Of a DNA stretch of 64,000 nucleotides, positions 1 to 64,000 are shown piece after piece. The stretch's first letter is position 1; each line of letters starts with the position of its first letter. Both the position numbers and the translations under genes were made by a program. The notes beneath the pieces are model-generated. The model saw nothing but the letters and a program-made list of their open reading frames with translations, ran no database searches and was not told where the DNA came from. The stretch lies in contig CAZJGG010000003.1 of NCBI GenBank assembly GCA_964545475.1, positions 757-64,756 of the forward strand, in the 5' to 3' direction. The DNA is from an uncultured Eubacteriales bacterium. GTDB taxonomy: Bacteria > Bacillota > Clostridia > Lachnospirales > JAISER01.

Positions 1-165
1 CGCTTTGTTAATAAATTTATCTTTAGTATTTTGCGAAGCATCCTCCGCAATTATTATTAATTTGGCTGAATTTGATTGTAAAGCTTTTTCGCAGCTTAAT
101 TCGCCGGACAATATTTTTCCGCTCTTTTGGCAAAGGCTTAAAAGCGATTTAATTTCTCTGTTCAT
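1..165 (-). CDS. ylxQ: L7Ae-family ribosome-associated protein (YlxQ-like); 5' part only, gene runs off the left edge
   Basis: Hand translation of the minus strand from ATG at 165 gives MNREIKSLLSLCQKSGKILSGELSCEKALQSNSAKLIIIAEDASQNTKDKFINKA. It sits directly after ylxR, as in the B. subtilis nusA-ylxR-ylxQ-infB order. It is missing from the ORF track because it is truncated. Confidence 0.6.
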   Translation of the reverse strand, partial: MNREIKSLLSLCQKSGKILSGELSCEKALQSNSAKLIIIAEDASQNTKDKFINKA

Positions 166-433
166 TTGCGCCAATTTCTTCAAGCTCCTTCTTAAAGCCT
201 TCGTAAACGTCTTTCGGCACTGCAGCCTTAAAAGAACGTTCAAGCCCTCTGGATTTAACCGCTTTTGAGAGACAGTCGGCATTAGGGCAAATATATGCGC
301 CGCGCCCAGCCTTTTTGCCTGTTTTGTCTATTAAAAACTCGCCGCTTTCTGTGCGTACGACTCTAATAAGCTCTTTTTTAGGCTTCATTTCCATACAGCC
401 TGTGCATTTTCGCTGCGGTATTTTATTCATCAT
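149..433 (-). CDS. ylxR: YlxR/RnpM-family (DUF448) RNA-binding protein
   Basis: Track ORF 149..463. Contains KCTGC...KKELIRVV...GRGAYIC, the typical YlxR pattern. I moved the start to the ATG pair at 433/430, which overlaps the nusA stop at 423. Confidence 0.8.
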   Translation of the reverse strand: MMNKIPQRKCTGCMEMKPKKELIRVVRTESGEFLIDKTGKKAGRGAYICPNADCLSKAVKSRGLERSFKAAVPKDVYEGFKKELEEIGANEQRN

Positions 434-1598
434 GATTTTCAGCTTCTTTAAAATCCTCATCATCGCCAGAAACGTTGATTTCTAGGCTTTCTTCTTGGGG
501 CAAGCCTAATTCCATAACGTTTTCTTGCTCTTTATTAACAACCATAAAATCGGATAAATCTTGTGAATGGGATTTGCTCTTAATATCAATTCTCCATCCG
601 GTAAGTTTTGCCGCAAGCCTTGCGTTTTGACCGTCCTTACCGATAGCAAGAGAAAGCTGGTTATCCGGCACAATAACTTTTGCCGTTTGGTTATCAGCGT
701 CTATGGAAACCATTAAAACCTTGCTTGGGTTAAGAGCTTGTGCAATAAAGTTTATAGGGTTTTCATCGTAATTGATAATGTCTATTTTTTCGCCGTTAAG
801 CTCTGCGACAACAACGTTTACTCTAGCACCGTTTTGCCCAACGCAAGCGCCTACAGGGTCAACGTTAGGGTTTTTTGAATAAACAGCAATTTTTGTTCTG
901 CTGCCGGCTTCTCTGGCAATAGACTTGATTTCAACAACCCCGTCGTAAATTTCAGGAACTTCCTGCTCAAAAAGCCTTTTAACAAGCTCTGGGTGGGTTC
1001 TGGAAACGTTAATAACAGGACCTTTTGTTGTTTGTTTAACTTCAACAACATAAATTTTAAGTCTATCGCCGAAGTTATAAGCGTCTGTAGACATTTGCTC
1101 CGATTGGGGTAAAACAGCATCAATTTTTCCCATGGCAACGTAAACGTTTTTATGTTCTTTACGCTGAACAATGCCTGTAACAATGTCGTGTTCCTTGGAA
1201 ATGTATTCGTTGTATAAAATTTCACGTTCGGCTTCTCTAAATTTTTGAACAACAACCTGTTTTGCCGTTTGTGCGGCAATTCTGCCAAAGTTTTTCGGCG
1301 TAACAGCGATGTCTACAATATCTCCGATTTCATACATAGGATTTAAAAATTTAGCTTCTGGCAAAGTTATATGGGTATTTGGGTCAATAACTTCTTCTGC
1401 AACCTCTTTTACGGCATAAACAGCAACATTTCCTGTTTTTCTGTCTATTACAACTTTTACGTTTTGCGACGTACCAAAATTCTTTTTGCAAGCAGAAACA
1501 AGTGATGTTTCTATAGCTTCAAAAATAATTTCCTCGTCAATACCTCTTTCCTTGGATATTTGATTTAATGCTTCGATTAAATCAAGGCCTTTATCCAT
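423..1598 (-). CDS. nusA: Transcription termination/antitermination factor NusA
   Basis: 391 aa. The N-terminal domain, S1 and two KH regions are recognisable (for example GDIV..VTPKNFGRIAAQTAKQVV and IGKDGQNARLAAKLTGWRIDIKS). Sits in conserved rimP-nusA-ylxR context. Confidence 0.95.
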   Translation of the reverse strand: MDKGLDLIEALNQISKERGIDEEIIFEAIETSLVSACKKNFGTSQNVKVVIDRKTGNVAVYAVKEVAEEVIDPNTHITLPEAKFLNPMYEIGDIVDIAVTPKNFGRIAAQTAKQVVVQKFREAEREILYNEYISKEHDIVTGIVQRKEHKNVYVAMGKIDAVLPQSEQMSTDAYNFGDRLKIYVVEVKQTTKGPVINVSRTHPELVKRLFEQEVPEIYDGVVEIKSIAREAGSRTKIAVYSKNPNVDPVGACVGQNGARVNVVVAELNGEKIDIINYDENPINFIAQALNPSKVLMVSIDADNQTAKVIVPDNQLSLAIGKDGQNARLAAKLTGWRIDIKSKSHSQDLSDFMVVNKEQENVMELGLPQEESLEINVSGDDEDFKEAENHDE

Positions 1599-1616
1599 TT
1601 TGCTAAAACCTCCTCT

Positions 1617-2081
1617 TTAAAAAAATACGGCAAGCTTGCATGAAGCTGTGTCTTTTTGGTCAAATTCCAAAACGCCGCATTTTTCATCATTAATTTTAAT
1701 AATGCCGTCTTGATAGGATAACAGTTCGCCTTGAAACAGCTTGCAGCCGTTTCTTGCTTTAAAAAGCTTTATGTCAACAATACTTCCTATATGTTTTAAG
1801 AAATGAGCTTCTTTTTTAAGAGCTCTGTCAACCCCGGGGGAACTTACTTCAAGTATATATGGGTGGGAAACAGGGTCTCTTTCGTCCAAAAGCTTGTCTA
1901 TTTTTTTATTAATTACTTCGCAATCGGAAATAGTAACTCCGCTGTCTTTGTCTATATAGGCACGGATATACCATTCTTGCCCCTCTTTAACATACTCTAC
2001 GTCATACAAGCTTAACCCCTCGCTTTGCACAACAGGCTCAAAAATTTCCCACAAAAAAGGAAGCAGATCTTTTTTATTCAT
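1617..2081 (-). CDS. rimP: Ribosome maturation factor RimP
   Basis: Track ORF 1617..2090. Contains the EVSSPGVDRALK motif and lies immediately upstream of nusA. I chose ATG 2081 as the start because GAGAGG lies 8 nt upstream; the GTG at 2090 has no spacer. Confidence 0.85.
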   Translation of the reverse strand: MNKKDLLPFLWEIFEPVVQSEGLSLYDVEYVKEGQEWYIRAYIDKDSGVTISDCEVINKKIDKLLDERDPVSHPYILEVSSPGVDRALKKEAHFLKHIGSIVDIKLFKARNGCKLFQGELLSYQDGIIKINDEKCGVLEFDQKDTASCKLAVFF

Positions 2082-2155
2082 TTTAAACACCTCTCATTCG
2101 TACGTATACCCATTTCAACAATTAATTGTTATGAGTATAAATTAGGGCAAGAACA

Positions 2156-2185
2156 GATAAGAGTGGGTTCGCACCCACTCTTATC
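2156..2185 (-). terminator. Terminator-like leader hairpin upstream of rimP-nusA (candidate attenuator)
   Basis: Perfect 13-bp inverted repeat GATAAGAGTGGGT / ACCCACTCTTATC with a 4-nt loop. On the minus strand it is followed by an interrupted T tract (TGTTCTTGCCC). It lies between the predicted promoter (2214-2242) and the rimP start. Confidence 0.5.
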
Positions 2186-2213
2186 GTCATCTAGCATCTA
2201 TTAATCAAAAAGC

Positions 2214-2242
2214 AGTATAACACAAATAAATTCTTAATGCAA
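2214..2242 (-). promoter_or_regulatory. Candidate sigma-A promoter for rimP-nusA
   Basis: The minus strand reads TTGCAT, 17 nt, TATACT, with TG 1 nt upstream of the -10 (extended -10). Confidence 0.5.
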
Positions 2243-2251
2243 CTGTTTTTA

Positions 2252-2280
2252 TTGAAAAACCCAAGAAATAAATGTATAAT
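2252..2280 (+). promoter_or_regulatory. Candidate sigma-A promoter for the A2M-like gene
   Basis: TTGAAA, 17 nt, TATAAT, about 35 nt upstream of the AGGAGG SD and ATG 2314. Confidence 0.55.
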
Positions 2281-2313
2281 GTTATTATTCAAACAAATCA
2301 AGGAGGAAATTAC

Positions 2314-5300
2314 ATGAACAAAAAGAACGCATTTGCTGTTGCCGCTGTTGTGTTAGTTATATCTATAGCTTCAGCGGCATTTTATTTTATGGGCGGAGGC
2401 AAACCGGAAGACAATAAAGTAGCGGATAATAACCTGCCAAAAAGCATACAAAATGTTCCGGAAACACCCGAAAATGCTCAATTTAAAATCGCCCCCTCTG
2501 CAATAGGTGATATTGTTATAACTCCGGCGAGTTTTTCGGAGCTTGGTGTTTCAGTGGATTCCTCCTTTTTAATAAAAGCAAAGGCAGAAATTTCCGAAGA
2601 CGAGATTTTAGCAAGGCTTAGTGTAAAATCCGGAGAATCCTTTAAAATAGAAAAATCTAAATCAAAAGAAGCAGACTACTTGCTCTCTTTTAATGAACCT
2701 CTTGAAAAAGAGAAAATATATAATTTCCAATACTTAGAAGAGGGCAAAGCGCCATTGTCTTTTGCTTTTCAAACAGAAAGCGGTCTTAAAATAATATCAT
2801 CAAACATAGCCCAAGATGCATACGCCGTCCCTGTAGAAAGCGGTATAGAGATTACGTTTAATCAAGAACTTGACCGTGAAAGCGTATTTGAGGAAAATTT
2901 TAGAATAAGCCCGGAAGTGACTGGTAAATTCATAAAAGTAGGCAATACATATAGTTTTATTCCCGATAGATTGCAATATAACGCTGAATATAACATAACT
3001 GTGGCAAAAGGCTTAAAAAGCCTTGAAGGAGACGTTTTAGAAGAGGATTACAGCTTGAAATTTCACACAACATGGGAGTACGATGCAAATGGTAATGTAT
3101 TCGCTATTACAGGGGATATGCGCCAGACATATTTGCCAAGTGAAGACGTTGTTTTTGAAATGAGCGTGGGAAAAGAAATAGCGGCAGCAGGCATTGAAAC
3201 AAAGATTTACAGCATAAAAACTAAAGAGGATTACTTAAACTCTATAGACAAGCCTGTTAACGGAGAATTAGAAGAAATTATTGAAACAGAGCTTATAGAA
3301 AGCGTTCAGGAATATTCTACATCTTATTACTTATCTTTAAATAAGCCGCTGGAAGAAGGATATTATTATATTTCCTTAAAAACGGAGGTGGGAGGGCAAA
3401 CATTTGAAGCCCACAAGCTTGTGCAAGTTTCGCCGCTTTCTGTTTATTGCCTCTCTATAGGTGGAGATATGTTAGTTTGGGTTAACGATACAAAAACTGG
3501 TAAACCGGCAGAAGGAGCAAATGTAATTACGGACAGCATTACGGCTGTTACAGACAGCGAAGGCAAAGCAATTTTGCAAACAAAAAAGGATAATAAAAAT
3601 GCTGTAACGGAAATCAGTTACGGAAGTTATAAAACTTTTATTTACAACAACGTTACATATAGCCAGAAAGAATTAAGTATTAACCAAAAGTATTTTTCTT
3701 ATGTTTATACAGACAGAGCCCAGTATAAGCCTAACGACTCAATTGACGTTTTTGGCGTTATAAAAGAAAGATATTCTCAATATAAAATAACAAAAAATGA
3801 TAAAGTAACTGTAAAACTAGGGGACATTAAAGAAATTCCTGTGGAAGTAGACAACTACGGCACTTTTAATGTAAAAATTCCCGTTAGTAATATGAAGGGA
3901 TTCAGTTATATTTATATATATTTAAACGGTGAAAGGTTAACTGAAACATCGGTTAACTTTATTGAATATCAAAAAAGTAAATATATTTTTGATATTAAAC
4001 TAGACAAACCATTATATATGATTGGGGAAGAGATTGGCTTTACAATTAATGCAACAACTTTTGACGGCACTCCAGTTGGGGGTATTGCCATTAACTGCTC
4101 TGAATATCCAGAAGCAAACTGTGTTACAGATGCAAACGGGACAGCAACAGGAAAGCTGACTGTAAAAGGCGGAAGCTGGTGGGATTGGAAGCCTTATTAT
4201 TCAGGGTTATGGTTTTCAACTGTAAGCGATGACGACAACCCCCAAAGCATTTATACATATTTTTATACTATGCCAAGCGATGTAATGCTTGAACATAAAA
4301 AGCTTTCTGATAACTCTATAGAATTTACTTCAAGCGCAATTGATGTGGAAAAAGCAAATAAGTATCTTGAAAAAGATAATAATAATTTTGACGAAGATGT
4401 TTATAGAGGTAAATCAATTGATATGAGCTTTAGCATTAAAGTTACAAAAACTACAAATATGCTTGTTAAAGTCGGGGAACGGTACGACTTTATAAACAAA
4501 GTAAAAGTTCCGTCTTTTAAATATGATAGTAAGCAAGAGGATTACGGAGTTATAGACGTTAAAACAGTTAACGGAAAAGCTGTAATTACTGATTTGCCGT
4601 CAAGCACAGATCCCCTTGTTTCATATTCTTTTGATCTTAATATGACGGACAAAAAGGGTGGAAATATAAGCTATAGATTATATGAATTTGACATTTACAA
4701 ACCTATGTACAGCGGTAAAAAAGAATATGCCCTTAGTTTTACAAAAAAAGATTCAAATAATGTTTATGATTCTTATGCCAAAATGGAACTTAATGAAACT
4801 GTAGATTTGTTTGTTGAAGACAGAAGCGGCGAAGAAAAACAAGTAACAAACGGCAAACTTTTAGTAGTAAATGTACATAACCAACGGGTTTTAAATTCTC
4901 ATACGGGAAGCCCTCAAAAATTGCCGTTTACGTTTACAAAAGATAATATTAATATGTCTGAAATGTTTGGGGCATATTTCGATGGAAAGTATATATACCC
5001 TCTATATCCCCTTTATATTTATTATGGATACGATGAAAGAAAGCTTGATATAGACATTTCTTTTGATAAAGAAAGCTATAAGCCGGGAGAAGAGGTTGCC
5101 GCAAAAATACAAGTTAAAGACAAAGACGGCAAAAACCGAAAAGCATTGGTTAATTTAAGCGTTGTAGACGAAGCAGTGTTTGGCATGATGGATCACGTGC
5201 CAATGTTTTTAGACGGGTTTTACGGAAGCATAAATTCCTATTCGTATGACTACTTTGTTTATGTATCTTATACTCCACAGATTTACGGCTGGGGAGGGGG

Positions 5301-7236
5301 AGCAGAAAAAGGCGGCGGCGGAGACGAATATATGTTAAGGAAAGACTTTGTTGACAATCCTTATTTTATTTCTTCCGAAACCGATGATAACGGCGCTATA
5401 ACAATTAAGTTCAGGTTGCCGGATAATATTACATCATGGAGGACGGCAGTTCACGCAATAACACAGGATAACTATTTAGGAAATACACATTCACATGCAA
5501 TTTCAACCCTTCCTTATAACATAGATGTTGTTATGGCAGACAACTTTGTTGAAGGAGACGATTTTGCGGTTTTAATAAAATCTTTCGGTAATGAGTTTAA
5601 ATTTAACGATACAGAGGTTAAATATGCTGTAGAAATCTTAAATAAAGATAACAGCATTGTTTACAACGGAGAAAAAACCAGTAAGACCTATGCAGACTTT
5701 AATGCCGGAAAACTCCCTAAAGGGGAATATACCGTAAGAGTTTACGGCGAGGCTGGGGAATTTAAAGATGCTATGGAAAAAACCGTTAATGTATCTGATG
5801 TTAACAACATTTTACCAATAAACGCAACAGCATTAATTTCAGATGAAAACCTTAAGCTTCCAGGTTATGACATAATCGGTTCACCAATAAAAATGGAGTT
5901 TTCAAACGGTGAAATAAGTGATTTTATAAACGTATTAAAAGACTGTATGAACTTTACATCAAACAGAACGGATTACACAGCCGCAACTGCTTTCGGGCAA
6001 GACTTTTTAAAAGGAGTACGGTACTATGGCGGAGATGAAAATCCCTATGAAAGCGTTTATTTAAATGCAAAAGGTTCTATAGATGATGTTTACGGTGTTT
6101 CCGAGCTGGTTTACGGAGAAAAAGAGCCGTTATACACAGCAAGGTTTGCCGCAAGCTTCCCGGAAATTGTAAGCTTTGACAGCATTTTGCGATATATAAA
6201 TGAAGAAACACAAATGTATGGAAGTAATGGTTTAGTTCCAAAAGAGTTTACAGAAAGCAGACAGGAAACTCTTCGTGCCGCAGGTTATTTAGCCCACGCC
6301 GCAGGTCAAAAAAGCGTGCTTTTAGAAATTTATAAGCAAATTGAAATAATAGAAAACGATGGAAACCAGCAAAAATTTACTACAGATTATTATGAGAATT
6401 TACGGGTTATGTTTTATGCAGCGGCTTTATGCGCTTTAGGAGACGACGTTATGGCAAGTTCCCTTATGGAAAAATACGGCAGCCCTAAGCTTAATTTAAG
6501 CGACGTAGATGAGAAAGAAGAGGAACTACGTTACGAATATATTAAAACCATGCAGCTTTTTGTTAATACTACTATTGCGCCGGACAAAGCTTTTGATTAT
6601 CTCATAAACAAAAAGCCAAACAAATTTGTAAGTGATGTTTGCGAAAAAATTAATTTTATTAGGAAGGCGTTCCCGGCTGGCGGTGTAAAATCCGAAATAA
6701 GCATTAGCTTAAACGGCAAAACAGAGAGCATTAAGCTTACAAATTTTGAAACCAGGTTTATAGAAATTTCAAAAGAGCAGTACGAAACTCTTAACATTAA
6801 GCAAATAAGCGGAAAAACTCAAACATGGCTTTCTTTTAACGGAAGCCCAGCAAACTTAGACGAAAGCTTAAAACAAATTAAAATAACAAAAAATATTGAA
6901 AAATCCGACTTTTCGGAAAACATGTATAAAGTTACGTTAACAATAGAACCGCCTGGAAATGAAAAGCTTTATAGTTACACAATAAGGGATAGAGTACCTA
7001 GCAATATGCGCTACACAGGGACAAACAGACCTATGTTTGAAGACGGCAGTTATTATTTCATAGACAACACTGAAAAACAGTTTTTAAACATTGATGTCAG
7101 TGATATGCTAAACAGAAGTACTTACGAAGTAACTTATCACTTAATAAAAGTAAACGATTCAGAAGCAGTTGAGGGTCAGGCCTATGTAAGCGGTTATAAC
7201 TTTAAGACGGATAAAATTTGGGGAGCTACCCAATGA
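2314..7236 (+). CDS. Membrane-anchored alpha-2-macroglobulin (MG-domain) family protein with no thioester motif
   Basis: Track ORF 2272..7236. I moved the start to ATG 2314: AGGAGG lies 7 nt upstream and the predicted promoter falls inside the longer ORF. It has an N-terminal TM segment (AFAVAAVVLVISIASAAFYF) and an Ig-like domain. It also carries the signature DNPYFISSETDDNGAITIKFRLPDNITSWR, typical of bacterial A2M/MG domains. No CxEQ motif occurs anywhere in the translation. Confidence 0.75.
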   Translation: MNKKNAFAVAAVVLVISIASAAFYFMGGGKPEDNKVADNNLPKSIQNVPETPENAQFKIAPSAIGDIVITPASFSELGVSVDSSFLIKAKAEISEDEILARLSVKSGESFKIEKSKSKEADYLLSFNEPLEKEKIYNFQYLEEGKAPLSFAFQTESGLKIISSNIAQDAYAVPVESGIEITFNQELDRESVFEENFRISPEVTGKFIKVGNTYSFIPDRLQYNAEYNITVAKGLKSLEGDVLEEDYSLKFHTTWEYDANGNVFAITGDMRQTYLPSEDVVFEMSVGKEIAAAGIETKIYSIKTKEDYLNSIDKPVNGELEEIIETELIESVQEYSTSYYLSLNKPLEEGYYYISLKTEVGGQTFEAHKLVQVSPLSVYCLSIGGDMLVWVNDTKTGKPAEGANVITDSITAVTDSEGKAILQTKKDNKNAVTEISYGSYKTFIYNNVTYSQKELSINQKYFSYVYTDRAQYKPNDSIDVFGVIKERYSQYKITKNDKVTVKLGDIKEIPVEVDNYGTFNVKIPVSNMKGFSYIYIYLNGERLTETSVNFIEYQKSKYIFDIKLDKPLYMIGEEIGFTINATTFDGTPVGGIAINCSEYPEANCVTDANGTATGKLTVKGGSWWDWKPYYSGLWFSTVSDDDNPQSIYTYFYTMPSDVMLEHKKLSDNSIEFTSSAIDVEKANKYLEKDNNNFDEDVYRGKSIDMSFSIKVTKTTNMLVKVGERYDFINKVKVPSFKYDSKQEDYGVIDVKTVNGKAVITDLPSSTDPLVSYSFDLNMTDKKGGNISYRLYEFDIYKPMYSGKKEYALSFTKKDSNNVYDSYAKMELNETVDLFVEDRSGEEKQVTNGKLLVVNVHNQRVLNSHTGSPQKLPFTFTKDNINMSEMFGAYFDGKYIYPLYPLYIYYGYDERKLDIDISFDKESYKPGEEVAAKIQVKDKDGKNRKALVNLSVVDEAVFGMMDHVPMFLDGFYGSINSYSYDYFVYVSYTPQIYGWGGGAEKGGGGDEYMLRKDFVDNPYFISSETDDNGAITIKFRLPDNITSWRTAVHAITQDNYLGNTHSHAISTLPYNIDVVMADNFVEGDDFAVLIKSFGNEFKFNDTEVKYAVEILNKDNSIVYNGEKTSKTYADFNAGKLPKGEYTVRVYGEAGEFKDAMEKTVNVSDVNNILPINATALISDENLKLPGYDIIGSPIKMEFSNGEISDFINVLKDCMNFTSNRTDYTAATAFGQDFLKGVRYYGGDENPYESVYLNAKGSIDDVYGVSELVYGEKEPLYTARFAASFPEIVSFDSILRYINEETQMYGSNGLVPKEFTESRQETLRAAGYLAHAAGQKSVLLEIYKQIEIIENDGNQQKFTTDYYENLRVMFYAAALCALGDDVMASSLMEKYGSPKLNLSDVDEKEEELRYEYIKTMQLFVNTTIAPDKAFDYLINKKPNKFVSDVCEKINFIRKAFPAGGVKSEISISLNGKTESIKLTNFETRFIEISKEQYETLNIKQISGKTQTWLSFNGSPANLDESLKQIKITKNIEKSDFSENMYKVTLTIEPPGNEKLYSYTIRDRVPSNMRYTGTNRPMFEDGSYYFIDNTEKQFLNIDVSDMLNRSTYEVTYHLIKVNDSEAVEGQAYVSGYNFKTDKIWGATQ

Positions 7237-8084
7237 AAGAAATTTTGACTATAGTTTTATGTTTAATAAGTGTTTTTTCAAGAGTTGACAGTACGGAATA
7301 TGCTGTAAACTCTAAAATGCTTAATATTAAAACCATTACTGGGGCAGAATTTAAAAATTCTGTTCAAAATCCAAGGGAGTATTATTTTAGTGAGAAAGTG
7401 TCAGCAGGGGTTGTGCCACACCATACAACTGCGGCGGAGCTAATTTCAGGCTTTTTTGAAGCTTGCTCCGAAAAAGGCGTCTACGACACAATTATTATAA
7501 TTTCTCCTAACCATGAAGGGGACTTAGCAGGGGTTGTTACGTCTCTTTCTGGTTTTAATACAGGAAGTGGTGTTTATTGCGACACAGACATAATAAACGA
7601 AGTTTGCGAAAATTTTGATAATATTACTTTAAATGATGAAAGAATGGAAGCGGAGCATTCCGCTTCCGTTTTAATGCCTTATGTTAATTATTATTTTCCA
7701 AAAGCAAAGGTTGCGCCGTTTTTAGTTAGCAGAACACTTTCCATGGACGAAACTTTAATATTAGCAGAAACCATTGAAAATGCGGCAAAAAACTCTGAAA
7801 AAAAGGTATTATTATTATGTTCTATAGACTTTTCCCATTTTTTATCCCCGGAAAAGGCTGCTTTAAATGATATAAAAACAAAGGAGGCAATCCTTTCAAA
7901 GGATTACCTCCAAATTCATAACTTTTCAAATAATTTTGTAGACAGCCCCGCCTCCCTAATAATTTTTTTACATTACCTTGAAAGCTTAGGGAAAAGCCTT
8001 ATAATTATTGATAACACGGATTCCTCGTATTTTTTACGTCAGCGCATGATTGAAACTACAACATATTTTGTATTAGCCGGCTAA
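7233..8084 (+). CDS. MEMO1 / AmmeMemoRadiSam-B-like (LigB superfamily) protein with an N-terminal signal-like segment
   Basis: Track ORF 7218..8084. ATG 7233 overlaps the upstream stop as ATGA. Motifs GVVPHHTTAAE, SPNHEG, AEHSASVLMPY and SIDFSHF resemble the MEMO family. The hydrophobic N-terminus is KEILTIVLCLISVF. Confidence 0.55.
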   Translation: MKEILTIVLCLISVFSRVDSTEYAVNSKMLNIKTITGAEFKNSVQNPREYYFSEKVSAGVVPHHTTAAELISGFFEACSEKGVYDTIIIISPNHEGDLAGVVTSLSGFNTGSGVYCDTDIINEVCENFDNITLNDERMEAEHSASVLMPYVNYYFPKAKVAPFLVSRTLSMDETLILAETIENAAKNSEKKVLLLCSIDFSHFLSPEKAALNDIKTKEAILSKDYLQIHNFSNNFVDSPASLIIFLHYLESLGKSLIIIDNTDSSYFLRQRMIETTTYFVLAG

Positions 8085-8095
8085 ACGGTTTTGTT

Positions 8096-8515
8096 TTATC
8101 TTTTTGGTTTTTTTAGAATGCCCATGTTTATGCCTATTACACCGCCTAAACCCCCGCCGGAAAGTGAAAGAATCAATAATGTAATTGTGCGGGAATCAAC
8201 TTTAAAGCCTTTGTTTACCCAAATGCCGATTGCAGCAAGGAGTACTGCGTAAATTAAACCGGCAATTATGCCCCATAGCCAGCCTCTGCTTTCGGCATAC
8301 TTAGAGGCATCAAAACCTGCAACAACAACGGATATTAACGTTGTTACCGTTACGACAAGCGGCAAGCTTTGCCCGGTAAACGATGAATATGTAATAAGCA
8401 CGGCATATCCAATTAATACAACGGCCGTTATAGCATACGCCACTAATACACCCGAAATTAGTGAATTTAGCTGGGACGGCTTTTCCTCGGTTACTACATT
8501 TGTTACCTGCTTCAT
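8096..8515 (-). CDS. Small integral membrane protein (about 4 TM; possibly YrzE/TIGR04086-like)
   Basis: 139 aa with four hydrophobic stretches rich in G, A, I, L and V. The family call is tentative. Confidence 0.6.
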   Translation of the reverse strand: MKQVTNVVTEEKPSQLNSLISGVLVAYAITAVVLIGYAVLITYSSFTGQSLPLVVTVTTLISVVVAGFDASKYAESRGWLWGIIAGLIYAVLLAAIGIWVNKGFKVDSRTITLLILSLSGGGLGGVIGINMGILKKPKR

Positions 8516-8587
8516 GTAAGAACCTCCATATTATATTTGCTTACTACTATTTTACTATGAGTAAAAGCAAAATATGAATGTTCTGTA

Positions 8588-9031
8588 CTATAAAATATGC
8601 AGTACGCTGTCGCCCTCAGTGTTAATAGTTTTAAGCAAGCTCAACGCTTCTGCCTGATATTCGGTAATTTCATGAAGCTTATTAACAATGGAAGTATAAT
8701 CTGCATTTGAAATCATAATTTTAAAATCTTTATTAGCGTGTATTTTTTCAAGTGCTATAGACAGCTTTGCGCCTTGATTATGAGAAAGGGTAATAAATTT
8801 AGCAAAATATTCAATTTGTTTTTCAGAAAGGCTTTTTTTAATATGCTTCATAAAATCAAGCCTTGCCTGAATTTTTGTATTAATTTTTTCCCTTTCATTA
8901 AGCTCTTTTGTAATTTTTTTTGTATTTTCGCTTAAGTTTTTCATCATTTTATCAATACTTGCCTCTTTGTTTTTAGTCGGCTTATTAATGATCTTGTTAC
9001 TATCAGATTCATAGCTTAATAATGCAGACAT
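8588..9031 (-). CDS. Hypothetical helical/coiled-coil protein
   Basis: 147-aa ORF, Lys/Glu-rich, with a GGGGG SD-like run 6 nt upstream of the ATG. I recognise no family. Confidence 0.5.
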   Translation of the reverse strand: MSALLSYESDSNKIINKPTKNKEASIDKMMKNLSENTKKITKELNEREKINTKIQARLDFMKHIKKSLSEKQIEYFAKFITLSHNQGAKLSIALEKIHANKDFKIMISNADYTSIVNKLHEITEYQAEALSLLKTINTEGDSVLHIL

Positions 9032-9267
9032 CGAAAGCCCCCGTTTTCTAAAGCTGTTCCATGTTTTACCAGGAAAGCTCTAATTGTTTTTTGCTATATT
9101 TTATTATACGACTTTTTTGTAAAAAAGTCTCAACCACGCACCTATGCATGTTAATACTAAGGCGTAGTTGTCGGAAAGCAGTGCGGACAAAATGTCCGCA
9201 CGCCGTCATGACAATATTTATGTTTCACTGTCATCCCGATTATAACACATCGCAATCAAGAAAAATG

Positions 9268-9444
9268 TCAAATCCTGCCACCGGAAAGCATCATCATCAT
9301 AAGCATCATCATCATGGAATTATCGCCTCCGCCTCCGCCGCCACACATTCCCGGGTTCATCATCATCATCATTAAAAGCATCATCATCATATCGTTGCCA
9401 GGCGCTTGAGGAGGGCAGCCAATACCCATACCCATGTTATTCAT
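9268..9444 (-). CDS. Unannotated small ORF encoding a methionine-rich peptide (58 aa)
   Basis: Hand translation gives MNNMGMGIGCPPQAPGNDMMMMLLMMMMMNPGMCGGGGGGDNSMMMMLMMMMLSGGRI followed by a stop. GGGAGG (9453-9458) lies 8 nt upstream of ATG 9444. It has the same orientation as its neighbours and falls below the 60-aa track cutoff. Confidence 0.5.
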   Translation of the reverse strand: MNNMGMGIGCPPQAPGNDMMMMLLMMMMMNPGMCGGGGGGDNSMMMMLMMMMLSGGRI

Positions 9445-9492
9445 AATTACAACCTCCCATAAAATATTAAAAAATACTAATTCTGAAGGTGA

Positions 9493-9533
9493 CCTCTAAA
9501 AACCTGCTTTGTTTGGATTTTCGAGGTTGCCTG
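9493..9533. repeat. Short hairpin resembling the termini of the palindromic repeat family (possible remnant)
   Basis: CCTCTAAAAACC...GGATTTTCGAGGTTGCCT. Compare the ends of copy A: CTCTAAAAACC (32238) and TTTTTAGAGGTTGCCT (32391-32406). Confidence 0.35.
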
Positions 9534-9558
9534 TATACAGAACCAGCCTTTTAATATT

Positions 9559-10818
9559 TTATGACATGGCATTTAAATGTTGCTTGTCTTTGTTTAAATA
9601 CTTGTAAATAATCCACGCATAGGCATAAACAGCGGAAACAAGGCTGTCCATGCTTATATGCTCGTTTTCTTGATGGGAAGAGTAAATTTCCCCAGGCCCA
9701 AAAATAACTGTAGTAATTTTGCCATATGCCTCTAAAAGCCCTGCATCGCTCCAAGAGGGATAATAATTATAGCGGGGTTTTTCGTTAAGCATATCTGTAA
9801 TGCCAAGGCAGACGGATTTTATAATGTCGCTGTCAAGGTTTGCGTTTAAAGGCTTGCGTTTTAAGCCGTTTTTAAGTTTTTTATGTAATTTATAGCTTAT
9901 TTTTACTTTTGGCTCTGATTCCAAAAAGGCCTCTATTATTGAATTAAGCTCTTCTAAAACCTCTTCTTCGCTTTCATCAGGTAAATATCGCCTTTCAAGA
10001 GTAATTACGCATTCCCCGGCAACAGTTGAAGAAAGACCGCCGCCGGAAATTCTGCTTATATTAAACGAACCCTTGCCAATAAGCGGATGTGTGGCATAGG
10101 CTATGCTCTCTTCAAGGCATTTCTCCATATATACAATAAATTTGGAAGCGGTGGAAATAGCGTTTATACCGTTTTCAGAAATTGCGCTATGAGTGGGAGA
10201 GCCTTCAATTTTAATATCAACAACAACAAGCCCACGCTGGGTTACACAAATATCAAAACCTGTAGGTTCTGCCACAATTGCGGCATCAATGTTTTTATTG
10301 TGTTCCAACAAATATGTAGTTCCTAAACTTCTATCTTTTTTGTCTATAACAGCGGAAAACAAAACATCTCCTGCAAGGTAAAGATTCATTTCTTTTACGG
10401 CAATTATGGCGCAAATCATTGTCGCAAGCTGGCCTTTCATATCTGTTGCGCCACGGCCGTATATATAGTCGTTATCTATAACAGGTTTTAGAGCACGGTT
10501 TGTGTCGCTTGGGGGCGCAGTATCCATATGCCCTGTTAAAAGCAATGTTTTTCCGCCGGTTTTCCCTTTTAGCCTGGCTGTAACGTTACATCTTCCGTCT
10601 TTAACTTCATGAAGCTCTGCAACTATGCCGTATTCCTCAAATAAAGACTTTATAAAAAGAGCACATTCTCTTTCCTGTTTTATAATCCCGGGATAGCTTG
10701 GTATTGCAATTAAATCTTTTACTATATCAAAAACAAGCGCTAATGGAATTGCTTTGTTTATTTTATTTCTGAAAATGGTTGGGGTTTGTTTCCACCTTAT
10801 GCTAACTTTATTTTCCAT
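9559..10818 (-). CDS. M20-family metallopeptidase (ArgE/DapE-like deacylase)
   Basis: 419 aa. Contains LLLTGHMDTAPP, GRGATDMKG and VAEPTG, which are M20 metal-site motifs. Confidence 0.8.
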   Translation of the reverse strand: MENKVSIRWKQTPTIFRNKINKAIPLALVFDIVKDLIAIPSYPGIIKQERECALFIKSLFEEYGIVAELHEVKDGRCNVTARLKGKTGGKTLLLTGHMDTAPPSDTNRALKPVIDNDYIYGRGATDMKGQLATMICAIIAVKEMNLYLAGDVLFSAVIDKKDRSLGTTYLLEHNKNIDAAIVAEPTGFDICVTQRGLVVVDIKIEGSPTHSAISENGINAISTASKFIVYMEKCLEESIAYATHPLIGKGSFNISRISGGGLSSTVAGECVITLERRYLPDESEEEVLEELNSIIEAFLESEPKVKISYKLHKKLKNGLKRKPLNANLDSDIIKSVCLGITDMLNEKPRYNYYPSWSDAGLLEAYGKITTVIFGPGEIYSSHQENEHISMDSLVSAVYAYAWIIYKYLNKDKQHLNAMS

Positions 10819-10962
10819 AAATATACCTCAAAATCTATCGTTATTAACAATTCAAAAACTATTATAATTTGAAAATTGCTTCGTATTACATTATAACAAC
10901 AGGCTATGTACAATTCAAATAAAAAATAGTATTATTAAAATAAAACTCTAAAGGAGTAATAT

Positions 10963-11628
10963 ATGATACAAATATGTGAGGACTGGTCATCAAGGCTGTC
11001 AGAAGAATTTAATAAGGAATATTATTTAAAATTAAGAGAATTTCTTAAAAATGAATATAAAACAAGGCCCATATATCCCCCGGCAGAGGAGATTTATTCG
11101 GCTTTAAGGCTAACATCTTTTGAAAATACAAAGGTTGTTATTTTAGGACAAGACCCTTACATAAATAAAGGCGAAGCCCATGGTCTTGCGTTTTCTGTTA
11201 ATAAAGATATAAAAATACCTCCGTCCCTTAAAAACATATATAAAGAAATTGAACAAGACATTGGCTGTAAAAAACCTGACCACGGCTGCTTAACAGACTG
11301 GGCAAAACAAGGGGTTTTGCTTTTAAACACAACACTTACAGTTAGGGCAGGGCTTTCAAGGTCTCATTACGGGCAGGGCTGGGAGGTTTTTACAGACAAG
11401 GTAATAGAACTGTTAAATGAAAAAACAACCCCCATAGTTTTTATGCTTTGGGGGAAAAACGCACAAAACAAAGGGCATTTAATAACAAATGATAAGCACT
11501 TGGTTTTAACCGCCGCCCACCCAAGCCCTCTTGCAGGAGGGCGCTTTAATGGATGCAAGCATTTTTCAAAAGCAAACGCTTTTTTGGCGGAAAACGGAAT
11601 TCAACCCATTGAATGGCAAATATACTAA
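10963..11628 (+). CDS. ung: Uracil-DNA glycosylase (family 1)
   Basis: 221 aa. Contains VVILGQDPY, HGLAFSV and HPSPL motifs. AAAGGAG SD is present. Confidence 0.92.
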   Translation: MIQICEDWSSRLSEEFNKEYYLKLREFLKNEYKTRPIYPPAEEIYSALRLTSFENTKVVILGQDPYINKGEAHGLAFSVNKDIKIPPSLKNIYKEIEQDIGCKKPDHGCLTDWAKQGVLLLNTTLTVRAGLSRSHYGQGWEVFTDKVIELLNEKTTPIVFMLWGKNAQNKGHLITNDKHLVLTAAHPSPLAGGRFNGCKHFSKANAFLAENGIQPIEWQIY

Positions 11629-11630
11629 AA

Positions 11631-14600
11631 TTACATAAGTGTTAACTGCCTTGTTTCCGGTATTCCTTTAAAAACACCGTTTTTCTTTAAAAGTTCAATA
11701 ACGGTTTTATTTGTTTTAGTTCTTTCACGGAAATCTTCTATAGTGATAAATTCTCCGTCTTTTCTAGCTTCAACAATGTTTTGGGCAACACTGTCTCCAA
11801 GCCCGGAAATGGAGGATAAAGGCGGCATAAGTCCGTTGGGGGTTACGGTAAATTTTGTGGCTTGGGCTTCGTAAAGGTTTAATTCCGTAAACTTAAAGCC
11901 ACGTGTATACATTTCGTAAACAAGCTCCAAAACGGTGTAGGAAGCTTTGTCTTTAGCGGATGCTTCGTCTCCAAGAGAGCTAATCCGCCTCATTTCCAGC
12001 CGCAAAGTATCTATGCCGTGGCACATTGTTTCATAATTAAAATCTGAAACCTTAACGGAAAAAGTTGCGGCGTAAAAGCTGTAGGGGTGATATATTTTAT
12101 AATACCCAATTCTTACTGTCATCATAACGTAAGCAACGGCGTGACCTTTTGGGAACATATATTTAATTTTTTTGCAGGAATCAATGTACCATTCGTCAAC
12201 GTTTGCATTTCTCATAATTTCTTCCTGCTCCGCTGTAAGCCCTTTGCCTTTTCTAACAGATTCCATTATTTTAAAGGAATCTTTACGTGGAGCTCCTTTG
12301 TTTATTAAGTAAACCATAATATCGTCACGAGTTGGTATAATTTCTTTAAGAGTTGCAATGCCTTCCTTTACAAGCTCTTGGGCATTATTAATCCAAACGT
12401 CCGTTCCGTGGGAAAGCCCTGAAATACGTACAAGTTCCGCAAAAGTTGTGGGCTTAGTTTCCATTAGCATTCCTCTAACAAAGTGTGTGCCGAATTCTGG
12501 AAGCCCCAAAGTTCCTGTTTGGCAGTTTATTTCATTTAAGTTAACTCCCAAAGCTTCCGGGGACTGGAACAGAGAAATAATCCTTTTATCCCCTAAATCA
12601 ATGGTTTGTGGGTCTACGCCGGAAGTATCGTGAAGCATACGCACAATTGTTGGAACGTCGTGACCCAAAAGGTCAAGCTTTAACAGACGCCCCTCAATGG
12701 AGTGATAGTCAAAGTGTGTTGTTGTTATATTAGACGACGTATCGTTTGCCGGGCGTTGAACAGGGCAAAATTCATAAATGGAATGCCCTTTTGGTAAAAT
12801 AACAAGACCACCGGGGTGTTGCCCTGTTGTTTTTTTAATGCCAGAACAGCCGATTTTAAGCCTGTTTATTTCTGCCTGCCGTAAATTAAGCCCTTTTTCC
12901 TCTAAAAATTTCCGAACATAACCATAAGCCGTTTTTTCCGCAAGGGTGCTTATAGTGCCGGCTTTAAACACGTTTTCAGATCCAAAAAGAGATTCGGCGT
13001 ATTGATGGGCCTTAAGCTGATATTCCCCGGAAAAGTTAAGGTCAATATCTGGCTCTTTGTCGGCATCAAAGCCTAAAAAGGTTTCAAAAGGAATGTCGTG
13101 ACCGTCTTTGTGGAGAGGTTCACCGCAGTTTGGGCAGTTTTTGTCCGGCATATCGCAGCCGGAAGCCCCTGCAAACTGTTTAACAATATCCGAATCAAAA
13201 TCGGAATATTTACAGCTTTTGCAAACGTAGTGGGGGGAAAGAGGGTTAACCTCTGTAATTCCAGATAACGTGGCAACAAGGGACGAACCAACAGAGCCTC
13301 TTGAACCTACTAAATACCCGTCCTCCATTGATTTGGAAACAAGCTTTTGCGCCGCTATATACATAACGGAGAACCCGTTTTTAATAATAGAATCAAGCTC
13401 TCTATGAAGCCTTGCAGCAACAATTTCCGGCAAATTTTCGCTGTATACTGCTCTTGCTCTTTCCATTGTAAGCCGTTCAATTTCCTCTTTACAGCCGTCA
13501 ATATGGGGAGGGAACTTTCCGCTTGGAATAGGGGAGTAGTCTTCAAACATATCCGCTATTAAATTTGTATTTGTAACTACAACTTCTTTGGCAAGCGCTT
13601 CTCCTAAATATTCAAACTCTTTAAGCATTTCCTCTGTTGTGCGGTAATATAGAGGAGCTTGCAGGTGTGCATCGTTAAAGCCCTCTCCTGTCATAAGGAT
13701 TTGACGGAAAATAGCATCCTCCGGGTTTAAAAAGTGAACGTCGCATGTTGCAATAGCCAGCTTGTTATGGGCTTTTGCAAGATCTACAATCCGTTTGTTT
13801 ATGTTAATTAAATCCTGCATAGAGGAAACCTGACCGTCTCGTACTAAATACATGCAGTTAGGAATCGGCTGAATTTCATAATAATCATAAAAAGAAGCTA
13901 TGGAATTTATATATTGCTCTGGCTTGTTCTCTTTTATAGCTGTATAAAGCTCCCCGGCATCACACGCAGAGCCTAATATTAAACCCTCTTTAAGCCGAGA
14001 AAGCTCGCTTTTAGGTATTCTCGGGCGTTTAAAGAAATATTTTAAATGGGAAAGAGAAACAAGCTCGTAAAGGTGGTGTAGCCCTGTTAAATTTTTTGCA
14101 AAAATAATAGCGTGTTTGTGTTTAAGCTTGGATTTATCCATTTCGTTTGAAGCAATGGCGTTTATTTCCTCAATGTGGTTTACGCCTTTTTCTTGTAAAA
14201 TAGGCAAGCATTTAATAAATATTTCGGCTGTTGCCGCCGCATCGTCTACTGCTCTATGGTGGTTTAAAAGGGATACGCCTAAATGCCTTGCAACAACATC
14301 TAGCTTATGCTTATTAAGCCCCGGAAATAAAAGTCTGGAAAGCTCTAAGGTGTCCAAAACGGTGTTTGTTATGTAAATATTTTGGCGTTTTGCCGCATTT
14401 GTAACAAAGCCAACATCAAAAGAGGCGTTGTGAGCAACAAAAACACCGTCGCCAACAAAGCTTAAAAATTGAGGTAAAACATCAGTTATTGCAGGGGCGT
14501 TTTCCACCATTGCATTGGTTATGCCGGTTAAATCTGTAATTTTATCAGGTATGCGCCTTTTTGGGTTAACAAAAGTGCTGAACTTATCTGTTATAACTCC

Positions 14601-15950
14601 ATTTTCTAGCTTTACAGCCCCAATTTCAATAATTTCATCGGAGTTTTTTGAAAGCCCTGTTGTTTCAATGTCAAAAACAATAAAAGTGCTGTTAAGGGTT
14701 TGTCCTTTTGGGCTTTCAACAACAGAAGCTAAATCGTCAATAACATAGGCTTCAACGCCGTAGAGCACTTTAACGCCGTATTTTGCGGAAGCCGCCATAG
14801 CTTCAGGGTATGCCTGGGTAACGCCGTGGTCTGTAAGAGCAATTGCTCTATGCCCCCATGCCGCCGCACGCTCTAAATAATCGGAAATGGTGTTCATTCC
14901 ATCCATTGCGCTCATGTTTGTGTGCAAATGCAGTTCCACTCTTTTTTGCTCTGCATTATCCTGTCTTTTTAAAGATTTTTCCATTAGCGCAATTTCATTT
15001 GCCATTATGTTAAGTTCTTTTGAATATTCATCAAATTGAACTTTGCCTTTTACTTTTAAATATTTACCATTTTTAAGAATTGGTTTAAATTCATTAAATT
15101 TATCTGCTTTTGAAAAGAATTTTATTGTTATTGAGTCTGTGCCGTCTGTTATATCTGCTGTAACAAGTATGTTTCCGCTTTTTGTTTCCCTTGTCTCGCT
15201 GGAAATCACTTCACCGTTTACAATAATTTCAGAATCCTTTTCAAGTTTGTCGGAAAGCAAGACGCATTCGCCGTCAATGCTTTCAACAAGCTTTGTCTCT
15301 TTTCTTCCGCCACCTTTGCCAGAAAACTGCTTAAAGCCATCTTTTGGAGCAGGCTTAGGCGCTGGTTTTTGTATTTTAATGGGTAGGGCAGGTTCTTTTG
15401 GTATATCGTATGTAATATGTTCTTTTCTTTCCGTCTTTTTCTTTTTTTCACCGGGTTTGTATATAAAATCCACGTTTAGGCTTATTCCAAGGCGTTTTTC
15501 AATAAGTCCGCTTATAAGCTGGGGTATTCTTTTTCTAATAAATAAAAACTCATAGTTATAATTAATAGTAATTATAAGTTTGCTATTTTCTACAACCCAT
15601 TCAGAGGAGTTTAAAATTTTAGCGCACATATGGCTGGTATTGCTAACTTCGTGCAAAATGCTTTTCCAAATTAGGGATATAAGCTTTTTAGTGTCGCTTT
15701 CGCCAAAGTCGTAGCGCAAATGCACAGAAATATGCTCCATTTCGGGAAAGCTTTCTTTCATTTGGTTTTCAAGCTCCGTTAAATGTTTCTCGTCTAAAAC
15801 CTTGTTATGGCTTAAAAATAAGTCCATTGCTTTTTTTCCGGTACTTATTTTAAGGCTTGAAATTTCCGTCTGTTTAAAGCTGTCTTTTATATCATCAGTT
15901 AAATTGATTTTTTCAAAAACTTCGCAAAACTTTTTTAATTGTGCAGGCAT
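11631..15950 (-). CDS. polC: DNA polymerase III alpha subunit, PolC type
   Basis: 1439 aa. The PHP domain is interrupted by a DEDD exonuclease (FVVFDIETTGL...HNASFD...HRAVDDA), followed by the polymerase core. This architecture is unique to Firmicute PolC. Confidence 0.97.
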   Translation of the reverse strand: MPAQLKKFCEVFEKINLTDDIKDSFKQTEISSLKISTGKKAMDLFLSHNKVLDEKHLTELENQMKESFPEMEHISVHLRYDFGESDTKKLISLIWKSILHEVSNTSHMCAKILNSSEWVVENSKLIITINYNYEFLFIRKRIPQLISGLIEKRLGISLNVDFIYKPGEKKKKTERKEHITYDIPKEPALPIKIQKPAPKPAPKDGFKQFSGKGGGRKETKLVESIDGECVLLSDKLEKDSEIIVNGEVISSETRETKSGNILVTADITDGTDSITIKFFSKADKFNEFKPILKNGKYLKVKGKVQFDEYSKELNIMANEIALMEKSLKRQDNAEQKRVELHLHTNMSAMDGMNTISDYLERAAAWGHRAIALTDHGVTQAYPEAMAASAKYGVKVLYGVEAYVIDDLASVVESPKGQTLNSTFIVFDIETTGLSKNSDEIIEIGAVKLENGVITDKFSTFVNPKRRIPDKITDLTGITNAMVENAPAITDVLPQFLSFVGDGVFVAHNASFDVGFVTNAAKRQNIYITNTVLDTLELSRLLFPGLNKHKLDVVARHLGVSLLNHHRAVDDAAATAEIFIKCLPILQEKGVNHIEEINAIASNEMDKSKLKHKHAIIFAKNLTGLHHLYELVSLSHLKYFFKRPRIPKSELSRLKEGLILGSACDAGELYTAIKENKPEQYINSIASFYDYYEIQPIPNCMYLVRDGQVSSMQDLININKRIVDLAKAHNKLAIATCDVHFLNPEDAIFRQILMTGEGFNDAHLQAPLYYRTTEEMLKEFEYLGEALAKEVVVTNTNLIADMFEDYSPIPSGKFPPHIDGCKEEIERLTMERARAVYSENLPEIVAARLHRELDSIIKNGFSVMYIAAQKLVSKSMEDGYLVGSRGSVGSSLVATLSGITEVNPLSPHYVCKSCKYSDFDSDIVKQFAGASGCDMPDKNCPNCGEPLHKDGHDIPFETFLGFDADKEPDIDLNFSGEYQLKAHQYAESLFGSENVFKAGTISTLAEKTAYGYVRKFLEEKGLNLRQAEINRLKIGCSGIKKTTGQHPGGLVILPKGHSIYEFCPVQRPANDTSSNITTTHFDYHSIEGRLLKLDLLGHDVPTIVRMLHDTSGVDPQTIDLGDKRIISLFQSPEALGVNLNEINCQTGTLGLPEFGTHFVRGMLMETKPTTFAELVRISGLSHGTDVWINNAQELVKEGIATLKEIIPTRDDIMVYLINKGAPRKDSFKIMESVRKGKGLTAEQEEIMRNANVDEWYIDSCKKIKYMFPKGHAVAYVMMTVRIGYYKIYHPYSFYAATFSVKVSDFNYETMCHGIDTLRLEMRRISSLGDEASAKDKASYTVLELVYEMYTRGFKFTELNLYEAQATKFTVTPNGLMPPLSSISGLGDSVAQNIVEARKDGEFITIEDFRERTKTNKTVIELLKKNGVFKGIPETRQLTLM

Positions 15951-15965
15951 TAAATCATACTTTCT

Positions 15966-17021
15966 TTAGAATTTTATTATTTCTTCCATAAGCCTGTCAA
16001 GCATCTCGCTTTCAGATACTTTAGCAATTATTTCACCTTTTCTAAATATAAGACCACAGCCTTTGCCGCCGGCTATGCCAATGTCCGCTTCTTTGCCCTC
16101 GCCAACGCCGTTTACAACACAACCCATAATGGCTACGGTAATATCTTTATCAATACCTTTGCATTTTTCCTCCACCTTTGTTGCAAGCTTTATTAAGTCA
16201 ATTTCCGTCCGCCCACATGTTGGGCATGATATAAATTCTATTCCAAACTTTCTTAAATTAAGGGCTTTTAATATTTCTTTGGCACAACTTATTTCTTCAA
16301 CTGGGTTAGCTGTAAGAGAAACTCTTATAGTATCTCCTATTCCTTGGGCAAGAATCGCCCCAAGCCCTACGGAAGATTTTATTGCTCCCGAATAAGCTGT
16401 TCCGGCTTCTGTTATGCCTAAATGGAGGGGATAGTTTGTTTTTTCTGCAATGTTTAAATAACTTTCAATGCAAAAAGGAACGTTTGAAGCCTTTAACGAA
16501 ATAACAATTTCGTAAAAATCAAGCTCTTCTAAAATAGCAACGTGTCTAAGGGCACTTTCTACAATTCCTTGTGATGTAACGCCTTTGTATTTTTCAACTA
16601 AATCCTTTTCAAGAGAGCCGGAATTTACCCCGATTCTTATTGGAACATTTTTTTCTTTAGCAAGCTTTACAACTTCTTGAACTTTCCATTTTTCACCGAT
16701 ATTTCCGGGGTTTAAGCGCAGCTTGTCCGCTCCGTTTTTAATTGCTTCAATTGCAAGTTTGTAATCAAAATGAATGTCTGCCACAAGGGGTATATTTATG
16801 TCCTTTTTAATTTCCGTAATGGCTTCGGCACTTGCCTTGTCTTTACAGGAAACACGTACAATTTCGCAGCCCTCGTTTTCCAAAGCTTTAATTTGGGAAA
16901 CTGTAGCAGATATGTTTGCAGTATCTGTATTTGTCATGGATTGTATAAGAATGGGGTTTGTCCCACCAATTTTTTTATTGCCAATAATAATTTCTTTTGT
17001 AATTTTTCTGTTTTTCAGCAT
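15966..17021 (-). CDS. ispG: 4-hydroxy-3-methylbut-2-enyl diphosphate synthase (IspG/GcpE)
   Basis: 351 aa. Shows typical IspG TIM-barrel and 4Fe-4S domain motifs (VRVSC, CPTCGR, GCVVNGVGE). Confidence 0.93.
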   Translation of the reverse strand: MLKNRKITKEIIIGNKKIGGTNPILIQSMTNTDTANISATVSQIKALENEGCEIVRVSCKDKASAEAITEIKKDINIPLVADIHFDYKLAIEAIKNGADKLRLNPGNIGEKWKVQEVVKLAKEKNVPIRIGVNSGSLEKDLVEKYKGVTSQGIVESALRHVAILEELDFYEIVISLKASNVPFCIESYLNIAEKTNYPLHLGITEAGTAYSGAIKSSVGLGAILAQGIGDTIRVSLTANPVEEISCAKEILKALNLRKFGIEFISCPTCGRTEIDLIKLATKVEEKCKGIDKDITVAIMGCVVNGVGEGKEADIGIAGGKGCGLIFRKGEIIAKVSESEMLDRLMEEIIKF

Positions 17022-17093
17022 AAAAATCCCCTTTATTTGGAAAAATATATATGAGATTTAATAAACACGTCCTTTTAAGGAGGCAAGGCTTTA

Positions 17094-17984
17094 ATGAAAC
17101 ACTTTTACGGAACGAATAAAAAATCTACTTATTTTGAGGGCTGGTACTTTAAACAGCACAACCATGAAAATATGCTTGCGCTTATTCCCGGCATAAGTAT
17201 AAACGGAGATGGCTCTAAAAAGGCTTTTATACAGTTTATCACAAATACTGGTTCTTTTCAAATAAATTTCCCCTATGAAGACTTTCATGCGGAAACAAAA
17301 AGATTGTTTGTCAGAGTAGACAAATCGTATTTTTCTCCTGAGGGCATTTATTTGGATATTCAAAGACCAAACTTAGAAATACACGGTCAGTTAAACTTTA
17401 AAAATATAACGCCGCTAAAATACAGTGCTATGGGTGTTTTTTCTATGTTTAAGTTTATGGAATGTAACCATGATGTTTTAAGCCTTAACCATGAAGTTGA
17501 CGGCGTTGTTAACATAAACGGAAAAAACCTCGATTTTTCAAACTCTAGAGGTTATATAGAAAAGGACTATGGCAAAAGTTTCCCTAAGAAATACATTTGG
17601 CTTCAATGCAACGGCTTTGAAGAGAAAAACGTTTCCATAATGGTGTCCGTTGCTACAATTCCTTTTATGGCTACTGAATTTACTGGGTTAATAAGTATAG
17701 TTTATTATAGAGGTAAACAATATAGAATTGCAACTTATAACGGTGGCGCTCCTATTGTTGTAAACAATAACAAAATGATTGTTAAAAATAATAACTATAT
17801 GTTAAGGGTGAACTGGCCGGAAAACATTGCTTATGGCTTGTCCGCCCCGGTTAAAGGCGAAATGTCCAGAACAATTAATGAATGCCCGATAGGAGAAGCT
17901 AAGTTTACATTTTATAAGAAAAACAAAGAAATATTTACATTATCAAGCGATAAAGCAAGTATTGAAACTGTTGACTTTTTTTAG
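17094..17984 (+). CDS. Tocopherol-cyclase-like family protein
   Basis: 296 aa. The N-terminal STYFEGWYFKQ matches the hallmark FEGWYFK motif of tocopherol cyclase (VTE1-type) proteins. AAGGAGG SD is present. Confidence 0.55.
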   Translation: MKHFYGTNKKSTYFEGWYFKQHNHENMLALIPGISINGDGSKKAFIQFITNTGSFQINFPYEDFHAETKRLFVRVDKSYFSPEGIYLDIQRPNLEIHGQLNFKNITPLKYSAMGVFSMFKFMECNHDVLSLNHEVDGVVNINGKNLDFSNSRGYIEKDYGKSFPKKYIWLQCNGFEEKNVSIMVSVATIPFMATEFTGLISIVYYRGKQYRIATYNGGAPIVVNNNKMIVKNNNYMLRVNWPENIAYGLSAPVKGEMSRTINECPIGEAKFTFYKKNKEIFTLSSDKASIETVDFF

Positions 17985-18005
17985 TTTAATTTGCAATAGT
18001 GCTAC

Positions 18006-18890
18006 TTAAAGGCATAATAAAATAATAGACAAAAGCCCAGTTGTAAGCCCTGCAATTTTTGCTTTAGTGGGCTTATCTTTATAGACAGCAAATGAAAAAA
18101 TTGTGGCGGTGACTACAACTCCTCCGTTTAAAACAGGGTAATAAACGAAAGAGGGCAAAACCCCTGCTAAAAATAAGCCCAAGACGCTGGAAAAGCCGGA
18201 ATCTACACCGTGGGCAATAAATATTGCAAAAAACTTCTTATCTTTTAAATTTGAAATTACAGCTTTATTTTTTATTAAGTCAATAACAAGCAAAATTATG
18301 GCAACAATAATTGCAACGCCAAAAGTTATAGCCATAAATTCCCTCATATATTTGCCGGGGGTTATAACTTGCTGCATTTTGCTTGTTACCATAATTAAGC
18401 CATAACCGAAAAAAGCCCCTATAGAATAAATAAGCCATTTCAGGCTTTTTTTCTTTTCGCCGCCTTCATTTGAAATACTGCCTAAATAAAACGTTATGAG
18501 CAAAAGCATAAGCCCAACTATTTGTATTATTTTCATTTTTTCTCCCCATACCATTATGCCGTAAAAAACAGGTATTACAATTGAGGAAGAAAAAACAAGG
18601 GTAGTAAAAGCAAATGGCCCTACTTCAAAAGCCTTTGTATAAAGCAAAAAGCTTATTGTATATAAAACTCCTTGAAAGATTGCAACTTGAATGGTTTTAA
18701 TGGGTATGCCGGAAAAGTTTGAACCTGCTAAAAAAATTAAAAACGCTATAAACATGTAACCTATTGTATAAATATAATAGCTTGAAAGGTTAATCATGAA
18801 GCGTTTATTAAATTCTTTCAAAAAAACGTTTTGAATGCTTACTAAAAGTACAGAAGTTATTGTTAATAATGTAACCATATCCAACCCCAT
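18006..18890 (-). CDS. EamA/DMT-superfamily transporter (about 10 TM)
   Basis: 294 aa, with a duplicated 5-TM pattern. The start could instead be ATG 18878. Confidence 0.65.
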   Translation of the reverse strand: MGLDMVTLLTITSVLLVSIQNVFLKEFNKRFMINLSSYYIYTIGYMFIAFLIFLAGSNFSGIPIKTIQVAIFQGVLYTISFLLYTKAFEVGPFAFTTLVFSSSIVIPVFYGIMVWGEKMKIIQIVGLMLLLITFYLGSISNEGGEKKKSLKWLIYSIGAFFGYGLIMVTSKMQQVITPGKYMREFMAITFGVAIIVAIILLVIDLIKNKAVISNLKDKKFFAIFIAHGVDSGFSSVLGLFLAGVLPSFVYYPVLNGGVVVTATIFSFAVYKDKPTKAKIAGLTTGLLSIILLCL

Positions 18891-19040
18891 TTTTGTGAAA
18901 TATCCACCATTTTATAGCGATTTTTTCTAGTTGTCAATTTAAATAACCACTGATTAATTTATAATATTGTATTGTTAAAACATGTAAATGGTACTATAAT
19001 GTAATGGTAATGGTGTAAAATTATTTTTTGAGGTGATGTT

Positions 19041-20777
19041 ATGGAATACAGAAAAAGTTATGATGAATGGATAAACAATAAATACTATGACGAGGAAACA
19101 AAGAAAGAACTTTTAGCTATTTCTAACGACGAAAAAGAGATTGAAGACAGATTCCACACAAGCCTTGCATTTGGAACAGGAGGGCTTAGAGGTATTATTG
19201 GTGCGGGCACAAACCGCATGAACGTATACACTGTGCAAAAAGCCACACAAGGGCTTGCAAACACAATTTTAAAGCAAGGAATAGACTTATCAAAAACTTG
19301 CGTTTGTATAGCACACGACCCTCGCCGTTTATCATCTGAATTTGCTAAACAAACAGCTCTTGTTTTAAACGGAAACGGCATTAAGACAGTTGTTTTTGAT
19401 GGTATGCGCCCCACGCCATTTTTGTCTTTCGTTGTGCAAAAACTCGGCGCTATTGCAGGGGTTGTTATAACAGCAAGCCATAATCCTAAAGAATATAACG
19501 GCTATAAAGCATATTGGAGCGACGGCATTCAGCTTACATCACCGAGAGACGAAGAGGTTATAGACGAAGTTAACAAAATTGCAGATTTTGGGCAAGTAAA
19601 AATTGCAAACTATGACGAGGCAGTTAAAAATGGTTTATATACCGTTGGTTCTAAAGAGCTTGACGATGAATTTATTAAATATACTAAAGATTCCAGCTTA
19701 AACCCAGATTTAATAAAAGAACACGGCAAAGATTTAAACATTGTATACACTCCCCTTAATGGTGCAGGCAATATTTTTGTCCGCCGAGTTTTGAAAGAAA
19801 TGGGCTTTGAAAACGTTTTTGTTGTAAAAGAGCAAGAAAATCCAGACCCAACATTTAGTACTCTTGCATATCCAAACCCGGAAGATGCTAAAGCCTTTGA
19901 GCTTGCTTTAAAACTTGCAAATGAAGTTAACGGAGATATTGTTTTGGCAACAGATCCGGATTCCGACAGGCTTGGCGTAGTTGTAAAACATAACGGAGAA
20001 TATGTTTTTATTAACGGTAATATGATAGGCACGTTAATGTGCGAATACATTATAAGTCAAAAACAGAAAAACGGCGTATTACCTAAAGACGGCGCTGTTA
20101 TTTCAACAGTTGTGTCTACAAGGCTTACAAATGCAATAACAGATTATTACGGGCTCACATATTATGATGTTTTAACAGGATTTAAACACATTGGCACAAA
20201 AATGAAGCAGTTTGAAGATGAAAAGAGCAATTCATTTTTGTTTGCATTTGAAGAAAGTTACGGCACACTTGCAGGCCCTCATGTAAGAGATAAAGATGGC
20301 GTTTTGGCGGCAGTGCTAATGTGCGAAATTGCCCTTTATTATAAGCAACAAGGTTTAAGCGTTATTGATGCTCTTGAAAAAATGTATGAACGTTATGGTT
20401 TTTACAAAGAGGGAATTGAAACAATAACTCTTAAAGGGTTAGACGGCTTAATGGAAATGGCGAAAATTATGGCTAATTTGCGCACAAACCCTCCAATGGA
20501 AGTAAACGGAACTGCAATAACTTTGATTAAAGATTATAAGCTTAAAGAAGCGGTAAATACTTCAACAGGCGAAAAAACTGCTTTAACTCTTCCTGTTTCA
20601 GATGTTTTGCATTATACATTAGCAGACGGTTCATGGTTCTGCATTCGTCCTTCCGGCACTGAACCTAAAATTAAAATTTATTTCGGTGTAAAAGGGGAAA
20701 GCGCAGGGGATGCTTCCAAAAAGCTAGAAGCTTTAGTAAACGGCGCAATGGCTTTGGTTGAAAAAGCCGGAAAATAG
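19041..20777 (+). CDS. Phosphoglucomutase/phosphomannomutase-family phosphohexomutase (PgcA-like)
   Basis: 578 aa. Contains the active-site loop TASHNPKEYNGYK and the metal loop ATDPDSDR. Confidence 0.9.
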   Translation: MEYRKSYDEWINNKYYDEETKKELLAISNDEKEIEDRFHTSLAFGTGGLRGIIGAGTNRMNVYTVQKATQGLANTILKQGIDLSKTCVCIAHDPRRLSSEFAKQTALVLNGNGIKTVVFDGMRPTPFLSFVVQKLGAIAGVVITASHNPKEYNGYKAYWSDGIQLTSPRDEEVIDEVNKIADFGQVKIANYDEAVKNGLYTVGSKELDDEFIKYTKDSSLNPDLIKEHGKDLNIVYTPLNGAGNIFVRRVLKEMGFENVFVVKEQENPDPTFSTLAYPNPEDAKAFELALKLANEVNGDIVLATDPDSDRLGVVVKHNGEYVFINGNMIGTLMCEYIISQKQKNGVLPKDGAVISTVVSTRLTNAITDYYGLTYYDVLTGFKHIGTKMKQFEDEKSNSFLFAFEESYGTLAGPHVRDKDGVLAAVLMCEIALYYKQQGLSVIDALEKMYERYGFYKEGIETITLKGLDGLMEMAKIMANLRTNPPMEVNGTAITLIKDYKLKEAVNTSTGEKTALTLPVSDVLHYTLADGSWFCIRPSGTEPKIKIYFGVKGESAGDASKKLEALVNGAMALVEKAGK

Positions 20778-20795
20778 TTATTGATGTCATAAATC

Positions 20796-20850
20796 TAAGA
20801 GCCTGTTCAAAGCCTCGCTTTTAATGGGTTTTCGAGCAAATTTTTTGAGG
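20796..20850. repeat. Degenerate, inverted copy of one arm of the palindromic repeat family
   Basis: CTAAGAGCCTGTTCAAAGCCTCGCTTTTAATGGGTTTTCGAGCAAATTTTTT aligns to the reverse complement of 54122-54178. Confidence 0.55.
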
Positions 20851-20871
20851 CAACCGCTAAAGTGGTATCTT

Positions 20872-20918
20872 ATGGGCGTGTTGAAATTTTCCCAATAAGG
20901 ATTATTCAACACGCCCAT
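20872..20918. repeat. Hairpin with stem ATGGGCGTGTTGAA (REP-like), downstream of the mutase gene
   Basis: Perfect 14-bp inverted repeat (20872-20885 and 20905-20918) with a 19-nt loop. There is no T tract. Confidence 0.6.
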
Positions 20919-21047
20919 TAATTGTAAGCCGTACTATCCATAATTTTTTATTATGTCGTAGCACGGCTTTTTATAATGGGGAAAGGGGTTATATAGTCTA
21001 TAAATAAAATTAATCTTGTACAGAGCCTTGAAGAGGAGTAAAATGGT

Positions 21048-21152
21048 TAGAGCAATTTGACAAAACATTGACAGGTGTGGAGGGGAAACAGCAAACGTTT
21101 CACCGCTGTTTCCGCGAACATAGCTGTTTATGTTTTTGCAAATAGCTATATG
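21048..21152 (+). repeat. 105-bp direct repeat, left copy
   Basis: Aligns without gaps to 22350-22454 with 5 mismatches by my count. Contains the hairpin GGAAACAGC-N12-GCTGTTTCC (21084-21113). Confidence 0.9.
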
Positions 21153-21203
21153 AGTAAAGATTTTGTAAATTTTTTCAGAAATCTGTGTGAAAGGAGCGAT
21201 TGT

Positions 21204-22271
21204 TTGATAAAAAGGAAATGTGTTGTTACGATTGCTGCTATTTTGTGTGTCACCATAATGGGAGGATGCGCTAAGGGTGCTCAAACTGAGGTGCTGCAAC
21301 CAGTAGAGTCTTTATCTGAGCAGAAACAATCGGCATTGGAGGAGTCACCATATCAAGAAATTACAATTTCCATTGGTGCAGATGGATATCAGCTGGATGG
21401 AATTTTATGTTTGCCAACCTCTGACGATATCGAGGATGTGGTAATCTTGGTACATGGTTCGGGGCGAAGCGATCTGAACGCCTATAACAGTAAGGCAGGT
21501 CCTAATACGATGTTTCAAGATATTGCCATAGGGCTAGCAGAGCAGGGTATTGCCACAATACGCTATAATAAACGATATTTTCAATATCCTGACCATGCTG
21601 GCGAAGAGGTGACCATTGAAGATGAATCCCTCAATGATGTAGGGTCTGCCATTGCGTTTGCAAAAAATAATGAATATGCTCAGTTTAAGCGAATCACCAT
21701 AGTTGGGCACAGCCTAGGGGGGACGCTGGCACCCCAAATTGCAAAGGATCACCCTGCTGTCGCGGCGATTGTTTCTCTGGGGGGAACGCCAAGACATTTG
21801 GCAGATGTGATCTTTGACCAGAACATGAACTACATCAAACGTACCTTCAACAACGAGGATCAGAGTTTGCAAATACGACAGCTGGAAGAGCAGCTTCAAA
21901 AAACGAAGCAGCTTACCAAAGGAGAATCGGGTATCTCTTATTTTGGATACTCTTCATATTTTTGGGCTAGTCTCAATCGGATAAACGTTGCTGAGCTTGT
22001 GGGTGAATTGGATATTCCAATACTGGCTTTGCAGGGAGATGAAGATTTTCAAATAACCAAAGAAGCTGATTTTTTTGTATGGCAAGAAATCTTGCAAAAT
22101 AAGCCCAATGCCACGTTGATAAGCTATCCCAATCTAAATCATATCTTTATGCAATCAAACGGCAAGACCGACCGTAGCGAATATACCATTAAAGGCAGTG
22201 TAGATGCTAAGGTGATCAGTGATATGGCAAATTGGATTTTAGCACAAACAGAAGTCCGCAATCTCAATTAA
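21204..22271 (+). CDS. Lipoprotein alpha/beta-hydrolase (serine hydrolase, GHSLGG nucleophile elbow)
   Basis: Track ORF 21075..22271. I moved the start to TTG 21204, which has AAAGGAG 7 nt upstream. This gives a signal peptide plus lipobox (IKRKCVVTIAAILCVTIMGGC). Contains GHSLGG. The gene is visibly GC-richer than its flanks. Confidence 0.7.
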   Translation: MIKRKCVVTIAAILCVTIMGGCAKGAQTEVLQPVESLSEQKQSALEESPYQEITISIGADGYQLDGILCLPTSDDIEDVVILVHGSGRSDLNAYNSKAGPNTMFQDIAIGLAEQGIATIRYNKRYFQYPDHAGEEVTIEDESLNDVGSAIAFAKNNEYAQFKRITIVGHSLGGTLAPQIAKDHPAVAAIVSLGGTPRHLADVIFDQNMNYIKRTFNNEDQSLQIRQLEEQLQKTKQLTKGESGISYFGYSSYFWASLNRINVAELVGELDIPILALQGDEDFQITKEADFFVWQEILQNKPNATLISYPNLNHIFMQSNGKTDRSEYTIKGSVDAKVISDMANWILAQTEVRNLN

Positions 22272-22349
22272 TATTCGGTCATGTTAAAATAAGTAATCCA
22301 AGCCCCAAGGGAATACAGGTTCTTAAGTTGATAACATTAGAGCGGCATC

Positions 22350-22454
22350 TAGAGCAACTTGACAAAACATTAACAGGTGTGGAGTGGAAACAGCAGACGT
22401 TTCACCGCTGTTTCTGCGAACATAGCTGTTTATGTTTTTGCAAATAGCTATATG
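22350..22454 (+). repeat. 105-bp direct repeat, right copy
   Basis: See the left copy at 21048-21152. Confidence 0.9.
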
Positions 22455-22609
22455 TTGCTCCGTCAGCCTTTTATTAAAATTATGTTACTGCTTTTAATAT
22501 TTATTGTCTTCATTTCAATTTCTATTAAAAATTTTGAAAAGAAAAAACACTGTAAAATCAAGGAATTTGACAGCTTGGAAAAATTTTTAAAAAAATTTTA
22601 GAAAAATGC

Positions 22610-22638
22610 TTGACTTTTTTGAATATATGTAATACAAT
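22610..22638 (+). promoter_or_regulatory. Candidate sigma-A promoter for the tRNA pair
   Basis: TTGACT, 17 nt, TACAAT, about 50 nt upstream of tRNA-Phe. Confidence 0.55.
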
Positions 22639-22689
22639 ATCGTTCGTTGCGGTACACAAGTTAAGGCAAGCAACAAACAAAAGCCTTAA

Positions 22690-22762
<73 letters not shown>

Positions 22763-22780
22763 TATTTTTATCCGCACAAC

Positions 22781-22853
22781 GGGTTACTAGCTCAGCTGGT
22801 AGAGCACTGGACTTTTAATCCAGTTGTCCCGGGTTCGAGCCCCGGGTAACTCA
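22781..22853 (+). tRNA. tRNA-Lys (anticodon UUU)
   Basis: Acceptor GGGTTAC/GTAACTC, anticodon stem-loop CTGGA-CTTTTAA-TCCAG, T arm CCGGG-TTCGAGC-CCCGG. The 3' CCA is not encoded. Confidence 0.92.
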
Positions 22854-22854
22854 T

Positions 22855-22894
22855 AAGCCTTACAAGTCTAACGATTTGTAAGGCTTTTGTTTTA
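22855..22894 (+). terminator. Intrinsic terminator after the tRNA pair
   Basis: AAGCCTTACAA, 9-nt loop, TTGTAAGGCTT, followed by TTGTTTTAT. Confidence 0.8.
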
Positions 22895-23147
22895 TATTTT
22901 ACGTTTTACAGTGGCGTAGAAGTTTCTCTAACAAACAAGACAACAGAATGTTTCCAAAAGATATTTATTTTTATTATATATATAAATATTTTAACTTACG
23001 TTTGCAAAAGGCACATACATAAACAATTATTTTTACAAAACAAGTAAATTATTGTTGCAATTTCGTTAAAAATATGTTATTTTAGTTACAGATAGTGAAA
23101 TTTTATTTTTCACTATTTTTTTTATTGCATGATAATTAAGGGGGTAT

Positions 23148-24077
23148 TTGATGCTAAGATATTTGGCAAAAACTTTATTCGCCGGAGTCGTGTCGTTGTT
23201 TGTGCTTATAACAATTACATTTTTTCTGGTACATGCTATTCCAGGGGGGCCGTTTAGTGCAGCGGAGGAAAAAAACGTTCCACAGTTTGTTATTGACCGC
23301 ATGAACGAGAAATTCGGACTTAACGACCCGGTATACGTACAATACGGTCGCTACATGAAAAGCATTTTAAAAGGAGATTTAGGTATTTCCTACAAAAAAC
23401 AAAATACAACAGTTAACGAAATTGTAGAGCAAGGCTTTCCGGTTTCCGCAAAGGTTGGAGCATGGGCTGTTTTAGTTGCCGTTATTGTGGGTATTATTTT
23501 AGGTATTTTATCTGCAATTTATAAAAATACATTTATCGACTGGTTTTGTAGAATTTTTGCTACAATTGGTGTATCGGTTCCGGGCTTTGTTATCGGTGTA
23601 TTTTTGTTATATTTCTTCGCAGTGTATTTAGGGCTTTTCAGAACTATGGGGCTACAATCTTGGAAAGATTACGTTCTTCCCGTTGCAGGGCTTTCGTTTA
23701 CTCCTATCGCTTATATTTCAAGGCTTATGCGCTCAAGCATGCTTGAAAATATGCAGCAAGACTACATAAGAACGGCTAGAGCAAAAGGTGTAAAAGAATT
23801 TTTTGTTATAGTAAAACATGCTTTAAGAAACTCAATTATTCCTATTGTTTCATATGTCGGACCATTAATAGCGGCTTTATTAACTGGCAGCTTCGTTATT
23901 GAGAGATTGTTTACAATACCGGGAATAGGTCGGTTTTTCGTAATGGGTATTACTGACAGGGATTATACTATAGTACTGGGTATGACCATATTCTTCGGCG
24001 GTTTGCTTATTCTTTGTAACATCCTTGTAGACGCTGTTTATGTAGTAATTGATCCGAGAATTAAATTTGACGAGTAG
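23148..24077 (+). CDS. oppB: Oligopeptide ABC transporter permease (OppB/DppB type)
   Basis: 309 aa, about 6 TM, with the binding-protein-dependent permease EAA-type loop (YIRTARAKG). Confidence 0.88.
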   Translation: MMLRYLAKTLFAGVVSLFVLITITFFLVHAIPGGPFSAAEEKNVPQFVIDRMNEKFGLNDPVYVQYGRYMKSILKGDLGISYKKQNTTVNEIVEQGFPVSAKVGAWAVLVAVIVGIILGILSAIYKNTFIDWFCRIFATIGVSVPGFVIGVFLLYFFAVYLGLFRTMGLQSWKDYVLPVAGLSFTPIAYISRLMRSSMLENMQQDYIRTARAKGVKEFFVIVKHALRNSIIPIVSYVGPLIAALLTGSFVIERLFTIPGIGRFFVMGITDRDYTIVLGMTIFFGGLLILCNILVDAVYVVIDPRIKFDE

Positions 24078-24085
24078 GTGATAAG

Positions 24086-25033
24086 ATGAGTGAAGTAGCA
24101 TATTCAATAGATAATATTAATATTTCTGATAATCTTTTTAACCCAATGCCCGAAGGACAGTCGGACATGGAAAAAATCGTAAGAAAAAGCAAGACGTTTT
24201 GGCAAGATGCATGGGGCAGATTTAAGAAAAACCCGTTAGCCATTGCTGGTCTTGTAATTCTTGTCATTATGGTTATTTTTGCAATACTAGGTCCAATACT
24301 TTCGCCTTATACATATGACCAACAGAATATTTTGAACCAATATCAATCTCCTAATGCGCAGCACTGGTTTGGAACAGATAAGTTCGGCAGGGATATTTTT
24401 GTAAGAATTGCTTATGGCGCAAGGATAAGCTTGGCAATTGGTTTTGCAGCGGCGGCTATAAACATTGTAATTGGTGTTATTTATGGCGGCGTTGCAGGTT
24501 ATTTTGGCGGCAAAATTGATATTATAATGATGCGTTTTGTAGACATTATTGCAGGTATTCCGTCTTTATGTTATGTTATCCTTATAATGCTTTATTTAGG
24601 CAGCAATATTACAAGTATATTGATTGCCATTTGCGTATCTTCATGGACGAGAACGGCTCGTGTTGTTCGTTCACAAGTTTTAACCCTTAGAGAACAAGAT
24701 TTTATTATGGCTGCTAGATGTATCGGTGAAGGTGATTTGTCGATTATTTTTAAGCACTTAATACCAAACAGCCTTGGGCCAATTATAGTTACAGTATCGT
24801 TTTTAATACCGGATGCCATTTTTACAGAAGCATTCTTAAGTTTTTTAGGTATCGGCATTAAAGTGCCAATGGCAAGCTGGGGCACTCTTGCAAATGATGC
24901 CATACCAACGCTTTCATCTTATCCTTATCTAATGTTTATTCCGGCAATTGCAATAAGCGTAACTATATTTGCGCTTAACTTTATCGGCGACGGCTTAAGA
25001 GACAGCCTTGACCCGAAACTTAAGAATAGATAA
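24086..25033 (+). CDS. oppC: Oligopeptide ABC transporter permease (OppC/DppC type)
   Basis: 315 aa with an OppC-type N-terminal extension and permease core. Confidence 0.88.
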   Translation: MSEVAYSIDNINISDNLFNPMPEGQSDMEKIVRKSKTFWQDAWGRFKKNPLAIAGLVILVIMVIFAILGPILSPYTYDQQNILNQYQSPNAQHWFGTDKFGRDIFVRIAYGARISLAIGFAAAAINIVIGVIYGGVAGYFGGKIDIIMMRFVDIIAGIPSLCYVILIMLYLGSNITSILIAICVSSWTRTARVVRSQVLTLREQDFIMAARCIGEGDLSIIFKHLIPNSLGPIIVTVSFLIPDAIFTEAFLSFLGIGIKVPMASWGTLANDAIPTLSSYPYLMFIPAIAISVTIFALNFIGDGLRDSLDPKLKNR

Positions 25034-25045
25034 GGGGGAATAGCG

Positions 25046-26050
25046 GTGAGTAATATACTTGAAGTTAAAAACTTAAAAACAACATTTTTTACTGAAGATG
25101 GAAAAGTACAAGCCGTTCGTGGCATTGATTTTAATATAAAAAAAGGCGAATCTGTGGGAATCGTTGGGGAATCCGGCTGCGGCAAAAGCGTTACAATGCT
25201 TTCGATTATGCGTTTATTGTCAAGCAACGCAAATTTTTCTGCCGATTACATAAACTTTGAAGGTGAAAACCTTATTAATAAGACCCGGGCGGATATGCGT
25301 GGCATACAAGGGAATCAGATAGGCATGATTTTTCAAGACCCTATGACGTCCTTAAACCCGGTTTTTACAATTGGAGATCAAATTTGCGAGCCTTTGAAGA
25401 TACATCAAAAATTAAAAGGTGCGGAAGCAAAGAAAAAAGCAGTGGAGCTTTTAAAGCTTGTTGGTATTCCCAGCCCAGAAAGCCGTTTAAAGCAATATCC
25501 TCATGAATTTTCCGGAGGTATGCGCCAAAGGGTTATGATTGCTATTGCCTTAAGTTGTAATCCAAGGCTTTTAATTGCAGACGAACCCACAACTGCACTA
25601 GACGTTACAATTCAAGCCCAAATTTTAGATCTTATGAACGAGCTTAAAGCAAAGCTTGATATGTCTATAATTATGATTACCCATGACTTAGGTGTTATCG
25701 CAAGCACATGCTCAAAGGTTATTGTAATGTATGGCGGTCTTATTATAGAAGAAGCCAGCGCAGACGAATTGTTTGAAAACGCTAAACACCCTTATACTTG
25801 GGGTCTTATAAATTCCTTGCCAAGAGTAACCGAGGGGGGCAAAAAAGAAAAGCTGTTCCCAATACCGGGAAGCCCGCCGGACTTACTTGCGCCACCCAAA
25901 GGCTGCCCTTTTGCGCCAAGATGCCAAAAGGCAATGATGATTTGTCAAGATTATATGCCTAATTTCTGTGATGTATCCGAGACTCATAAAGTCGCTTGTT
26001 GGCTTATGCATCCAAAGGCGAAAAATTTGGACGGAGGAAGATTGGCATGA
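25046..26050 (+). CDS. oppD: Oligopeptide ABC transporter ATPase (OppD type)
   Basis: GTG start. Walker A GESGCGKS, signature FSGGMRQR, Walker [13 protein letters not shown], and a C-terminal oligopeptide-type extension. Confidence 0.9.
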
Positions 26051-27015
26051 GCGAACAAATGATAGTTAAAAACCTAAAAAAACATTTCCCCATAAGAAAG
26101 GGCTTTTTTGGAGGGGAAAGCAAAGTTGCAAAAGCTGTTGATGATGTTAGCTTTACTATAAATAAAGGTGAAACATTAGGGCTTGTTGGTGAATCCGGCT
26201 GCGGTAAAACCACTGTAGGAAGGTGCATTTTAAAGCTGTATTCTTTAACCTCCGGAGAAATTTGGTTTAATGGCGTAGATATTTCAAAGTTTGACAGAAA
26301 TGAAATGCTGCCTTATCGCAAAAAAATACAGATGATATTCCAAGACCCATTTACCTCTTTGGATCCTCGTATGACCATAGGGCAAATTATCGGAGCACCT
26401 CTTGCTGTACACGGGCTTTACGAGGGGAGCGCAAGGCAGGATAGAATTAAGGAGCTTATTTCAGATGTAGGGCTTAAAAGCGACCATATTAACCGTTATC
26501 CCCATGAATTTTCCGGCGGACAGCGGCAAAGGATTGGCATTGCAAGGGCTTTGGCGGTTGAGCCTGAGTTTATTGTTTGCGATGAGCCGGTTTCCGCATT
26601 GGACGTTTCGATTCAAGCACAAATTATTAATTCTCTTGTGGAGTTCCAAAAGGAACTGGGGCTTACATATTTGTTTATTTCTCATGACCTTTCAGTTGTG
26701 CGATATATTTCTGATAAAGTAGGGGTTATGTATCTGGGTAACATGGTTGAATATGCTGAAGTTGGGGAGATGTATTCAAATATGCAGCATCCTTATTCAA
26801 AATCATTGTTTTCCGCTTTGCCGGAAGCAAACCCGAAAAAAGCAAGGGAAGCAAAACGCATAATTTTACAAGGAGATTTACCTTCGCCAATTAACCCGCC
26901 ATCGGGTTGCGCATTTAGGACGAGATGCAGCGAATGTATGCCTATTTGCAGCGAGCAAAAACCTGCTTTTAAAGACATTGGCGGCAATCACTTTGTTGCT
27001 TGTCATAAGTTCTAG
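26047..27015 (+). CDS. oppF: Oligopeptide ABC transporter ATPase (OppF type)
   Basis: I placed the start at ATG 26047, which overlaps the oppD stop as ATGA and has GGAGGA upstream. Contains GESGCGKTT, FSGGQRQR and IVCDEPVSALD. Confidence 0.9.
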   Translation: MSEQMIVKNLKKHFPIRKGFFGGESKVAKAVDDVSFTINKGETLGLVGESGCGKTTVGRCILKLYSLTSGEIWFNGVDISKFDRNEMLPYRKKIQMIFQDPFTSLDPRMTIGQIIGAPLAVHGLYEGSARQDRIKELISDVGLKSDHINRYPHEFSGGQRQRIGIARALAVEPEFIVCDEPVSALDVSIQAQIINSLVEFQKELGLTYLFISHDLSVVRYISDKVGVMYLGNMVEYAEVGEMYSNMQHPYSKSLFSALPEANPKKAREAKRIILQGDLPSPINPPSGCAFRTRCSECMPICSEQKPAFKDIGGNHFVACHKF

Positions 27016-27152
27016 TTATAACCGCTAAAGTGTAATTATTGTTACACTTTGGTTATAAAATATAATACCGTAGTAATTTACGGGAAATGGCGGCTTTGCC
27101 GCCGGGGGCTATTTATAATCTTGCTCCCTAAAAATAACAAGGAGGAAAAACA

Positions 27153-28829
27153 ATGAAAAAAAATGTAGCAATTTTATTGGCACTTGTATTGACAGTAGCT
27201 TCTTTTGCAGGTTGCGCAAGCAAGCCGGCTGCTCCGCCGGCAGATAGTGGGCAACCAACAGAATCCGCAAGCACAGGTGGAGAAAGCAGCGAAGCACCTG
27301 CTGAAAGCAGCGCCAAGCCAGCCAGTGCAACTTGGGCTTTTTCAAATGAAATTGAACAAATGGATCCGGCTCTTAGCAACTACTCAAGATCAAACATGAT
27401 GCTTAAAAACGTATTCGGAGGACTTTTCAGAGTTAACGAAGAAAACATTCCTGAAAAAGTTTATTGCGAAGATTACACTGTTGACGAAACAGGCACAAAG
27501 TATGAATTTAAAATTGTGCAGGGTGCTAAATGGTCCGACGGTTCTCCTCTTACAGCACATGACTTTGAATATAACATGAAACGTGTTGCAGACCCTAACA
27601 TAGCTTCAAAAGCGGCGGCTGATTCATTTTTCCTTAAAAACGCTGAAAGAGCTTTTAACGGAGAATGTTCTCTTGATGAAATCGGTGTAAAAGCTATTGA
27701 CGACACAACTTTACAAATTGAATTATCAGGGCCAACGCCATATTTCCTTTATGTATTAACTATGCCTTCTTACTTCCCGGTTAAAAAGGAAATTGTTGAA
27801 CAACAAGGCGATGCGTGGACAAAATCTCCTGACACTTACATAAGTAACGGTGCATTTATGGCAAAAGAAATTAGCCCTTTAAACTATACTTTTGTTAAAA
27901 ACCCTAACTTCGTTTTTGCTGATCAAGTAGGTTTAGAAGAACTTAAAATCGTTATTATGGATTCAAGAGAGGCTCACTTTGCAGCTTACAAAACAGGTGA
28001 CATTGATGTATCCGACTATTTAAGCGCAGAAGCTATATCTGAATATAAAGACTCAAGCGAATTGAAATTATCAGACAGAGTTAACCTTTATTATTTCGAC
28101 TTAAACAACTACAATAAAGAAATGTCTGACGTTAGAGTAAGAAAAGCTCTTTCAATGGCTATTGATAGAAAATTAATTATTAATAATATTATTGAAAAAT
28201 CACATCACCCAGCTTACAGTATAATACCTTACGGTATGCCGGACTTGCTTGACGGAAGCAAACAATTCCGTGATGTATCCGGAGATTTATTTACTGAAGA
28301 CGTTGAACAAGCAAAACAATTGCTTGCAGAAGCTGGTTATCCAAACGGAGAAGGACTTCCAGTTCTTAAATTCTTTACACAATCTAACCAGATTGACGTA
28401 GATACAGCGCAAGCTATGCAAGACATGTGGTTGTCTAACCTTGGGGTAAAAACAGAAATTACTACTTTTGAAGATAAAGCTTACTGGAGCGAACAAGACC
28501 AAATGCAATACGATATTTTCCGTGACGGCTTTACTTCAAGCTTCCCAGATCCATACGGCATGTTCTTAACATTTATTTGGCAAAAACAAGAAAGACAAAC
28601 TGGCTGGAAGAGCGAAGAATTTGAAAAATTAATGGCAGATTCTCGTGCAACTACAGACCAAGCAAAACGTGAAGAATATTTCTTAAAAGCTGAAAAACTT
28701 ATGATTGATGAGATGCCTATTATACCATTGTACCACATGGTTGATAACTTCCTTTGTAAGCCACACTTAAAAGGCATTTTCAAAACAGGCGGCGGCCACA
28801 TTGTATTTGAAAAGGCTTATGTAGAGTAA
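27153..28829 (+). CDS. Family-5 peptide-binding lipoprotein (OppA/MppA-like)
   Basis: 558 aa. Lipobox LTVASFAGC followed by a Pro/Ser/Ala/Glu linker. AAGGAGG SD is present. It lies after the ATPase genes. Confidence 0.85.
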   Translation: MKKNVAILLALVLTVASFAGCASKPAAPPADSGQPTESASTGGESSEAPAESSAKPASATWAFSNEIEQMDPALSNYSRSNMMLKNVFGGLFRVNEENIPEKVYCEDYTVDETGTKYEFKIVQGAKWSDGSPLTAHDFEYNMKRVADPNIASKAAADSFFLKNAERAFNGECSLDEIGVKAIDDTTLQIELSGPTPYFLYVLTMPSYFPVKKEIVEQQGDAWTKSPDTYISNGAFMAKEISPLNYTFVKNPNFVFADQVGLEELKIVIMDSREAHFAAYKTGDIDVSDYLSAEAISEYKDSSELKLSDRVNLYYFDLNNYNKEMSDVRVRKALSMAIDRKLIINNIIEKSHHPAYSIIPYGMPDLLDGSKQFRDVSGDLFTEDVEQAKQLLAEAGYPNGEGLPVLKFFTQSNQIDVDTAQAMQDMWLSNLGVKTEITTFEDKAYWSEQDQMQYDIFRDGFTSSFPDPYGMFLTFIWQKQERQTGWKSEEFEKLMADSRATTDQAKREEYFLKAEKLMIDEMPIIPLYHMVDNFLCKPHLKGIFKTGGGHIVFEKAYVE

Positions 28830-28859
28830 TTTTAATACTTTAATTTTAAATTAATATCA

Positions 28860-28888
28860 GGGCGTGTTTGAATTTTTCAGACACGCCC
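28860..28888. repeat. Hairpin with stem GGGCGTGT...ACACGCCC, related to the one at 20872
   Basis: GGGCGTGTTTGAATTTTTCAGACACGCCC. No T tract follows. It sits between the binding-protein gene and ldcA. Confidence 0.55.
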
Positions 28889-28937
28889 GATTAAGGATTA
28901 TTAGAAAAATATTGCCATAAATGGAGGTCAGTTAATT

Positions 28938-29873
28938 ATGCAAAAACCCAAAGCTTTAAAAAAGGGTGACACTATTGGCTTAGTTGCACCGTCCGGCCCA
29001 GTTAAGGATTTAAGCCAAATTGATAAGGCTGTTAAAATTATTGAAGAGTGGGGCTTTAAAGCAAAGCTTGGAAAAGCTGTTAAAGAGCAGTATGGTTATA
29101 TGGCAGGGCGTGAAGAAGGCCGTGTTGCGGATATTCATGAAATGTTTGCAGACGACAGCGTTGACGGCATTTTCTGTATAAGAGGGGGGTATGGTACACC
29201 TCGAATTGCAGGGATGCTTGATATGGATTTAATAAAGAAAAATCCAAAGGTGTTCGTTGGATACAGTGATATTACAACACTGCTAATAATGCTTGCGCAA
29301 CAAGGGGATATGGTTTCTTTCCATGGCCCAATGCCTACATCTGATTTCACTAGTGATAAATTCGGGGAATATTCAAAAGATAGTTTATTAAATACGGTTA
29401 CATCCACAGCACCTTTAGGGGAACTTAAAAACCCAGAAGGGCACGAACTTCAATGTTTATCCCCAGGGGTTGTAACAGCGCCTATTATTGGCGGAAACTT
29501 AACATTAATCGGCTTAACTATGGGAACACCTTATGAAATAGATTTAAAAGATAAAATATTGTTAATTGAAGATATAAGCGAAGAACCTCATAAAATAGAC
29601 GGCCGTCTTTGCCAGCTTAAAAACGCCGGCAAACTTGATGAATGCGCTGGTTTTATTATTGGGGATTTTAACGATGCAATTCCTTATAACACAAACCCAA
29701 GTCTTTTATGGGAAGAGGTTATTAACGATTTAATAATTCCAACTAAAAAACCTGTTTTAGGTAATTTACGAGCAGGTCACTGCGAACCAAAAATTACAGT
29801 GCCTTTCGGTGTGCCAGTTACTCTTGATGCCACAAATAAAAAGATTATTTGCAATGAAAGTTTTTGCATTTAA
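28938..29873 (+). CDS. ldcA: LD-carboxypeptidase (S66 peptidase, LdcA/YkfA-like)
   Basis: 311 aa. Shows the typical S66 layout: IGLVAPSGP at the N-terminus, the GYSDITTLL nucleophile region, and a C-terminal GH motif. Confidence 0.85.
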   Translation: MQKPKALKKGDTIGLVAPSGPVKDLSQIDKAVKIIEEWGFKAKLGKAVKEQYGYMAGREEGRVADIHEMFADDSVDGIFCIRGGYGTPRIAGMLDMDLIKKNPKVFVGYSDITTLLIMLAQQGDMVSFHGPMPTSDFTSDKFGEYSKDSLLNTVTSTAPLGELKNPEGHELQCLSPGVVTAPIIGGNLTLIGLTMGTPYEIDLKDKILLIEDISEEPHKIDGRLCQLKNAGKLDECAGFIIGDFNDAIPYNTNPSLLWEEVINDLIIPTKKPVLGNLRAGHCEPKITVPFGVPVTLDATNKKIICNESFCI

Positions 29874-29887
29874 TAGGAGGCTTTAAA

Positions 29888-31018
29888 TTGAGCTTTGAAA
29901 CTTATGCCGAAATTAATTTAGATAATATAACCCATAATATTACCGCCCTTAAAAAACATGTGGGAAATGCGGAGGTTATGGCTGTTTTAAAGGCAAACGC
30001 TTATGGGCTTGATGCGCCATCAATTTTTAAACATTTGTGCTCAATAGGGGTAAAGCGGTTTGCTGTTGCAAATTTTAGAGAAGCTATGGAGCTTAGGCAG
30101 ATAGATTCTCAAGTACCAATTCTTATTTTTGGAAACATTAATCCGGAAAATATGGAAACGGCGATTAATAATAATTTAACAATTACAGTTTTTTCTAAAG
30201 AGTTTTGGGAAATTTTGAAACAAAAAATAGACAAAAACGTTAATGTGCATATAAAACTTAACACGGGCTTTAACCGTTTAGGCTTTGAATGCGATGACGA
30301 AAGTGTTAAAATAATAAAAGAAATTGCAAACAATCCTTTTGTAAATACAGAAGGGGTATATTCCCATCTTGCCCTTGGAAGCGAGGAAAACGACAAGGCG
30401 CAATTTGACTTGTTTACCGATATGGTTTCAAGGCTTGAAAATGAGGGAATAAAATTTAAGTTTAAGCATATTGCTGATAGCATTTCCGCAGTGACATACA
30501 AATGGTCACACCTTGATATGGTTCGCCTTGGTGCGGTTATGTACGGGCTTAAAGCCAATTATCCCGGGTATGATGAATTGGGGCTTAAAGGTACTGTAAG
30601 GCTTTATTCAAGCGTATCCCAAGTTAGAAAAATTAAAAAAGGAGCAGGTATTTCTTACGACTATTTGTTTTGCGCCCCAGAAGATATGACCGTAGCCACA
30701 GTGGCGTTTGGTTATGCCGACGGTTACCCCAGAAATTTAGGCAGAGAAAACGGCTTTGTGCTTATTCATGGGCAAAAAGCTACTATTCTTGGTATAATGT
30801 GTATGGATCAGTGCGTTGTAGACGTTACTCATATTTCTGATGTGAGAGTTAACGATGAAGTGCTTCTTTATGAAACAGAAGATAAGTCGCCGGTTTCAGT
30901 AGCTTCTGTTGCGCTGTTGGCAGGGACAAACAAAAACGGCTTGCTTTCAGGTATAACTAAGAGGGTTGCGAAAGTTTATATTAAAAATTATGAAAGATTA
31001 TCGTCGGAGCAGTTATAA
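29888..31018 (+). CDS. alr: Alanine racemase (PLP-dependent)
   Basis: I placed the start at TTG 29888, with TAGGAGG 8 nt upstream. The PLP-lysine motif AVLKANAYG is present. The product is about 376 aa. Confidence 0.85.
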   Translation: MSFETYAEINLDNITHNITALKKHVGNAEVMAVLKANAYGLDAPSIFKHLCSIGVKRFAVANFREAMELRQIDSQVPILIFGNINPENMETAINNNLTITVFSKEFWEILKQKIDKNVNVHIKLNTGFNRLGFECDDESVKIIKEIANNPFVNTEGVYSHLALGSEENDKAQFDLFTDMVSRLENEGIKFKFKHIADSISAVTYKWSHLDMVRLGAVMYGLKANYPGYDELGLKGTVRLYSSVSQVRKIKKGAGISYDYLFCAPEDMTVATVAFGYADGYPRNLGRENGFVLIHGQKATILGIMCMDQCVVDVTHISDVRVNDEVLLYETEDKSPVSVASVALLAGTNKNGLLSGITKRVAKVYIKNYERLSSEQL

Positions 31019-31052
31019 ATGTTAATAAATATATTTAAAAAGAAGGCTTGAA

Positions 31053-32243
31053 ATGAAATTAAATGAAATAAACAGGCAGGCTGATTTAATGTTTCCGCTG
31101 TTAACAGAGCTGAGAAGGCATTTACATATAAATCCAGAGCTTGGACAGCAGGAATTTATGACCCAAAAATTTATAATGGAGTTTCTTCAAAATGAGGGAA
31201 TCCCTTGTGAAAAAATTGCCGATACCGGAGTTATTGCTTGGGTTAAAGGAAACGCACCCGGCAGAGTTGTTGCCGCAAGAGCGGACATTGATGCCTTGCC
31301 GATTTTAGAGGATGACGGAGCAGCGTATTGCTCTGTAAACAAGGGAGTTATGCACGCTTGCGGTCATGATGCCCATACAGCCATAAATATGGGTTTGGCT
31401 AAATTTTTTAATGATAATAAAGAATCATTTCATGGTACGGTAAAATTCTTTTATCAGCCTGCAGAGGAAACTGTTGGCGGCGCAAGGCGCATGATTGAGG
31501 CAGGTTGCATGGAAAACCCGAAAGTTGATTATGTAATAGGGTTGCATGTTATGCCTTATATATATTATAATCAAGTGGAAGTAAAACACGGTCCTCTTAA
31601 CGCTTCAACAAACACAGTAAGACTTACTGTAAGAGGAAAAAGCGGACATGGGGCATACCCTGACATATGCGTTGATGCCATTATGATTGCGGCGCAAATT
31701 ATTGTGTCTTTACAATCAGTAGTAAGCAGAAATATTTCCCCCCTTGATTGCGCTGTTTTAACATTTGGCAAAATTAACGGAGGAAAAGCCGGCAACGTTA
31801 TTGCCGATGAGGTGGAGCTAGTTGGAACTTTGCGTTCTTCCGGGCCCCATGTGGAAAAAATTATGCTGGAAAAAGTAAGGACAATAGCAACGGGCATTGC
31901 TGCGGCTATGGGTGGCGAATGTATTATGAAGCTTGGGGGAGACGGTTATTTACCCCTTGTTAACGACGATGAGATTATTGATTTAATAACGGAAAACGCC
32001 GTGGAGTATTTAGGCGCAGAAAACGTTAATTTTAAGCCTGTTATGAGCATGGGTGGGGAAGATTTTTCTTTCTTTAACGCTAATACAAGAGGTGCATTTT
32101 ATAGCTTGGGTTGCCGTGTTCAGGGCAGAGAACCTTATGGGTTACATACAAAGCAATTTGATATTGATGAACGATGCTTGAAAACAGGGCTTGTTCTGCA
32201 AGCCATGAATATATATAAATTATTAGCATATGGCAAACTCTAA
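31053..32243 (+). CDS. M20D-family amidohydrolase (N-acyl amino acid / peptide amidohydrolase)
   Basis: 396 aa. Contains ARADIDALPI, HACGHDAH and FYQPAEE motifs of the M20D/ILR1-type family. Confidence 0.8.
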   Translation: MKLNEINRQADLMFPLLTELRRHLHINPELGQQEFMTQKFIMEFLQNEGIPCEKIADTGVIAWVKGNAPGRVVAARADIDALPILEDDGAAYCSVNKGVMHACGHDAHTAINMGLAKFFNDNKESFHGTVKFFYQPAEETVGGARRMIEAGCMENPKVDYVIGLHVMPYIYYNQVEVKHGPLNASTNTVRLTVRGKSGHGAYPDICVDAIMIAAQIIVSLQSVVSRNISPLDCAVLTFGKINGGKAGNVIADEVELVGTLRSSGPHVEKIMLEKVRTIATGIAAAMGGECIMKLGGDGYLPLVNDDEIIDLITENAVEYLGAENVNFKPVMSMGGEDFSFFNANTRGAFYSLGCRVQGREPYGLHTKQFDIDERCLKTGLVLQAMNIYKLLAYGKL

Positions 32244-32399
32244 AAACCCCATTTCGCCATTTTTTTGGCAAATTTTCCGTTTTGCTGTGTCAGCGAGAAA
32301 CGCCCATACAATTGATAGTATGAACGTTCCTCGCTTCCTTTCAAAACGAAAAATTTGCTCAAAAATCTGACGAAAGCGAGTTTTTAGAGGTTGCCTATA
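32238..32399. repeat. Palindromic (MITE/REP-like) intergenic repeat, copy A
   Basis: About 162 bp of imperfect palindrome centred near 32318. It is homologous to 54001-54182. It begins at the M20D stop codon and ends at the SD of the next gene. Confidence 0.85.
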
Positions 32400-32412
32400 A
32401 AGGAGATTAAAC

Positions 32413-33210
32413 ATGAAGATTTTTTTAAGCTGTGATATTGAGGGCACTAACGGAATTGCACATTGGGATGAAACTGAAAACGACAAAGCGCCTTACAAAT
32501 ATTGGGCGGACGTAATGACAAAAGAAGTTAACGCCGTTTGCAATGGTATTAACAATGCTTCTAGTGATTGCCAAATTTTTGTTAAAGACGCTCATGGCAG
32601 CGGTAGAAATCTTGACCATCAAATGCTTCCATTAAACGTTACTTTAAACAGAAGCTGGGCAAGACACCCATATTCTATGATGTACGGTATTGATTCTTCC
32701 TTTGATGCAACAATATTTTCCGGCTATCACAGCGGTGCAGCGAACAACGGTAATCCTCTTGCCCACACAATGAACGGGCAAATTATATATTTAAAAATTA
32801 ACGGCATGTATATTAGCGAATGTATAATGAACTATTATTCTTCGCTTTATAATGGCGTTCCTCTTGTTATGGTAGCCGGGGACGAAGCTCTTTGCGAATC
32901 AATTAAAAAAATTGAGCCTAACATTTACACTGTAACCAGCTTTGTGGGATGCGGCGGAAGCGTTACTTCTGAACACCCGGAAGTAACAAGAAAAAAAATA
33001 ATGGAGACAGCAGAAATTGCTGTTAAAAACCGTTCAAAAATGAGCGCTAAACTTCCAGAGGAGTTTAAAGCAGAAGTTTACTTTAAAACACATATGCAAG
33101 CTTCAAGAGCTACGTTTTACCCAGGGGCTTATAAAGTTACCGACCATAGCGTTGGCTTTGACACAAAAGATTACTTTGAATTCTTGAAATTTTTTATGTT
33201 TGTAAGCTAA
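32413..33210 (+). CDS. M55-family D-aminopeptidase (B. subtilis DppA family)
   Basis: 265 aa. Contains MKIFLSCDIEGTNGI, VKDAHGSG, GYH and VPLVMVAGD, which align to the B. subtilis DppA pattern. Confidence 0.8.
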   Translation: MKIFLSCDIEGTNGIAHWDETENDKAPYKYWADVMTKEVNAVCNGINNASSDCQIFVKDAHGSGRNLDHQMLPLNVTLNRSWARHPYSMMYGIDSSFDATIFSGYHSGAANNGNPLAHTMNGQIIYLKINGMYISECIMNYYSSLYNGVPLVMVAGDEALCESIKKIEPNIYTVTSFVGCGGSVTSEHPEVTRKKIMETAEIAVKNRSKMSAKLPEEFKAEVYFKTHMQASRATFYPGAYKVTDHSVGFDTKDYFEFLKFFMFVS

Positions 33211-33260
33211 CTGTAATTTATATATAAACAAAAGACAAATAATTAATAGGAGATATGTTA

Positions 33261-34583
33261 ATGGACTATAAAATTCATAGCAAAAACCTGCCTAACGACA
33301 AATTCTTTACAGTAAACCAAAACGGAAATATGGAATTTAATAAGTGCGACGTTGTGGAGCTTGCTAAGGAATACGGCACGCCTTTATATGTTGTAAATGA
33401 AGACGGAATCCGTGAAAAATGCCAGATAGTTAAAAAAGGCTTTATGAATAAATATGACAACACTTTGGCGCTTTACGCAAGCAAAGCTTTTAGTTGCACT
33501 GAAATTTATAGAATATTAAAAGAAGAAGGTTTGGGTGTAGACGTTGTATCCGGCGGAGAGCTTTACACGGCTTACAAAGCTGGTTTCCCTATGGACAAAG
33601 TTTATTTCCACGGAAACAATAAATCCGCTGCAGAATTAGAACTTGCCCTTGACTATAAAGTTGGCAGATTAGTTGTAGATAGCTATCACGAGCTAGAAGT
33701 TTTAAATGAAATTGCTAAAAAACGTGGCGTAAAGCAAGAAATTCTTTTAAGAATTTCTCCAGGTATAGATATTCACTCCCACGAATACTTAAAAACAGGG
33801 GTTTTAGACTGTAAATTCGGCTTCCCAATTGAAACCGGGTTTGCCCATGATGTTTGCCTTAAAGCCTCTCAATATGAAAACTTAGAATTGGTTGGTATTC
33901 ATTGCCATATAGGCTCTCAAATATTACTTACAGATAGTTTTACTGATGCAATTTTAGTTATGGCTAACTTTATTAAAGAAATTAAAGATAAATACGGTAT
34001 TTGCCTTAAAGAGTTAAACGTGGGCGGCGGTTACGGCGTGCGCTTTACTGATGATTCTGAATTTTTAGATGTTTGTAGCCTTTGGGAATTAATGATGAAT
34101 GCTCTTTACAAATTTTGCGACGAAAACTCCCTTGACATTCCAAAAGTCCTTATTGAGCCGGGAAGATGGATTATTTCTGAAAGCGGCATAACCCTTTATA
34201 AAACAGGTACTGAAAAAGATATTAAAGGTGTTCGCAAGTATATAAGCGTAGACGGCGGCATGGCAGACAACCCAAGAGTGACTTTATACGGCGCGAAATA
34301 TCAAGCTCTTTGTGCAAACAAAATGAATGAGCAGGAAACTCAGTTGGTTTCAATCGCCGGAAGATGCTGTGAAACAGGGGATATCCTCATTAAAGACATT
34401 GTTATGCCAGATCTTGAGCCAAACGATGTATTGGCGGTTCTTTCAACCGGGGCTTACAACTACGCAATGTCCAGCAATTATAACAGGCTTCCGAGACCTG
34501 CTGTTGTTATGATTAAGGACGGAAAGCCAAGAATAATTGTAAAACGGGAAACATATGAAGATATTATCCGCAATGACGTATAA
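33261..34583 (+). CDS. lysA: Diaminopimelate decarboxylase
   Basis: About 440 aa fold-III PLP decarboxylase (YASKAF, GGGYGV, CETGD, GAY). I chose ATG 33261 as the start; AGGAG lies 8 nt upstream. Confidence 0.85.
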   Translation: MDYKIHSKNLPNDKFFTVNQNGNMEFNKCDVVELAKEYGTPLYVVNEDGIREKCQIVKKGFMNKYDNTLALYASKAFSCTEIYRILKEEGLGVDVVSGGELYTAYKAGFPMDKVYFHGNNKSAAELELALDYKVGRLVVDSYHELEVLNEIAKKRGVKQEILLRISPGIDIHSHEYLKTGVLDCKFGFPIETGFAHDVCLKASQYENLELVGIHCHIGSQILLTDSFTDAILVMANFIKEIKDKYGICLKELNVGGGYGVRFTDDSEFLDVCSLWELMMNALYKFCDENSLDIPKVLIEPGRWIISESGITLYKTGTEKDIKGVRKYISVDGGMADNPRVTLYGAKYQALCANKMNEQETQLVSIAGRCCETGDILIKDIVMPDLEPNDVLAVLSTGAYNYAMSSNYNRLPRPAVVMIKDGKPRIIVKRETYEDIIRNDV

Positions 34584-34600
34584 TATTTAAATAATTAAGA

Positions 34601-34636
34601 AATAGTGGTCGGCTTGGTTATGCCGCCACTATTTTT
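34601..34636 (+). terminator. Intrinsic terminator after lysA
   Basis: AATAGTGGTCGGC, loop, GCCGCCACTATT, followed by TTTT. Confidence 0.75.
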
Positions 34637-34655
34637 ATAGAACGGAGATAATCTT

Positions 34656-35420
34656 ATGCAGGATAAAATAATTGAATATTACAACAATTACGATGAAGAC
34701 GGTAGACTAAAAAAAGATAACTTACATAAAGTTGAGTTTTTAACAACAACGGCTTACTTTGATAAATATTTTAGTTCAAGCCAGAAAATACTTGATGCCT
34801 GCGCAGGGACAGGCGTTTACGCCTTTTACTTTGCAGAAAAAGGACATGAAGTAACAGCGTGTGACTTAGTTTCTCACAATGTAGAAATTATGAAAAAAAG
34901 CCATAAAGCTGATATGCTAAAGCAAATTAGCGTTTGCGATGTGCTTAATATTTCGGAACAATTTGAGCCTGAATCTTTTGATTGTGTGTTGTGTATGGGT
35001 GCGCTTTATCATTTGCGTTCTAAAGAGGATAGGTTAAAGGCAATTAAAGAATGTTTTGATGCAACGAAAAAGGGCGGTTATGTTGTTTTGGCTTATGTAA
35101 ATATGTTTCCAGTAGTAATGTTGGAAACAAACGACGATTTAAGTAATATGGATGAGATGAACCGCATTTTAAATAAACAGGATGATTACATTTTTACTTT
35201 TTCAACTCCAGATGAAATAGAATCTTTGGCAGAACAAGTAGGGCTGAAAAAAGTTTGTCATTTTGGGGCAGACGGTATGTTTTACAGTATTATTGACAAA
35301 GTAAACAACGCTTCTGATGAAGACTTTAAAAAATTAATGGAATACCATTTGGCAACATGTGAAGAACCAAGCATTTTGGGAGCAAGTATGCATGGGTTAT
35401 ATATTGGGCAAAAATTATAA
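34656..35420 (+). CDS. Class I SAM-dependent methyltransferase
   Basis: 254 aa with motif I ILDACAGTGVY and a post-I acidic residue (ACDL). Confidence 0.75.
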   Translation: MQDKIIEYYNNYDEDGRLKKDNLHKVEFLTTTAYFDKYFSSSQKILDACAGTGVYAFYFAEKGHEVTACDLVSHNVEIMKKSHKADMLKQISVCDVLNISEQFEPESFDCVLCMGALYHLRSKEDRLKAIKECFDATKKGGYVVLAYVNMFPVVMLETNDDLSNMDEMNRILNKQDDYIFTFSTPDEIESLAEQVGLKKVCHFGADGMFYSIIDKVNNASDEDFKKLMEYHLATCEEPSILGASMHGLYIGQKL

Positions 35421-35440
35421 AGTTATTTCAGCATAATCAT

Positions 35441-35478
35441 AAATTTTTAGAGCGTGTTAAAACACGCTCTAAAAATTT
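35441..35478. terminator. Bidirectional terminator between convergent genes
   Basis: Near-perfect palindrome AAATTTTTAGAGCGTGTT-AA-AACACGCTCTAAAAATTT, with A and T tracts on both sides. Confidence 0.8.
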
Positions 35479-36355
35479 ATTTAAATATATCGTTTTTAAT
35501 TTTAATACCTGTTTCAGTAAAGGCGATGCCTCCAAGGGCAGTTTCTCTTAGCTCAAAAGGAAGAGCCTTGCCGACTTTAAACATTGCCTCAATTACTTCA
35601 TCTGCAGGGATAATGCTTTTCATGCCCCCAAGAGCAAGGTCTGCGCTTAAAATGGCGTTAACCGCCTGGGAGGCATTTCTTTGGGCGCATGGAACTTGCA
35701 CAAGCCCGGCAACCGGGTCGCAAACAAGCCCCATACAGTTCATAAGGGCGAAACAGCAAGCGTTTATAGCAGCTTCGTTTGTGCCTCCTGCCAAAAACAC
35801 TGCCGCCGAAGCAGACATTGCTGCCGCTACGCCGCATTCTGCCTGACAGCCGCCTTCTGCCCCGGAAACCGTTGCATTTTTCATTATTATTGCGCCAATA
35901 CCGGAAGCAGTTAATAAAGCCTTTAAAATTTGATCTTTTTCACAATTATATTTTTCTCCCACTGATATTAAAACAGCCGGTAAAATTCCGCAAGCCCCTG
36001 CTGTTGGTGCGGCGCAAATTTTACCCATAGAGGCATTAACTTCACTGCAAGAAAGAGCTCTTGCCATAAGCTTATTTATAAAACCGCCGCAAATAGTGTT
36101 GTCATTTTTGCTATAATTGTTTTGAGTGGTGGAAAGCCCCTCAATTAAGCCGCCTACAGTAGGGAGCGCCTGGTCAAGAGCTTTTTCTGCGGATTTGCAC
36201 ATTACTTCGTAACGGCTATCAAGCTGTTGAAATATTTGTTCGTCTGTAAGACCAGTTAAATTCTTTTCGTTTTCAAGAATGACTTCCCATAAATGTGCAT
36301 TTTTATTTTTAGCCCCAGTGTATATATCATTAATTGTATTATACAAGTTTTTCAC
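35477..36355 (-). CDS. sdaAA: L-serine dehydratase, iron-sulfur type, alpha subunit
   Basis: 292 aa with conserved Gly/Cys-rich blocks (AAPTAGACGILPA, GAEGGCQAECG). Confidence 0.9.
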   Translation of the reverse strand: MKNLYNTINDIYTGAKNKNAHLWEVILENEKNLTGLTDEQIFQQLDSRYEVMCKSAEKALDQALPTVGGLIEGLSTTQNNYSKNDNTICGGFINKLMARALSCSEVNASMGKICAAPTAGACGILPAVLISVGEKYNCEKDQILKALLTASGIGAIIMKNATVSGAEGGCQAECGVAAAMSASAAVFLAGGTNEAAINACCFALMNCMGLVCDPVAGLVQVPCAQRNASQAVNAILSADLALGGMKSIIPADEVIEAMFKVGKALPFELRETALGGIAFTETGIKIKNDIFK

Positions 36356-36358
36356 CTC

Positions 36359-37021
36359 TTATATATTTATTGCGCAAACATCAATAATTTCATTAATTGC
36401 GCTTATTTCTGAAACTAACGAATCTTCAAGCTTACTGTCCGTCTCAATAACGCAAAAGGCAGTTCCGCCCTTTTCCTGCCGGCTTACTTTCATTGTGCCA
36501 ATATTTATGTTGTATTTGGCAAGTGCATGGCTAACTTTGCTGATAACACCGGGTTTGTCCTGTTGTTGAATAAGCAATGCCGAGGATTGAGCTGTAAATT
36601 CCACTTTAAAATCGTTGATTTTACTAATTAAAATTTGACCGCCTCCAATGGAAGAGCCAATAATAACGCCATATTTTTCAGTGTTATTAAAAAATGTCAT
36701 TTTTACCGTGTTTTCATGTACACCCTCTAAAACTGTTTCAGAAAATTTATAAGTAATGTTTTTATCTTTTGCTATAGAAAAAGATGAAGAAATTATTTCG
36801 TCATCTTCCATTATATCTAAAATTCCGGCAACAAGGGCAAGATTTGTACCGTGTCCAACATAAGTTTTGGCAAATGAACCATGAAGCTCAAACAAAACAT
36901 GGGTAAACGGCTTGGATATAATTTTTCTTGCAATTCTTGCAAGCCTTACAGCTCCGGCGGTATGAGAGCTAGACGGCCCAATCATAACAGGCCCAACAAC
37001 TTCAAAGATGCTTATACTCAA
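36359..37021 (-). CDS. sdaAB: L-serine dehydratase, iron-sulfur type, beta subunit (with ACT domain)
   Basis: 220 aa with a TTG start. N-terminus is IFEVVGPVMIGPSSSHTAG. It lies directly upstream of sdaAA. Confidence 0.9.
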   Translation of the reverse strand: MSISIFEVVGPVMIGPSSSHTAGAVRLARIARKIISKPFTHVLFELHGSFAKTYVGHGTNLALVAGILDIMEDDEIISSSFSIAKDKNITYKFSETVLEGVHENTVKMTFFNNTEKYGVIIGSSIGGGQILISKINDFKVEFTAQSSALLIQQQDKPGVISKVSHALAKYNINIGTMKVSRQEKGGTAFCVIETDSKLEDSLVSEISAINEIIDVCAINI

Positions 37022-37045
37022 ATTTTCTCCTCCTATAATAAAAGC

Positions 37046-37073
37046 CCTCCTAAATGATAATACATTTAGGAGG
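37046..37073 (-). terminator. Internal terminator/attenuator between kbl and sdaAB
   Basis: The minus strand reads CCTCCTAAATG-TATTAT-CATTTAGGAGG, followed by GCTTTTATTAT. Confidence 0.6.
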
Positions 37074-37084
37074 TGGTTTTTAAA

Positions 37085-38281
37085 TTACTTATTACATTCC
37101 ACGCACTCTTTTATAATGTTAATTGCGTGGTCAATGTCGGCGTAAGTAAGGGCATCGGATATTTGAAGCCTTATTCTTGCTTCACCCTCTTTCACAACAG
37201 GGAAACCGAAGCCGATTGCATAAATTCCTTTTTTAAGCATACTTTCTGATATTTTTATAGCTTTTGCTGTGTCGTGCACAATTATTGGAATAATTGCACT
37301 GTCACCCTCAAGAGGGTTAAGCCCAGCTTTTTTAATATTTTCTCTTGCATATTTAGTTTTTTCTTTTAATGATTCTACTATTTGCGGATTTTTCTCTAAA
37401 TATTCAATAGAAGCCATAGCTATTGCGCATAAAACCGGAGGTAAAGCGTTTGAAAATAAGTGAGGCCTTGATTTTTGCACAAGCATTTCACAAACGGATT
37501 TTTTAGCTGCAATAAAACCGCCGCCTGCGCCGCCTAAGGCTTTACCGAAAGTACCGGAAATAATGTCTACACCTTCTGTAACTCCGTGGTATTCCATTGT
37601 TCCTCTGCCGGTTTTGCCGATAACACCTGTAGCGTGGGATTCGTCAACCATTAATATTGCATTATACTTTTTACATAATTCAATAATTTGGGGAAGGGGT
37701 GCTATGTCTCCTTCCATAGAGAAAACCCCGTCTGTTACAACAAGAACAGTTCCCATATCCTTAGTTTGCTGAAGCTTTTCTTCTAAAGAAGCCATATCAG
37801 CATGTTTGTAAACAAGCTTTTCAACGCCTTTTAAAACCATTCTGCACCCATCAATAATGCTTGCATGATTTAATTCGTCGGAAATAACAGCATCTCCGCT
37901 GGAAAGAAGAGCTCCAATGCTGCCTGTGTTTGCGGCAAAGCAAGAAGAGTAGGTCAAAGAAGCTTCCATGCCTAAAAACTGGGCAACTTTATTTTCAAGC
38001 TGGCGGTGAATATCAAATGTGCCGCAAATAAACCGTACGCTTGAAGCTCCAGAGCCATATTTCTGCAAAGCGCTAATTCCGGCTTCAATTATTTCCTTTT
38101 TATCCGCAAGCCCAATGTAATTATTAGAGCACATTATAATTTCTTCGCCAAAACCTTCAACATTTGCGCTTCTGGACATAGCTCCCGTAACATGTTTCAA
38201 GGTTTTGTATGTTTTCAGCTCTTTTAAATTATCAATATCTTTTTGAAGCTGCTCATAAAAATTTTTTCTCATAAAACTCAA
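37085..38281 (-). CDS. kbl: Glycine C-acetyltransferase (2-amino-3-ketobutyrate CoA ligase)
   Basis: 398-aa alpha-oxoamine synthase (DESHATG, SGTFGKALGG) paired with tdh. Confidence 0.88.
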   Translation of the reverse strand: MSFMRKNFYEQLQKDIDNLKELKTYKTLKHVTGAMSRSANVEGFGEEIIMCSNNYIGLADKKEIIEAGISALQKYGSGASSVRFICGTFDIHRQLENKVAQFLGMEASLTYSSCFAANTGSIGALLSSGDAVISDELNHASIIDGCRMVLKGVEKLVYKHADMASLEEKLQQTKDMGTVLVVTDGVFSMEGDIAPLPQIIELCKKYNAILMVDESHATGVIGKTGRGTMEYHGVTEGVDIISGTFGKALGGAGGGFIAAKKSVCEMLVQKSRPHLFSNALPPVLCAIAMASIEYLEKNPQIVESLKEKTKYARENIKKAGLNPLEGDSAIIPIIVHDTAKAIKISESMLKKGIYAIGFGFPVVKEGEARIRLQISDALTYADIDHAINIIKECVECNK

Positions 38282-38287
38282 TCCTTT

Positions 38288-39322
38288 TTACCAGTTTAAT
38301 ATAACTTTGCCAGAATTTCCGCTTGCCATAATTTCAAATGCTTCTTCATAATCATCAACGCTGTATTCATGGGTTATTATTGGCGTAATGTCAAGACCGG
38401 ACTGCAGCATAGTTGTCATTTTATACCATGTTTCATACATTTCACGTCCGTAAATGCCTTTAATTGTTAAGCAGTTAAATACAATTTTGTTCCAGTCTAC
38501 AACGGTTTCCGGTGCTTGTATTCCTAAAACGGCAATTTTACCGCCGTGGCACATGTTGTCTATCATGTCGTTAAAGGCGTATTTGTTGCCGGACATTTCA
38601 AGACCAACATCAAAACCCTCTTTCATGTTAAGCTGTTTCCGAATTTCAGAAAGAGATGTTTCTTTTGTGTTTACTACGTGTTTTATGCCCATTTTCTTTG
38701 CAAGTTCCAGCCTGTAAGGGTTAATATCTGTAATAACCACATGTCTTGCGCCGGCGTGTTTAACAACCGCTCCAGCCATAATACCAATTGGACCTGCACC
38801 TGTAATTAAAACATCTTCGCCAAGAACGTCAAAAGAAAGAGCAGTGTGTACTGCATTACCAAACGGGTCAAATAAACTGAAAAGTCTGTCATCCAAAGTT
38901 TCATCGCAAAGCCAAACGTTTGAAATATTTATTGCTAAATATTCAGCAAAGGCCCCGTTGCGGTTAACCCCAACGCCGCTTGTGTTAGGGCAAAGATGGC
39001 GTCTCCCGGCAAGGCAGTTGCGGCAAGTTCCGCAAACCAAATGCCCTTCGCCGGATACTAAATCACCTTTTTTAACGCTGTGAACATTACTTCCAACTTC
39101 ATAAACTTCACCAACAAATTCGTGACCAATAGTCATAGGAACAGGAATTGTTTTTTGTGCCCAATCATTCCATTCATAAATATGAACATCAGTTCCGCAT
39201 ATTGAGGTTCTTTTAATTTTAATAAGAACTTCATTTATTCCGATAGTAGGTATTTCAGTTTCGTCCATCCAAATACCTTTTTTGGGATATTTTTTAATTA
39301 AAGCTTTCATTTTTCCATTCAT
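38288..39322 (-). CDS. tdh: L-threonine 3-dehydrogenase
   Basis: 344-aa Zn-dependent MDR dehydrogenase (GHEFVGEV, the CGTCRNC structural-Zn loop, GAGPIG). Lies upstream of kbl. Confidence 0.9.
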
Positions 39323-39331
39323 TTTATCACC

Positions 39332-40561
39332 TTAGAAATTAATATTTATTTGTTTACCTTCTTTTCTGTATGAAGCATATTCAGAAATTGCAGTAAACAA
39401 TACGTCTGTTGAGGAATTAAGCGCTGTTTCGCAAGAGTCTTGAACAACACCAATAATAAAGCCTACACCTACAACCTGCATTGCAATGTCATTGGAGATA
39501 CCGAATAAGCTGCAAGCTAAAGGTATTAAAAGAAGAGAGCCGCCGGCAACCCCGGAAGCACCGCAAGCGCTTACTGCGGATAAAACGCTCAATATAATAG
39601 CAGTTGGAATATCCACTGAAATGCCTAGAGTGTTTACAGCTGCAAGAGTAAGTACTGAAATTGTAACAGCAGCGCCTGTCATGTTAACAGTTGCGCCTAA
39701 AGGTATAGAAACTGAATAAGTGTCTTTGTTAAGCCCTAAATTTGCGCATAAGCTCATGTTTACAGGAATGTTAGCAGCGGAGCTTCTTGTGAAAAATGCT
39801 GTTATGCCACTTTCTTTTAAACATTTAAAAACAAGGGGATATGGGTTTTTTCTTATGTATATGAAAGTAATTAAAGGATTTACAATAAAAGCAACAAAAA
39901 GCATTGTTCCAACTAAAAGCCCGAGAAGTTTTCCATATCCAAGCAAAGCTTCTATTCCGCTTGTTGCGATAGATTCATATACAAGACCCATTATGCCCAA
40001 AGGAGCAAAGCTTATTACTAAACGTACAGTTTGAGACAAAGCTTCTGAAAAATTTTGTATTACAAGTTTAGTAGAGTCTGATGCTTTTCTTAAAGCCATG
40101 CCAAAAAGCACTGCCCAAGAAAGTACGCCTATGTAATTGGCATTATACAAAGCTTTAACAGGGTTGTCTACTATGTTCATTAAAAGTTTTTGTAAAACTT
40201 CGGTAACATTGCCTGGAGGTGTCATATCTGTAACCCCAGCCGCAAGAGTTAAAGAAACAGGGAACATAAAGCTTGCAACAACAGCTATAAAGCCAGCAAT
40301 AAAAGTTCCGAGTAAATAAAGGATTACAATGGATTTCATATTTGTTTGTTTACCGCTAACATGCTGTGAAATCGCAGACATTACAAGGAAAAAAACAAGC
40401 AGTGGAGCAATTGCCTTTAATGCGCCTACAAAAAGTGCCCCGAATATAGTTAAAAAAGAAGCCCCTGGTAAAACCAAAGCCAACACAATACCTACAATTA
40501 GCCCGACGATAATTCGCTTAACGAGACTAATGTTATTCCATGCAGTAAATAAATTGTTCAT
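39332..40561 (-). CDS. sstT: Serine/threonine:sodium symporter SstT
   Basis: 409 aa. Long collinear identity blocks to E. coli SstT as I remember it ([55 protein letters not shown]). Confidence 0.92.
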
Positions 40562-40601
40562 AAATCATACCCTCTCTCTTTTATGTATTATAGTACAATT
40601 T

Positions 40602-40642
40602 CAATTATATATTGACATTGTATGACTGTCAATATATAATTG
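40602..40642. promoter_or_regulatory. Perfect 16-bp inverted repeat, candidate MocR operator
   Basis: CAATTATATATTGACA (40602-40617), 9 nt, TGTCAATATATAATTG (40627-40642), in the divergent sstT/mocR intergenic region. It includes TTGACA and TATAAT-like hexamers. Confidence 0.55.
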
Positions 40643-40677
40643 TATGCAATACAATTTAAATATTTAGGTGATTTTTT

Positions 40678-42069
40678 GTGTGGAATGTTAAAACAATTAA
40701 TACAGATATGCCCCTTTATTTGGCAATAACTGATGCAATTGAAAGAGATATTAGAACAGGTGTTTTAAAACCAGGGGAAAAAATGCCAACTCATAGGGAA
40801 TTGGGCAAAATAATAGGAGTAAATGTGTCCACAATTACAAAGGCTTACAAGCAAGCCGAAAAAATAGGGCTGATTACATCTACAGTTGGAAGCGGCACAT
40901 TTGTTTCATCGGATTTAGGTTTAAATTCGTCTTTGCTTAATACTGAAAAAGCAAATGGGGAACTTATAGAAATGGGGCTGACATTGCCGCTTTACTGCGC
41001 CGAACCGGACTTAAAGGATATAATCTTAAAGGTTGTAAACCAGTCCAATGTAAATATGTTTATGCGGTATATTTCCCCCAACGGTTTGCAGCAGCACAGG
41101 GAAATTGGTGCGGAGTGGGTGAGGCAATACGGTATTACTGCAGGAGCTGAAAATATTATTATAACAGCAGGGGCGCAACATGCAATTTTGTGCATATTGT
41201 CTTCTCTTTTTAATCAAGGAGATAAAATAGCAGTAGACTGCTTAACATACCCGGGGGTTAAAACTGCTGCAAAAAGGCTCGGCTTAAGGCTGGCTGGCAT
41301 AGCTATCGACGATGAAGGGATGATTCCACAAAGCCTTGAATCCGCTTGCAAAAACAATGAAATAAAAGGGATTTATACAGTTTCTGATATGCAGAACCCT
41401 ACAAACGCTAAAATGTCTGAAAGCAGGTTAAGGGAAATTGCTGAAATTATTGAAAGATATGATTTAATTTTGATTGAGGATGACTTATATCGTTTTCTTT
41501 CAGACAATCCGGCTAACACATTGACTTCCCTTATTCCAGATAGAAGCATATATATTGGGGGATTGTCAAAAGCATTTTATACTGGGCTTAGAATTTCTTT
41601 TGTGGTTTCTCCTAAGCAATACTACAGCAGAATTTCTCAAGCGGTTGTAGACACAATATGGATGGCATCACAGCTTAATGCGGAAATAGTTTGTAAATGT
41701 ATTGAAACAGGTATCGCCAACAAAATTATAAGATTAAAAAGGCAAGAACTAAAAAAAAGGGCGGAGTTGTTTTGTGAAAAAATGGTTGACTTCACATATT
41801 CATATAGCCCTTACAGCATGTTTGTATGGCTAACGCTTCCTAAGGACTGGAGTAGTTACGAATTTGAGAAAACTGCAAATTCTAACGGTATTAACATAGT
41901 TACAGCTAATAAATTTGTTGTAGGAAATATTATGCCGCCAAACTGCATTCGTGTTTCGCTTTCAGGAACGGAGAGTTTAGCAGAATTTGAAAAAGGTCTT
42001 AATATTTTAAAAAATGTTTTAAACCGTGAATTTAGAGATATTGAAAATATTACTAATTATGTTTTATAA
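40678..42069 (+). CDS. MocR-type GntR-family regulator (wHTH domain plus aminotransferase-like PLP domain)
   Basis: 463 aa with a GTG start. The N-terminal GntR helix-turn-helix is GEKMPTHRELGKIIGVNVSTITKAYKQAE. The remainder is a fold-type I aminotransferase domain containing SKAF lysine. Confidence 0.85.
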   Translation: MWNVKTINTDMPLYLAITDAIERDIRTGVLKPGEKMPTHRELGKIIGVNVSTITKAYKQAEKIGLITSTVGSGTFVSSDLGLNSSLLNTEKANGELIEMGLTLPLYCAEPDLKDIILKVVNQSNVNMFMRYISPNGLQQHREIGAEWVRQYGITAGAENIIITAGAQHAILCILSSLFNQGDKIAVDCLTYPGVKTAAKRLGLRLAGIAIDDEGMIPQSLESACKNNEIKGIYTVSDMQNPTNAKMSESRLREIAEIIERYDLILIEDDLYRFLSDNPANTLTSLIPDRSIYIGGLSKAFYTGLRISFVVSPKQYYSRISQAVVDTIWMASQLNAEIVCKCIETGIANKIIRLKRQELKKRAELFCEKMVDFTYSYSPYSMFVWLTLPKDWSSYEFEKTANSNGINIVTANKFVVGNIMPPNCIRVSLSGTESLAEFEKGLNILKNVLNREFRDIENITNYVL

Positions 42070-42106
42070 AAAAACTCATCCCCCAATAAGAGGGATGAGT
42101 TTTTTA
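42068..42106. terminator. Bidirectional terminator between convergent genes
   Basis: AAAAAACTCATCCC, loop, GGGATGAGTTTTTT. Confidence 0.8.
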
Positions 42107-44632
42107 TTAGTTTGTTACATTAATTGTTACGCTAATAGTACCTTTATTGTAATTGGAATCAGTACCTCTGTAAGTTGAAGTATAAGCGCCAGTTGTAGTA
42201 GTTGAAGATACTGAACCGTAGATTCTACCGTTAATATAGTCAAAAGCTACATTTGAAGGAAGTTCGCCGCCAATTTTTTCCCAATAAACTTTAGAGCTTG
42301 TGTTAGCTGATAAGTTAATTGTAGAAATTGTACTTCCGCTTCTTACAGTTTGAGGGTTATTGGAAGCGTAAACTGATAAGCTTCCGGAACTATCATTTGA
42401 ATAACCACTCCAGCTGAAAGATTTTCCAGCAGCAACATATCCGTCATTGTTTACATAAAGATTATAGCTTTTATTGCTTGTTAAATCAAAGTTTAACGTT
42501 AATTCATAACAACCTTTTGAGCTGTTGTAATAAGTGCTTGAAACGGTGTTGTTATTATAATTTTTATAGTAAGAAGAACCGTAATAACCGTTATTATAAT
42601 AACCATTATTATAATAATATCTGCCGTAGTTGTCATAATAAGCATACTGTATTAAAGTACCGTCAAGCTCGTTATACTTTATGCCATCATAATAACCGTA
42701 TCTGCCGTAAATATAGTTGCCGTATCTATCGTAGATACCATCGTTGCAGTAACTAAATTTGTTATATCTGTCGTAATAACCGAAATAGCCGTCTCTGTAA
42801 GTTAAGAGGTTGCCATATTTGTCATAATAACCATCTTTAATTGTAACTATGCGACCATCTCTTGAATAGTAGCCGTCTCTGTAGAAGTATACGTAATTAC
42901 CGTATTCGTCAAGGTAATTGTATTTTCCGCCATAATAACCGGGCGGGTAATAATTGTAATCATAATCGTAATAATTATAATAGTATCCGCTTGAAAGTGA
43001 AGTATCGGATACCCAGAATGACAAACCACTGTGATAAGGCATATAAACTTCAAGAGTACGAGAACCCGTTGTAGTTATGCTTGATACGCTTATTCCCCAT
43101 GGGTTGTAGTAGGTGATGCCGCCGTAGTAGCCGCCATAATACCCACCGTTATAATAAGGATCATAATATGGGTCATAATCAAGGTATCTTCCGTATACTT
43201 TTCGACCATAAGAGTCATAATAATATACACCGTTACTATCTTGGTAATATGAAATTCTTGAATTAGAACCTGCACCTAAAACGTAAGGACCAACAGATGT
43301 TGATTGACCAACGCTGAAGTTACCAAGACCGTTGCCGGAAGTATAACCGTCTCTGCCGCCGGAAACTGATGCGGAGAAAATAGTAGTACCGGTAACGTTG
43401 CTGTCAATTGAAAGCTTTGCATCTTTAACATTAAACGCAACGCTGTTTGCGCTTATTTTAGAGGAAGAAATAGCTCCTGTACCGGAAATAACAGAATTCT
43501 GACCTCTAACGTTAAGAGTATTAATTGAGCCATAAACGTTAACTGTCGTGTTTGGTGCTGTGTTTAAAACGTTAAATTCTTGAACGTTTGAATTAGATTC
43601 AATAGTTACTTTTGAATTAGATTCAGAAACACTGATTCTGTTTGCTTTGCCGTTTTTAACAGCAACAGAAACATCAGATTTAACATCAATATTGCTGAAA
43701 TTGCCATCTAAAGTAACAAGCTTATTTCCGCTTTTAACAAGTGTATTGTTTACAACGGAATTAATGTCTGCACTTACTTTAACAGAATTTTCTTTGTTTT
43801 GTACAACTACAGAGTTAACCTGAGAAGAAACAAGGTTAACAGAATCCGGACCGCCGCCACGGATTACAAGTTTACCAGTAATTTTTACATTTTTAATTGT
43901 TACGCTTCCTTCAGCTACGCCTTCGGAAATAATAACGTCGCCGTTAACAGTCATGCCTGACAATGTTGAATAAGGAGAATTAACAATTACCGTACCTTTT
44001 ACATCTGTGTTAAGCGATTGTGTCTTTACGATTTCTTTAACAATAGTGTCAATAATTTTAATTGTTTCTGCTCGGGATATTGTTTCACGTGGCATAAAAG
44101 TTCCGTTAGGATAACCTTTTATGTATCCCTTGCTTTGGAATGTTGCAACAAAAGCTTTTGCATAGTTTGCAATTTCGTAATCGTCAGTAAAAGTTGAATT
44201 ATTTACAGACTGTTCAACATCAAACGCTTTGCCTAAAAGAGTAATCATATCTTGACGATTAATATATTCATTTGGTAACATGTTGTTGCCGCTGTCCGTC
44301 AAAACATCTGCTTGATAAACTCTTAAAAGTGAATCTTTGTAAGGACTGTATTCCAAATCGTTAAAAGATTTGGTGGCTTTAACTTTATAATTCATAATTT
44401 TGTCAAGCCAGAAAGCAATTTCCCCACGGGTAATAGCATCATCCGGTCTAAAATTAGAACCCGATTCAGAAATTACGCCATAATCAGTCCACTTTTGTAT
44501 CTCGATACTTGCCCAGTTGTTATCCGTGTCGGAATAAACAGATGCATTTGCCGGCACAAACCTATTGCCATAAGGCACAAATGTAATTGAAAGGACAAAT
44601 ACAAGTACAAATGCTACAAATTTCTTTTGCAT
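42107..44632 (-). CDS. Secreted SLH-domain cell-surface protein with a beta-helix-like repeat region and an extreme Tyr-rich repeat region
   Basis: 841 aa. It has a signal peptide and three SLH-like modules (aa ~35-200, for example FRPDDAITRGEIAFWL and FMPRETISRAETIKII). These are followed by a V/N/S-rich repeat block, a Tyr/Gly/Asp/Asn repeat block (aa 461-705), and a C-terminal Ig-like tail. Confidence 0.8.
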   Translation of the reverse strand: MQKKFVAFVLVFVLSITFVPYGNRFVPANASVYSDTDNNWASIEIQKWTDYGVISESGSNFRPDDAITRGEIAFWLDKIMNYKVKATKSFNDLEYSPYKDSLLRVYQADVLTDSGNNMLPNEYINRQDMITLLGKAFDVEQSVNNSTFTDDYEIANYAKAFVATFQSKGYIKGYPNGTFMPRETISRAETIKIIDTIVKEIVKTQSLNTDVKGTVIVNSPYSTLSGMTVNGDVIISEGVAEGSVTIKNVKITGKLVIRGGGPDSVNLVSSQVNSVVVQNKENSVKVSADINSVVNNTLVKSGNKLVTLDGNFSNIDVKSDVSVAVKNGKANRISVSESNSKVTIESNSNVQEFNVLNTAPNTTVNVYGSINTLNVRGQNSVISGTGAISSSKISANSVAFNVKDAKLSIDSNVTGTTIFSASVSGGRDGYTSGNGLGNFSVGQSTSVGPYVLGAGSNSRISYYQDSNGVYYYDSYGRKVYGRYLDYDPYYDPYYNGGYYGGYYGGITYYNPWGISVSSITTTGSRTLEVYMPYHSGLSFWVSDTSLSSGYYYNYYDYDYNYYPPGYYGGKYNYLDEYGNYVYFYRDGYYSRDGRIVTIKDGYYDKYGNLLTYRDGYFGYYDRYNKFSYCNDGIYDRYGNYIYGRYGYYDGIKYNELDGTLIQYAYYDNYGRYYYNNGYYNNGYYGSSYYKNYNNNTVSSTYYNSSKGCYELTLNFDLTSNKSYNLYVNNDGYVAAGKSFSWSGYSNDSSGSLSVYASNNPQTVRSGSTISTINLSANTSSKVYWEKIGGELPSNVAFDYINGRIYGSVSSTTTTGAYTSTYRGTDSNYNKGTISVTINVTN

Positions 44633-44732
44633 TATAAACTACCTCCCTTAATGAACATTAAATATTAAATAAAGTTCGTTCATTGATAACATTATACAAC
44701 AATATACGAAAAAAATAAAGAGTAAGTTTTTA

Positions 44733-45596
44733 CTATTTGTTTAAATTTTTGTTTTTTCTTCGTAAAAATAACAAAATACCAAAAATTACCAGTATAAAAG
44801 ATAAAATTTGAGATATAGCTATGTTTGTACCCCAAAGATAAAGCTGGTCGGTTCTAAGCCCTTCAATAAAAAACCTGCCAAGCCCGTATCCTGCTAAATA
44901 AAGGCAGAAAATTGAGCCGTCTGTTTTTTTGCGTATTTTATATATATTCATTAAAGCAAACACAAATGCGCACCATAGAGATTCATACAAAAATGTTGGA
45001 TGAACCTGAATATACGGCGATTCGTTTACATATATAATATGCTCCTTAAGTATGTTAGGTACATATAAAAATGGGTCTATTTTAAGCTGCATCGCAAAAA
45101 GGCTATCTGTAAAACCACCGAAAGCTTCCCTATTAAAAAAATTACCCCACCTCCCAATGGCTTGACCTAAAATTAGACCAGGGGCTGTCGTGTCCGCAAA
45201 AAGCCAGAAGTTTAGTTTGTGTTTTTTGGTATACCAAATTGCCGTTAAAACAGCGAATATTACGCCGCCGTAAATTGCAAGCCCACCCTCTCTTGTAGCG
45301 AAAATTTTAATCAAATTGTCTTTATATTCGTCCCAGGTAAAAATAACATAATATAGCCTAGCCCCTATGACGCTTGTAATAATTACATAATATAAAAAGT
45401 TTGTGTAAATATCCGGGTCTTGCCCGGTTCTTTTCGCTTCGTGTATGGCGTAATATGTACCGGCTAATATGCCTGAACATATTATTAGCCCGTAAAAATA
45501 AATATCCAGCCCAAAAACTGAAAATGCTACTCTTGATAAATTATTAATTTCAATACCCATATTTGGAAAAATTACGTCAGGCATATTTTCCTCCAA
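44733..45596 (-). CDS. lgt: Prolipoprotein diacylglyceryl transferase
   Basis: 287 aa. Contains GGLAIYGG and GRWGNFFNREAFG motifs. Confidence 0.92.
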   Translation of the reverse strand: MEENMPDVIFPNMGIEINNLSRVAFSVFGLDIYFYGLIICSGILAGTYYAIHEAKRTGQDPDIYTNFLYYVIITSVIGARLYYVIFTWDEYKDNLIKIFATREGGLAIYGGVIFAVLTAIWYTKKHKLNFWLFADTTAPGLILGQAIGRWGNFFNREAFGGFTDSLFAMQLKIDPFLYVPNILKEHIIYVNESPYIQVHPTFLYESLWCAFVFALMNIYKIRKKTDGSIFCLYLAGYGLGRFFIEGLRTDQLYLWGTNIAISQILSFILVIFGILLFLRRKNKNLNK

Positions 45597-45601
45597 GATT
45601 A

Positions 45602-46879
45602 TTATTGTTTTACTGTGCTTACAGGGCGCATGATTGACAAACTGTAATTATCGTCTTTAAAGAGCTTTTCAAGCTTTTTCTGCGTTTCTTCTAAGCTGCA
45701 TTTTTTCAAAGCCTCTAAAAAATCAAATAAATGCAAAGATTTATTGAAAAGGCTTGTCTGCCCCATAGCAATTGCGTCAATATCGTTAAAGCTTCTGTAA
45801 AAACGCCCTAAATGCTTGTTTTTAATTTGCTCGAAGCGTTCTTGGCATATTCCGTCTTTTTTAACCTTATTTATTTCTTCTATAATAAGCTCCGTTGTTT
45901 TTTCGGGGTTTTCGCATGTGCCGGAAAAAACTGCTGTTCCAAAAAAGCTTTCGGCGCTGTATTCAAGAGAAACAGGCCCGTCTATATGCCCTTTTTCATA
46001 AAGAGTGTTAAAAAAGTTAGAGCTTAGCCCTGCCAAAACGTCCATTAAAATCTTTGTGCCAACCATGCGGTTTTCAATGCTTTCACATAGGTTTGTCTCT
46101 TTAAACCCTAAAGAAAACATAGGGCGAGACAATTCCATCTCCGCTTCTGTTTTGCTTTTTAAAATTCCGTTAGGTTCTTCGCCGTAAAGACTTTTAATTT
46201 CTCGTTTTTCCAGTTTTTTAATTTTTTTCTCAGCCATTTCATAAATTTTGTTTTCATCAAAATCCCCAACACATATTAAAGCACTGTTTTCAGCATAATA
46301 AAATGTATTGAAGCAGTTTTCAAGCATATCTTTTGTAATAGAAGTTATACTTTCAACAGAGCCTGCAATATTATTTCTTACAGGGCAGTTTTTGTAAAGG
46401 GCTTGCATAAGATTAAGCCGCATTTGCCAAAAAGCGTTGTCGTCATACATTCTGATTTCCTGAGCAATTATGCCTTTTTCTTTTTCAACATTTTTTTCTG
46501 TTAGCTTAATTCTTTGGGTAAACTCAAGAAGCAAATCCAAGTTTTCATAAAAATTATCAATACCGCTGAAATAATAAGCGGTATTTAAAATGTTGGTAAA
46601 GGCATTAACATTTGCGCCGTTTTCGGTAAACTTGTTAAAAACGTTAATTTCTTCATCTTCAAAAAGCTTGTGCTCTAAAAAATGAGCTATGCCTTCCGGA
46701 GTTTTTACAGTTTTTCCGTTATACTCGAAAGCTGTGTCGCAAGAGCCATAATTAACGCAAAGAACGGCTTCTTTTTCAGCAAACCGCTCCTTTGGAATTA
46801 TATAACAGGTAAGCCCGTTTGACAACACATTTATTTTAATGGACATTCCAAGGGTTTCGTCATAGTAAGTCTTTTCCAT
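45602..46879 (-). CDS. M16-family zinc peptidase, catalytic subunit type (HxxEH present)
   Basis: 425 aa. GIAHFLEHKLFE contains the inverted zincin motif HFLEH. Confidence 0.8.
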   Translation of the reverse strand: MEKTYYDETLGMSIKINVLSNGLTCYIIPKERFAEKEAVLCVNYGSCDTAFEYNGKTVKTPEGIAHFLEHKLFEDEEINVFNKFTENGANVNAFTNILNTAYYFSGIDNFYENLDLLLEFTQRIKLTEKNVEKEKGIIAQEIRMYDDNAFWQMRLNLMQALYKNCPVRNNIAGSVESITSITKDMLENCFNTFYYAENSALICVGDFDENKIYEMAEKKIKKLEKREIKSLYGEEPNGILKSKTEAEMELSRPMFSLGFKETNLCESIENRMVGTKILMDVLAGLSSNFFNTLYEKGHIDGPVSLEYSAESFFGTAVFSGTCENPEKTTELIIEEINKVKKDGICQERFEQIKNKHLGRFYRSFNDIDAIAMGQTSLFNKSLHLFDFLEALKKCSLEETQKKLEKLFKDDNYSLSIMRPVSTVKQ

Positions 46880-46898
46880 AATTATTCACCTAATGCTA

Positions 46899-48131
46899 TT
46901 ATTTTAAACAGTAAATTGTATCGGTATAAATTTTTTCTGCAATTGGAGGTAATTCATCTTTTTTTACATTTTTCATCATGTTAATAAAGTCATTTATATT
47001 ATTTTCATCATGAAGTAAAAGCTGTGAAACATAAAAATCAATGGTTGAACCCGGATAATCCTTTATTCCAACCATTTTTTTAATAAGTCCGCTTTTGCTT
47101 GCCTCAAATTCCTTATCGCTAATATTGCCTTTTTTTAGGTCTTCCAGCTGATTTAAAGAAATTTCAATAGTTTTTTCAAAGTTTTTGGAATCTACGCCTG
47201 CCTGCATAACCATAATGCCTTTAAACCTAAATAAAAAAGAACCAATACTGTAACAAAGGCTTTCTTCCTCCCGGACTTTTGCAAAAAGCCGGGAGTTAGC
47301 ACCGCCACCGAAAATTTCATTTAAAATTAAAAGCCTTAAATAATCCTCACTTACAGGCTTAACTCCTGTTCTTAAACCAATGCAAATTTTGCCTTGGTTA
47401 ACGTTCTTTTCTTCTAAAACCTTATTAGGATTATCAACCGGCTTGTAAACTATTTCCTCTTTAGGTATTTTGTCAATTTCAGAACGTTTATGAGTATACC
47501 AACCATTTAATTTATTAGCTATTATACCTTCGTTAACATCGCCCATAATAATAATTTCAATAGGGGCATGTTCAAGCAAATGTATATAATGTTCGTAGCA
47601 ATTTTTTTCATTTATGGCTTTTAAATCTTCTATTTCGCCGTCTCCGTAAATGCCGAAAGGTTCATCTTTGCACATTTCGTTTAACAAACGAAGTTTTGCG
47701 TATTCGGCTTTGTTATTTATTCTTGCGGAAATCGCATGAGTTAGGTTTTCTTTTTCGGAATCTGTATATACTTTTTTAAATCCGCCGTTTTCGCAAAGAG
47801 GGTTTAAAAGCATTTCCTTTAAAAAATCTAAGCAGTTATCAAGCTCGTCTTTAAAGCATTCAATATAAAACTCAATTATTTGATTTTCGCCTTTTTTTAT
47901 TATCTGTATTTCAAACGCCGCACCAAAAAGACGTTCTGTGTGGGCGTTTATTTCTTTCATATCTTGATACTTGTGAGAACCTCTTTGTAAAATCTGAGAT
48001 ATTAATGCGTTTTTTGCGGCGTTTTCCTTTGTAAGGGGTTGCCTTAATATTACGCATGTGTAAACAGAATTGAACTTTTCTGACGGTATTACATGGACGT
48101 TAACACCGTCTGCTATTTTAAACCCGCTCAT
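46899..48131 (-). CDS. M16-family peptidase-like protein, non-catalytic type (no HxxEH)
   Basis: 410 aa, M16 fold-like and paired with the catalytic subunit. The expected motif position reads ALISQILQRGS. Confidence 0.7.
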   Translation of the reverse strand: MSGFKIADGVNVHVIPSEKFNSVYTCVILRQPLTKENAAKNALISQILQRGSHKYQDMKEINAHTERLFGAAFEIQIIKKGENQIIEFYIECFKDELDNCLDFLKEMLLNPLCENGGFKKVYTDSEKENLTHAISARINNKAEYAKLRLLNEMCKDEPFGIYGDGEIEDLKAINEKNCYEHYIHLLEHAPIEIIIMGDVNEGIIANKLNGWYTHKRSEIDKIPKEEIVYKPVDNPNKVLEEKNVNQGKICIGLRTGVKPVSEDYLRLLILNEIFGGGANSRLFAKVREEESLCYSIGSFLFRFKGIMVMQAGVDSKNFEKTIEISLNQLEDLKKGNISDKEFEASKSGLIKKMVGIKDYPGSTIDFYVSQLLLHDENNINDFINMMKNVKKDELPPIAEKIYTDTIYCLK

Positions 48132-48135
48132 TTTA

Positions 48136-49149
48136 TCAATCCTTTAATTCAATTGAAACTGCATGTGCAATGCCAGGTATATTTTGTCCTTGTTGGCTGC
48201 TTGTTGTGCTTAAAAGTGCTCCTGTTGGAACAAACAGTATTTTCTTTATTTCTTTCTTTTTAAGTTTTGAATAATAATATCCGCAAAAAGTTACTGCAGA
48301 ACATGCGCAGCCGCTTCCTCCGGCGTGGGTGTCTTGCTTGTCCTTATTAAAAATTTCAATTCCGCAATCGGTGTAATTGTTTGAAAGCTGGAATCCTTCT
48401 TCTCCCATTAAATCTTTAACAAGCTGATGCCCAACATAACCTAAATCCCCTGTTGCTATAACGTCATAATAATCCGGAGTTCTGCCGAAGTCTTTAAAAT
48501 GTGCAGCAAGGGTTTCCGCTGCGGCAGGCGCCATGGCTGCGCCCATGTTGTTGGCATCAGATATGCCAAGGTCAACTATTTTTCCTGTTGTAACTCCAGT
48601 TACATAAGGGCCGCTTCCTGTTTTAGAAAGTATAGCAGAGCCGTCTCCTGTAACTGTCCAGGTGGCAGTAGGGGGGCGTTGACCACCTAATTCAAGAGGA
48701 AAGCGAAACTGCTTTTCTGCGGAGCAAAAATGGCTTGATGCGCCTATTAATACATTATCTGCAAATCCGCCGTCAATAAGCATAGAACCTAGGCTTAATC
48801 CCAGTCCAAAGGTCGAACATGCGCCGAATACTCCAATAAGAGGTATATCTAAACCCGTTACGCCAAAGGTTGTGCCTGTGCATTGGTTTAATAAATCCCC
48901 TGCAAGCAAATAATGCAAGTTTTTTTTAGGCATTTGCGCCTTTTTGATTATTAATTCCATTGTATCTTTAACAATTTTGCTTTCGGCTTTTTCCCAGCTG
49001 TCTTCTCCTGCAAGTGCATCGCTTAAAACAACGTCGAAATGTTTTGCAAGAGGACCTTCGCCTTCTTTAGGGCCTACTATTGAAGCAGTTTCAAGTATAG
49101 TTACAGGCCTTTCAAAAAAAACCGATTGCGCCCCAAGTCTTTTGTTCAT
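48136..49149 (-). CDS. spoVAD: Stage V sporulation protein AD
   Basis: 337 aa with a thiolase-like fold (GACSTFG, GGSGCACS). Follows spoVAC. Confidence 0.88.
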   Translation of the reverse strand: MNKRLGAQSVFFERPVTILETASIVGPKEGEGPLAKHFDVVLSDALAGEDSWEKAESKIVKDTMELIIKKAQMPKKNLHYLLAGDLLNQCTGTTFGVTGLDIPLIGVFGACSTFGLGLSLGSMLIDGGFADNVLIGASSHFCSAEKQFRFPLELGGQRPPTATWTVTGDGSAILSKTGSGPYVTGVTTGKIVDLGISDANNMGAAMAPAAAETLAAHFKDFGRTPDYYDVIATGDLGYVGHQLVKDLMGEEGFQLSNNYTDCGIEIFNKDKQDTHAGGSGCACSAVTFCGYYYSKLKKKEIKKILFVPTGALLSTTSSQQGQNIPGIAHAVSIELKD

Positions 49150-49158
49150 AATCCCACC

Positions 49159-49605
49159 TCATTTCACAAAGTAATAAATTAAACCTACTATTACCGATGT
49201 TAAAACCCCATATAATATTACAGGACCAGCTACTAAAAATATTTTTGCGCCAACACCAAGAATGTAGCCCTCTTTTTTAAATTCTATGGCTGGAGCGGCA
49301 ACGGAATTTGCAAAGCCTGTAATAGGAACGACAGAACCTGCTCCGGCAAATTTGCCGAATTTATCGTAAACACCAAAGCCTGTTAATAAAACGGCGATTA
49401 AAATAAGAATAATAGAGGTATACATGCTTGCGTCGTCTTTTTCAAAGCCACGGTTAACAAAATAATTATTAATAAATTGCCCAACTGTGCAAATAAAACC
49501 GCCAACTAAAAACGCCTTTAAGCAATCGGAAACGATATTTGAATTTGGTGAGGCTTTTTCAACCATTTTTTTATATTTATCTTTGCCTTTTTGAGTTTTG
49601 TCCAT
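49159..49605 (-). CDS. spoVAC: Stage V sporulation protein AC
   Basis: 148 aa. Aligns to B. subtilis SpoVAC as I remember it (CLKAFLVGGFICTVGQ, FAGAGSVVPITGFANS). Confidence 0.88.
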   Translation of the reverse strand: MDKTQKGKDKYKKMVEKASPNSNIVSDCLKAFLVGGFICTVGQFINNYFVNRGFEKDDASMYTSIILILIAVLLTGFGVYDKFGKFAGAGSVVPITGFANSVAAPAIEFKKEGYILGVGAKIFLVAGPVILYGVLTSVIVGLIYYFVK

Positions 49606-49625
49606 AGCAAATCATTCCTTTTTGT

Positions 49626-50060
49626 TTATTGCGGCTTGTAAAAGCCCGGTACTGTAAAATACAATATTGAACCGACAAATTTGCCTATTGCTATGCATAA
49701 AATAAAATAAAATATACCTTGCTGAATTCTTGCTCGCCTTGTAAAAATGGGAATAACGTTTAGAACCTCTGCTAAAGACATTGCTAGAACGCCTAAGAAC
49801 ACGCCGCCGCAAAAAGAAAGTAAAGAGCCGACAAAAATGTTTATTTGTGTTTTAAAGTGTAGGGCATCAATGGCAGCACCTGAAATTCCTCCAAGCATAA
49901 CGGCTTCTTCGTAAAGCCTAGCATACTGTTCCGTCTTAGTTTTTTGCGCAAGCCGGGGGATTACGCCTATTACGGCAATAAAAGCATAAACACCTCCGGC
50001 AATGATAACGCCGCCGGAAAAGGCTAAAAACATGCCGCATAAATATTTTAAATAAAACAC
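49626..50060 (-). CDS. spoVAB: Stage V sporulation protein AB
   Basis: 144 aa. Contains GVIPRLAQKTKT and AEVLNVIPI blocks as in B. subtilis SpoVAB. Confidence 0.8.
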   Translation of the reverse strand: MFYLKYLCGMFLAFSGGVIIAGGVYAFIAVIGVIPRLAQKTKTEQYARLYEEAVMLGGISGAAIDALHFKTQINIFVGSLLSFCGGVFLGVLAMSLAEVLNVIPIFTRRARIQQGIFYFILCIAIGKFVGSILYFTVPGFYKPQ

Positions 50061-50061
50061 G

Positions 50062-50709
50062 CTATTCCCCCTTGTTTTTCTTTAATGTGTCTAACATGTC
50101 AATCATTGTGTCAGAGACATCGGCTTCATATTTGGTGATTTCGACTTCAATTGGGGTAGGGTCGTTAGTAATAGCCTTACCAAGAAAATGGTTAAAAAAC
50201 ATTATTATACCTGAAGTAAGCCCGATAGAATAAGCCACTTCTAAGGCAATAGGATGCTTTGTTTCCTGCCCAAATATAAGCTTATGAGTGTTTTCAAAAA
50301 CCTCACTCATTTGGGCATCGGAATAAAAACTCATAATGGCAATGCCAGAGCCTACGAACAAAACAACGCATACAAAGGCAATTTTTGACCATTTGTAAAG
50401 TTTGTTGTCTTCGCTTTTAGTAGGGGAATATTCAATATAAGTATCCATTTCGCCAACGTTAACAACGCTTGCATCTGGGTATTTCTTTTTAATTTGCTTA
50501 ATAATGTCCGTAATGGTTACAAGATAACTTTGTTTCTGATCTTTTTTCTTTTTATTAAGAAGAGATTGGTTATCAATTTCAATAAGCTTTACGCTGTTTA
50601 TGGTGTCTGCAACGTCTTTTGTTGCTAAAACCTCGCAAATATCTTTAATCGTAATTTCCGAAAGGTTTGTTAAAGTTGCCTTTTTCATGGGCTTTAAGTA
50701 AATATCCAT
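50062..50709 (-). CDS. spoVAA: Stage V sporulation protein AA
   Basis: Track ORF 50062..50778. I moved the start to ATG 50709, with GAGGAG about 9 nt upstream. The C-terminal TM pair plus IGLTSGIIMFFNHF and PIEVEITKYE resemble B. subtilis SpoVAA. Confidence 0.7.
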   Translation of the reverse strand: MDIYLKPMKKATLTNLSEITIKDICEVLATKDVADTINSVKLIEIDNQSLLNKKKKDQKQSYLVTITDIIKQIKKKYPDASVVNVGEMDTYIEYSPTKSEDNKLYKWSKIAFVCVVLFVGSGIAIMSFYSDAQMSEVFENTHKLIFGQETKHPIALEVAYSIGLTSGIIMFFNHFLGKAITNDPTPIEVEITKYEADVSDTMIDMLDTLKKNKGE

Positions 50710-50926
50710 GAAGTAACACTCCTCTGTAGGATGGTGGTTTTTTAAAATTTTTGTTATAGACAAAGTATGAAATACCAAATAATAATGATATTATGACCAC
50801 AAGCTTAATAAAAAAAACAAGTCTTTTTTTTCCAATCAATTAAGATAACCTCCTAAAACATTAATACGGTTATTGACAATTATATCCACTTGATAGTACT
50901 ATATATTCAATGTTCAAAATTTGTTG

Positions 50927-51029
50927 TATAGCAATTTTCTAATTAGCAGTCCAATGAATCACGGCGCATTAGCGCAAACGCTGTAGGCGTTTAGTGATTA
51001 ATTGGACTACATTAAATAAAATTGCTATA
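50927..51029. other. Nested-stem (Y-shaped) palindromic element in the spoVAA/dpaA intergenic region
   Basis: Outer stem TATAGCAATTTT / AAAATTGCTATA. Inner stem GTCCAATGAATCAC / GTGATTAATTGGAC with 1 mismatch. These enclose two mini-hairpins, GCGC-ATTA-GCGC and AAACGC-TGTAG-GCGTTT. Confidence 0.6.
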
Positions 51030-51150
51030 TACATAATTTAATTGAAGGATTGTTTTAAAATAGAACACGCCCTTAATTGAATAAGCATAAGATATTAATA
51101 ATTACTCTAAGCATTTTTCAAAGCTATACAAGCAATGAAAAGGCTTCTGA

Positions 51151-52062
51151 ATGGGAGTGAATGAATTGTATCATAATAAATTTCTTGTTTTAGGCGGAGA
51201 TATGAGAAACATCTCACTTTCTAGTCATTTGCAGGAAGATAACAACAAAGTTATGGTTTACGGCTTTTCCTCGCTTTCACCTGAAGAATTTCCACATCTT
51301 ATGTTTTCAAAAAATATGCAAAAGGCAATAAAAAATGCGGAAGTGGTTATCGGACCGATACCGTGCTGCAGCGAAAAAAACATTTTAAACACTCCTTTTC
51401 ATAAACAGTCAATTTCAATAGATTCAATTTTTGAGGCTATGGACAGCAGACAGATTTTTGTTGCAGGCAGAATTGACAAAGAAGTTTTTGAAAAGGCGAA
51501 AGAGAAAAAAATAATTATTTATGACGTGCTTGAAAGAAACGAAATGGCCATTTTAAACGCAATTCCTACAGCGGAAGGCGCTATACAAATTGCGTTTGAA
51601 CAAACAAAAATCACTTTGCATGGTGCAAATATTTTAGTCATCGGTTTTGGGCGGATTGGTAAAATATTATCAAAGATGCTCAAAGGAATCGGGGCAAACG
51701 TTTTTGGTGCTACCAGGCGTTATGACGATTATGCTTCAATGGTAAGTTATGGCTACAATCCATTGATGCTTTCAGAATTAAACGGATACCTTTCTAAAAT
51801 GGACGTTATTATTAATACTGCGCCTCATGTTCTTATTGATAAAAGCAACATTAAATTTATTAAAAAGGATTGCTTAATAATTGATTTAGCCTCTGCGCCT
51901 TACGGGGTGGACTTTGAGGAATGCAAAAGAGAGGGTATAAATGCGGTTTTGGCAGGCTCTCTGCCCGGCAAGGTTGCGCCTATAAGTGCCGCAAAATATA
52001 TTAAGGAGACAGTTTATAATATTTTATGCGAAAGGATTGAAAAATATGGATTTGAAAAATAA
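51151..52062 (+). CDS. dpaA: Dipicolinate synthase subunit A
   Basis: 303 aa. Contains the NAD-binding VIGFGRIGK and is followed by an overlapping dpaB. The exact start is uncertain. Confidence 0.85.
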   Translation: MGVNELYHNKFLVLGGDMRNISLSSHLQEDNNKVMVYGFSSLSPEEFPHLMFSKNMQKAIKNAEVVIGPIPCCSEKNILNTPFHKQSISIDSIFEAMDSRQIFVAGRIDKEVFEKAKEKKIIIYDVLERNEMAILNAIPTAEGAIQIAFEQTKITLHGANILVIGFGRIGKILSKMLKGIGANVFGATRRYDDYASMVSYGYNPLMLSELNGYLSKMDVIINTAPHVLIDKSNIKFIKKDCLIIDLASAPYGVDFEECKREGINAVLAGSLPGKVAPISAAKYIKETVYNILCERIEKYGFEK

Positions 52063-52624
52063 AACCATAGGTTTTGCGATAACAGGCTCGTTTTGTACAC
52101 ATGATAAAATTATACCAGTAGTTGAAAAGTTAGTAAATTCAGGAGCAAATGTTATTCCTATAATATCAGAAATAACAAGTTGCACAGATACAAGGTTCGG
52201 CACGGCTGCGGATTTTAAGAAGAAGCTTGTTGAAATTACTAAAAATGAAATTATTGATTCTGTTGTTACAGCAGAGCCCATTGGTCCTAAAAAACTTTTG
52301 GATATTTTGGTTATTGCGCCGGCTTCCGGCAATACTATAGCTAAATTAGCTAATGCGATAACAGATTCTACAGTTACAATGGCTGCTAAGGCTCATTTAC
52401 GCAATGAAAGCCCTCTTGTAATTGGAATTTCCACAAACGACGGCCTTGGAGGAAACGCAAAAAACATCGGTCTTTTGCTTAATATAAACAATATTTATTT
52501 TGTCCCCTTTGGGCAGGATGATGCTATAAAGAAATCCAAATCATTAGTAGCGGATTTTAATTTAATTCCCGATACTCTTGAAAAAGCATTGGAAGGAAAG
52601 CAAATTCAGCCACTTTTGATTTAA
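52046..52624 (+). CDS. dpaB: Dipicolinate synthase subunit B (flavoprotein)
   Basis: I placed the start at ATG 52046, overlapping dpaA by 17 nt. Contains IGFAITGSFCT and APASGNTIAKLANAITD motifs. Confidence 0.85.
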   Translation: MDLKNKTIGFAITGSFCTHDKIIPVVEKLVNSGANVIPIISEITSCTDTRFGTAADFKKKLVEITKNEIIDSVVTAEPIGPKKLLDILVIAPASGNTIAKLANAITDSTVTMAAKAHLRNESPLVIGISTNDGLGGNAKNIGLLLNINNIYFVPFGQDDAIKKSKSLVADFNLIPDTLEKALEGKQIQPLLI

Positions 52625-52667
52625 ATATTTATCCGTATACATCAAATTCGGGAAAGGAGTTGGGGAG

Positions 52668-53663
52668 ATGTCAGCAACATTATTGGAAGAATACAGAAAC
52701 GGCATACTTGAAACAATTCATAAAGGCATTGTATGCATTATTGATAAAGATAGGAGCATAAAGCATATAGGAGATCACAATACGCTTATGTTTTACCGCT
52801 CATGCAGCAAGCCTATTCAAATTTTACCTTTTATATTAAATGGGTTGCACGAGAAATATGATATTAAACCAGAGGAAATAGCAATAATGTGTTCTTCCCA
52901 CCATGGAAACCCGGAGCATGTTGAAGTTTTGGAAAGCCTTGCAAAAAGGCTTGGTTTAAACGAAGATATGTTCGTTATGAAACCAACTTACCCAATAAAC
53001 TTAAACAGCAAAACTGCGGTTATAAAAAATGGCTTGCCCCCGAGAAAAGTTTACCACAACTGCTTTGGCAAGCATATAGGGCTTATTCTTCTTGCCCGAC
53101 ATTACGGCATAAAAGAAGAAAACTACTGGCATGGGGACAATAAAATTGTTTATGCAATAAAAGAGCTTATATCTTATTTGGCGGAAGTTAACGCTGACGA
53201 TATAAAAACCGGAACAGACGGTTGCGGTGTGCCTGTTTTTGCAGTTCCAATGGAAAAAATTGCTCTATCTTATTTAAAATATGCACGCCCTGAGCTTATT
53301 AATGACGAAAGCGTTAGAAAAGCAACTCAAATAGTGTGGGATTCCATTCATGAAAAACCGTCAATGATATGCGGTGAAGGGGAAGCTGTATCAGAGCTTT
53401 CTGCAAGCCCAAATATATTAGCTAAAGATGGGGCAGGGGGGCTTATAACAATGGGGCTTCGCAAAGAGGGGCTTGGCATTGTTATCCGCCTTCAAGACGG
53501 AGCGCACCACAGGCTTCCTCAAATTGCCTATTCTGTTCTTGAAAAAATTAGCTATGAAGATAAGGAACTTATAAACAGGCTTAAAAACTTATCTCCTATG
53601 GCTGTATATAATGAAAACGACGATATAGTGGGGGATATTAAAGCTCCATTTACATTAAAGTAA
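52668..53663 (+). CDS. Asparaginase-II-like (PF06089-type) protein
   Basis: 331 aa. Contains YRSCSKPIQ, SSHHG and DGCGVP motifs typical of the Rhizobium-type asparaginase family. Confidence 0.65.
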   Translation: MSATLLEEYRNGILETIHKGIVCIIDKDRSIKHIGDHNTLMFYRSCSKPIQILPFILNGLHEKYDIKPEEIAIMCSSHHGNPEHVEVLESLAKRLGLNEDMFVMKPTYPINLNSKTAVIKNGLPPRKVYHNCFGKHIGLILLARHYGIKEENYWHGDNKIVYAIKELISYLAEVNADDIKTGTDGCGVPVFAVPMEKIALSYLKYARPELINDESVRKATQIVWDSIHEKPSMICGEGEAVSELSASPNILAKDGAGGLITMGLRKEGLGIVIRLQDGAHHRLPQIAYSVLEKISYEDKELINRLKNLSPMAVYNENDDIVGDIKAPFTLK

Positions 53664-53671
53664 AATAAAAA

Positions 53672-53719
53672 GCGGCAAACACATGTATACAGCAGGGCTG
53701 TATTGTGTTTGCCGCTTTT
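53672..53719 (+). terminator. Intrinsic terminator
   Basis: GCGGCAAACACA, structured loop, TGTGTTTGCCGC, followed by TTTT. Confidence 0.8.
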
Positions 53720-53749
53720 AAGTTCTATAAAAATCTACTGATATGCTTT

Positions 53750-53959
53750 TTAATCATTGTCTTTTTTTCGTATCTCAATTAAGCCTGCAATGCAAGTTCC
53801 AACAATTATACCTAAAAAGACTAAAACATATGTATCATGTCTTTCTTGAAAATAAACAGGTAAAAAGGGATAAAAAATTGAAAGACATATTCCTAATAAT
53901 GCCGTGCAAAGAATATTTGTTATATAATGTTTAATTTTATTCTTATTATTAGGTTTCAT
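53750..53959 (-). CDS. Small two-TM membrane protein (hypothetical)
   Basis: Track ORF 53750..53977. I moved the start to ATG 53959, with GAGGAG 10 nt upstream. Two hydrophobic helices are present. Confidence 0.45.
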   Translation of the reverse strand: MKPNNKNKIKHYITNILCTALLGICLSIFYPFLPVYFQERHDTYVLVFLGIIVGTCIAGLIEIRKKDND

Positions 53960-54000
53960 TTTTGAAAATCTCCTCACCGCATTGTAAATTGCTTAAGGCC

Positions 54001-54182
54001 CCTTCCTTAGAGCCTGTTTAGAATCTCCATTTCAGTGTCTTTTCGGCAAATTTTCCGAATCGCTGCGTCAGTGGCAAACGCCCATACTTCTTCTAGTATG
54101 AACGTTCACCACTTCCTTGCGATTCAAAAAATTTGCTCAAAAATCCACTAAAAGCGAGATTCCAAACAGGCTCTTAGAAAGG
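54001..54182. repeat. Palindromic (MITE/REP-like) intergenic repeat, copy B
   Basis: About 182 bp of imperfect palindrome. The outer arms are CCTTCCTTAGAGCCTGTTTAGAATCTC and GAGATTCCAAACAGGCTCTTAGAAAGG. The core is homologous to 32238-32399. Confidence 0.85.
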
Positions 54183-54272
54183 TTTCCGGGTTGTCGAGGG
54201 CGCCAACCCCTACATTTATGCCAAATCTATAGCTATTAAAAAAATAATGATGTACCGAACAACTCGCAGTGC

Positions 54273-55661
54273 TTACTTAATAGATGCAAATGACTTGCAA
54301 AGCTCATACAACGTAGTTATTCCTGCTCCTGTTGCCCCTATGTTTTGGAATTCCCATTTTTGAGTGCTTACCCAAGCTGTACCAGCAATATCAATATGCA
54401 TCCAAGGCAGGTCTTCATTAAAACATGAAAGAAATTGCCCAGCCGCTATTGTGGCGCAGCCCTCTTCAGAGCTGTTTTTTATGTCAGCGGCACGGCTTTC
54501 ATTTAGTTTGGCATATTCATCAAAAGTAGGAAGGCGCCAGTATTGCTCTCCGGTGTCTTTAGAAGCATTGTTAAGTCTGTTGAAAAATTCATCGTCATTA
54601 GAAAGCACAGCGGCAGTTGTAAACCCAAACATTAACACAACTCCCCCTGTTAATGTGGCAATATCCACAATTCTAGTTGCTCCGGCTTTTGATACTGCAT
54701 AAGTTATGGCATCTGCCAAGACAAGCCGCCCTTCGGCATCAGTATTGGCGATTTCAATGGTTTTTCCGCTCATGGAAGTAACAACGTCTCCAACCAAGAA
54801 GCTATCTCTTGATATGCGGTTTTCCGCCGCCGGAATAACAGCAGTAACATTAACGTGAACTTTATTTTTAGCAAGAGCAGTTATACAGCCCCAAACAGCC
54901 GCCGCCCCTGCCATATCTCCTCTTATGCCTTTCATAGAAAGAACAGGCTTTAAGCAATATCCTCCTGTGTCGCAGGTTATGCCCTTGCCTACAAGCCCTA
55001 TAACTTCTTTGCTCTCCGGCGCACCTTTATAGGTTAAAACCGCCATACGAGGAAGGTTTCCTGCGCTTCCGCCAACAGCCAGCAAAGCATTCATACCCAG
55101 CTCTTTCATTTGTTTATCATCTAATATTTCAACAGTGCATCCGGCTTTTTCAGCCAAATCAGCCATTCTTGCCGTCATTGTATCAGGAGTAAGCATGTTT
55201 GCCGGTTCGTTTACCATATCCCGAGCTATTAAAACGCTTTCTGCTATAGCAGATATTTCAGACAGCTTATTAAAGTCTTTTTCCCCATTTGGTAAATCGA
55301 GGTAAACAGTAAGTTCGTTTATTGTGTTAGTGCTTTTCCAGTTTTTCGGTTTGTAAAGGGTAAGTGCAACGCTTTCGTATGCAAAAACGGCGGCTTTTTC
55401 ACCAAAAAGTTCAGCTAAAGCTTTAAGGCGAATAACAACGGATTTCCCTCCGTTTAACTGAACATGTTTTATACCTGCCGCAACAGCACGCCTTACTAAC
55501 AGTGAGGAAAGTTTTTCCTTATCCCCCAAACATACCGTAGCGCAAGGCATTTGTCCGTCATTAAAAGAGCAGTTAATATTAAGCAAATTATTATTTTCAT
55601 TGTTTTTTAAGGCAAAATCAATTTGCCATTGTGCAGCTTCGTTGTTCCAGTAAGTAATCAT
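54273..55661 (-). CDS. pepA: Leucyl aminopeptidase (M17)
   Basis: 462 aa. Contains VGKGITCDTGGY and NTDAEGRLVLAD, the M17 signature. Confidence 0.92.
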   Translation of the reverse strand: MITYWNNEAAQWQIDFALKNNENNNLLNINCSFNDGQMPCATVCLGDKEKLSSLLVRRAVAAGIKHVQLNGGKSVVIRLKALAELFGEKAAVFAYESVALTLYKPKNWKSTNTINELTVYLDLPNGEKDFNKLSEISAIAESVLIARDMVNEPANMLTPDTMTARMADLAEKAGCTVEILDDKQMKELGMNALLAVGGSAGNLPRMAVLTYKGAPESKEVIGLVGKGITCDTGGYCLKPVLSMKGIRGDMAGAAAVWGCITALAKNKVHVNVTAVIPAAENRISRDSFLVGDVVTSMSGKTIEIANTDAEGRLVLADAITYAVSKAGATRIVDIATLTGGVVLMFGFTTAAVLSNDDEFFNRLNNASKDTGEQYWRLPTFDEYAKLNESRAADIKNSSEEGCATIAAGQFLSCFNEDLPWMHIDIAGTAWVSTQKWEFQNIGATGAGITTLYELCKSFASIK

Positions 55662-55677
55662 TTAAACATCTCCATAA

Positions 55678-56637
55678 TTATATATGCAAGCAAGCTACGA
55701 AATGCCCCGGTTCTGGCTCAAAAGATGGAATTTTATAAGCCTTGCAGTTGTCTGCGCATTTTGGGCATCTTGTTTGAAATGGGCAGCCAACAGGCAAATT
55801 AACAGTGCTTGGAATATCACCCTGTAAAATCTTACGCTCGCTTTGCCTTGTTGGGTCTGGTATGGGCACGGCGGATAAAAGAGCTTTTGTATATGGGTGC
55901 ATAGGGTTTTTATAAAGCATCTCTTTCGGCGCCATTTCAACAATAGAGCCTAAATACATAACCGCTATACGGTCTGAAATCATTTCAACCACGCTTAAAT
56001 CGTGGGAAATAAACAGATAAGTAAGGGCATAATCTTTTTGCAATTGTTGCATTAAATTAAGCACTTGCGCCTGAATTGAAACGTCCAGAGAAGAAACTGG
56101 CTCATCAGCAATTATAAGCTTTGGGCGCACAGTTAATGCTCTTGCAATACCGATACGCTGGCGCTGACCGCCGGAAAACTCATGAGGCCACCGTCTTGCA
56201 TGTTTCTCATTTAAACCTACAATTTTCAAAAGTTCCCTTGCCGCTTGCAAACGCTCTTTAGAGCTCATTTTTGTATGCACAAGCAAAGGTTCTGCAACAA
56301 GTTCTTCAACTCTCATTCGGGGGTTTAAAGAACCGCTAGGGTCTTGGAATATCATTTGCATATCTTTGCGTAAAGGTCTTACTTCCCTTTCGCTTAAATT
56401 TGATATGTTTAAATCGTCGAAGGTTATTTCCCCGGAATCTGGCTTCATAAGCCTGTTTATAAGCCTGCCTGTTGTAGATTTTCCACAGCCGGATTCTCCT
56501 ACAACGGAAAATGTTTCCCCGGGATAAATCTCAAAGCTAATATCATTTACCGCATGGACAAAACGAGCTTTGCCAAATAAACTTTTCCCGGCAGGGAACT
56601 TTTTAACAACATTTTTTACGGTAACAAGGGGTTTCAT
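55678..56637 (-). CDS. Peptide ABC transporter ATPase (OppF/DppF type)
   Basis: Contains [17 protein letters not shown] and IIADEPVSSLD. Confidence 0.88.
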   Translation of the reverse strand: MKPLVTVKNVVKKFPAGKSLFGKARFVHAVNDISFEIYPGETFSVVGESGCGKSTTGRLINRLMKPDSGEITFDDLNISNLSEREVRPLRKDMQMIFQDPSGSLNPRMRVEELVAEPLLVHTKMSSKERLQAARELLKIVGLNEKHARRWPHEFSGGQRQRIGIARALTVRPKLIIADEPVSSLDVSIQAQVLNLMQQLQKDYALTYLFISHDLSVVEMISDRIAVMYLGSIVEMAPKEMLYKNPMHPYTKALLSAVPIPDPTRQSERKILQGDIPSTVNLPVGCPFQTRCPKCADNCKAYKIPSFEPEPGHFVACLHI

Positions 56638-57653
56638 TTAACCGCCTCCTTTGCGCCGTTTTCTGTATGCCAGCAGCGGCATTTTCTTGTTTGCCCATAT
56701 TCAAGAAGAACAGGTTCTTCCTTATGGCACTGCTCCGTTGTAAATGCGCATCTAGGTGCAAATTTACATCCAGTAGGCATTGCGGATAAATCCGGCACAC
56801 TGCCGGGAATAGAGGGTAGTGTAGTTACTCCAGAACCAAGCTTCGGAACGGAAGCAATAAGCCCTTTAGTATAAGGGTGCATAGGTTCTGCAAAAAGCTG
56901 GTTTACAGAAGCTTCTTCAACAATTCTCCCTGCATACATAACCATAACCCGGCTGCACATTTCCGCAACAATACCTAAGTCATGGGTAATTAATATTATT
57001 CCGGCGTTATATTCGTTTTTAATGTTGCGCATTAGGTCTAAAATTTGAGCTTGAATCGTAACGTCAAGGGCGGTAGTTGGTTCGTCTGCAATAAGCAATT
57101 TTGGGTTACAGCTCATAGCCATAGCAATCATAACCCTTTGGCTCATGCCCCCAGATAACTGGTGAGGGTAGCTTCGCATAGTTACGCTTGGTACAGGTAT
57201 TCCAACTTGTCTAAGCATATGTTCAGCGTGTTCTGTCGCCTGTTTTTTGATGTAATCCATATGCAGACGAATAGCTTCAACCATTTGCGCTCCAATGCGC
57301 ATAGAAGGATTTAACGAAGTCATAGCTTCCTGAAAAATCATTGAAATGCTTTTGCCCCTGACAGAACGCATTTCTCGCTCACTGCATGTAAGTAGGTCTT
57401 TTCCCTCAAATATAATTTCTCCTCCGGCAATACTGCCTGATGTACTTTTAAAAAGCTGCATAATAGATAATGACGTTACGGATTTTCCACAGCCGGACTC
57501 ACCAACGAGCCCTACAATTTCCCCGGGGTAAACCTGAAAGCTGACATCGTCAATAACCACAACTTTAGACTTTTTCCCTGTTTTAAATTCTGTACGCAGA
57601 TTTTTTATATCAAGCAAAGGCTGGTCTTTTTTTACTAAAGAATTTTCGTTCAT
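56634..57653 (-). CDS. Peptide ABC transporter ATPase (OppD/DppD type)
   Basis: Contains [17 protein letters not shown] and [11 protein letters not shown]. It overlaps the next gene by 4 nt. Confidence 0.88.
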
Positions 57654-57664
57654 AATTTTCCCCC

Positions 57665-58561
57665 TTACTTGATTTTCGGGTCGAGTGTGTCTCTGAGACC
57701 ATCGCCTAAAAGATTAAAAGCCAACACGGTTAAAAATATTAACAACCCCGGAAAATATACTAAATGAGAGCCTACGCCTACGTAACTGCGGCCGGAAGAA
57801 AGCATTGCGCCCCAGTCCGGCTCGGAAACGTTAGCACCGAAGCCTAAAAAGCTTAATGATGCCGCCGCTAAAATAGCAGTACCAATACGCATTGTAAAAT
57901 TTACAATCATTGATTGCAGTGTGCCGGGTAAAATATAAATCCATAAAATTCTGCTGTCGGAACAGCCCACTGAGCGAGCCGCCTCTACATAAAGGCAATG
58001 CTTTACTGTTAGCGTTGCGCTTCTTATAATTCTTGCAAAAGAGGGCACTGTAAAAACGGCGACGGCAATAACTACGTTTATTACCCCTGGGCCGATAACT
58101 GCAACTACGGCAATACAAAGCAAAATATCCGGCATGGCAAAAAGTATATCACTGCTTCTCATAACAAGCATTTCAAGTATTCCGCCGTAATATCCGGCTA
58201 AAATCCCAAGTATACTGCCGAGGGCCGCCCCAATTAAAACGGAGCTTAACGCAACCCCCAAAGAAAGGCGAGAACCAACTAAAAGCCTGCTTAAAACATC
58301 TCTGCCGTATTCGTCTGTTCCCAAAAAATGTTGAGAAGACGGGGCACTTAACAAATTGTCGTAATCCGGCAGTGCAGGGTCGTATGGAGCAAAGCGTGTG
58401 CCGAATATCGCCATTAAAATAAGAAACACAATAAAGCATCCGGCAACAACCGATGTTTTTCTTTGCATAAATTTCTTAAAAAACTCTTTTGTTTTGTTAT
58501 ATTCTTTCATTTCAGGTTCTATGTACTGTTGAGGTGTATTATTGATTTCGGACATTGTCAA
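57665..58561 (-). CDS. Peptide ABC transporter permease (DppC type)
   Basis: 298 aa, with a permease core and OppC-type N-terminus. Confidence 0.85.
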   Translation of the reverse strand: MTMSEINNTPQQYIEPEMKEYNKTKEFFKKFMQRKTSVVAGCFIVFLILMAIFGTRFAPYDPALPDYDNLLSAPSSQHFLGTDEYGRDVLSRLLVGSRLSLGVALSSVLIGAALGSILGILAGYYGGILEMLVMRSSDILFAMPDILLCIAVVAVIGPGVINVVIAVAVFTVPSFARIIRSATLTVKHCLYVEAARSVGCSDSRILWIYILPGTLQSMIVNFTMRIGTAILAAASLSFLGFGANVSEPDWGAMLSSGRSYVGVGSHLVYFPGLLIFLTVLAFNLLGDGLRDTLDPKIK

Positions 58562-58571
58562 TCCTCCTTCC

Positions 58572-59492
58572 TTAACTGTATCTGATTTTGGGGTTCAACA
58601 AGCCATACAGCAAGTCTACTATTAAATTAATAACAACATATTCAAAGGCAAAAAACATTAAAAGTGCTTGAACAACTTTATAATCACGGAAAACTATGGA
58701 ATCAATAATCAACCGCCCAACGCCTGGAATTGAAAAAACAGTTTCCACAAGAACAGAACCGGCTAAAAGCGCCCCAATTTGAAGCCCTGTAACAGTTACA
58801 ACCTGCATAAGAGAATTACGGAAAGCATGGCGCAAAACTACAAGCCATTCAATTTGCCCTTTTGCCCGGGCTGTTCTAACATAGTCTTCCTGCATTGTTT
58901 CCATCATTGAGGAGCGGGAAAAACGAGCCAGCATACCCATTATACTGCACCCTAATGTAAATGAAGGCAAAATATAACTTTGCCAGTTTGAAAGCCCTCC
59001 CGTAGGCACAAGCCCTAAATCAACGGCAAATATTTGAATTAGAACAAGCCCGAGCCAGAAAGGGGGCACAGATATGCCTGAGGTTGAAAGCACCATACTG
59101 AAATAGTCCAGCGCCGAACCTCTAAAAACAGCGGATATAACACCAATAAGAACACCAAGAGCAACAGACCATAATATAGCAAACAATGTAAGCTCAATGG
59201 TTGCCCCAAGCCGCCCCATTAACATTTCTGATACAGGAAGCCCTGTTTTATAAGATGTTCCCATATCACCTTGGAACAAATCTTTTATATAATTACCGTA
59301 TTGTACAAGCAAAGGGTCGTTTAGACCAAGAGCTTGTTGTATACGAGCCACATCTTCCGCAGTGGATTCCTTTCCGGCAAGCATTCTTGCCGGGTCGCCG
59401 GGTATCATATGCATAAACATAAAGACGATAAAGGATATAATAATAAGAAGCGGAATAGTGCCAAGTACTCGTTTAATAAAATACCGACTCAA
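58572..59492 (-). CDS. Peptide ABC transporter permease (DppB type)
   Basis: 306 aa. Contains the YVRTARAKG loop. Confidence 0.85.
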   Translation of the reverse strand: MSRYFIKRVLGTIPLLIIISFIVFMFMHMIPGDPARMLAGKESTAEDVARIQQALGLNDPLLVQYGNYIKDLFQGDMGTSYKTGLPVSEMLMGRLGATIELTLFAILWSVALGVLIGVISAVFRGSALDYFSMVLSTSGISVPPFWLGLVLIQIFAVDLGLVPTGGLSNWQSYILPSFTLGCSIMGMLARFSRSSMMETMQEDYVRTARAKGQIEWLVVLRHAFRNSLMQVVTVTGLQIGALLAGSVLVETVFSIPGVGRLIIDSIVFRDYKVVQALLMFFAFEYVVINLIVDLLYGLLNPKIRYS

Positions 59493-59564
59493 ATCTGTCC
59501 CTCCTTCATAATTCTTAATAAAACAATCCGGCGGAAAACCACCGGATTGTATAGAGCATCGGAA

Positions 59565-61181
59565 TTAATTAAGAGCAGCGCTTTTAAGGTTAAGAGAACC
59601 GTCCGGTCTTAAAGAAACGCCGCTTAAATAAGTTTTTGTTCCGGCAATAACTTGGTCGTTGCCGAGGAATAACCAAGGAGCATCATCCCAAGCTATTTTT
59701 TGAGCATCAGCGTAAATAGTTTTAAGCTGTTCAGGGTCACTTGTTGCCAAGCCTTCATCTAATAATCTATCAAATTCCGGGTTGTTGTAATATGCAGTGT
59801 TTGCGCTAGTTGGTGGCGCCATTTGGCTGTAAAGAATGCTTCTCATAGAGCCGTCTGCGTCGAAAGAAGAAGCAGACCAGTTTACATACCACATTTCAAT
59901 AGTAGCTTGTGCTTTTTCAACATAAATCAAGCTGTCAATAATGTTAGGCTCCATTGGCACTATGTTTACGTTAATGCCGATTTGAGAAAGTTGTTGCTGA
60001 ACAAACTGCATACCTTTTTCTTCGTTAGTTGTGTTGTCGCCCCAAATTGTTACATCAAAGCCGTCTGGATAGCCTGCTTCTGTCATAAGTTGTTTTGCTT
60101 TTTCCAAGTCATATGTATAAGGTGTTTGAGGGCTGTAATAAGATACTGTGGACGGGAAGCAAGAATTAACTTCGGAAGCATAACCGTTAAAAATTGTTTT
60201 AGCGTATGCATTTTTATCAATAGCATAATTCATTGCTTGACGAACACGTTTATCTGAAAGTTCTTTTTTGTCGTTGTTTAATGTAACATATCTCATAATG
60301 TTAGACGGAGATGCAACAACTTTAATATCTTTTGTGCCATCAACGTTTGGAGCTTGAATTGCCGGAAGAGGATAAATAAAATCCGCTTCGCCTGTTTGAA
60401 GCATAGCAACTCTTGAGCCGTCTTCTGGAACAGCACGGAAAGTAAGGCTGTCTACAGAAGGTTTTTCTCCCCAATATCCGTCAAAAGGATTAACAGTAAT
60501 TCTGTCGCCTTCAATTCTTTCTCCGAATGTGTAAGGACCTGTACCTACAGTAGTTTTAGCCAAGCCTTCGTTGCCAAGTTCTGCAATAGCTTTTGGGCTT
60601 ATTACTAAAAATTGAGTAAACTGGTTAATAAAAGAGCTGTTGGGTTTATTTGTTACAATAACTATGGTATAATCGTCTGGTGCAGTAACGGATTCCCAAG
60701 TGCTTGCACGGCGATATTGGCGGAAAGATTCATTTGCCATAACTCTTTCATAGTTTGCAATGAAAGCCGCTGCGTTAAAATCTGTGCCGTCATGGAATTT
60801 TACGCCTTGGCGTAATTTAAAAGTATAAGTTAAATTGTCGTCGGAGGCTTCGTAACTTTCTGCAAGTACGGGAATGATATTTTGGTTGTCGTCAAAAGAT
60901 ATTAAGCCTTCGTACATAGTACGGCTAACTGTAATTGATAATGTATCAGTAGTGTTATGTGGGTCAAGAGATTGTAAGTCATTGTTAAAAGCTACAACAA
61001 GGTCGTTATCTGGTGATTGTGAGGATGATTGGTCGCTTTGTGCTTCCGGTGCCGGTTGCTCGGCTTGGTTGCCGCCGGCAGTTTCAGTTCCTTGGGCTGG
61101 CTGAGCTGGCTTGCTTGCACAGCCTGCCACAGAAAAACATAATGCAGCAGCTAAGAAAAGCGCTATACTTTTTCTTTTCAT
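59565..61181 (-). CDS. Family-5 solute-binding lipoprotein (peptide/nickel/oligosaccharide class)
   Basis: 538 aa. Lipobox FSVAGC followed by a Gln/Pro/Ser linker. AAAGGAGG SD is present. Confidence 0.85.
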   Translation of the reverse strand: MKRKSIALFLAAALCFSVAGCASKPAQPAQGTETAGGNQAEQPAPEAQSDQSSSQSPDNDLVVAFNNDLQSLDPHNTTDTLSITVSRTMYEGLISFDDNQNIIPVLAESYEASDDNLTYTFKLRQGVKFHDGTDFNAAAFIANYERVMANESFRQYRRASTWESVTAPDDYTIVIVTNKPNSSFINQFTQFLVISPKAIAELGNEGLAKTTVGTGPYTFGERIEGDRITVNPFDGYWGEKPSVDSLTFRAVPEDGSRVAMLQTGEADFIYPLPAIQAPNVDGTKDIKVVASPSNIMRYVTLNNDKKELSDKRVRQAMNYAIDKNAYAKTIFNGYASEVNSCFPSTVSYYSPQTPYTYDLEKAKQLMTEAGYPDGFDVTIWGDNTTNEEKGMQFVQQQLSQIGINVNIVPMEPNIIDSLIYVEKAQATIEMWYVNWSASSFDADGSMRSILYSQMAPPTSANTAYYNNPEFDRLLDEGLATSDPEQLKTIYADAQKIAWDDAPWLFLGNDQVIAGTKTYLSGVSLRPDGSLNLKSAALN

Positions 61182-61241
61182 TTAGTAAAAACCTCCTTTT
61201 ATTTTTAAAACATGATGTAAAGACCCTAATATTATAAGTCC

Positions 61242-62009
61242 TTAATTTTTAGCATTTAAACAAACAGCGTTAATATATCCGCAGTCAATAATATTAAAGC
61301 GGTCTTCCGGGGGATATAATGCGCCGCCGTAAAAAATACTGTTGTTGTTAGCGGTAGATTTGTCCGTCATTGTTTTGTGAGCCGCCAAATGTATTTGGTC
61401 ACAATTTGTTTCAGTAATAACCCGGTTCATTGTTTTTAAATCAATTCCTGCTCCGGGAAGAATTTCAATGCGCCCGGCTGAATATTCAATCATTTGGCGA
61501 ATTGTTTCCGTGCCAAGAGGAGCTAAAGGTTCTTGTCCGCTTGTAAGCACTCTGGTTATGCCAAGGCTTATAAGTATGTCAAGAGCGGCTTTCCAGTCCG
61601 GCACAACGTCTATTGCACGGTGGAAAACAGTTGTTTTACCATTGGCAATTTTTGACATTTCTTCGGTGCGTTTAACGTCAATTGTTCCGTCTTCATTTAA
61701 AAAGCCGAAAACAATGCCGTCTGCGCCGTGTTCCAAAAGCAGGCGAGCATCCTCTTTTGCTGTTTCATATTCGGTTTCTGTATAACAAAAACCGCCTTCT
61801 CTTGGGCGTACCATTGTAATAATACGCATTTTTGAACCGTTTTCAAGCTTTTCAAGCCCTTTTCTGGCAGCCAAAAGTGTGCCTACCGTAGGTGTAAGCC
61901 CGCCGTGAAACAGATTTGAATTAAGCTCAACACGGGTGGAACCGGCCTTGCAAGCTTCAAGAACATCGTCTGCGCTTCCGCAGCAAACTTCTACAAGAAT
62001 GTCTTTCAT
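61242..62009 (-). CDS. cutC: CutC-family protein
   Basis: 255 aa. N-terminus is LVEVCCGSADDVLEACKAGSTRVELNSNL, with the CutC TIM-barrel pattern. Confidence 0.8.
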   Translation of the reverse strand: MKDILVEVCCGSADDVLEACKAGSTRVELNSNLFHGGLTPTVGTLLAARKGLEKLENGSKMRIITMVRPREGGFCYTETEYETAKEDARLLLEHGADGIVFGFLNEDGTIDVKRTEEMSKIANGKTTVFHRAIDVVPDWKAALDILISLGITRVLTSGQEPLAPLGTETIRQMIEYSAGRIEILPGAGIDLKTMNRVITETNCDQIHLAAHKTMTDKSTANNNSIFYGGALYPPEDRFNIIDCGYINAVCLNAKN

Positions 62010-62193
62010 TGTAATACCTCACTGTTATGTATTATTAATTTATAAACGCATTATAATAAATACTAAACAAAATGTCAATATATATCTTGAAAAAATTAAA
62101 AACATTGTATATAATTAATATATAATTAGTTTTACGGCTAATTAATTATTAAACCTATGATAATATTGGCGCTTAAAAACAAAGAGGTGGGTA

Positions 62194-63378
62194 ATGGTTA
62201 AAAACAGCCGTATAGATCAGGATTTAATGAAGCAGACAAACCGTCAGCTTGTTTTTTCAGAAATTTATAAAGCAAAGGAAATATCAAGAACCCAAATTGC
62301 GCAGATAACAGGCATAAGCGTTATGAGTGCCGGGCGCATTGCAGACGAATTAATTGAGAAAGGGCTTCTTAGAGAAAGCGAAAGCACAGAGCAGCAAACA
62401 GTGGGAAGACCGCCGAAAATACTTACATTGGCAAAAGAAAATCTTAATTGCGTCAGTGTATTTATACAAAGCGGCGGAGTAACCGTTGGAATAACAGACC
62501 CTTATGGAAATATTAAAAGGAAACTTGACATTAAAGAAACTTTAGAGGGGAAATCATCTCTAGAAGCCTTTAAATTTATTGGGGATGTTTTAATAAAATT
62601 TTTAGAGGATAATAAAGACATAACTTGCTTAAAAACTATTGGGGTGGTTATGCCGGGGTTAGTAGACGTTGAAAGCGGCACGCTTGTATTTTCATCTCAT
62701 TTTAGATGGAAAGACGTTCCTGTTGTGGACGTAATGGAAAATATGCTCCCGGAATATACATTTGTGCCGGAAAATGACATAAAAGCTCTTGCGCTGGCAG
62801 AAGGGTTATTTGGCGGAGCAAAGGAATATAAAAATTTTGTTTTGTTAAATATAGGCAACGGTGTTGGTGCGGCGGCTTTTATAAACGGTGAAATTTACAG
62901 AGGGCAAAATAATGCCGCAGGGGAAATAGGGCATATTATTATTAACCCCAGTGGGCGTATGTGCGAATGCGGTAAAATTGGGTGCTTGCAAACTAATGTA
63001 GCGGAATGGGCTATTTTGCAGGAAGCTCGCTCGGTACGCCCTAACCAAAACATACAAATGAAAGATATATTATTAGCTTACGAAGCAGGTGAGCACTGGG
63101 CAAGAAATCTTTTAGACAGAGTTGTGGAATTTACATTTGTTGCGCTTAATTTACTTTCCAACACATTTGCCCCCCAGGCGATTTTGCTGTGCGGAAGCCT
63201 TGTTGAAGAAAACCCATCTTTTAAATCTATGATTTTAAATAACCGGAACAGCCAAAACTATGCTTTTAACAGTAATAATTATAGTTTAGGGTTTTCTTCT
63301 CTTGGCAAGGATGGGGCGGTTATTGGCGGTGCATCTGCAGCTTTTTTCAGCGGTGTTAATAAATTGGTAATAGAATAA
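62194..63378 (+). CDS. ROK-family transcriptional regulator (NagC/XylR-like)
   Basis: 394 aa. It has an N-terminal wHTH (ISRTQIAQITGISVMSAGRIADELIEKGLL), a ROK sugar-kinase-like domain, and the Zn motif GHIIINPSGRMCECGKIGC. Confidence 0.85.
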   Translation: MVKNSRIDQDLMKQTNRQLVFSEIYKAKEISRTQIAQITGISVMSAGRIADELIEKGLLRESESTEQQTVGRPPKILTLAKENLNCVSVFIQSGGVTVGITDPYGNIKRKLDIKETLEGKSSLEAFKFIGDVLIKFLEDNKDITCLKTIGVVMPGLVDVESGTLVFSSHFRWKDVPVVDVMENMLPEYTFVPENDIKALALAEGLFGGAKEYKNFVLLNIGNGVGAAAFINGEIYRGQNNAAGEIGHIIINPSGRMCECGKIGCLQTNVAEWAILQEARSVRPNQNIQMKDILLAYEAGEHWARNLLDRVVEFTFVALNLLSNTFAPQAILLCGSLVEENPSFKSMILNNRNSQNYAFNSNNYSLGFSSLGKDGAVIGGASAAFFSGVNKLVIE

Positions 63379-63395
63379 TTAAGGAGAACTATAAA

Positions 63396-64000
63396 ATGTT
63401 TACAGAAAACCGAAAGAATTGGATAAATGAGAAATTCGGCGAGTTTTTCTCTCGTATGCCCCTTGCCGGGGAAAAGGTGAGTTTATGCCTTAAAGATATG
63501 ACGGAAAATGAACAGCTTTCCATGAAGTACACATATGCTTTTATGCCGGTGAGTGATGTTCTTACCTGTTCTACAGAATTAATTGAAGAGTTTGTTAAAC
63601 ACGGAGTAATGCTATATGAAACTGTTTCTTGGTTAAAGGATACGCCTATAGACATATTCTTGCCATTTGTTTTATTTTACCGTATTAACAATGAAGCGGC
63701 AGAACCTTACCGTCAGGAAATATATAATTCTTTATACCCAAGAATTAAAGAAATGGGAGCAAGGGAAGCGGCCTTGGAAGCTAATTATTGGTGCGCAGAA
63801 CATGCAACATACCTTTCAACAGACGACCGCACACTTTCCGCTTCTGCTGTTTTGCGCAGGGGGTTCGGGCGGTGCGGCGAGGAATCCACGCTTTTATGTT
63901 GTGTTTTAAGGAGCATAGGCGTTCCTGCACGCCAATGCTACACCCCAAGGTGGGCTCATTGTGATGATAATCACGCTTGGGTTGAGACTTACATAGACGG
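63396..64000 (+). CDS. Transglutaminase-core (Cys-His-Asp) domain protein; 5' part only, runs off the right edge
   Basis: Not in the track because there is no stop in the window. AAGGAG lies 6 nt upstream of ATG 63396. Hand translation gives MFTENRKNWINEKFGEFFS...RRGFGRCGEESTLLCCVLRSIGVPARQCYTPRWAHCDDNHAWVETYIDG. This shows the GxCxE catalytic-Cys context and a downstream HAWVE. Confidence 0.65.
   Translation, partial: MFTENRKNWINEKFGEFFSRMPLAGEKVSLCLKDMTENEQLSMKYTYAFMPVSDVLTCSTELIEEFVKHGVMLYETVSWLKDTPIDIFLPFVLFYRINNEAAEPYRQEIYNSLYPRIKEMGAREAALEANYWCAEHATYLSTDDRTLSASAVLRRGFGRCGEESTLLCCVLRSIGVPARQCYTPRWAHCDDNHAWVETYID

Follow-up and report, generated by a model that had tools for sequence, protein, structure and literature searches.

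In Bacillus subtilis, the dppABCDE-ykfABCD genes specify a pathway for the uptake and catabolism of murein peptides (PMC2954226). In E. coli, murein tripeptide is recycled via MppA-OppBCDF with LdcA, MpaA, YcjG, PepD and Mpl; the genes are scattered, diaminopimelate (DAP) is released by the M14 enzyme MpaA, and Mpl re-ligates most of the tripeptide whole. The cluster described here lies at 23151-34583 of the window (the whole 64,000-nt stretch of DNA analysed), in the draft genome of a gut Clostridia bacterium (148 contigs, 95% complete). Like dpp-ykf, it joins a peptide ABC importer, a family-5 binding protein, an M55 peptidase (DppA in B. subtilis) and an S66 peptidase (YkfA) in one co-directional block, a parallel drawn in an earlier note and borne out by the S66 and M55 comparisons given below. 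Unlike dpp-ykf, it contains neither the YkfB epimerase nor the YkfC NlpC/P60 endopeptidase, and has instead an M20D amidohydrolase, an extra alanine racemase and the diaminopimelate decarboxylase LysA; its OppA-like binding protein shares 28-29% identity with proteins in the DppE position and is encoded last among the transporter genes; and its host lacks a detectable dapB. With E. coli it would share the import of stem peptides via an Opp permease, an S66 LD-carboxypeptidase and, as proposed here, the conversion of gamma-D-Glu-DAP into meso-DAP; unlike in E. coli, M14 and Mpl were not found, and the pathway is contained in a single cluster ending with LysA.

Judged from gene content and comparative data, the cluster probably serves to salvage and catabolise the stem peptides of peptidoglycan, supplying meso-DAP and lysine. 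Ten genes in one place would probably allow a gut Clostridia bacterium to turn other bacteria's cell-wall peptides into DAP and then lysine. The murein-peptide reading had been advanced in the earlier note; no result ran counter to it, and it was strengthened by the linkage of these genes in other Clostridia, by the clade to which the M20D belongs, by dapB and dapD not being found, and by the placement of the sole lysine riboswitch ahead of lysine-fermentation genes.

Layout of the cluster and its transporter

All ten co-directional ORFs previously proposed were present on the + strand, and each matched its assigned family strongly in Pfam and NCBIfam. Their products are OppBCDF, a family-5 lipoprotein, an S66 peptidase, a second alanine racemase, an M20D, an M55 and LysA; a tRNA terminator bounds the block upstream and a clean terminator bounds it downstream:

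22690-22762 and 22781-22853, +, two tRNA genes forming the upstream boundary (Rfam, 72 and 68 bits)
22855-22886, +, intrinsic terminator of the tRNA pair (14 pairs and T-run)
23092-23136, +, candidate control region of putative function (read from the sequence and a promoter scan)
23151-24077, +, oppB-like permease (BPD_transp_1, 129 bits)
24086-25033, +, oppC-like permease (OppC_N and BPD_transp_1)
25046-26050, +, oppD-like ATPase (ABC_tran and oligo_HPY)
26047-27015, +, oppF-like ATPase (ABC_tran and oligo_HPY; 322 aa gene call on the identical public contig)
27016-27058, 27068-27083 and 27089-27103, +, three hairpins in the oppF/binding-protein spacer (ViennaRNA; all without T-run)
27153-28829, +, family-5 solute-binding lipoprotein, divergent OppA-like (SBP_bac_5, 265.6 bits, E 1e-78)
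28860-28888, +, 13-bp hairpin 3' of the binding-protein gene (without T-run)
28938-29873, +, S66 LD-carboxypeptidase, YkfA/LdcA-like (Peptidase_S66 N- and C-terminal domains)
29888-31018, +, second alanine racemase paralogue (TIGR00492, 304.7 bits; cut-off 168)
31053-32243, +, M20D amidohydrolase, S66-associated subfamily (TIGR01891, 337.7 bits; cut-off 153.75)
32244-32412, no strand assigned, copy of a dispersed palindromic repeat of ~150 nt between the M20D and M55 genes
32413-33210, +, M55 D-aminopeptidase, DppA-like (Peptidase_M55, 249.7 bits, E 4e-74)
33255-34583, +, diaminopimelate decarboxylase LysA (TIGR01048, 466.9 bits; cut-off 297.9)
34598-34640, +, intrinsic terminator closing the cluster (hairpin and T-run)

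The starts of oppB (23151), oppF (26047) and alr (29888) are those of the gene caller on the identical public contig, and lie slightly later. In gene order, the intergenic distances are 8, 12, -4, 137, 108, 14, 34, 169 and 44 nt, the oppF start overlapping the oppD stop by 4 nt; none of these gaps contains a hairpin followed by a T-run. The AT-rich upstream region reported earlier comprises the 261 nt (22% G+C) following the tRNA terminator. It bears a perfect inverted repeat, ATAGTGAAA-N7-TTTCACTAT, at 23092-23116, which occurs once in the genome (up to 2 mismatches allowed) and overlaps the promoter-like hexamers TTCACT-16-GATAAT (23109-23136), ending 15 nt upstream of oppB. An Rfam search, riboswitches included, detected no family within or ahead of the cluster. 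The downstream terminator, previously placed at 34601, proved real, although a consensus scan did not list it; the gene 3' of it specifies an unrelated SAM methyltransferase.

For the oppB-like permease, the top NCBIfam models were Opp3B and OppB, each under its cut-off. The binding protein had been assigned to the MppA/OppA class. That it is a family-5 lipoprotein was confirmed (its N-terminus carries the lipobox FAGC), while the MppA part of the assignment was not: the models and homologues indicate only a divergent OppA-like protein, scoring 251 bits with the NCBIfam OppA model (cut-off 947) and 203 bits with PRK09755 (cut-off 1098). Its closest homologues among 399 scored Clostridia genomes were 31-38% identical and belonged to generic oppBCDFA operons containing none of the cluster's enzymes. 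Several further Opp-like binding proteins are encoded in the genome, and elsewhere in the window there is another opp operon, which includes a leucyl aminopeptidase.

Enzymes of the cluster and the route proposed

The S66 protein, with no evident signal peptide, aligned with solved S66 enzymes at its Ser (GYSD), Glu (IED) and His (GH) residues. It was 42-47% identical to the S66 genes found 3' of dpp operons, i.e. in the YkfA position, in Bacillaceae; against solved structures it scored 126 bits with Lmo1638, 112 with MccF and 86 with E. coli LdcA. The M55 protein could be aligned over its full length with that of B. subtilis, DppA (1HI9), with conservation at Asp8, Glu10, His60, His104 and Glu133 (numbering of the DppA structure). 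The other alanine racemase of the genome, on contig C40 (392 bits), was 34% identical to the cluster copy. The M20D is the only one in the genome, its closest solved structures being YxeP and S. aureus 4EWT. LysA, the only match genome-wide, scored 339 bits against the C. glutamicum DAPDC, and the alignment matched the PLP-lysine, EPGR, CE(T)GD and SSNYN-R motifs. The earlier note had remarked on the missing epimerase and NlpC/P60 genes. Genome-wide, no convincing YkfB-type epimerase was detected, the single NlpC/P60 protein was a secreted wall hydrolase (none was cytoplasmic), and no M14 MpaA was found. The 'different downstream chemistry' suggested in that note therefore holds, and the DAP-releasing step has no candidate other than the M20D.

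In the route proposed, the Opp-type ABC importer and its lipoprotein would take up free stem peptides (tri-, tetra- or pentapeptides, perhaps cross-linked dimers), whether shed by other bacteria or set free as the cell turns over its own wall. The cytoplasmic S66 would split meso-DAP from D-Ala at the L,D bond, while the M55 D-aminopeptidase would strip the N-terminal D-Ala from D-Ala-D-Ala, and possibly also D-Ala attached to the D-centre of DAP; the extra racemase would convert D-Ala into L-Ala. The M20D, acting as an N-acyl-L-amino-acid amidohydrolase, would release meso-DAP from gamma-D-Glu-DAP, a step for which E. coli uses MpaA (M14) and Bacillus uses YkfC (NlpC/P60). The meso-DAP would then be used by MurE for the cell's own wall, and also be converted by LysA into L-lysine for protein and for a riboswitch-controlled lysine fermentation operon. 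The N-acetyl-LL-diaminopimelate deacetylase of the acetylase branch is of the same M20D family and, like the activity proposed here, hydrolyses an N-acyl bond at the L-centre of DAP; unlike it, the cluster's M20D falls outside the clade neighbouring dapD or asd-dapA-dapB, and its genome has no detectable dapD.

Recurrence of the gene set and DAP metabolism of the host

S66, this M20D subfamily, lysA, alr, M55 and peptide transporters co-locate in other Clostridia in varying arrangements. Within 10 kb of the best 80 S66 loci, lysA was found at 6, M20D at 10, opp genes at 11 and M55 at 10, in varying orders; since related genomes are kin, these counts overstate independence. In the sister genus G001, one run contains S66 and lysA together with a Gate-family transporter pair and an S11 DD-carboxypeptidase. 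On the opposite strand, a few kb off and past an M19 dipeptidase, are alr, an M20D and an M15 D-Ala-D-Ala dipeptidase; the true orthologues of the cluster's M20D and M55 (64% and 71% identical, respectively) are paired with each other, apart from these genes. In the M20D tree, the cluster's protein belongs to a 13-member, mostly S66-linked clade (SH-aLRT 96) that contains every S66-linked M20D; those beside dapD or asd-dapA-dapB lie elsewhere. Weighing against the reading, direct lysA-S66 adjacency was seen, among the 150 lysA matches listed from a 399-genome sample of the class, only in this genome and one other. In Alkaliphilus-type genomes the sole lysA is linked to S66 and M20D, yet the full asd-dapA-dapB-dapD pathway is present; lysA is there biosynthetic too, and catabolism does not by itself account for the linkage.

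The host itself seems unable to make its own DAP, as judged from its gene complement. A family search found neither dapB nor dapD (dapD_Ac) in this genome, and tblastn with relatives' proteins found no Asd, DapA or DapB. The assembly does cover the sites at which, by synteny, relatives carry their asd-dapA and asd-dapA-dapB operons, and those genes are absent from them. Nor was dapB found in G001, whose assembled asd-dapA operon holds no dapB remnant. However, dpaA-dpaB is intact and the substrate of DpaAB is supplied by DapA, so the lack of asd and dapA may be an assembly gap. DapF, LysA and MurC are retained; Mpl was not found. MurE bears the DNPR motif, a mark of DAP specificity, and is thus of the DAP-adding type. 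That dapB and dapD were not found despite such a MurE is the strongest piece of context, and was overlooked in the first note. Because these two genes were not found, the cell may obtain its DAP mainly through the salvage route. As the earlier note had it, lysA is not behind an L-box; it is also single-copy. The genome's only L-box (lysine riboswitch) sits ahead of kal-kce-kdd-kamA-kamDE-atoAD, for lysine fermentation. Kce, a marker of that fermentation, was present in seven of the eight genomes with an S66-linked lysA, compared with 30 of 399 in the class sample. A comparable dependence is known in Tannerella forsythia, a wall-component auxotroph that scavenges MurNAc (PMC6721243). Like T. 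forsythia, this host would have a normal wall with one building-block step missing and supplied by other bacteria; there the item is a sugar, whereas here an amino acid, meso-DAP, would be scavenged, an auxotrophy deduced from a draft genome.

Alternative readings and transcript organization

The cluster might instead be a general oligopeptide uptake operon with general peptidases, serving an amino-acid-fermenting anaerobe with no special murein link, lysA and alr being there by chance or through loose co-regulation. The ordinary oppBCDFA setting of the binding protein's nearest homologues, the other Opp-like binding proteins, the second opp operon with its leucyl aminopeptidase and the non-murein substrates known for members of S66, M20D and M55 all agree with this. 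We nevertheless consider it unlikely: the unusual set of S66, the M20D clade, lysA, alr and M55/M15/S11 recurs across genera whose transporters and gene orders differ, three of the five enzymes target D-amino-acid or L,D bonds that are absent from ordinary food peptides, and the sole LysA has been kept while dapB was not found. That the locus is the remnant of a lysine-biosynthesis operon, with the M20D as N-acetyl-LL-DAP deacetylase, LysA as the last step and S66, M55 and the opp genes as unrelated neighbours, appears quite improbable. N-acetyl-DAP deacetylase is indeed an M20D enzyme, and dapD_Ac (the acetylase branch) is present in those Alkaliphilus-type genomes in which lysA, S66 and M20D are linked, but with dapD_Ac and dapB absent here a deacetylase would have no substrate, and where both clades occur it is the other that adjoins dapD_Ac or asd-dapA-dapB. 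The top solved-structure matches of the S66, which are MccF-like, would fit a system detoxifying or exploiting a peptide-nucleotide or D-amino-acid antibiotic, with MccF-type immunity acting on Opp-imported compounds; given the identity of this protein with Bacillaceae S66 in the YkfA position, and since such immunity leaves lysA, alr and M55 without a role, we regard this as very improbable.

Whatever the function, the genes may not form one operon. Several transcripts may result from the hairpins that follow oppF and the binding-protein gene, and from the repeat that precedes M55. Two or three separate units (opp, 23151-28829; enzymes, 28938-34583; perhaps a further split before M55), related in function and independently regulated, are possible, though we hold this only tentatively. 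Stable hairpins lie within the 137-, 108- and 169-nt spacers, promoter-like hexamers occur at 27039-27066 (TTGTTA-16-TATAAT, in the oppF-to-binding-protein spacer) and 28912-28939, and the enzyme module is found without opp in other genomes. Against this, the hairpins of all three spacers lack a T-run, promoter-like matches were not enriched (45 found, 41 expected in shuffled sequence), and the 169-nt spacer is a mobile repeat, not a dedicated control region; blastn revealed >40 copies, whole or incomplete, spread over many contigs (80-94% identity), and the spacer carrying it folds at -50.4 kcal/mol. The 137-nt spacer after oppF folds at -45.9 kcal/mol (ViennaRNA), and its three hairpins could be attenuators or RNA-processing/stabilising sites.

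Gene content and limits of the cluster

The ten genes, which the earlier note had described as a co-directional set running from an AT-rich region to a terminator, are all real ORFs on the same strand, and each could be assigned to a family with Pfam and NCBIfam models (OppB, OppC, OppD, OppF, a family-5 lipoprotein, S66, alanine racemase, M20D, M55 and LysA). The gene-caller starts on the identical public contig are 23151 for oppB, 26047 for oppF and 29888 for alr. The upstream side is closed by two tRNA genes and their terminator, and the AT-rich region between that terminator and the cluster comprises 261 nt at 22% G+C. The terminator ending the cluster is likewise genuine, and the methyltransferase gene that follows it is unrelated. 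The features of the window referred to in this section and below are:

23092-23116, perfect palindrome ATAGTGAAA-N7-TTTCACTAT, overlapping promoter-like hexamers and unique in the genome
23151-34583, + strand, the ten-gene cluster
32244-32412, 169-nt gap before the M55 gene, filled by one copy of a ~150-nt palindromic repeat that is dispersed in the genome
34598-34640, terminator of the cluster
51151-52624, dpaA-dpaB (dipicolinate synthase), intact
near 54040-54145, a further copy of the ~150-nt dispersed repeat
54273-61181, − strand, a second Opp-like operon

The intergenic gaps measure, in gene order, 8, 12, −4, 137, 108, 14, 34, 169 and 44 nt. Stable hairpins occur in those of 137, 108 and 169 nt; a hairpin followed by a T-run was found in none of the gaps inside the cluster, and Rfam models detected no regulatory RNA within it. 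Promoter-like hexamers are no commoner in the window than in shuffled sequence. The repeat in the 169-nt gap, which folds as a single long hairpin (−50 kcal/mol) between the M20D and M55 genes, is present in >40 partial or full copies over the contigs of the genome (80–94% identity), so this gap reflects an insertion rather than a dedicated control region. Judged by its short gaps and the lack of internal hairpins with a T-run, the cluster is a candidate operon, and a single transcript may cover 23.1–34.6 kb. The second Opp-like operon contains two permease-sized and two ATPase-sized ORFs followed by a leucyl aminopeptidase gene; its binding protein is 25% identical to that of the cluster.

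The encoded proteins and a possible route for murein peptides

The closest known systems are B. subtilis dppABCDE-ykfABCD (PMC2954226) and E. coli MppA-Opp/LdcA/MpaA. Pfam and NCBIfam models recognise, next to the enzymes of the cluster, an ABC importer for peptides together with its family-5 binding protein, and importer, S66 and M55 are shared with the known systems; the cluster differs in having neither a known amidase (YkfC, MpaA) nor a binding protein that scores as MppA. The S66 protein, proposed in the earlier note to be an LD-carboxypeptidase, has both domains of the family, and its Ser (GYSD), Glu (IED) and His (GH) residues align with those of solved S66 enzymes, as expected of a cytoplasmic LD-carboxypeptidase. 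Since it scores below the LdcA equivalog model NF008424 (156.7 bits; cut-off 378), it is placed in the S66 family and is only a putative LdcA equivalog. The M55 protein aligns throughout with DppA (1HI9), with the metal ligands kept and a full-length Pfam domain (249.7 bits), and falls below the NCBIfam DppA equivalog cut-off (130 versus 430 bits). LysA (TIGR01048, 466.9 bits, cut-off 297.9) retains the PLP-lysine, EPGR, CE(T)GD and SSNYN-R motifs of solved DAP decarboxylases; catalytic or substrate motifs are thus kept in three of the enzymes, S66, M55 and LysA. The M20D protein exceeds the TIGR01891 cut-off (337.7 versus 153.75 bits) and has the Peptidase_M20 and M20_dimer domains. The alanine racemase does the same for TIGR00492 (304.7 versus 168 bits); the genome has two alr copies, that in the cluster being the second, less canonical one.

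Membership of the binding protein in the MppA class was not borne out. It is a family-5 lipoprotein, but it reached 203 bits against PRK09755 (MppA; cut-off 1098) and 251 bits against OppA (cut-off 947). Its nearest homologues in a search of 399 genomes of the class are 31–38% identical and belong to generic oppBCDFA operons without the enzymes of the cluster, and none was found in the scan of close relatives; its specificity cannot therefore be argued from homology. In three genomes of one Clostridia family (loci L161, L164 and L167), asd-dapA-dapB adjoins, and is convergent with, an oppBCDFA operon that encodes one of these nearest relatives of the binding protein; S66 genes lie 10–16 kb from these loci in two of the three genomes.

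Overall, salvage and catabolism of murein peptides is the somewhat favoured general function of the cluster. In the route we propose, the Opp importer would take up stem peptides and S66 would cleave off the D-Ala on the L-centre of DAP. M55 would take off N-terminal D-Ala, and perhaps also, in cross-linked fragments, D-Ala on the D-centre of DAP, and Alr would convert D-Ala into L-Ala. M20D would free meso-DAP from gamma-D-Glu-DAP, and LysA would convert DAP into lysine, with MurE drawing a share of the DAP. Members of the M20D family cleave N-acyl-L-amino acids, and gamma-D-Glu-DAP is a substrate of this kind. As the earlier note had stated, the cluster contains neither a YkfB/YcjG epimerase nor an NlpC/P60 (YkfC-type) gene; an MpaA-type M14 amidase is also absent from it. 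No M14 protein was found genome-wide, the single NlpC/P60 protein of the genome is, with its signal peptide, a secreted wall hydrolase, and the genome-wide epimerase search gave just one match to MR_MLE_C, a weak one of 35.7 bits in a frame of 425 aa. M20D is therefore left as the only candidate for the DAP-releasing step.

Other activities were considered for M20D and S66. N-Acetyl-DAP deacetylase is itself an M20D enzyme, and the Clostridia that link their only lysA to S66 and M20D (Alkaliphilus-type genomes) carry asd-dapA-dapB together with dapD_Ac, the dapD of the acetylase branch, and therefore need such a deacetylase. These genomes have 2–8 M20D paralogues each. A quick maximum-likelihood tree united every S66-linked M20D, that of the window among them, in a single clade (SH-aLRT 96) and placed the M20Ds beside dapD_Ac or asd-dapA-dapB outside it. 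In the window's genome, M20D is single-copy and dapD_Ac was not found, which makes a deacetylase role unlikely here; assignment to the N-acetyl-LL-DAP deacetylase subtype was rated low, the protein also being placed apart from the dap-linked enzymes. An MccF-type activity for S66 was also rated low.

Supply and use of DAP in this genome

A second lysA behind an L-box, a possibility raised in the earlier note, does not occur elsewhere in the genome: lysA is single-copy, and the only lysine riboswitch (C32:11156-11400; L007:1501-1745) precedes kal-kce-kdd-kamA-kamD-kamE-atoA-atoD, a pathway from lysine to acetate and butyrate. The 3′ strand of the closing helix of this riboswitch, AGCGCTATT, doubles as the 5′ arm of a terminator hairpin, which is followed by a long T-run and lies immediately ahead of the ribosome-binding site. 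Since the same segment serves both structures, lysine binding should prevent termination, and the element is predicted to be an ON switch; early riboswitch genomics reportedly made the same prediction for kamA operons. In a sample of 399 Clostridia genomes, Kce, a marker of lysine fermentation, scored above cut-off in 30, and S66 was present in 16 of these 30 versus 79 of the 369 others; of the eight genomes that have lysA beside S66, seven have Kce. The link between Kce and S66-lysA is suggestive only, the genomes concerned being kin and representing perhaps three lineages.

The wall of this organism appears to require DAP, since its MurE has the DNPR motif, a characteristic of ligases that add DAP. 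DapF is encoded between purA and guaA, and MurC is present. Direct reuse of tripeptide by Mpl was rejected, as the one gene of the MurC/Mpl kind is a MurC by score (444 bits) and stays below the Mpl cut-off. Searches of the genome found no dapB, no dapD_Ac and no DapA above cut-off, and a tblastn search with Asd, DapA and DapB from family members identified none of the three. Contig C101 carries the only DapA-like gene, which was rejected as DapA because it is NanA-like and has sugar-transport-like genes beside it, and an Asd-like tblastn match (24% identity, E 0.05) was too weak to be accepted.

An assembly gap might account for the absence of asd and dapA. The draft genome is in 148 contigs and 95% complete, and dpaA-dpaB, which depend on the product of DapA, are intact; either asd and dapA have thus escaped assembly, or synthesis of spore dipicolinate is defunct. 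A simple gap is argued against by the genes that flank asd-dapA in the sister-genus genome G001 and asd-dapA-dapB in the relative G002 (which keeps all three genes), since these are found here on assembled contigs without asd, dapA or dapB beside them. In addition, G001 (97% complete) has an assembled asd-dapA and no trace of dapB. The absence of dapB is a firmer argument than that of asd and dapA. A lineage unable to make DAP, with a wall that requires it, is the most likely reading.

Combining these observations, we tentatively propose, as a possibility less probable than the general salvage function, that this lineage of gut Clostridia is a natural DAP auxotroph with a DAP-type wall, that it feeds through the cluster on murein peptides of other bacteria, both for its wall and for lysine as a fermentation fuel, and that the S66-associated M20D subfamily adds to MpaA (M14) and YkfC (NlpC/P60) a third type of gamma-D-Glu-meso-DAP amidase, one homologous to neither. 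The gut is rich in peptidoglycan fragments, which affect host immunity; to our knowledge, what is understood of the consumers of their peptide part, and of the routes used, comes mainly from E. coli and Bacillus. If the proposal is right, anaerobic Firmicutes would have a compact route from murein peptide to D-Ala, meso-DAP and lysine, and then to short-chain fatty acids via the lysine-fermentation operon, and the S66-associated M20Ds would be a candidate new enzyme family for DAP release. It would also be a probable case of a bacterium relying on others around it for a component of its wall. Such reliance would account for the resistance of these lineages to cultivation, and the proposal would give a reason for lysA outlasting the rest of its pathway. 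A full-text literature search of partial coverage, which leaves novelty unproven, returned no description of an S66-M20D-lysA module or of a natural DAP auxotrophy served by peptide salvage.

Recurrence of the gene associations

All ten proteins of the cluster were used to search the 80 nearest S66 loci, each taken with flanks of 10 kb. The best S66 match was only 55% identical, which indicates an isolated lineage. Three arrangements recurred: lysA-S66-M20D, sometimes with inserts (Anaerovirgula, Natronincola, Geosporobacter, Alkaliphilus and Bacillota MAGs); S66 adjoining oppBCDF and a binding protein (Fusobacteriaceae MAGs, Maledivibacter and one Bacillota MAG); and the Bacillus-type dppA-E-ykfA block. 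In the Fusobacteriaceae MAGs, the permeases are 62–68% identical to those of the cluster and the binding protein 44%. Across the class, adjacency of lysA and S66 is rare, being seen in this genome and G331 among the lysA matches listed (150 of 358; 399-genome sample). Where a linked lysA occurs in a genome with the full DAP pathway, it must also serve biosynthesis.

The most telling of the recurrent arrangements is that of G001 (L090:3600-13700). Its minus strand carries alr, M20D and an M15 D-Ala-D-Ala dipeptidase gene, with an M19 dipeptidase gene adjoining, and ~1 kb further the plus strand carries a pair of membrane proteins with Gate domains, which may form a small-peptide transporter, and then S66, lysA and an S11 DD-carboxypeptidase; a 247-aa minus-strand ORF separates the two sets. 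Almost every enzyme annotated in this neighbourhood acts on bonds of the wall type or on D-Ala. The window's M20D and M55 have their true orthologues (64% and 71% identical, respectively) encoded side by side in G001, apart from this set, and a second lysA is present elsewhere in that genome.

In Anaerovirgula multivorans (L017:2336-12144), the gene for a sigma-54 enhancer-binding activator stands immediately before a set made up of lysA, a PLP enzyme, a dicarboxylate symporter, a Gate pair, S66 and M20D, and this hints at catabolic-style regulation of the only lysA of this species. The only lysA of Geosporobacter subterraneus, also beside S66 (L115/L117, G043:C64:19756-21008), matches in two adjacent frames (model positions 7–107 and 98–416), which suggests a frameshift or a sequencing error. 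Locus L091 (G010:C20), from another genome of the window's order, has oppBCDF-S66 with an M55 gene ~2 kb downstream; dapB and lysA were not found in that genome, its MurE is of the DNPR type, and it is possibly a second DAP scavenger.

Follow-up and report, generated by a model that had tools for sequence, protein, structure and literature searches.

The two palindromic repeats present in the window (the whole 64-kb stretch of DNA analysed), termed here copies A and B, are probably copies of a non-autonomous DNA transposon (MITE) which is mobilised in trans, most likely by a transposase of the IS5/PIF-Harbinger type, and whose fold appears to have been selected in those copies that propagate. 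The feature that is new here is the strand specificity of the hairpin, which is not explained by double-stranded cut-and-paste.

Copies of the element in the window and in other genomes

The initial annotation of this DNA described two related repeats, each of them a long imperfect palindrome, and both descriptions hold. Copies A and B show 76% identity across 143 nt in a gap-free alignment, and each is predicted in RNA folding to form a hairpin over its whole length that lies far beyond chance (z-scores of -9 to -18, with 0 of 200 shuffles being equally stable). Both loci had been correctly recognised, with their exact ends now placed at 32232-32395 for A and 54010-54173 for B (Table 1). As had been noted, coding capacity is absent, the only ORFs in the two copies being short, overlapping and without evident significance.

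Four copies or remnants were found in total in the window, of which C and D are decay products of the element. The degenerate arm previously seen at 20796-20850 represents an oppositely oriented B-type copy of which the first ~50 nt are left (copy C); it sits between the stop codon of a phosphoglucomutase gene and the terminator of that gene. Its arm is 85% complementary to the other arm of copy B, while the remainder has decayed past 20848 to ~20925 with loss of the 3′ terminus, and no significant score was obtained for it with the covariance model R1. The mini-hairpin at 9493-9533 proved to be an internally deleted A-type copy (copy D), in which one arm is joined to the terminus of the other, and no target-site duplication is visible at this copy. 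A 398-aa ORF beside copy C was considered as a possible transposase or TnpB gene and ruled out, being that of an alpha/beta hydrolase. The 105-nt direct repeats flanking this ORF belong to a second hairpin repeat family.

Table 1. Copies of the element, their target-site duplications (TSD), conserved motifs and neighbouring genes, in coordinates of the window.
Feature	Position	Strand	Remarks
Copy D	9488..9531	+	A-type, internally deleted; 39-40 nt of 5′ arm (GGTGACCTCTAAAAACC...GATTTTCGAG) fused directly to 3′ terminus GTTGCC
Copy C	20799..20848	+	Remnant, B-type, opposite orientation; preceded by TAA; 5′ arm kept through GAGCAAATTTTTTG
M20 peptidase gene	31053..32243	+	C-terminus apparently rewritten by insertion of copy A (KGD-stop to GKL-stop)
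TSD of copy A, left	32229..32231		TAT
Copy A	32232..32395	-	164-bp palindromic MITE; variant termini GGCAACCTCTAAAAAC...GTTTTTAGAGTTTGCC read on minus strand
Conserved unpaired 3′-arm motif, copy A	32284..32291	-	Minus reading GACACAGC; family consensus ACGCAG
Family-wide conserved box, copy A	32350..32367	+	AAAATTTGCTCAAAAATC; minus-strand reading GATTTTTGAGCAAATTTT pairs with AAAATTTGCCAAAAAAA, leaving a bulged A
TSD of copy A, right	32396..32398		TAT
M55 D-aminopeptidase gene	32413..33210	+	SD at 32400-32405
TSD of copy B, left	54007..54009		TTA (minus strand: TAA)
Copy B	54010..54173	-	Canonical 164-bp copy; minus-strand termini GAGCCTGTTTGGAATC...GATTCTAAACAGGCTC
Family-wide conserved box, copy B	54128..54145	+	Same box as AAAATTTGCTCAAAAATC of copy A
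TSD of copy B, right	54174..54176		TTA
pepA (M17 leucyl aminopeptidase)	54273..55661	-	Copy B downstream of stop codon

That the repeats belong to a family extending beyond the window was borne out by a covariance-model search, which identified ~50 full copies as well as diverged relatives; multiple copies are dispersed over several clostridial lineages and phage contigs. The element has a length of 160-164 bp and a GC content of ~40%. Members were detected by genome scan in Ruminococcus callidus and in MAGs of Oscillibacter, Ruminiclostridium, Clostridia and Defluviitaleaceae, many of them at contig ends, and each MAG or genome has dozens of loci. Copies are also present on ten gut phage contigs and on one Subdoligranulum plasmid. 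A link to ssDNA phages was considered and dismissed, as the ~6-kb ‘phage’ contig examined has ORFs on both strands and is not microvirus-like.

The family is widespread in gut and digester Clostridia and previously unnamed, with no named MITE of Ruminococcus or Clostridia having been found in the literature. It was also ruled out as a known RNA family. At the gathering score of Rfam 15 the window gave only two tRNAs and six related loci gave nothing, and a permissive search returned sub-threshold generic long-hairpin or unrelated models around A and none around B. For genome annotation it is worth mentioning that these repeats are abundant in gut phage contigs and in gut and digester Clostridia, among them Ruminococcus, Oscillibacter, Subdoligranulum and Defluviitaleaceae relatives, and that assemblies are interrupted by them, leaving them at contig ends; with a model like R1 they could be annotated and such contig breaks accounted for.

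Insertion sites and mobility

Among 33 distinct insertions from other Clostridia (R. callidus, Oscillibacter and Defluviitaleaceae MAGs, gut phage contigs), 24 have identical TNA flanks, with shuffled pairing of the flanks giving 12.6 ± 2.3 (maximum 22 in 5000 shuffles). The left flanks are TAA, TTA, TCA, CTA or TGA and the right flanks TAA, TTA, TCA, TGA or TAG, with the TAT/TAT of copy A deviating from TNA. The element ends in inverted repeats, GAGCCTGTTT...AAACAGGCTC in B and GGCAAAC...GGTTGCC in A, and its terminal helix consists of 14 pairs, with 91.5% pairing across 27 sequences. At the terminus of copy B, GAGCCTGTTTGGAATC conforms to the published G(N)5GTT motif of PIF/Harbinger and resembles the published consensus GGGCCTGTTTGRAAC, which is accompanied by duplication of TTA/TAA and by a transposase of IS5-like type (PMC2213677, PMC4482050). 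This motif is present in B, C and many relatives (GAGCCTGTT, GGGCCTGTT, GAACTTGTT) and absent from A and D (GGCAACCTC) and from types ending in GAACCTGTC or GAGCTTGTG.

The non-autonomous mobile element that was listed among several earlier candidates is the one that the data favour, the family having a non-coding length of 160-164 bp, inside the 50-800 bp span of MITEs, terminal inverted repeats, 3-bp target-site duplications, many dispersed copies per genome and, in the case of copy A, a cross-species empty site (see below). Judging only by the duplication and the terminal repeat, the transposase would be of the IS5/PIF-Harbinger type and supplied in trans; it would cut with a 3-nt stagger at a T-N-A-like target, which would then be duplicated. 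Copy A, with its differing termini and TAT duplication, may depend on a different enzyme. Neither an autonomous element nor a transposase with ends like these turned up in the window or across ~0.8 Mb of related loci. Pairing of family termini lying 250-4000 bp apart gave two candidates for an autonomous element, both of which were rejected, one enclosing ordinary genes and the other being a 341-bp variant. No repeat of at least 400 bp is shared between the related loci. In R. callidus ATCC 27760 a half copy adjoins an alcohol dehydrogenase and an XRE-like gene, while the Subdoligranulum plasmid record is essentially unannotated, with one predicted resistance gene and nothing at the match.

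Copy A had been thought to fill exactly the gap between the stop codon of an M20D gene and the SD of an M55 gene. The gap does lie between co-directional genes, and the copy, counting its 3′ TAT flank, reaches 32398, which is two bases ahead of the AAGGAG SD of the M55 gene; however, the final four codons of the M20 gene, stop codon included, fall within copy A, which supplies GKL and the stop. In silico removal of 32232-32398 results in the junction ...GCA TAT AAA GGA GAT TAA AC ATG. This matches the layout of an orthologous M20-M55 operon (locus L118) which is without the element and reads AAA GGA GAA GAA TAG GC ATG. The gene order at L118 is the same, amino-acid identities are 64% and 71%, and 2 nt separate the M20 stop from the M55 ATG downstream, so that removal of A plus one TAT gives exactly the L118 layout (M20 stop, SD-ATG). 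By this comparison copy A has an orthologous empty site, which comes from another species and not from another strain, the nearest M55 homologue being just 71% identical.

Insertion of A would, as by-products, have changed the three C-terminal residues of the M20 peptidase and put a stem of -67 kcal/mol between two formerly overlapping, coupled genes. It would be a concrete case of operon remodelling by a MITE, in which a peptidase C-terminus is rewritten and a translationally coupled gene pair is split. Because the better-folding strand of A is the minus strand, antisense to the operon, the long stem proposed earlier for the operon mRNA would be present there in its weaker version (-67.5 vs -94.2 kcal/mol). 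Copy B follows the stop codon of pepA, as had been reported, at ~97 nt downstream on the minus strand, within the 3′ region of that gene, in sense orientation and upstream of a small minus-strand ORF. The by-product of its insertion would be a stem of -118 kcal/mol set into the pepA 3′ region.

A hairpin with a preferred strand

The arms of the palindrome had been noticed to co-vary between A and B. This holds and generalises to a set of 27 non-redundant family members, in which 60 pairs are 94.2% canonical and double changes occur in 41 of them, a level reached by 0 of 500 shuffles. Sliding the partners by 1-3 columns as a control left 33-47% paired.

The predicted fold of copy A is -94.2 kcal/mol on the minus strand and -67.5 on the plus strand, and that of copy B is -118.1 and -79.2, respectively, with the minus strand of B still the better when DNA parameters are applied (-52.9 vs -42.5). 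Model R1 likewise scores the minus strand higher, with 121.8 against 50.3 bits for A, which belonged to its training set, and 135.9 against 55.5 bits for B. The same strand folds better in all 48 full copies, with a mean advantage of 17 kcal/mol, and all 12 diverged relatives whose stems differ show the same polarity, by 7-34 kcal/mol, even though these stems share almost no sequence. There are 154 G·U wobbles vs 27 A·C, with a G·U:A·C ratio of 127:14 in the inner helices and 27:13 at the termini; other mismatch classes are roughly symmetric. Pairing is maintained through compensatory change on a single defined strand, for both A and B the minus strand of the window, where G·U (or G·T) wobbles are tolerated and A·C is not, and because conservation of the hairpin is confined to one strand, the element would act as single-stranded RNA or DNA.

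Insertion orientation relative to neighbouring genes is unbiased, with 13 copies antisense and 8 sense in co-directional contexts. Recent mutations within genomes comprise 13 G·U and 10 A·C events, compatible with 50%, and this ratio differs from the 85% G·U bias between lineages (p = 0.001), a comparison resting on just 23 events. Given the unbiased orientation and the strand symmetry of recent mutations, polarity appears to be selected in propagating copies and not in each insertion. What the sequences suggest is selection of a single-strand fold in the copies that propagate, with no host function of every insertion. The fold would then serve as the RNA or ssDNA form that matters for the spread of the element itself. 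DDE transposases of the IS5/PIF kind are believed to use double-stranded DNA as their substrate, which leaves the strand-specific fold unexplained. It may tentatively be suggested that those copies of this MITE superfamily that propagate are under selection for a strand-specific fold, across subfamilies with fully diverged termini and stems, with an RNA or ssDNA form having a part in their own mobilisation or maintenance. If so, the element could pass through a hairpin intermediate during transposition, provide the transposase with an RNA cofactor or guide, or encode a structured RNA carried by the transposon. To our knowledge no RNA or ssDNA role of such a kind has been described for IS5/PIF-type elements, and if real it would provide a testable handle on a single-stranded or RNA stage in some bacterial MITEs.

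The strongest conservation is found internally, in boxes and loops, and not at the termini, which is atypical for a MITE defined by its transposase-binding ends. Besides the family-wide box (Table 1), an unpaired ACGCAG motif in the 3′ arm faces, in copy A, an AAGG motif (plus-strand 32334-32342, CTTCCTTTC), and conservation extends to a tandem G·A and to a bulged A. Unpaired AAGG and ACGCAG and a tandem U·G/G·U persist across lineages despite near-complete divergence of their stems. Together with the tolerance of G·U on one strand and the compensatory changes, these features would also suit a mobile structured non-coding RNA, i.e., a gene or module of ~160 nt with conserved loops that spreads by transposition and functions as RNA, e.g., a protein sponge, RNase III substrate or regulator; AAGG(A) presumably resembles single-stranded GGA protein-binding motifs. 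Such an RNA is nonetheless unlikely. Promoter and terminator scans at the elements gave hits at chance level, none of them conserved, and because no promoter or terminator is conserved in or beside the element, a full-length hairpin RNA could arise only by read-through. Orientation relative to genes is unbiased nonetheless, recent mutations are without G·U bias, and no Rfam family matches.

It is less likely again that each copy is kept by the host as an mRNA 3′ stabiliser, RNase III/E processing site, attenuator or terminator, roles of the sort described for ERIC, Correia and BIME elements. Copies are indeed intergenic or located in 3′ regions, 14 of 43 classified copies being flanked by convergent genes and 8 by divergent genes, the predicted stems of A in the operon mRNA and of B in the pepA 3′ region are very stable, and host effects have been reported for other MITEs (PMC10969869, PMC3049150). 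However, there is no orientation preference despite a difference of ~17 kcal/mol between orientations, copy A sits in the weaker one, decay within genomes is symmetric and includes truncated and deleted copies, and the L118 operon works without the element. The idea of a terminator, put forward in the initial annotation, was abandoned, and the elements are not intrinsic terminators, the stem being followed by a T-tract on neither strand and scans having given no site at the elements.

Because family members share ancestry, inheritance and not independent selection accounts for part of the polarity, and approximately half of the G·U cells come from five pair columns in which G·U is the majority. 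It is very unlikely, however, that chance or inheritance accounts for all of it, the element being an ordinary MITE whose G·U excess mirrors the sequence of a common ancestor. G·U is present in 40 of the 60 pair columns vs 18 for A·C (binomial p = 0.005), pair substitutions run along the series C-G / U-G / U-A and not through A·C, and the diverged relatives mentioned above keep the polarity.

Highly improbable is a hairpin site for a non-DDE enzyme acting on ssDNA (REP/BIME with RAYT, an IS200/IS605-type PATE, or a folded site of integron attC-like or Xer type), for although the strand-specific fold with tolerated G·T persists under DNA parameters, polarity appears tied to propagation, and extrahelical or unpaired conserved bases are known in attC and IS608 ends, the variable 3-nt target is truly duplicated, which HUH/Y1 transposases and integron integrases do not produce, the dispersed single copies of 160 nt in both orientations are unlike REP clusters or cassette arrays, GTTRRRY/RYYYAAC boxes are absent from A and B, and no gene for such an enzyme is located nearby. 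The earlier suggestion of a REP/RAYT or IS200/IS605 element is not supported, the element measuring 160-164 bp and its true duplications of variable TNA being at odds with such mechanisms.

Comparison with known systems

The family is a MITE, and thus of a known kind, with a single-strand signature still without explanation. Its likeness to integron attC and the CTX-phage attP(+) is limited to the folding of one DNA strand into a long imperfect hairpin; in those sites structure and unpaired bases are conserved and sequence is not. Unlike them, the element has no R/L boxes, cassette array or integrase, has target duplications, and is dispersed in both orientations among housekeeping genes, and it is not an attC site, its termini being without RYYYAAC / GTTRRRY boxes. 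REP/BIME with RAYT and the palindrome-associated elements of IS200/IS605 also have strand-specific, G·T-tolerant hairpins and are multi-copy and intergenic. However, they consist of units of 20-40 nt or subterminal hairpins, do not duplicate their target and use a Y1/HUH enzyme, in contrast to the full hairpin of 160 nt with 3-bp duplications found here. The element does not belong to the RAYT-dependent REP/BIME, its unit being 160-164 nt with ~40% GC and duplications present.

Correia and ERIC elements duplicate TA, whereas the element here duplicates 3 bp, and it has no sequence similarity to repeats of the ERIC (IRU), Correia/NEMIS, RUP, BOX and SPRITE type. Like it, these are imperfect palindromes of 100-200 bp which fold when transcribed, are intergenic and enriched at 3′ ends and between convergent genes, and can sit inside operons. 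They also give RNA hairpins with orientation-dependent stability (PMC10969869, PMC3049150), as do the predicted stems of the element here. Set against them, it has a one-strand wobble bias and conserved internal loops, documented here across families. The Chunjie MITE of Geobacter is reported to be inserted in an operon without disrupting it, and copy A likewise lies between co-transcribed genes, where it regenerates the upstream stop codon and leaves the downstream SD intact. Family and host differ from those of copy A, which abolishes the original overlap of stop and start.

Among the closest known systems are also the Tourist-like MITEs of the PIF/Harbinger - IS5 group. Unlike these, the element is bacterial (Clostridia) and known without a partner transposase, the whole of it, and not its ends alone, is one co-varying hairpin with strand-specific wobbles, and in copy A the termini are unrelated and the duplication is TAT. 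Common to both are the short, non-coding nature and high copy number, the 3-bp TTA/TAA (TNA) duplication and, for B, C and many relatives though not for A and D, the G(N)5GTT terminal repeats, as seen in the terminus GAGCCTGTTTGGAATC of copy B beside the published GGGCCTGTTTGRAAC.

Repeat copies in the window and their insertion

The initial annotation described a palindromic repeat family with two full copies in the window, and these are indeed copies of one repeat. Copy A, between the genes for an M20 and an M55 peptidase, and copy B, downstream of pepA, share 76% identity over 143 gapless nt (32241-32383 versus 54019-54161). Each is a palindrome over its whole length, with RNA folding energies of -67.5 (plus strand) and -94.2 kcal/mol (minus strand) for A and of -79.2 and -118.1 kcal/mol respectively for B; z-scores on both strands lie between -9 and -18, and no shuffled sequence reaches native stability. 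The two degenerate copies named earlier are also real. Remnant C shows 85% complementarity to one of B's arms; when aligned to the minus-strand read of B, it matches over the first ~57 nt of that read, with similarity decaying beyond. Remnant D matches the outer arm of A and, as this is joined straight to GTTGCC, the other terminus of A, is an internal-deletion derivative of the A type. No further copies were found in the 64-kb window by the family covariance model. In copy A the better-folding strand runs antisense to the operon; in B and C it is sense.

Coordinates of family copies, relatives and other features (window positions, unless an accession or an L-number, denoting a related locus from the genome scan, is given)
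Feature	Position	Detail
Copy A	32232-32395	
Copy B with duplication	54007-54176	TTA, then GAGCCTGTTT...AAACAGGCTC, then TTA; identical flanks
Remnant C	20794-20848	
Remnant D	9487-9525	
Promoter-like match	32236-32208, minus	TTGCCA, 17 nt, TATATT; 10/12
Diverged relatives	L028:3057-3223; L040:2241-2407; L052:480-631 and 632-798; L058:2415-2582; L032:667-846; L018:6035-6193; L006:3040-3200; L012:5496-5664	
Phage-contig carriers	MT835604.1, MT836087.1, MT837732.1 and seven others	unannotated 'Bacteriophage sp.', human faeces
Plasmid carrier	OY725836.1 57428-57563	155-kb Subdoligranulum variabile replicon
Second palindromic repeat family	21048-21152; 22350-22454	105 nt each, 95% identity, direct orientation
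Inverted repeat	50917-50962 / 50994-51039	imperfect, 46-nt arms, 74% complementary, 31 nt apart
Short perfect palindrome	53687-53703	just past ORF ending at 53663
ABC ATPase paralogues, tandem	25110-25700; 26132-26552	oligopeptide-type
Second ABC ATPase set	56965-57341	opposite strand

Canonical family copies are 160-164 bp long and bounded by G-R-R-C-Y-Y-G-T ... A-C-R-R-G-Y-Y-C. Identical 3-base flanks (TAA, TTA or TCA) were found on both sides in 24 of 33 distinct insertions, among them copy B, compared with 12.6 ± 2.3 when left and right flanks were paired at random (maximum 22 in 5000 trials). Copy A has differing termini (GGCAAAC...GGTTGCC, plus strand), with TAT on each side. An orthologous M20-M55 operon lacking the element is present on a MAG contig (L118; 64% and 71% identity for M20 and M55, respectively), where two bases separate the M20 stop codon from the M55 start. 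Removing 32232-32398 from the window leaves ...GCA TAT AAA GGA GAT TAA AC ATG, which aligns with ...AAC AAA GGA GAA GAA TAG GC ATG of L118, embedded SD included. As this deletion restores an L118-like empty junction, copy A is an insertion that duplicated 3 bp of its target; in the M20 protein it swapped the terminal residues KGD for GKL, and it brought a new stop codon. The 3-bp duplications, terminal repeats and orthologous empty site support the MITE reading proposed initially. No autonomous partner element was found in the window or in ~0.8 Mb of related loci, and a possible transposase beside remnant C was rejected, the adjoining ORF being an alpha/beta hydrolase.

Copy A would have turned a stop/start-coupled M20-M55 pair into genes 169 nt apart and is predicted to put a -67 kcal/mol stem just upstream of the M55 SD; B would put a -118 kcal/mol stem ~97 nt past pepA, ahead of a small membrane-like ORF. 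The analogy of Correia and ERIC elements (PMC10969869) makes it plausible that both copies influence expression. A promoter-like match, with its -35 hexamer in the A terminus and its -10 in the flank, faces into the M20 gene in antisense orientation and is of the hybrid type that MITE insertions can create, though it occurs at chance frequency for the region.

Covariation and polarity of the fold

The covariation of the arms noted between A and B holds across the family. In an alignment of 27 non-redundant members on the better-folding strand, the consensus structure has 60 pairs, 41 of which show double changes, and canonical pairing occupies 94.2% of cells versus 79.2% in shuffles (0/500 as high), falling to just 33-47% when partners are slid by 1-3 columns. 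With orientation set by homology and not by folding, the same strand folds better in 48/48 full copies (mean advantage 17 kcal/mol) and in 12/12 diverged relatives despite little shared stem sequence. At paired positions G·U outnumbers A·C by 154 to 27 (over 40 versus 18 pair columns; the ratio is 127:14 for the inner helices and 27:13 for the terminal one), the remaining complementary mismatch classes are near balance (A·G 21, C·U 19), and pair changes run along the series C-G / U-G / U-A. In copy B the polarity persists with DNA energy parameters (-52.9 versus -42.5 kcal/mol), so RNA and single-stranded DNA are not distinguishable by folding energies. A conserved box, GGATTTTCGAGCAAATTTT, pairs with AAAATTTGCCGAAAAGA, with a bulged A and adjoining G-A/A-G, and a conserved internal loop has AAGG opposite ACGCAG; the Ruminococcus type carries this loop twice in mirror arrangement. 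The strand-specific, co-varying fold with its conserved loops is the sole feature beyond an ordinary cut-and-paste MITE explanation.

A terminator, also suggested initially, is contradicted by the lack of a T-tract after the stems. The suggested REP/RAYT or IS200/IS605 affiliation is ruled out, as is an attC reading, by size, true duplications, dispersal and absent boxes; a promoter reading was rejected, there being no conserved promoter in the family.

The better-folding strand shows no preference relative to co-directional genes (13 antisense, 8 sense); 14 copies lie between convergent and 8 between divergent genes. Recent mutations were counted, in two genomes rich in recent copies, as departures of Watson-Crick pairs from the consensus of the genome. 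These gave 13 G·U and 10 A·C events, compatible with 50% and significantly different from the 85% G·U share between lineages (p = 0.001). From these symmetric recent mutations and the unbiased gene orientation we infer, on small numbers, that individual insertions decay neutrally and that polarity is maintained in the copies giving rise to new ones, which argues against a host function of every copy and for a single-stranded fold acting in the element's own propagation.

Other repeats and genes in the window

The second palindromic family flanks the alpha/beta-hydrolase gene, has ends TAGAGCAATTTGAC...CAAATAGCTATA and is without a match in Rfam. Each repeat forms a ~97-nt hairpin (-42 to -46 kcal/mol plus strand, -32 minus strand), and wobble pairs again account for the advantage of the better-folding strand. 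As the first repeat overlaps the listed GTG start, the hydrolase ORF probably begins at the ATG near 21150 instead. The separate inverted repeat is unrelated in sequence to the MITE family, the covariance model giving only a weak generic hairpin match. The short palindrome, with a terminator-like score on both strands, may serve convergent genes on either side as a bidirectional terminator. The ABC ATPase paralogues (73-77% DNA identity), together with the M20, M55 and M17 peptidase genes, mark the window as rich in peptide catabolism.

Distribution and relation to known elements

A reference-genome scan with the conserved block AAAATTTGCTCRAAAAYC matched at least 116 loci. Among the matches listed, many are from Ruminococcus callidus, from Ruminococcus, Oscillibacter, Ruminiclostridium and 'Clostridia' MAGs and from Defluviitaleaceae MAGs, many fall exactly on contig ends, and chance matches in unrelated phyla are included; those closest to B are from Defluviitaleaceae (L011, L086, L097; 70-75% identity, full length). 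In these loci the covariance model picked out some 50 full copies, along with a dozen diverged relatives whose termini differ. Copies are also present in ten human-gut 'bacteriophage' contigs and one Subdoligranulum variabile plasmid. At least one short 'phage' contig with a copy has ORFs on both strands and may be bacterial or prophage DNA.

The termini and stems of the diverged relatives are quite unlike those of the canonical family, the L032 relative having termini (GGGCATCTCTAAAAAC) resembling copy A. The relatives retain the strand polarity and a core made up of CGCAG, a short stem-loop and CAAGG; this suggests that the internal core, and not the ends, defines a superfamily.

No Rfam family matches any copy in the window or in the six related loci searched, and no paper naming the family was found; it appears to be undescribed, yet of a known kind (MITE). 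In the published definition of PIF/Harbinger elements and their Tourist MITEs, the transposase is a relative of bacterial IS5, the duplications are TTA/TAA, and the terminal repeats, 14-25 bp long, contain a G(N)5GTT motif, as in GGGCCTGTTTGRAAC (PMC2213677; PMC4482050); the terminus of B (GAGCCTGTTTGGAATC) is a close fit to this definition.
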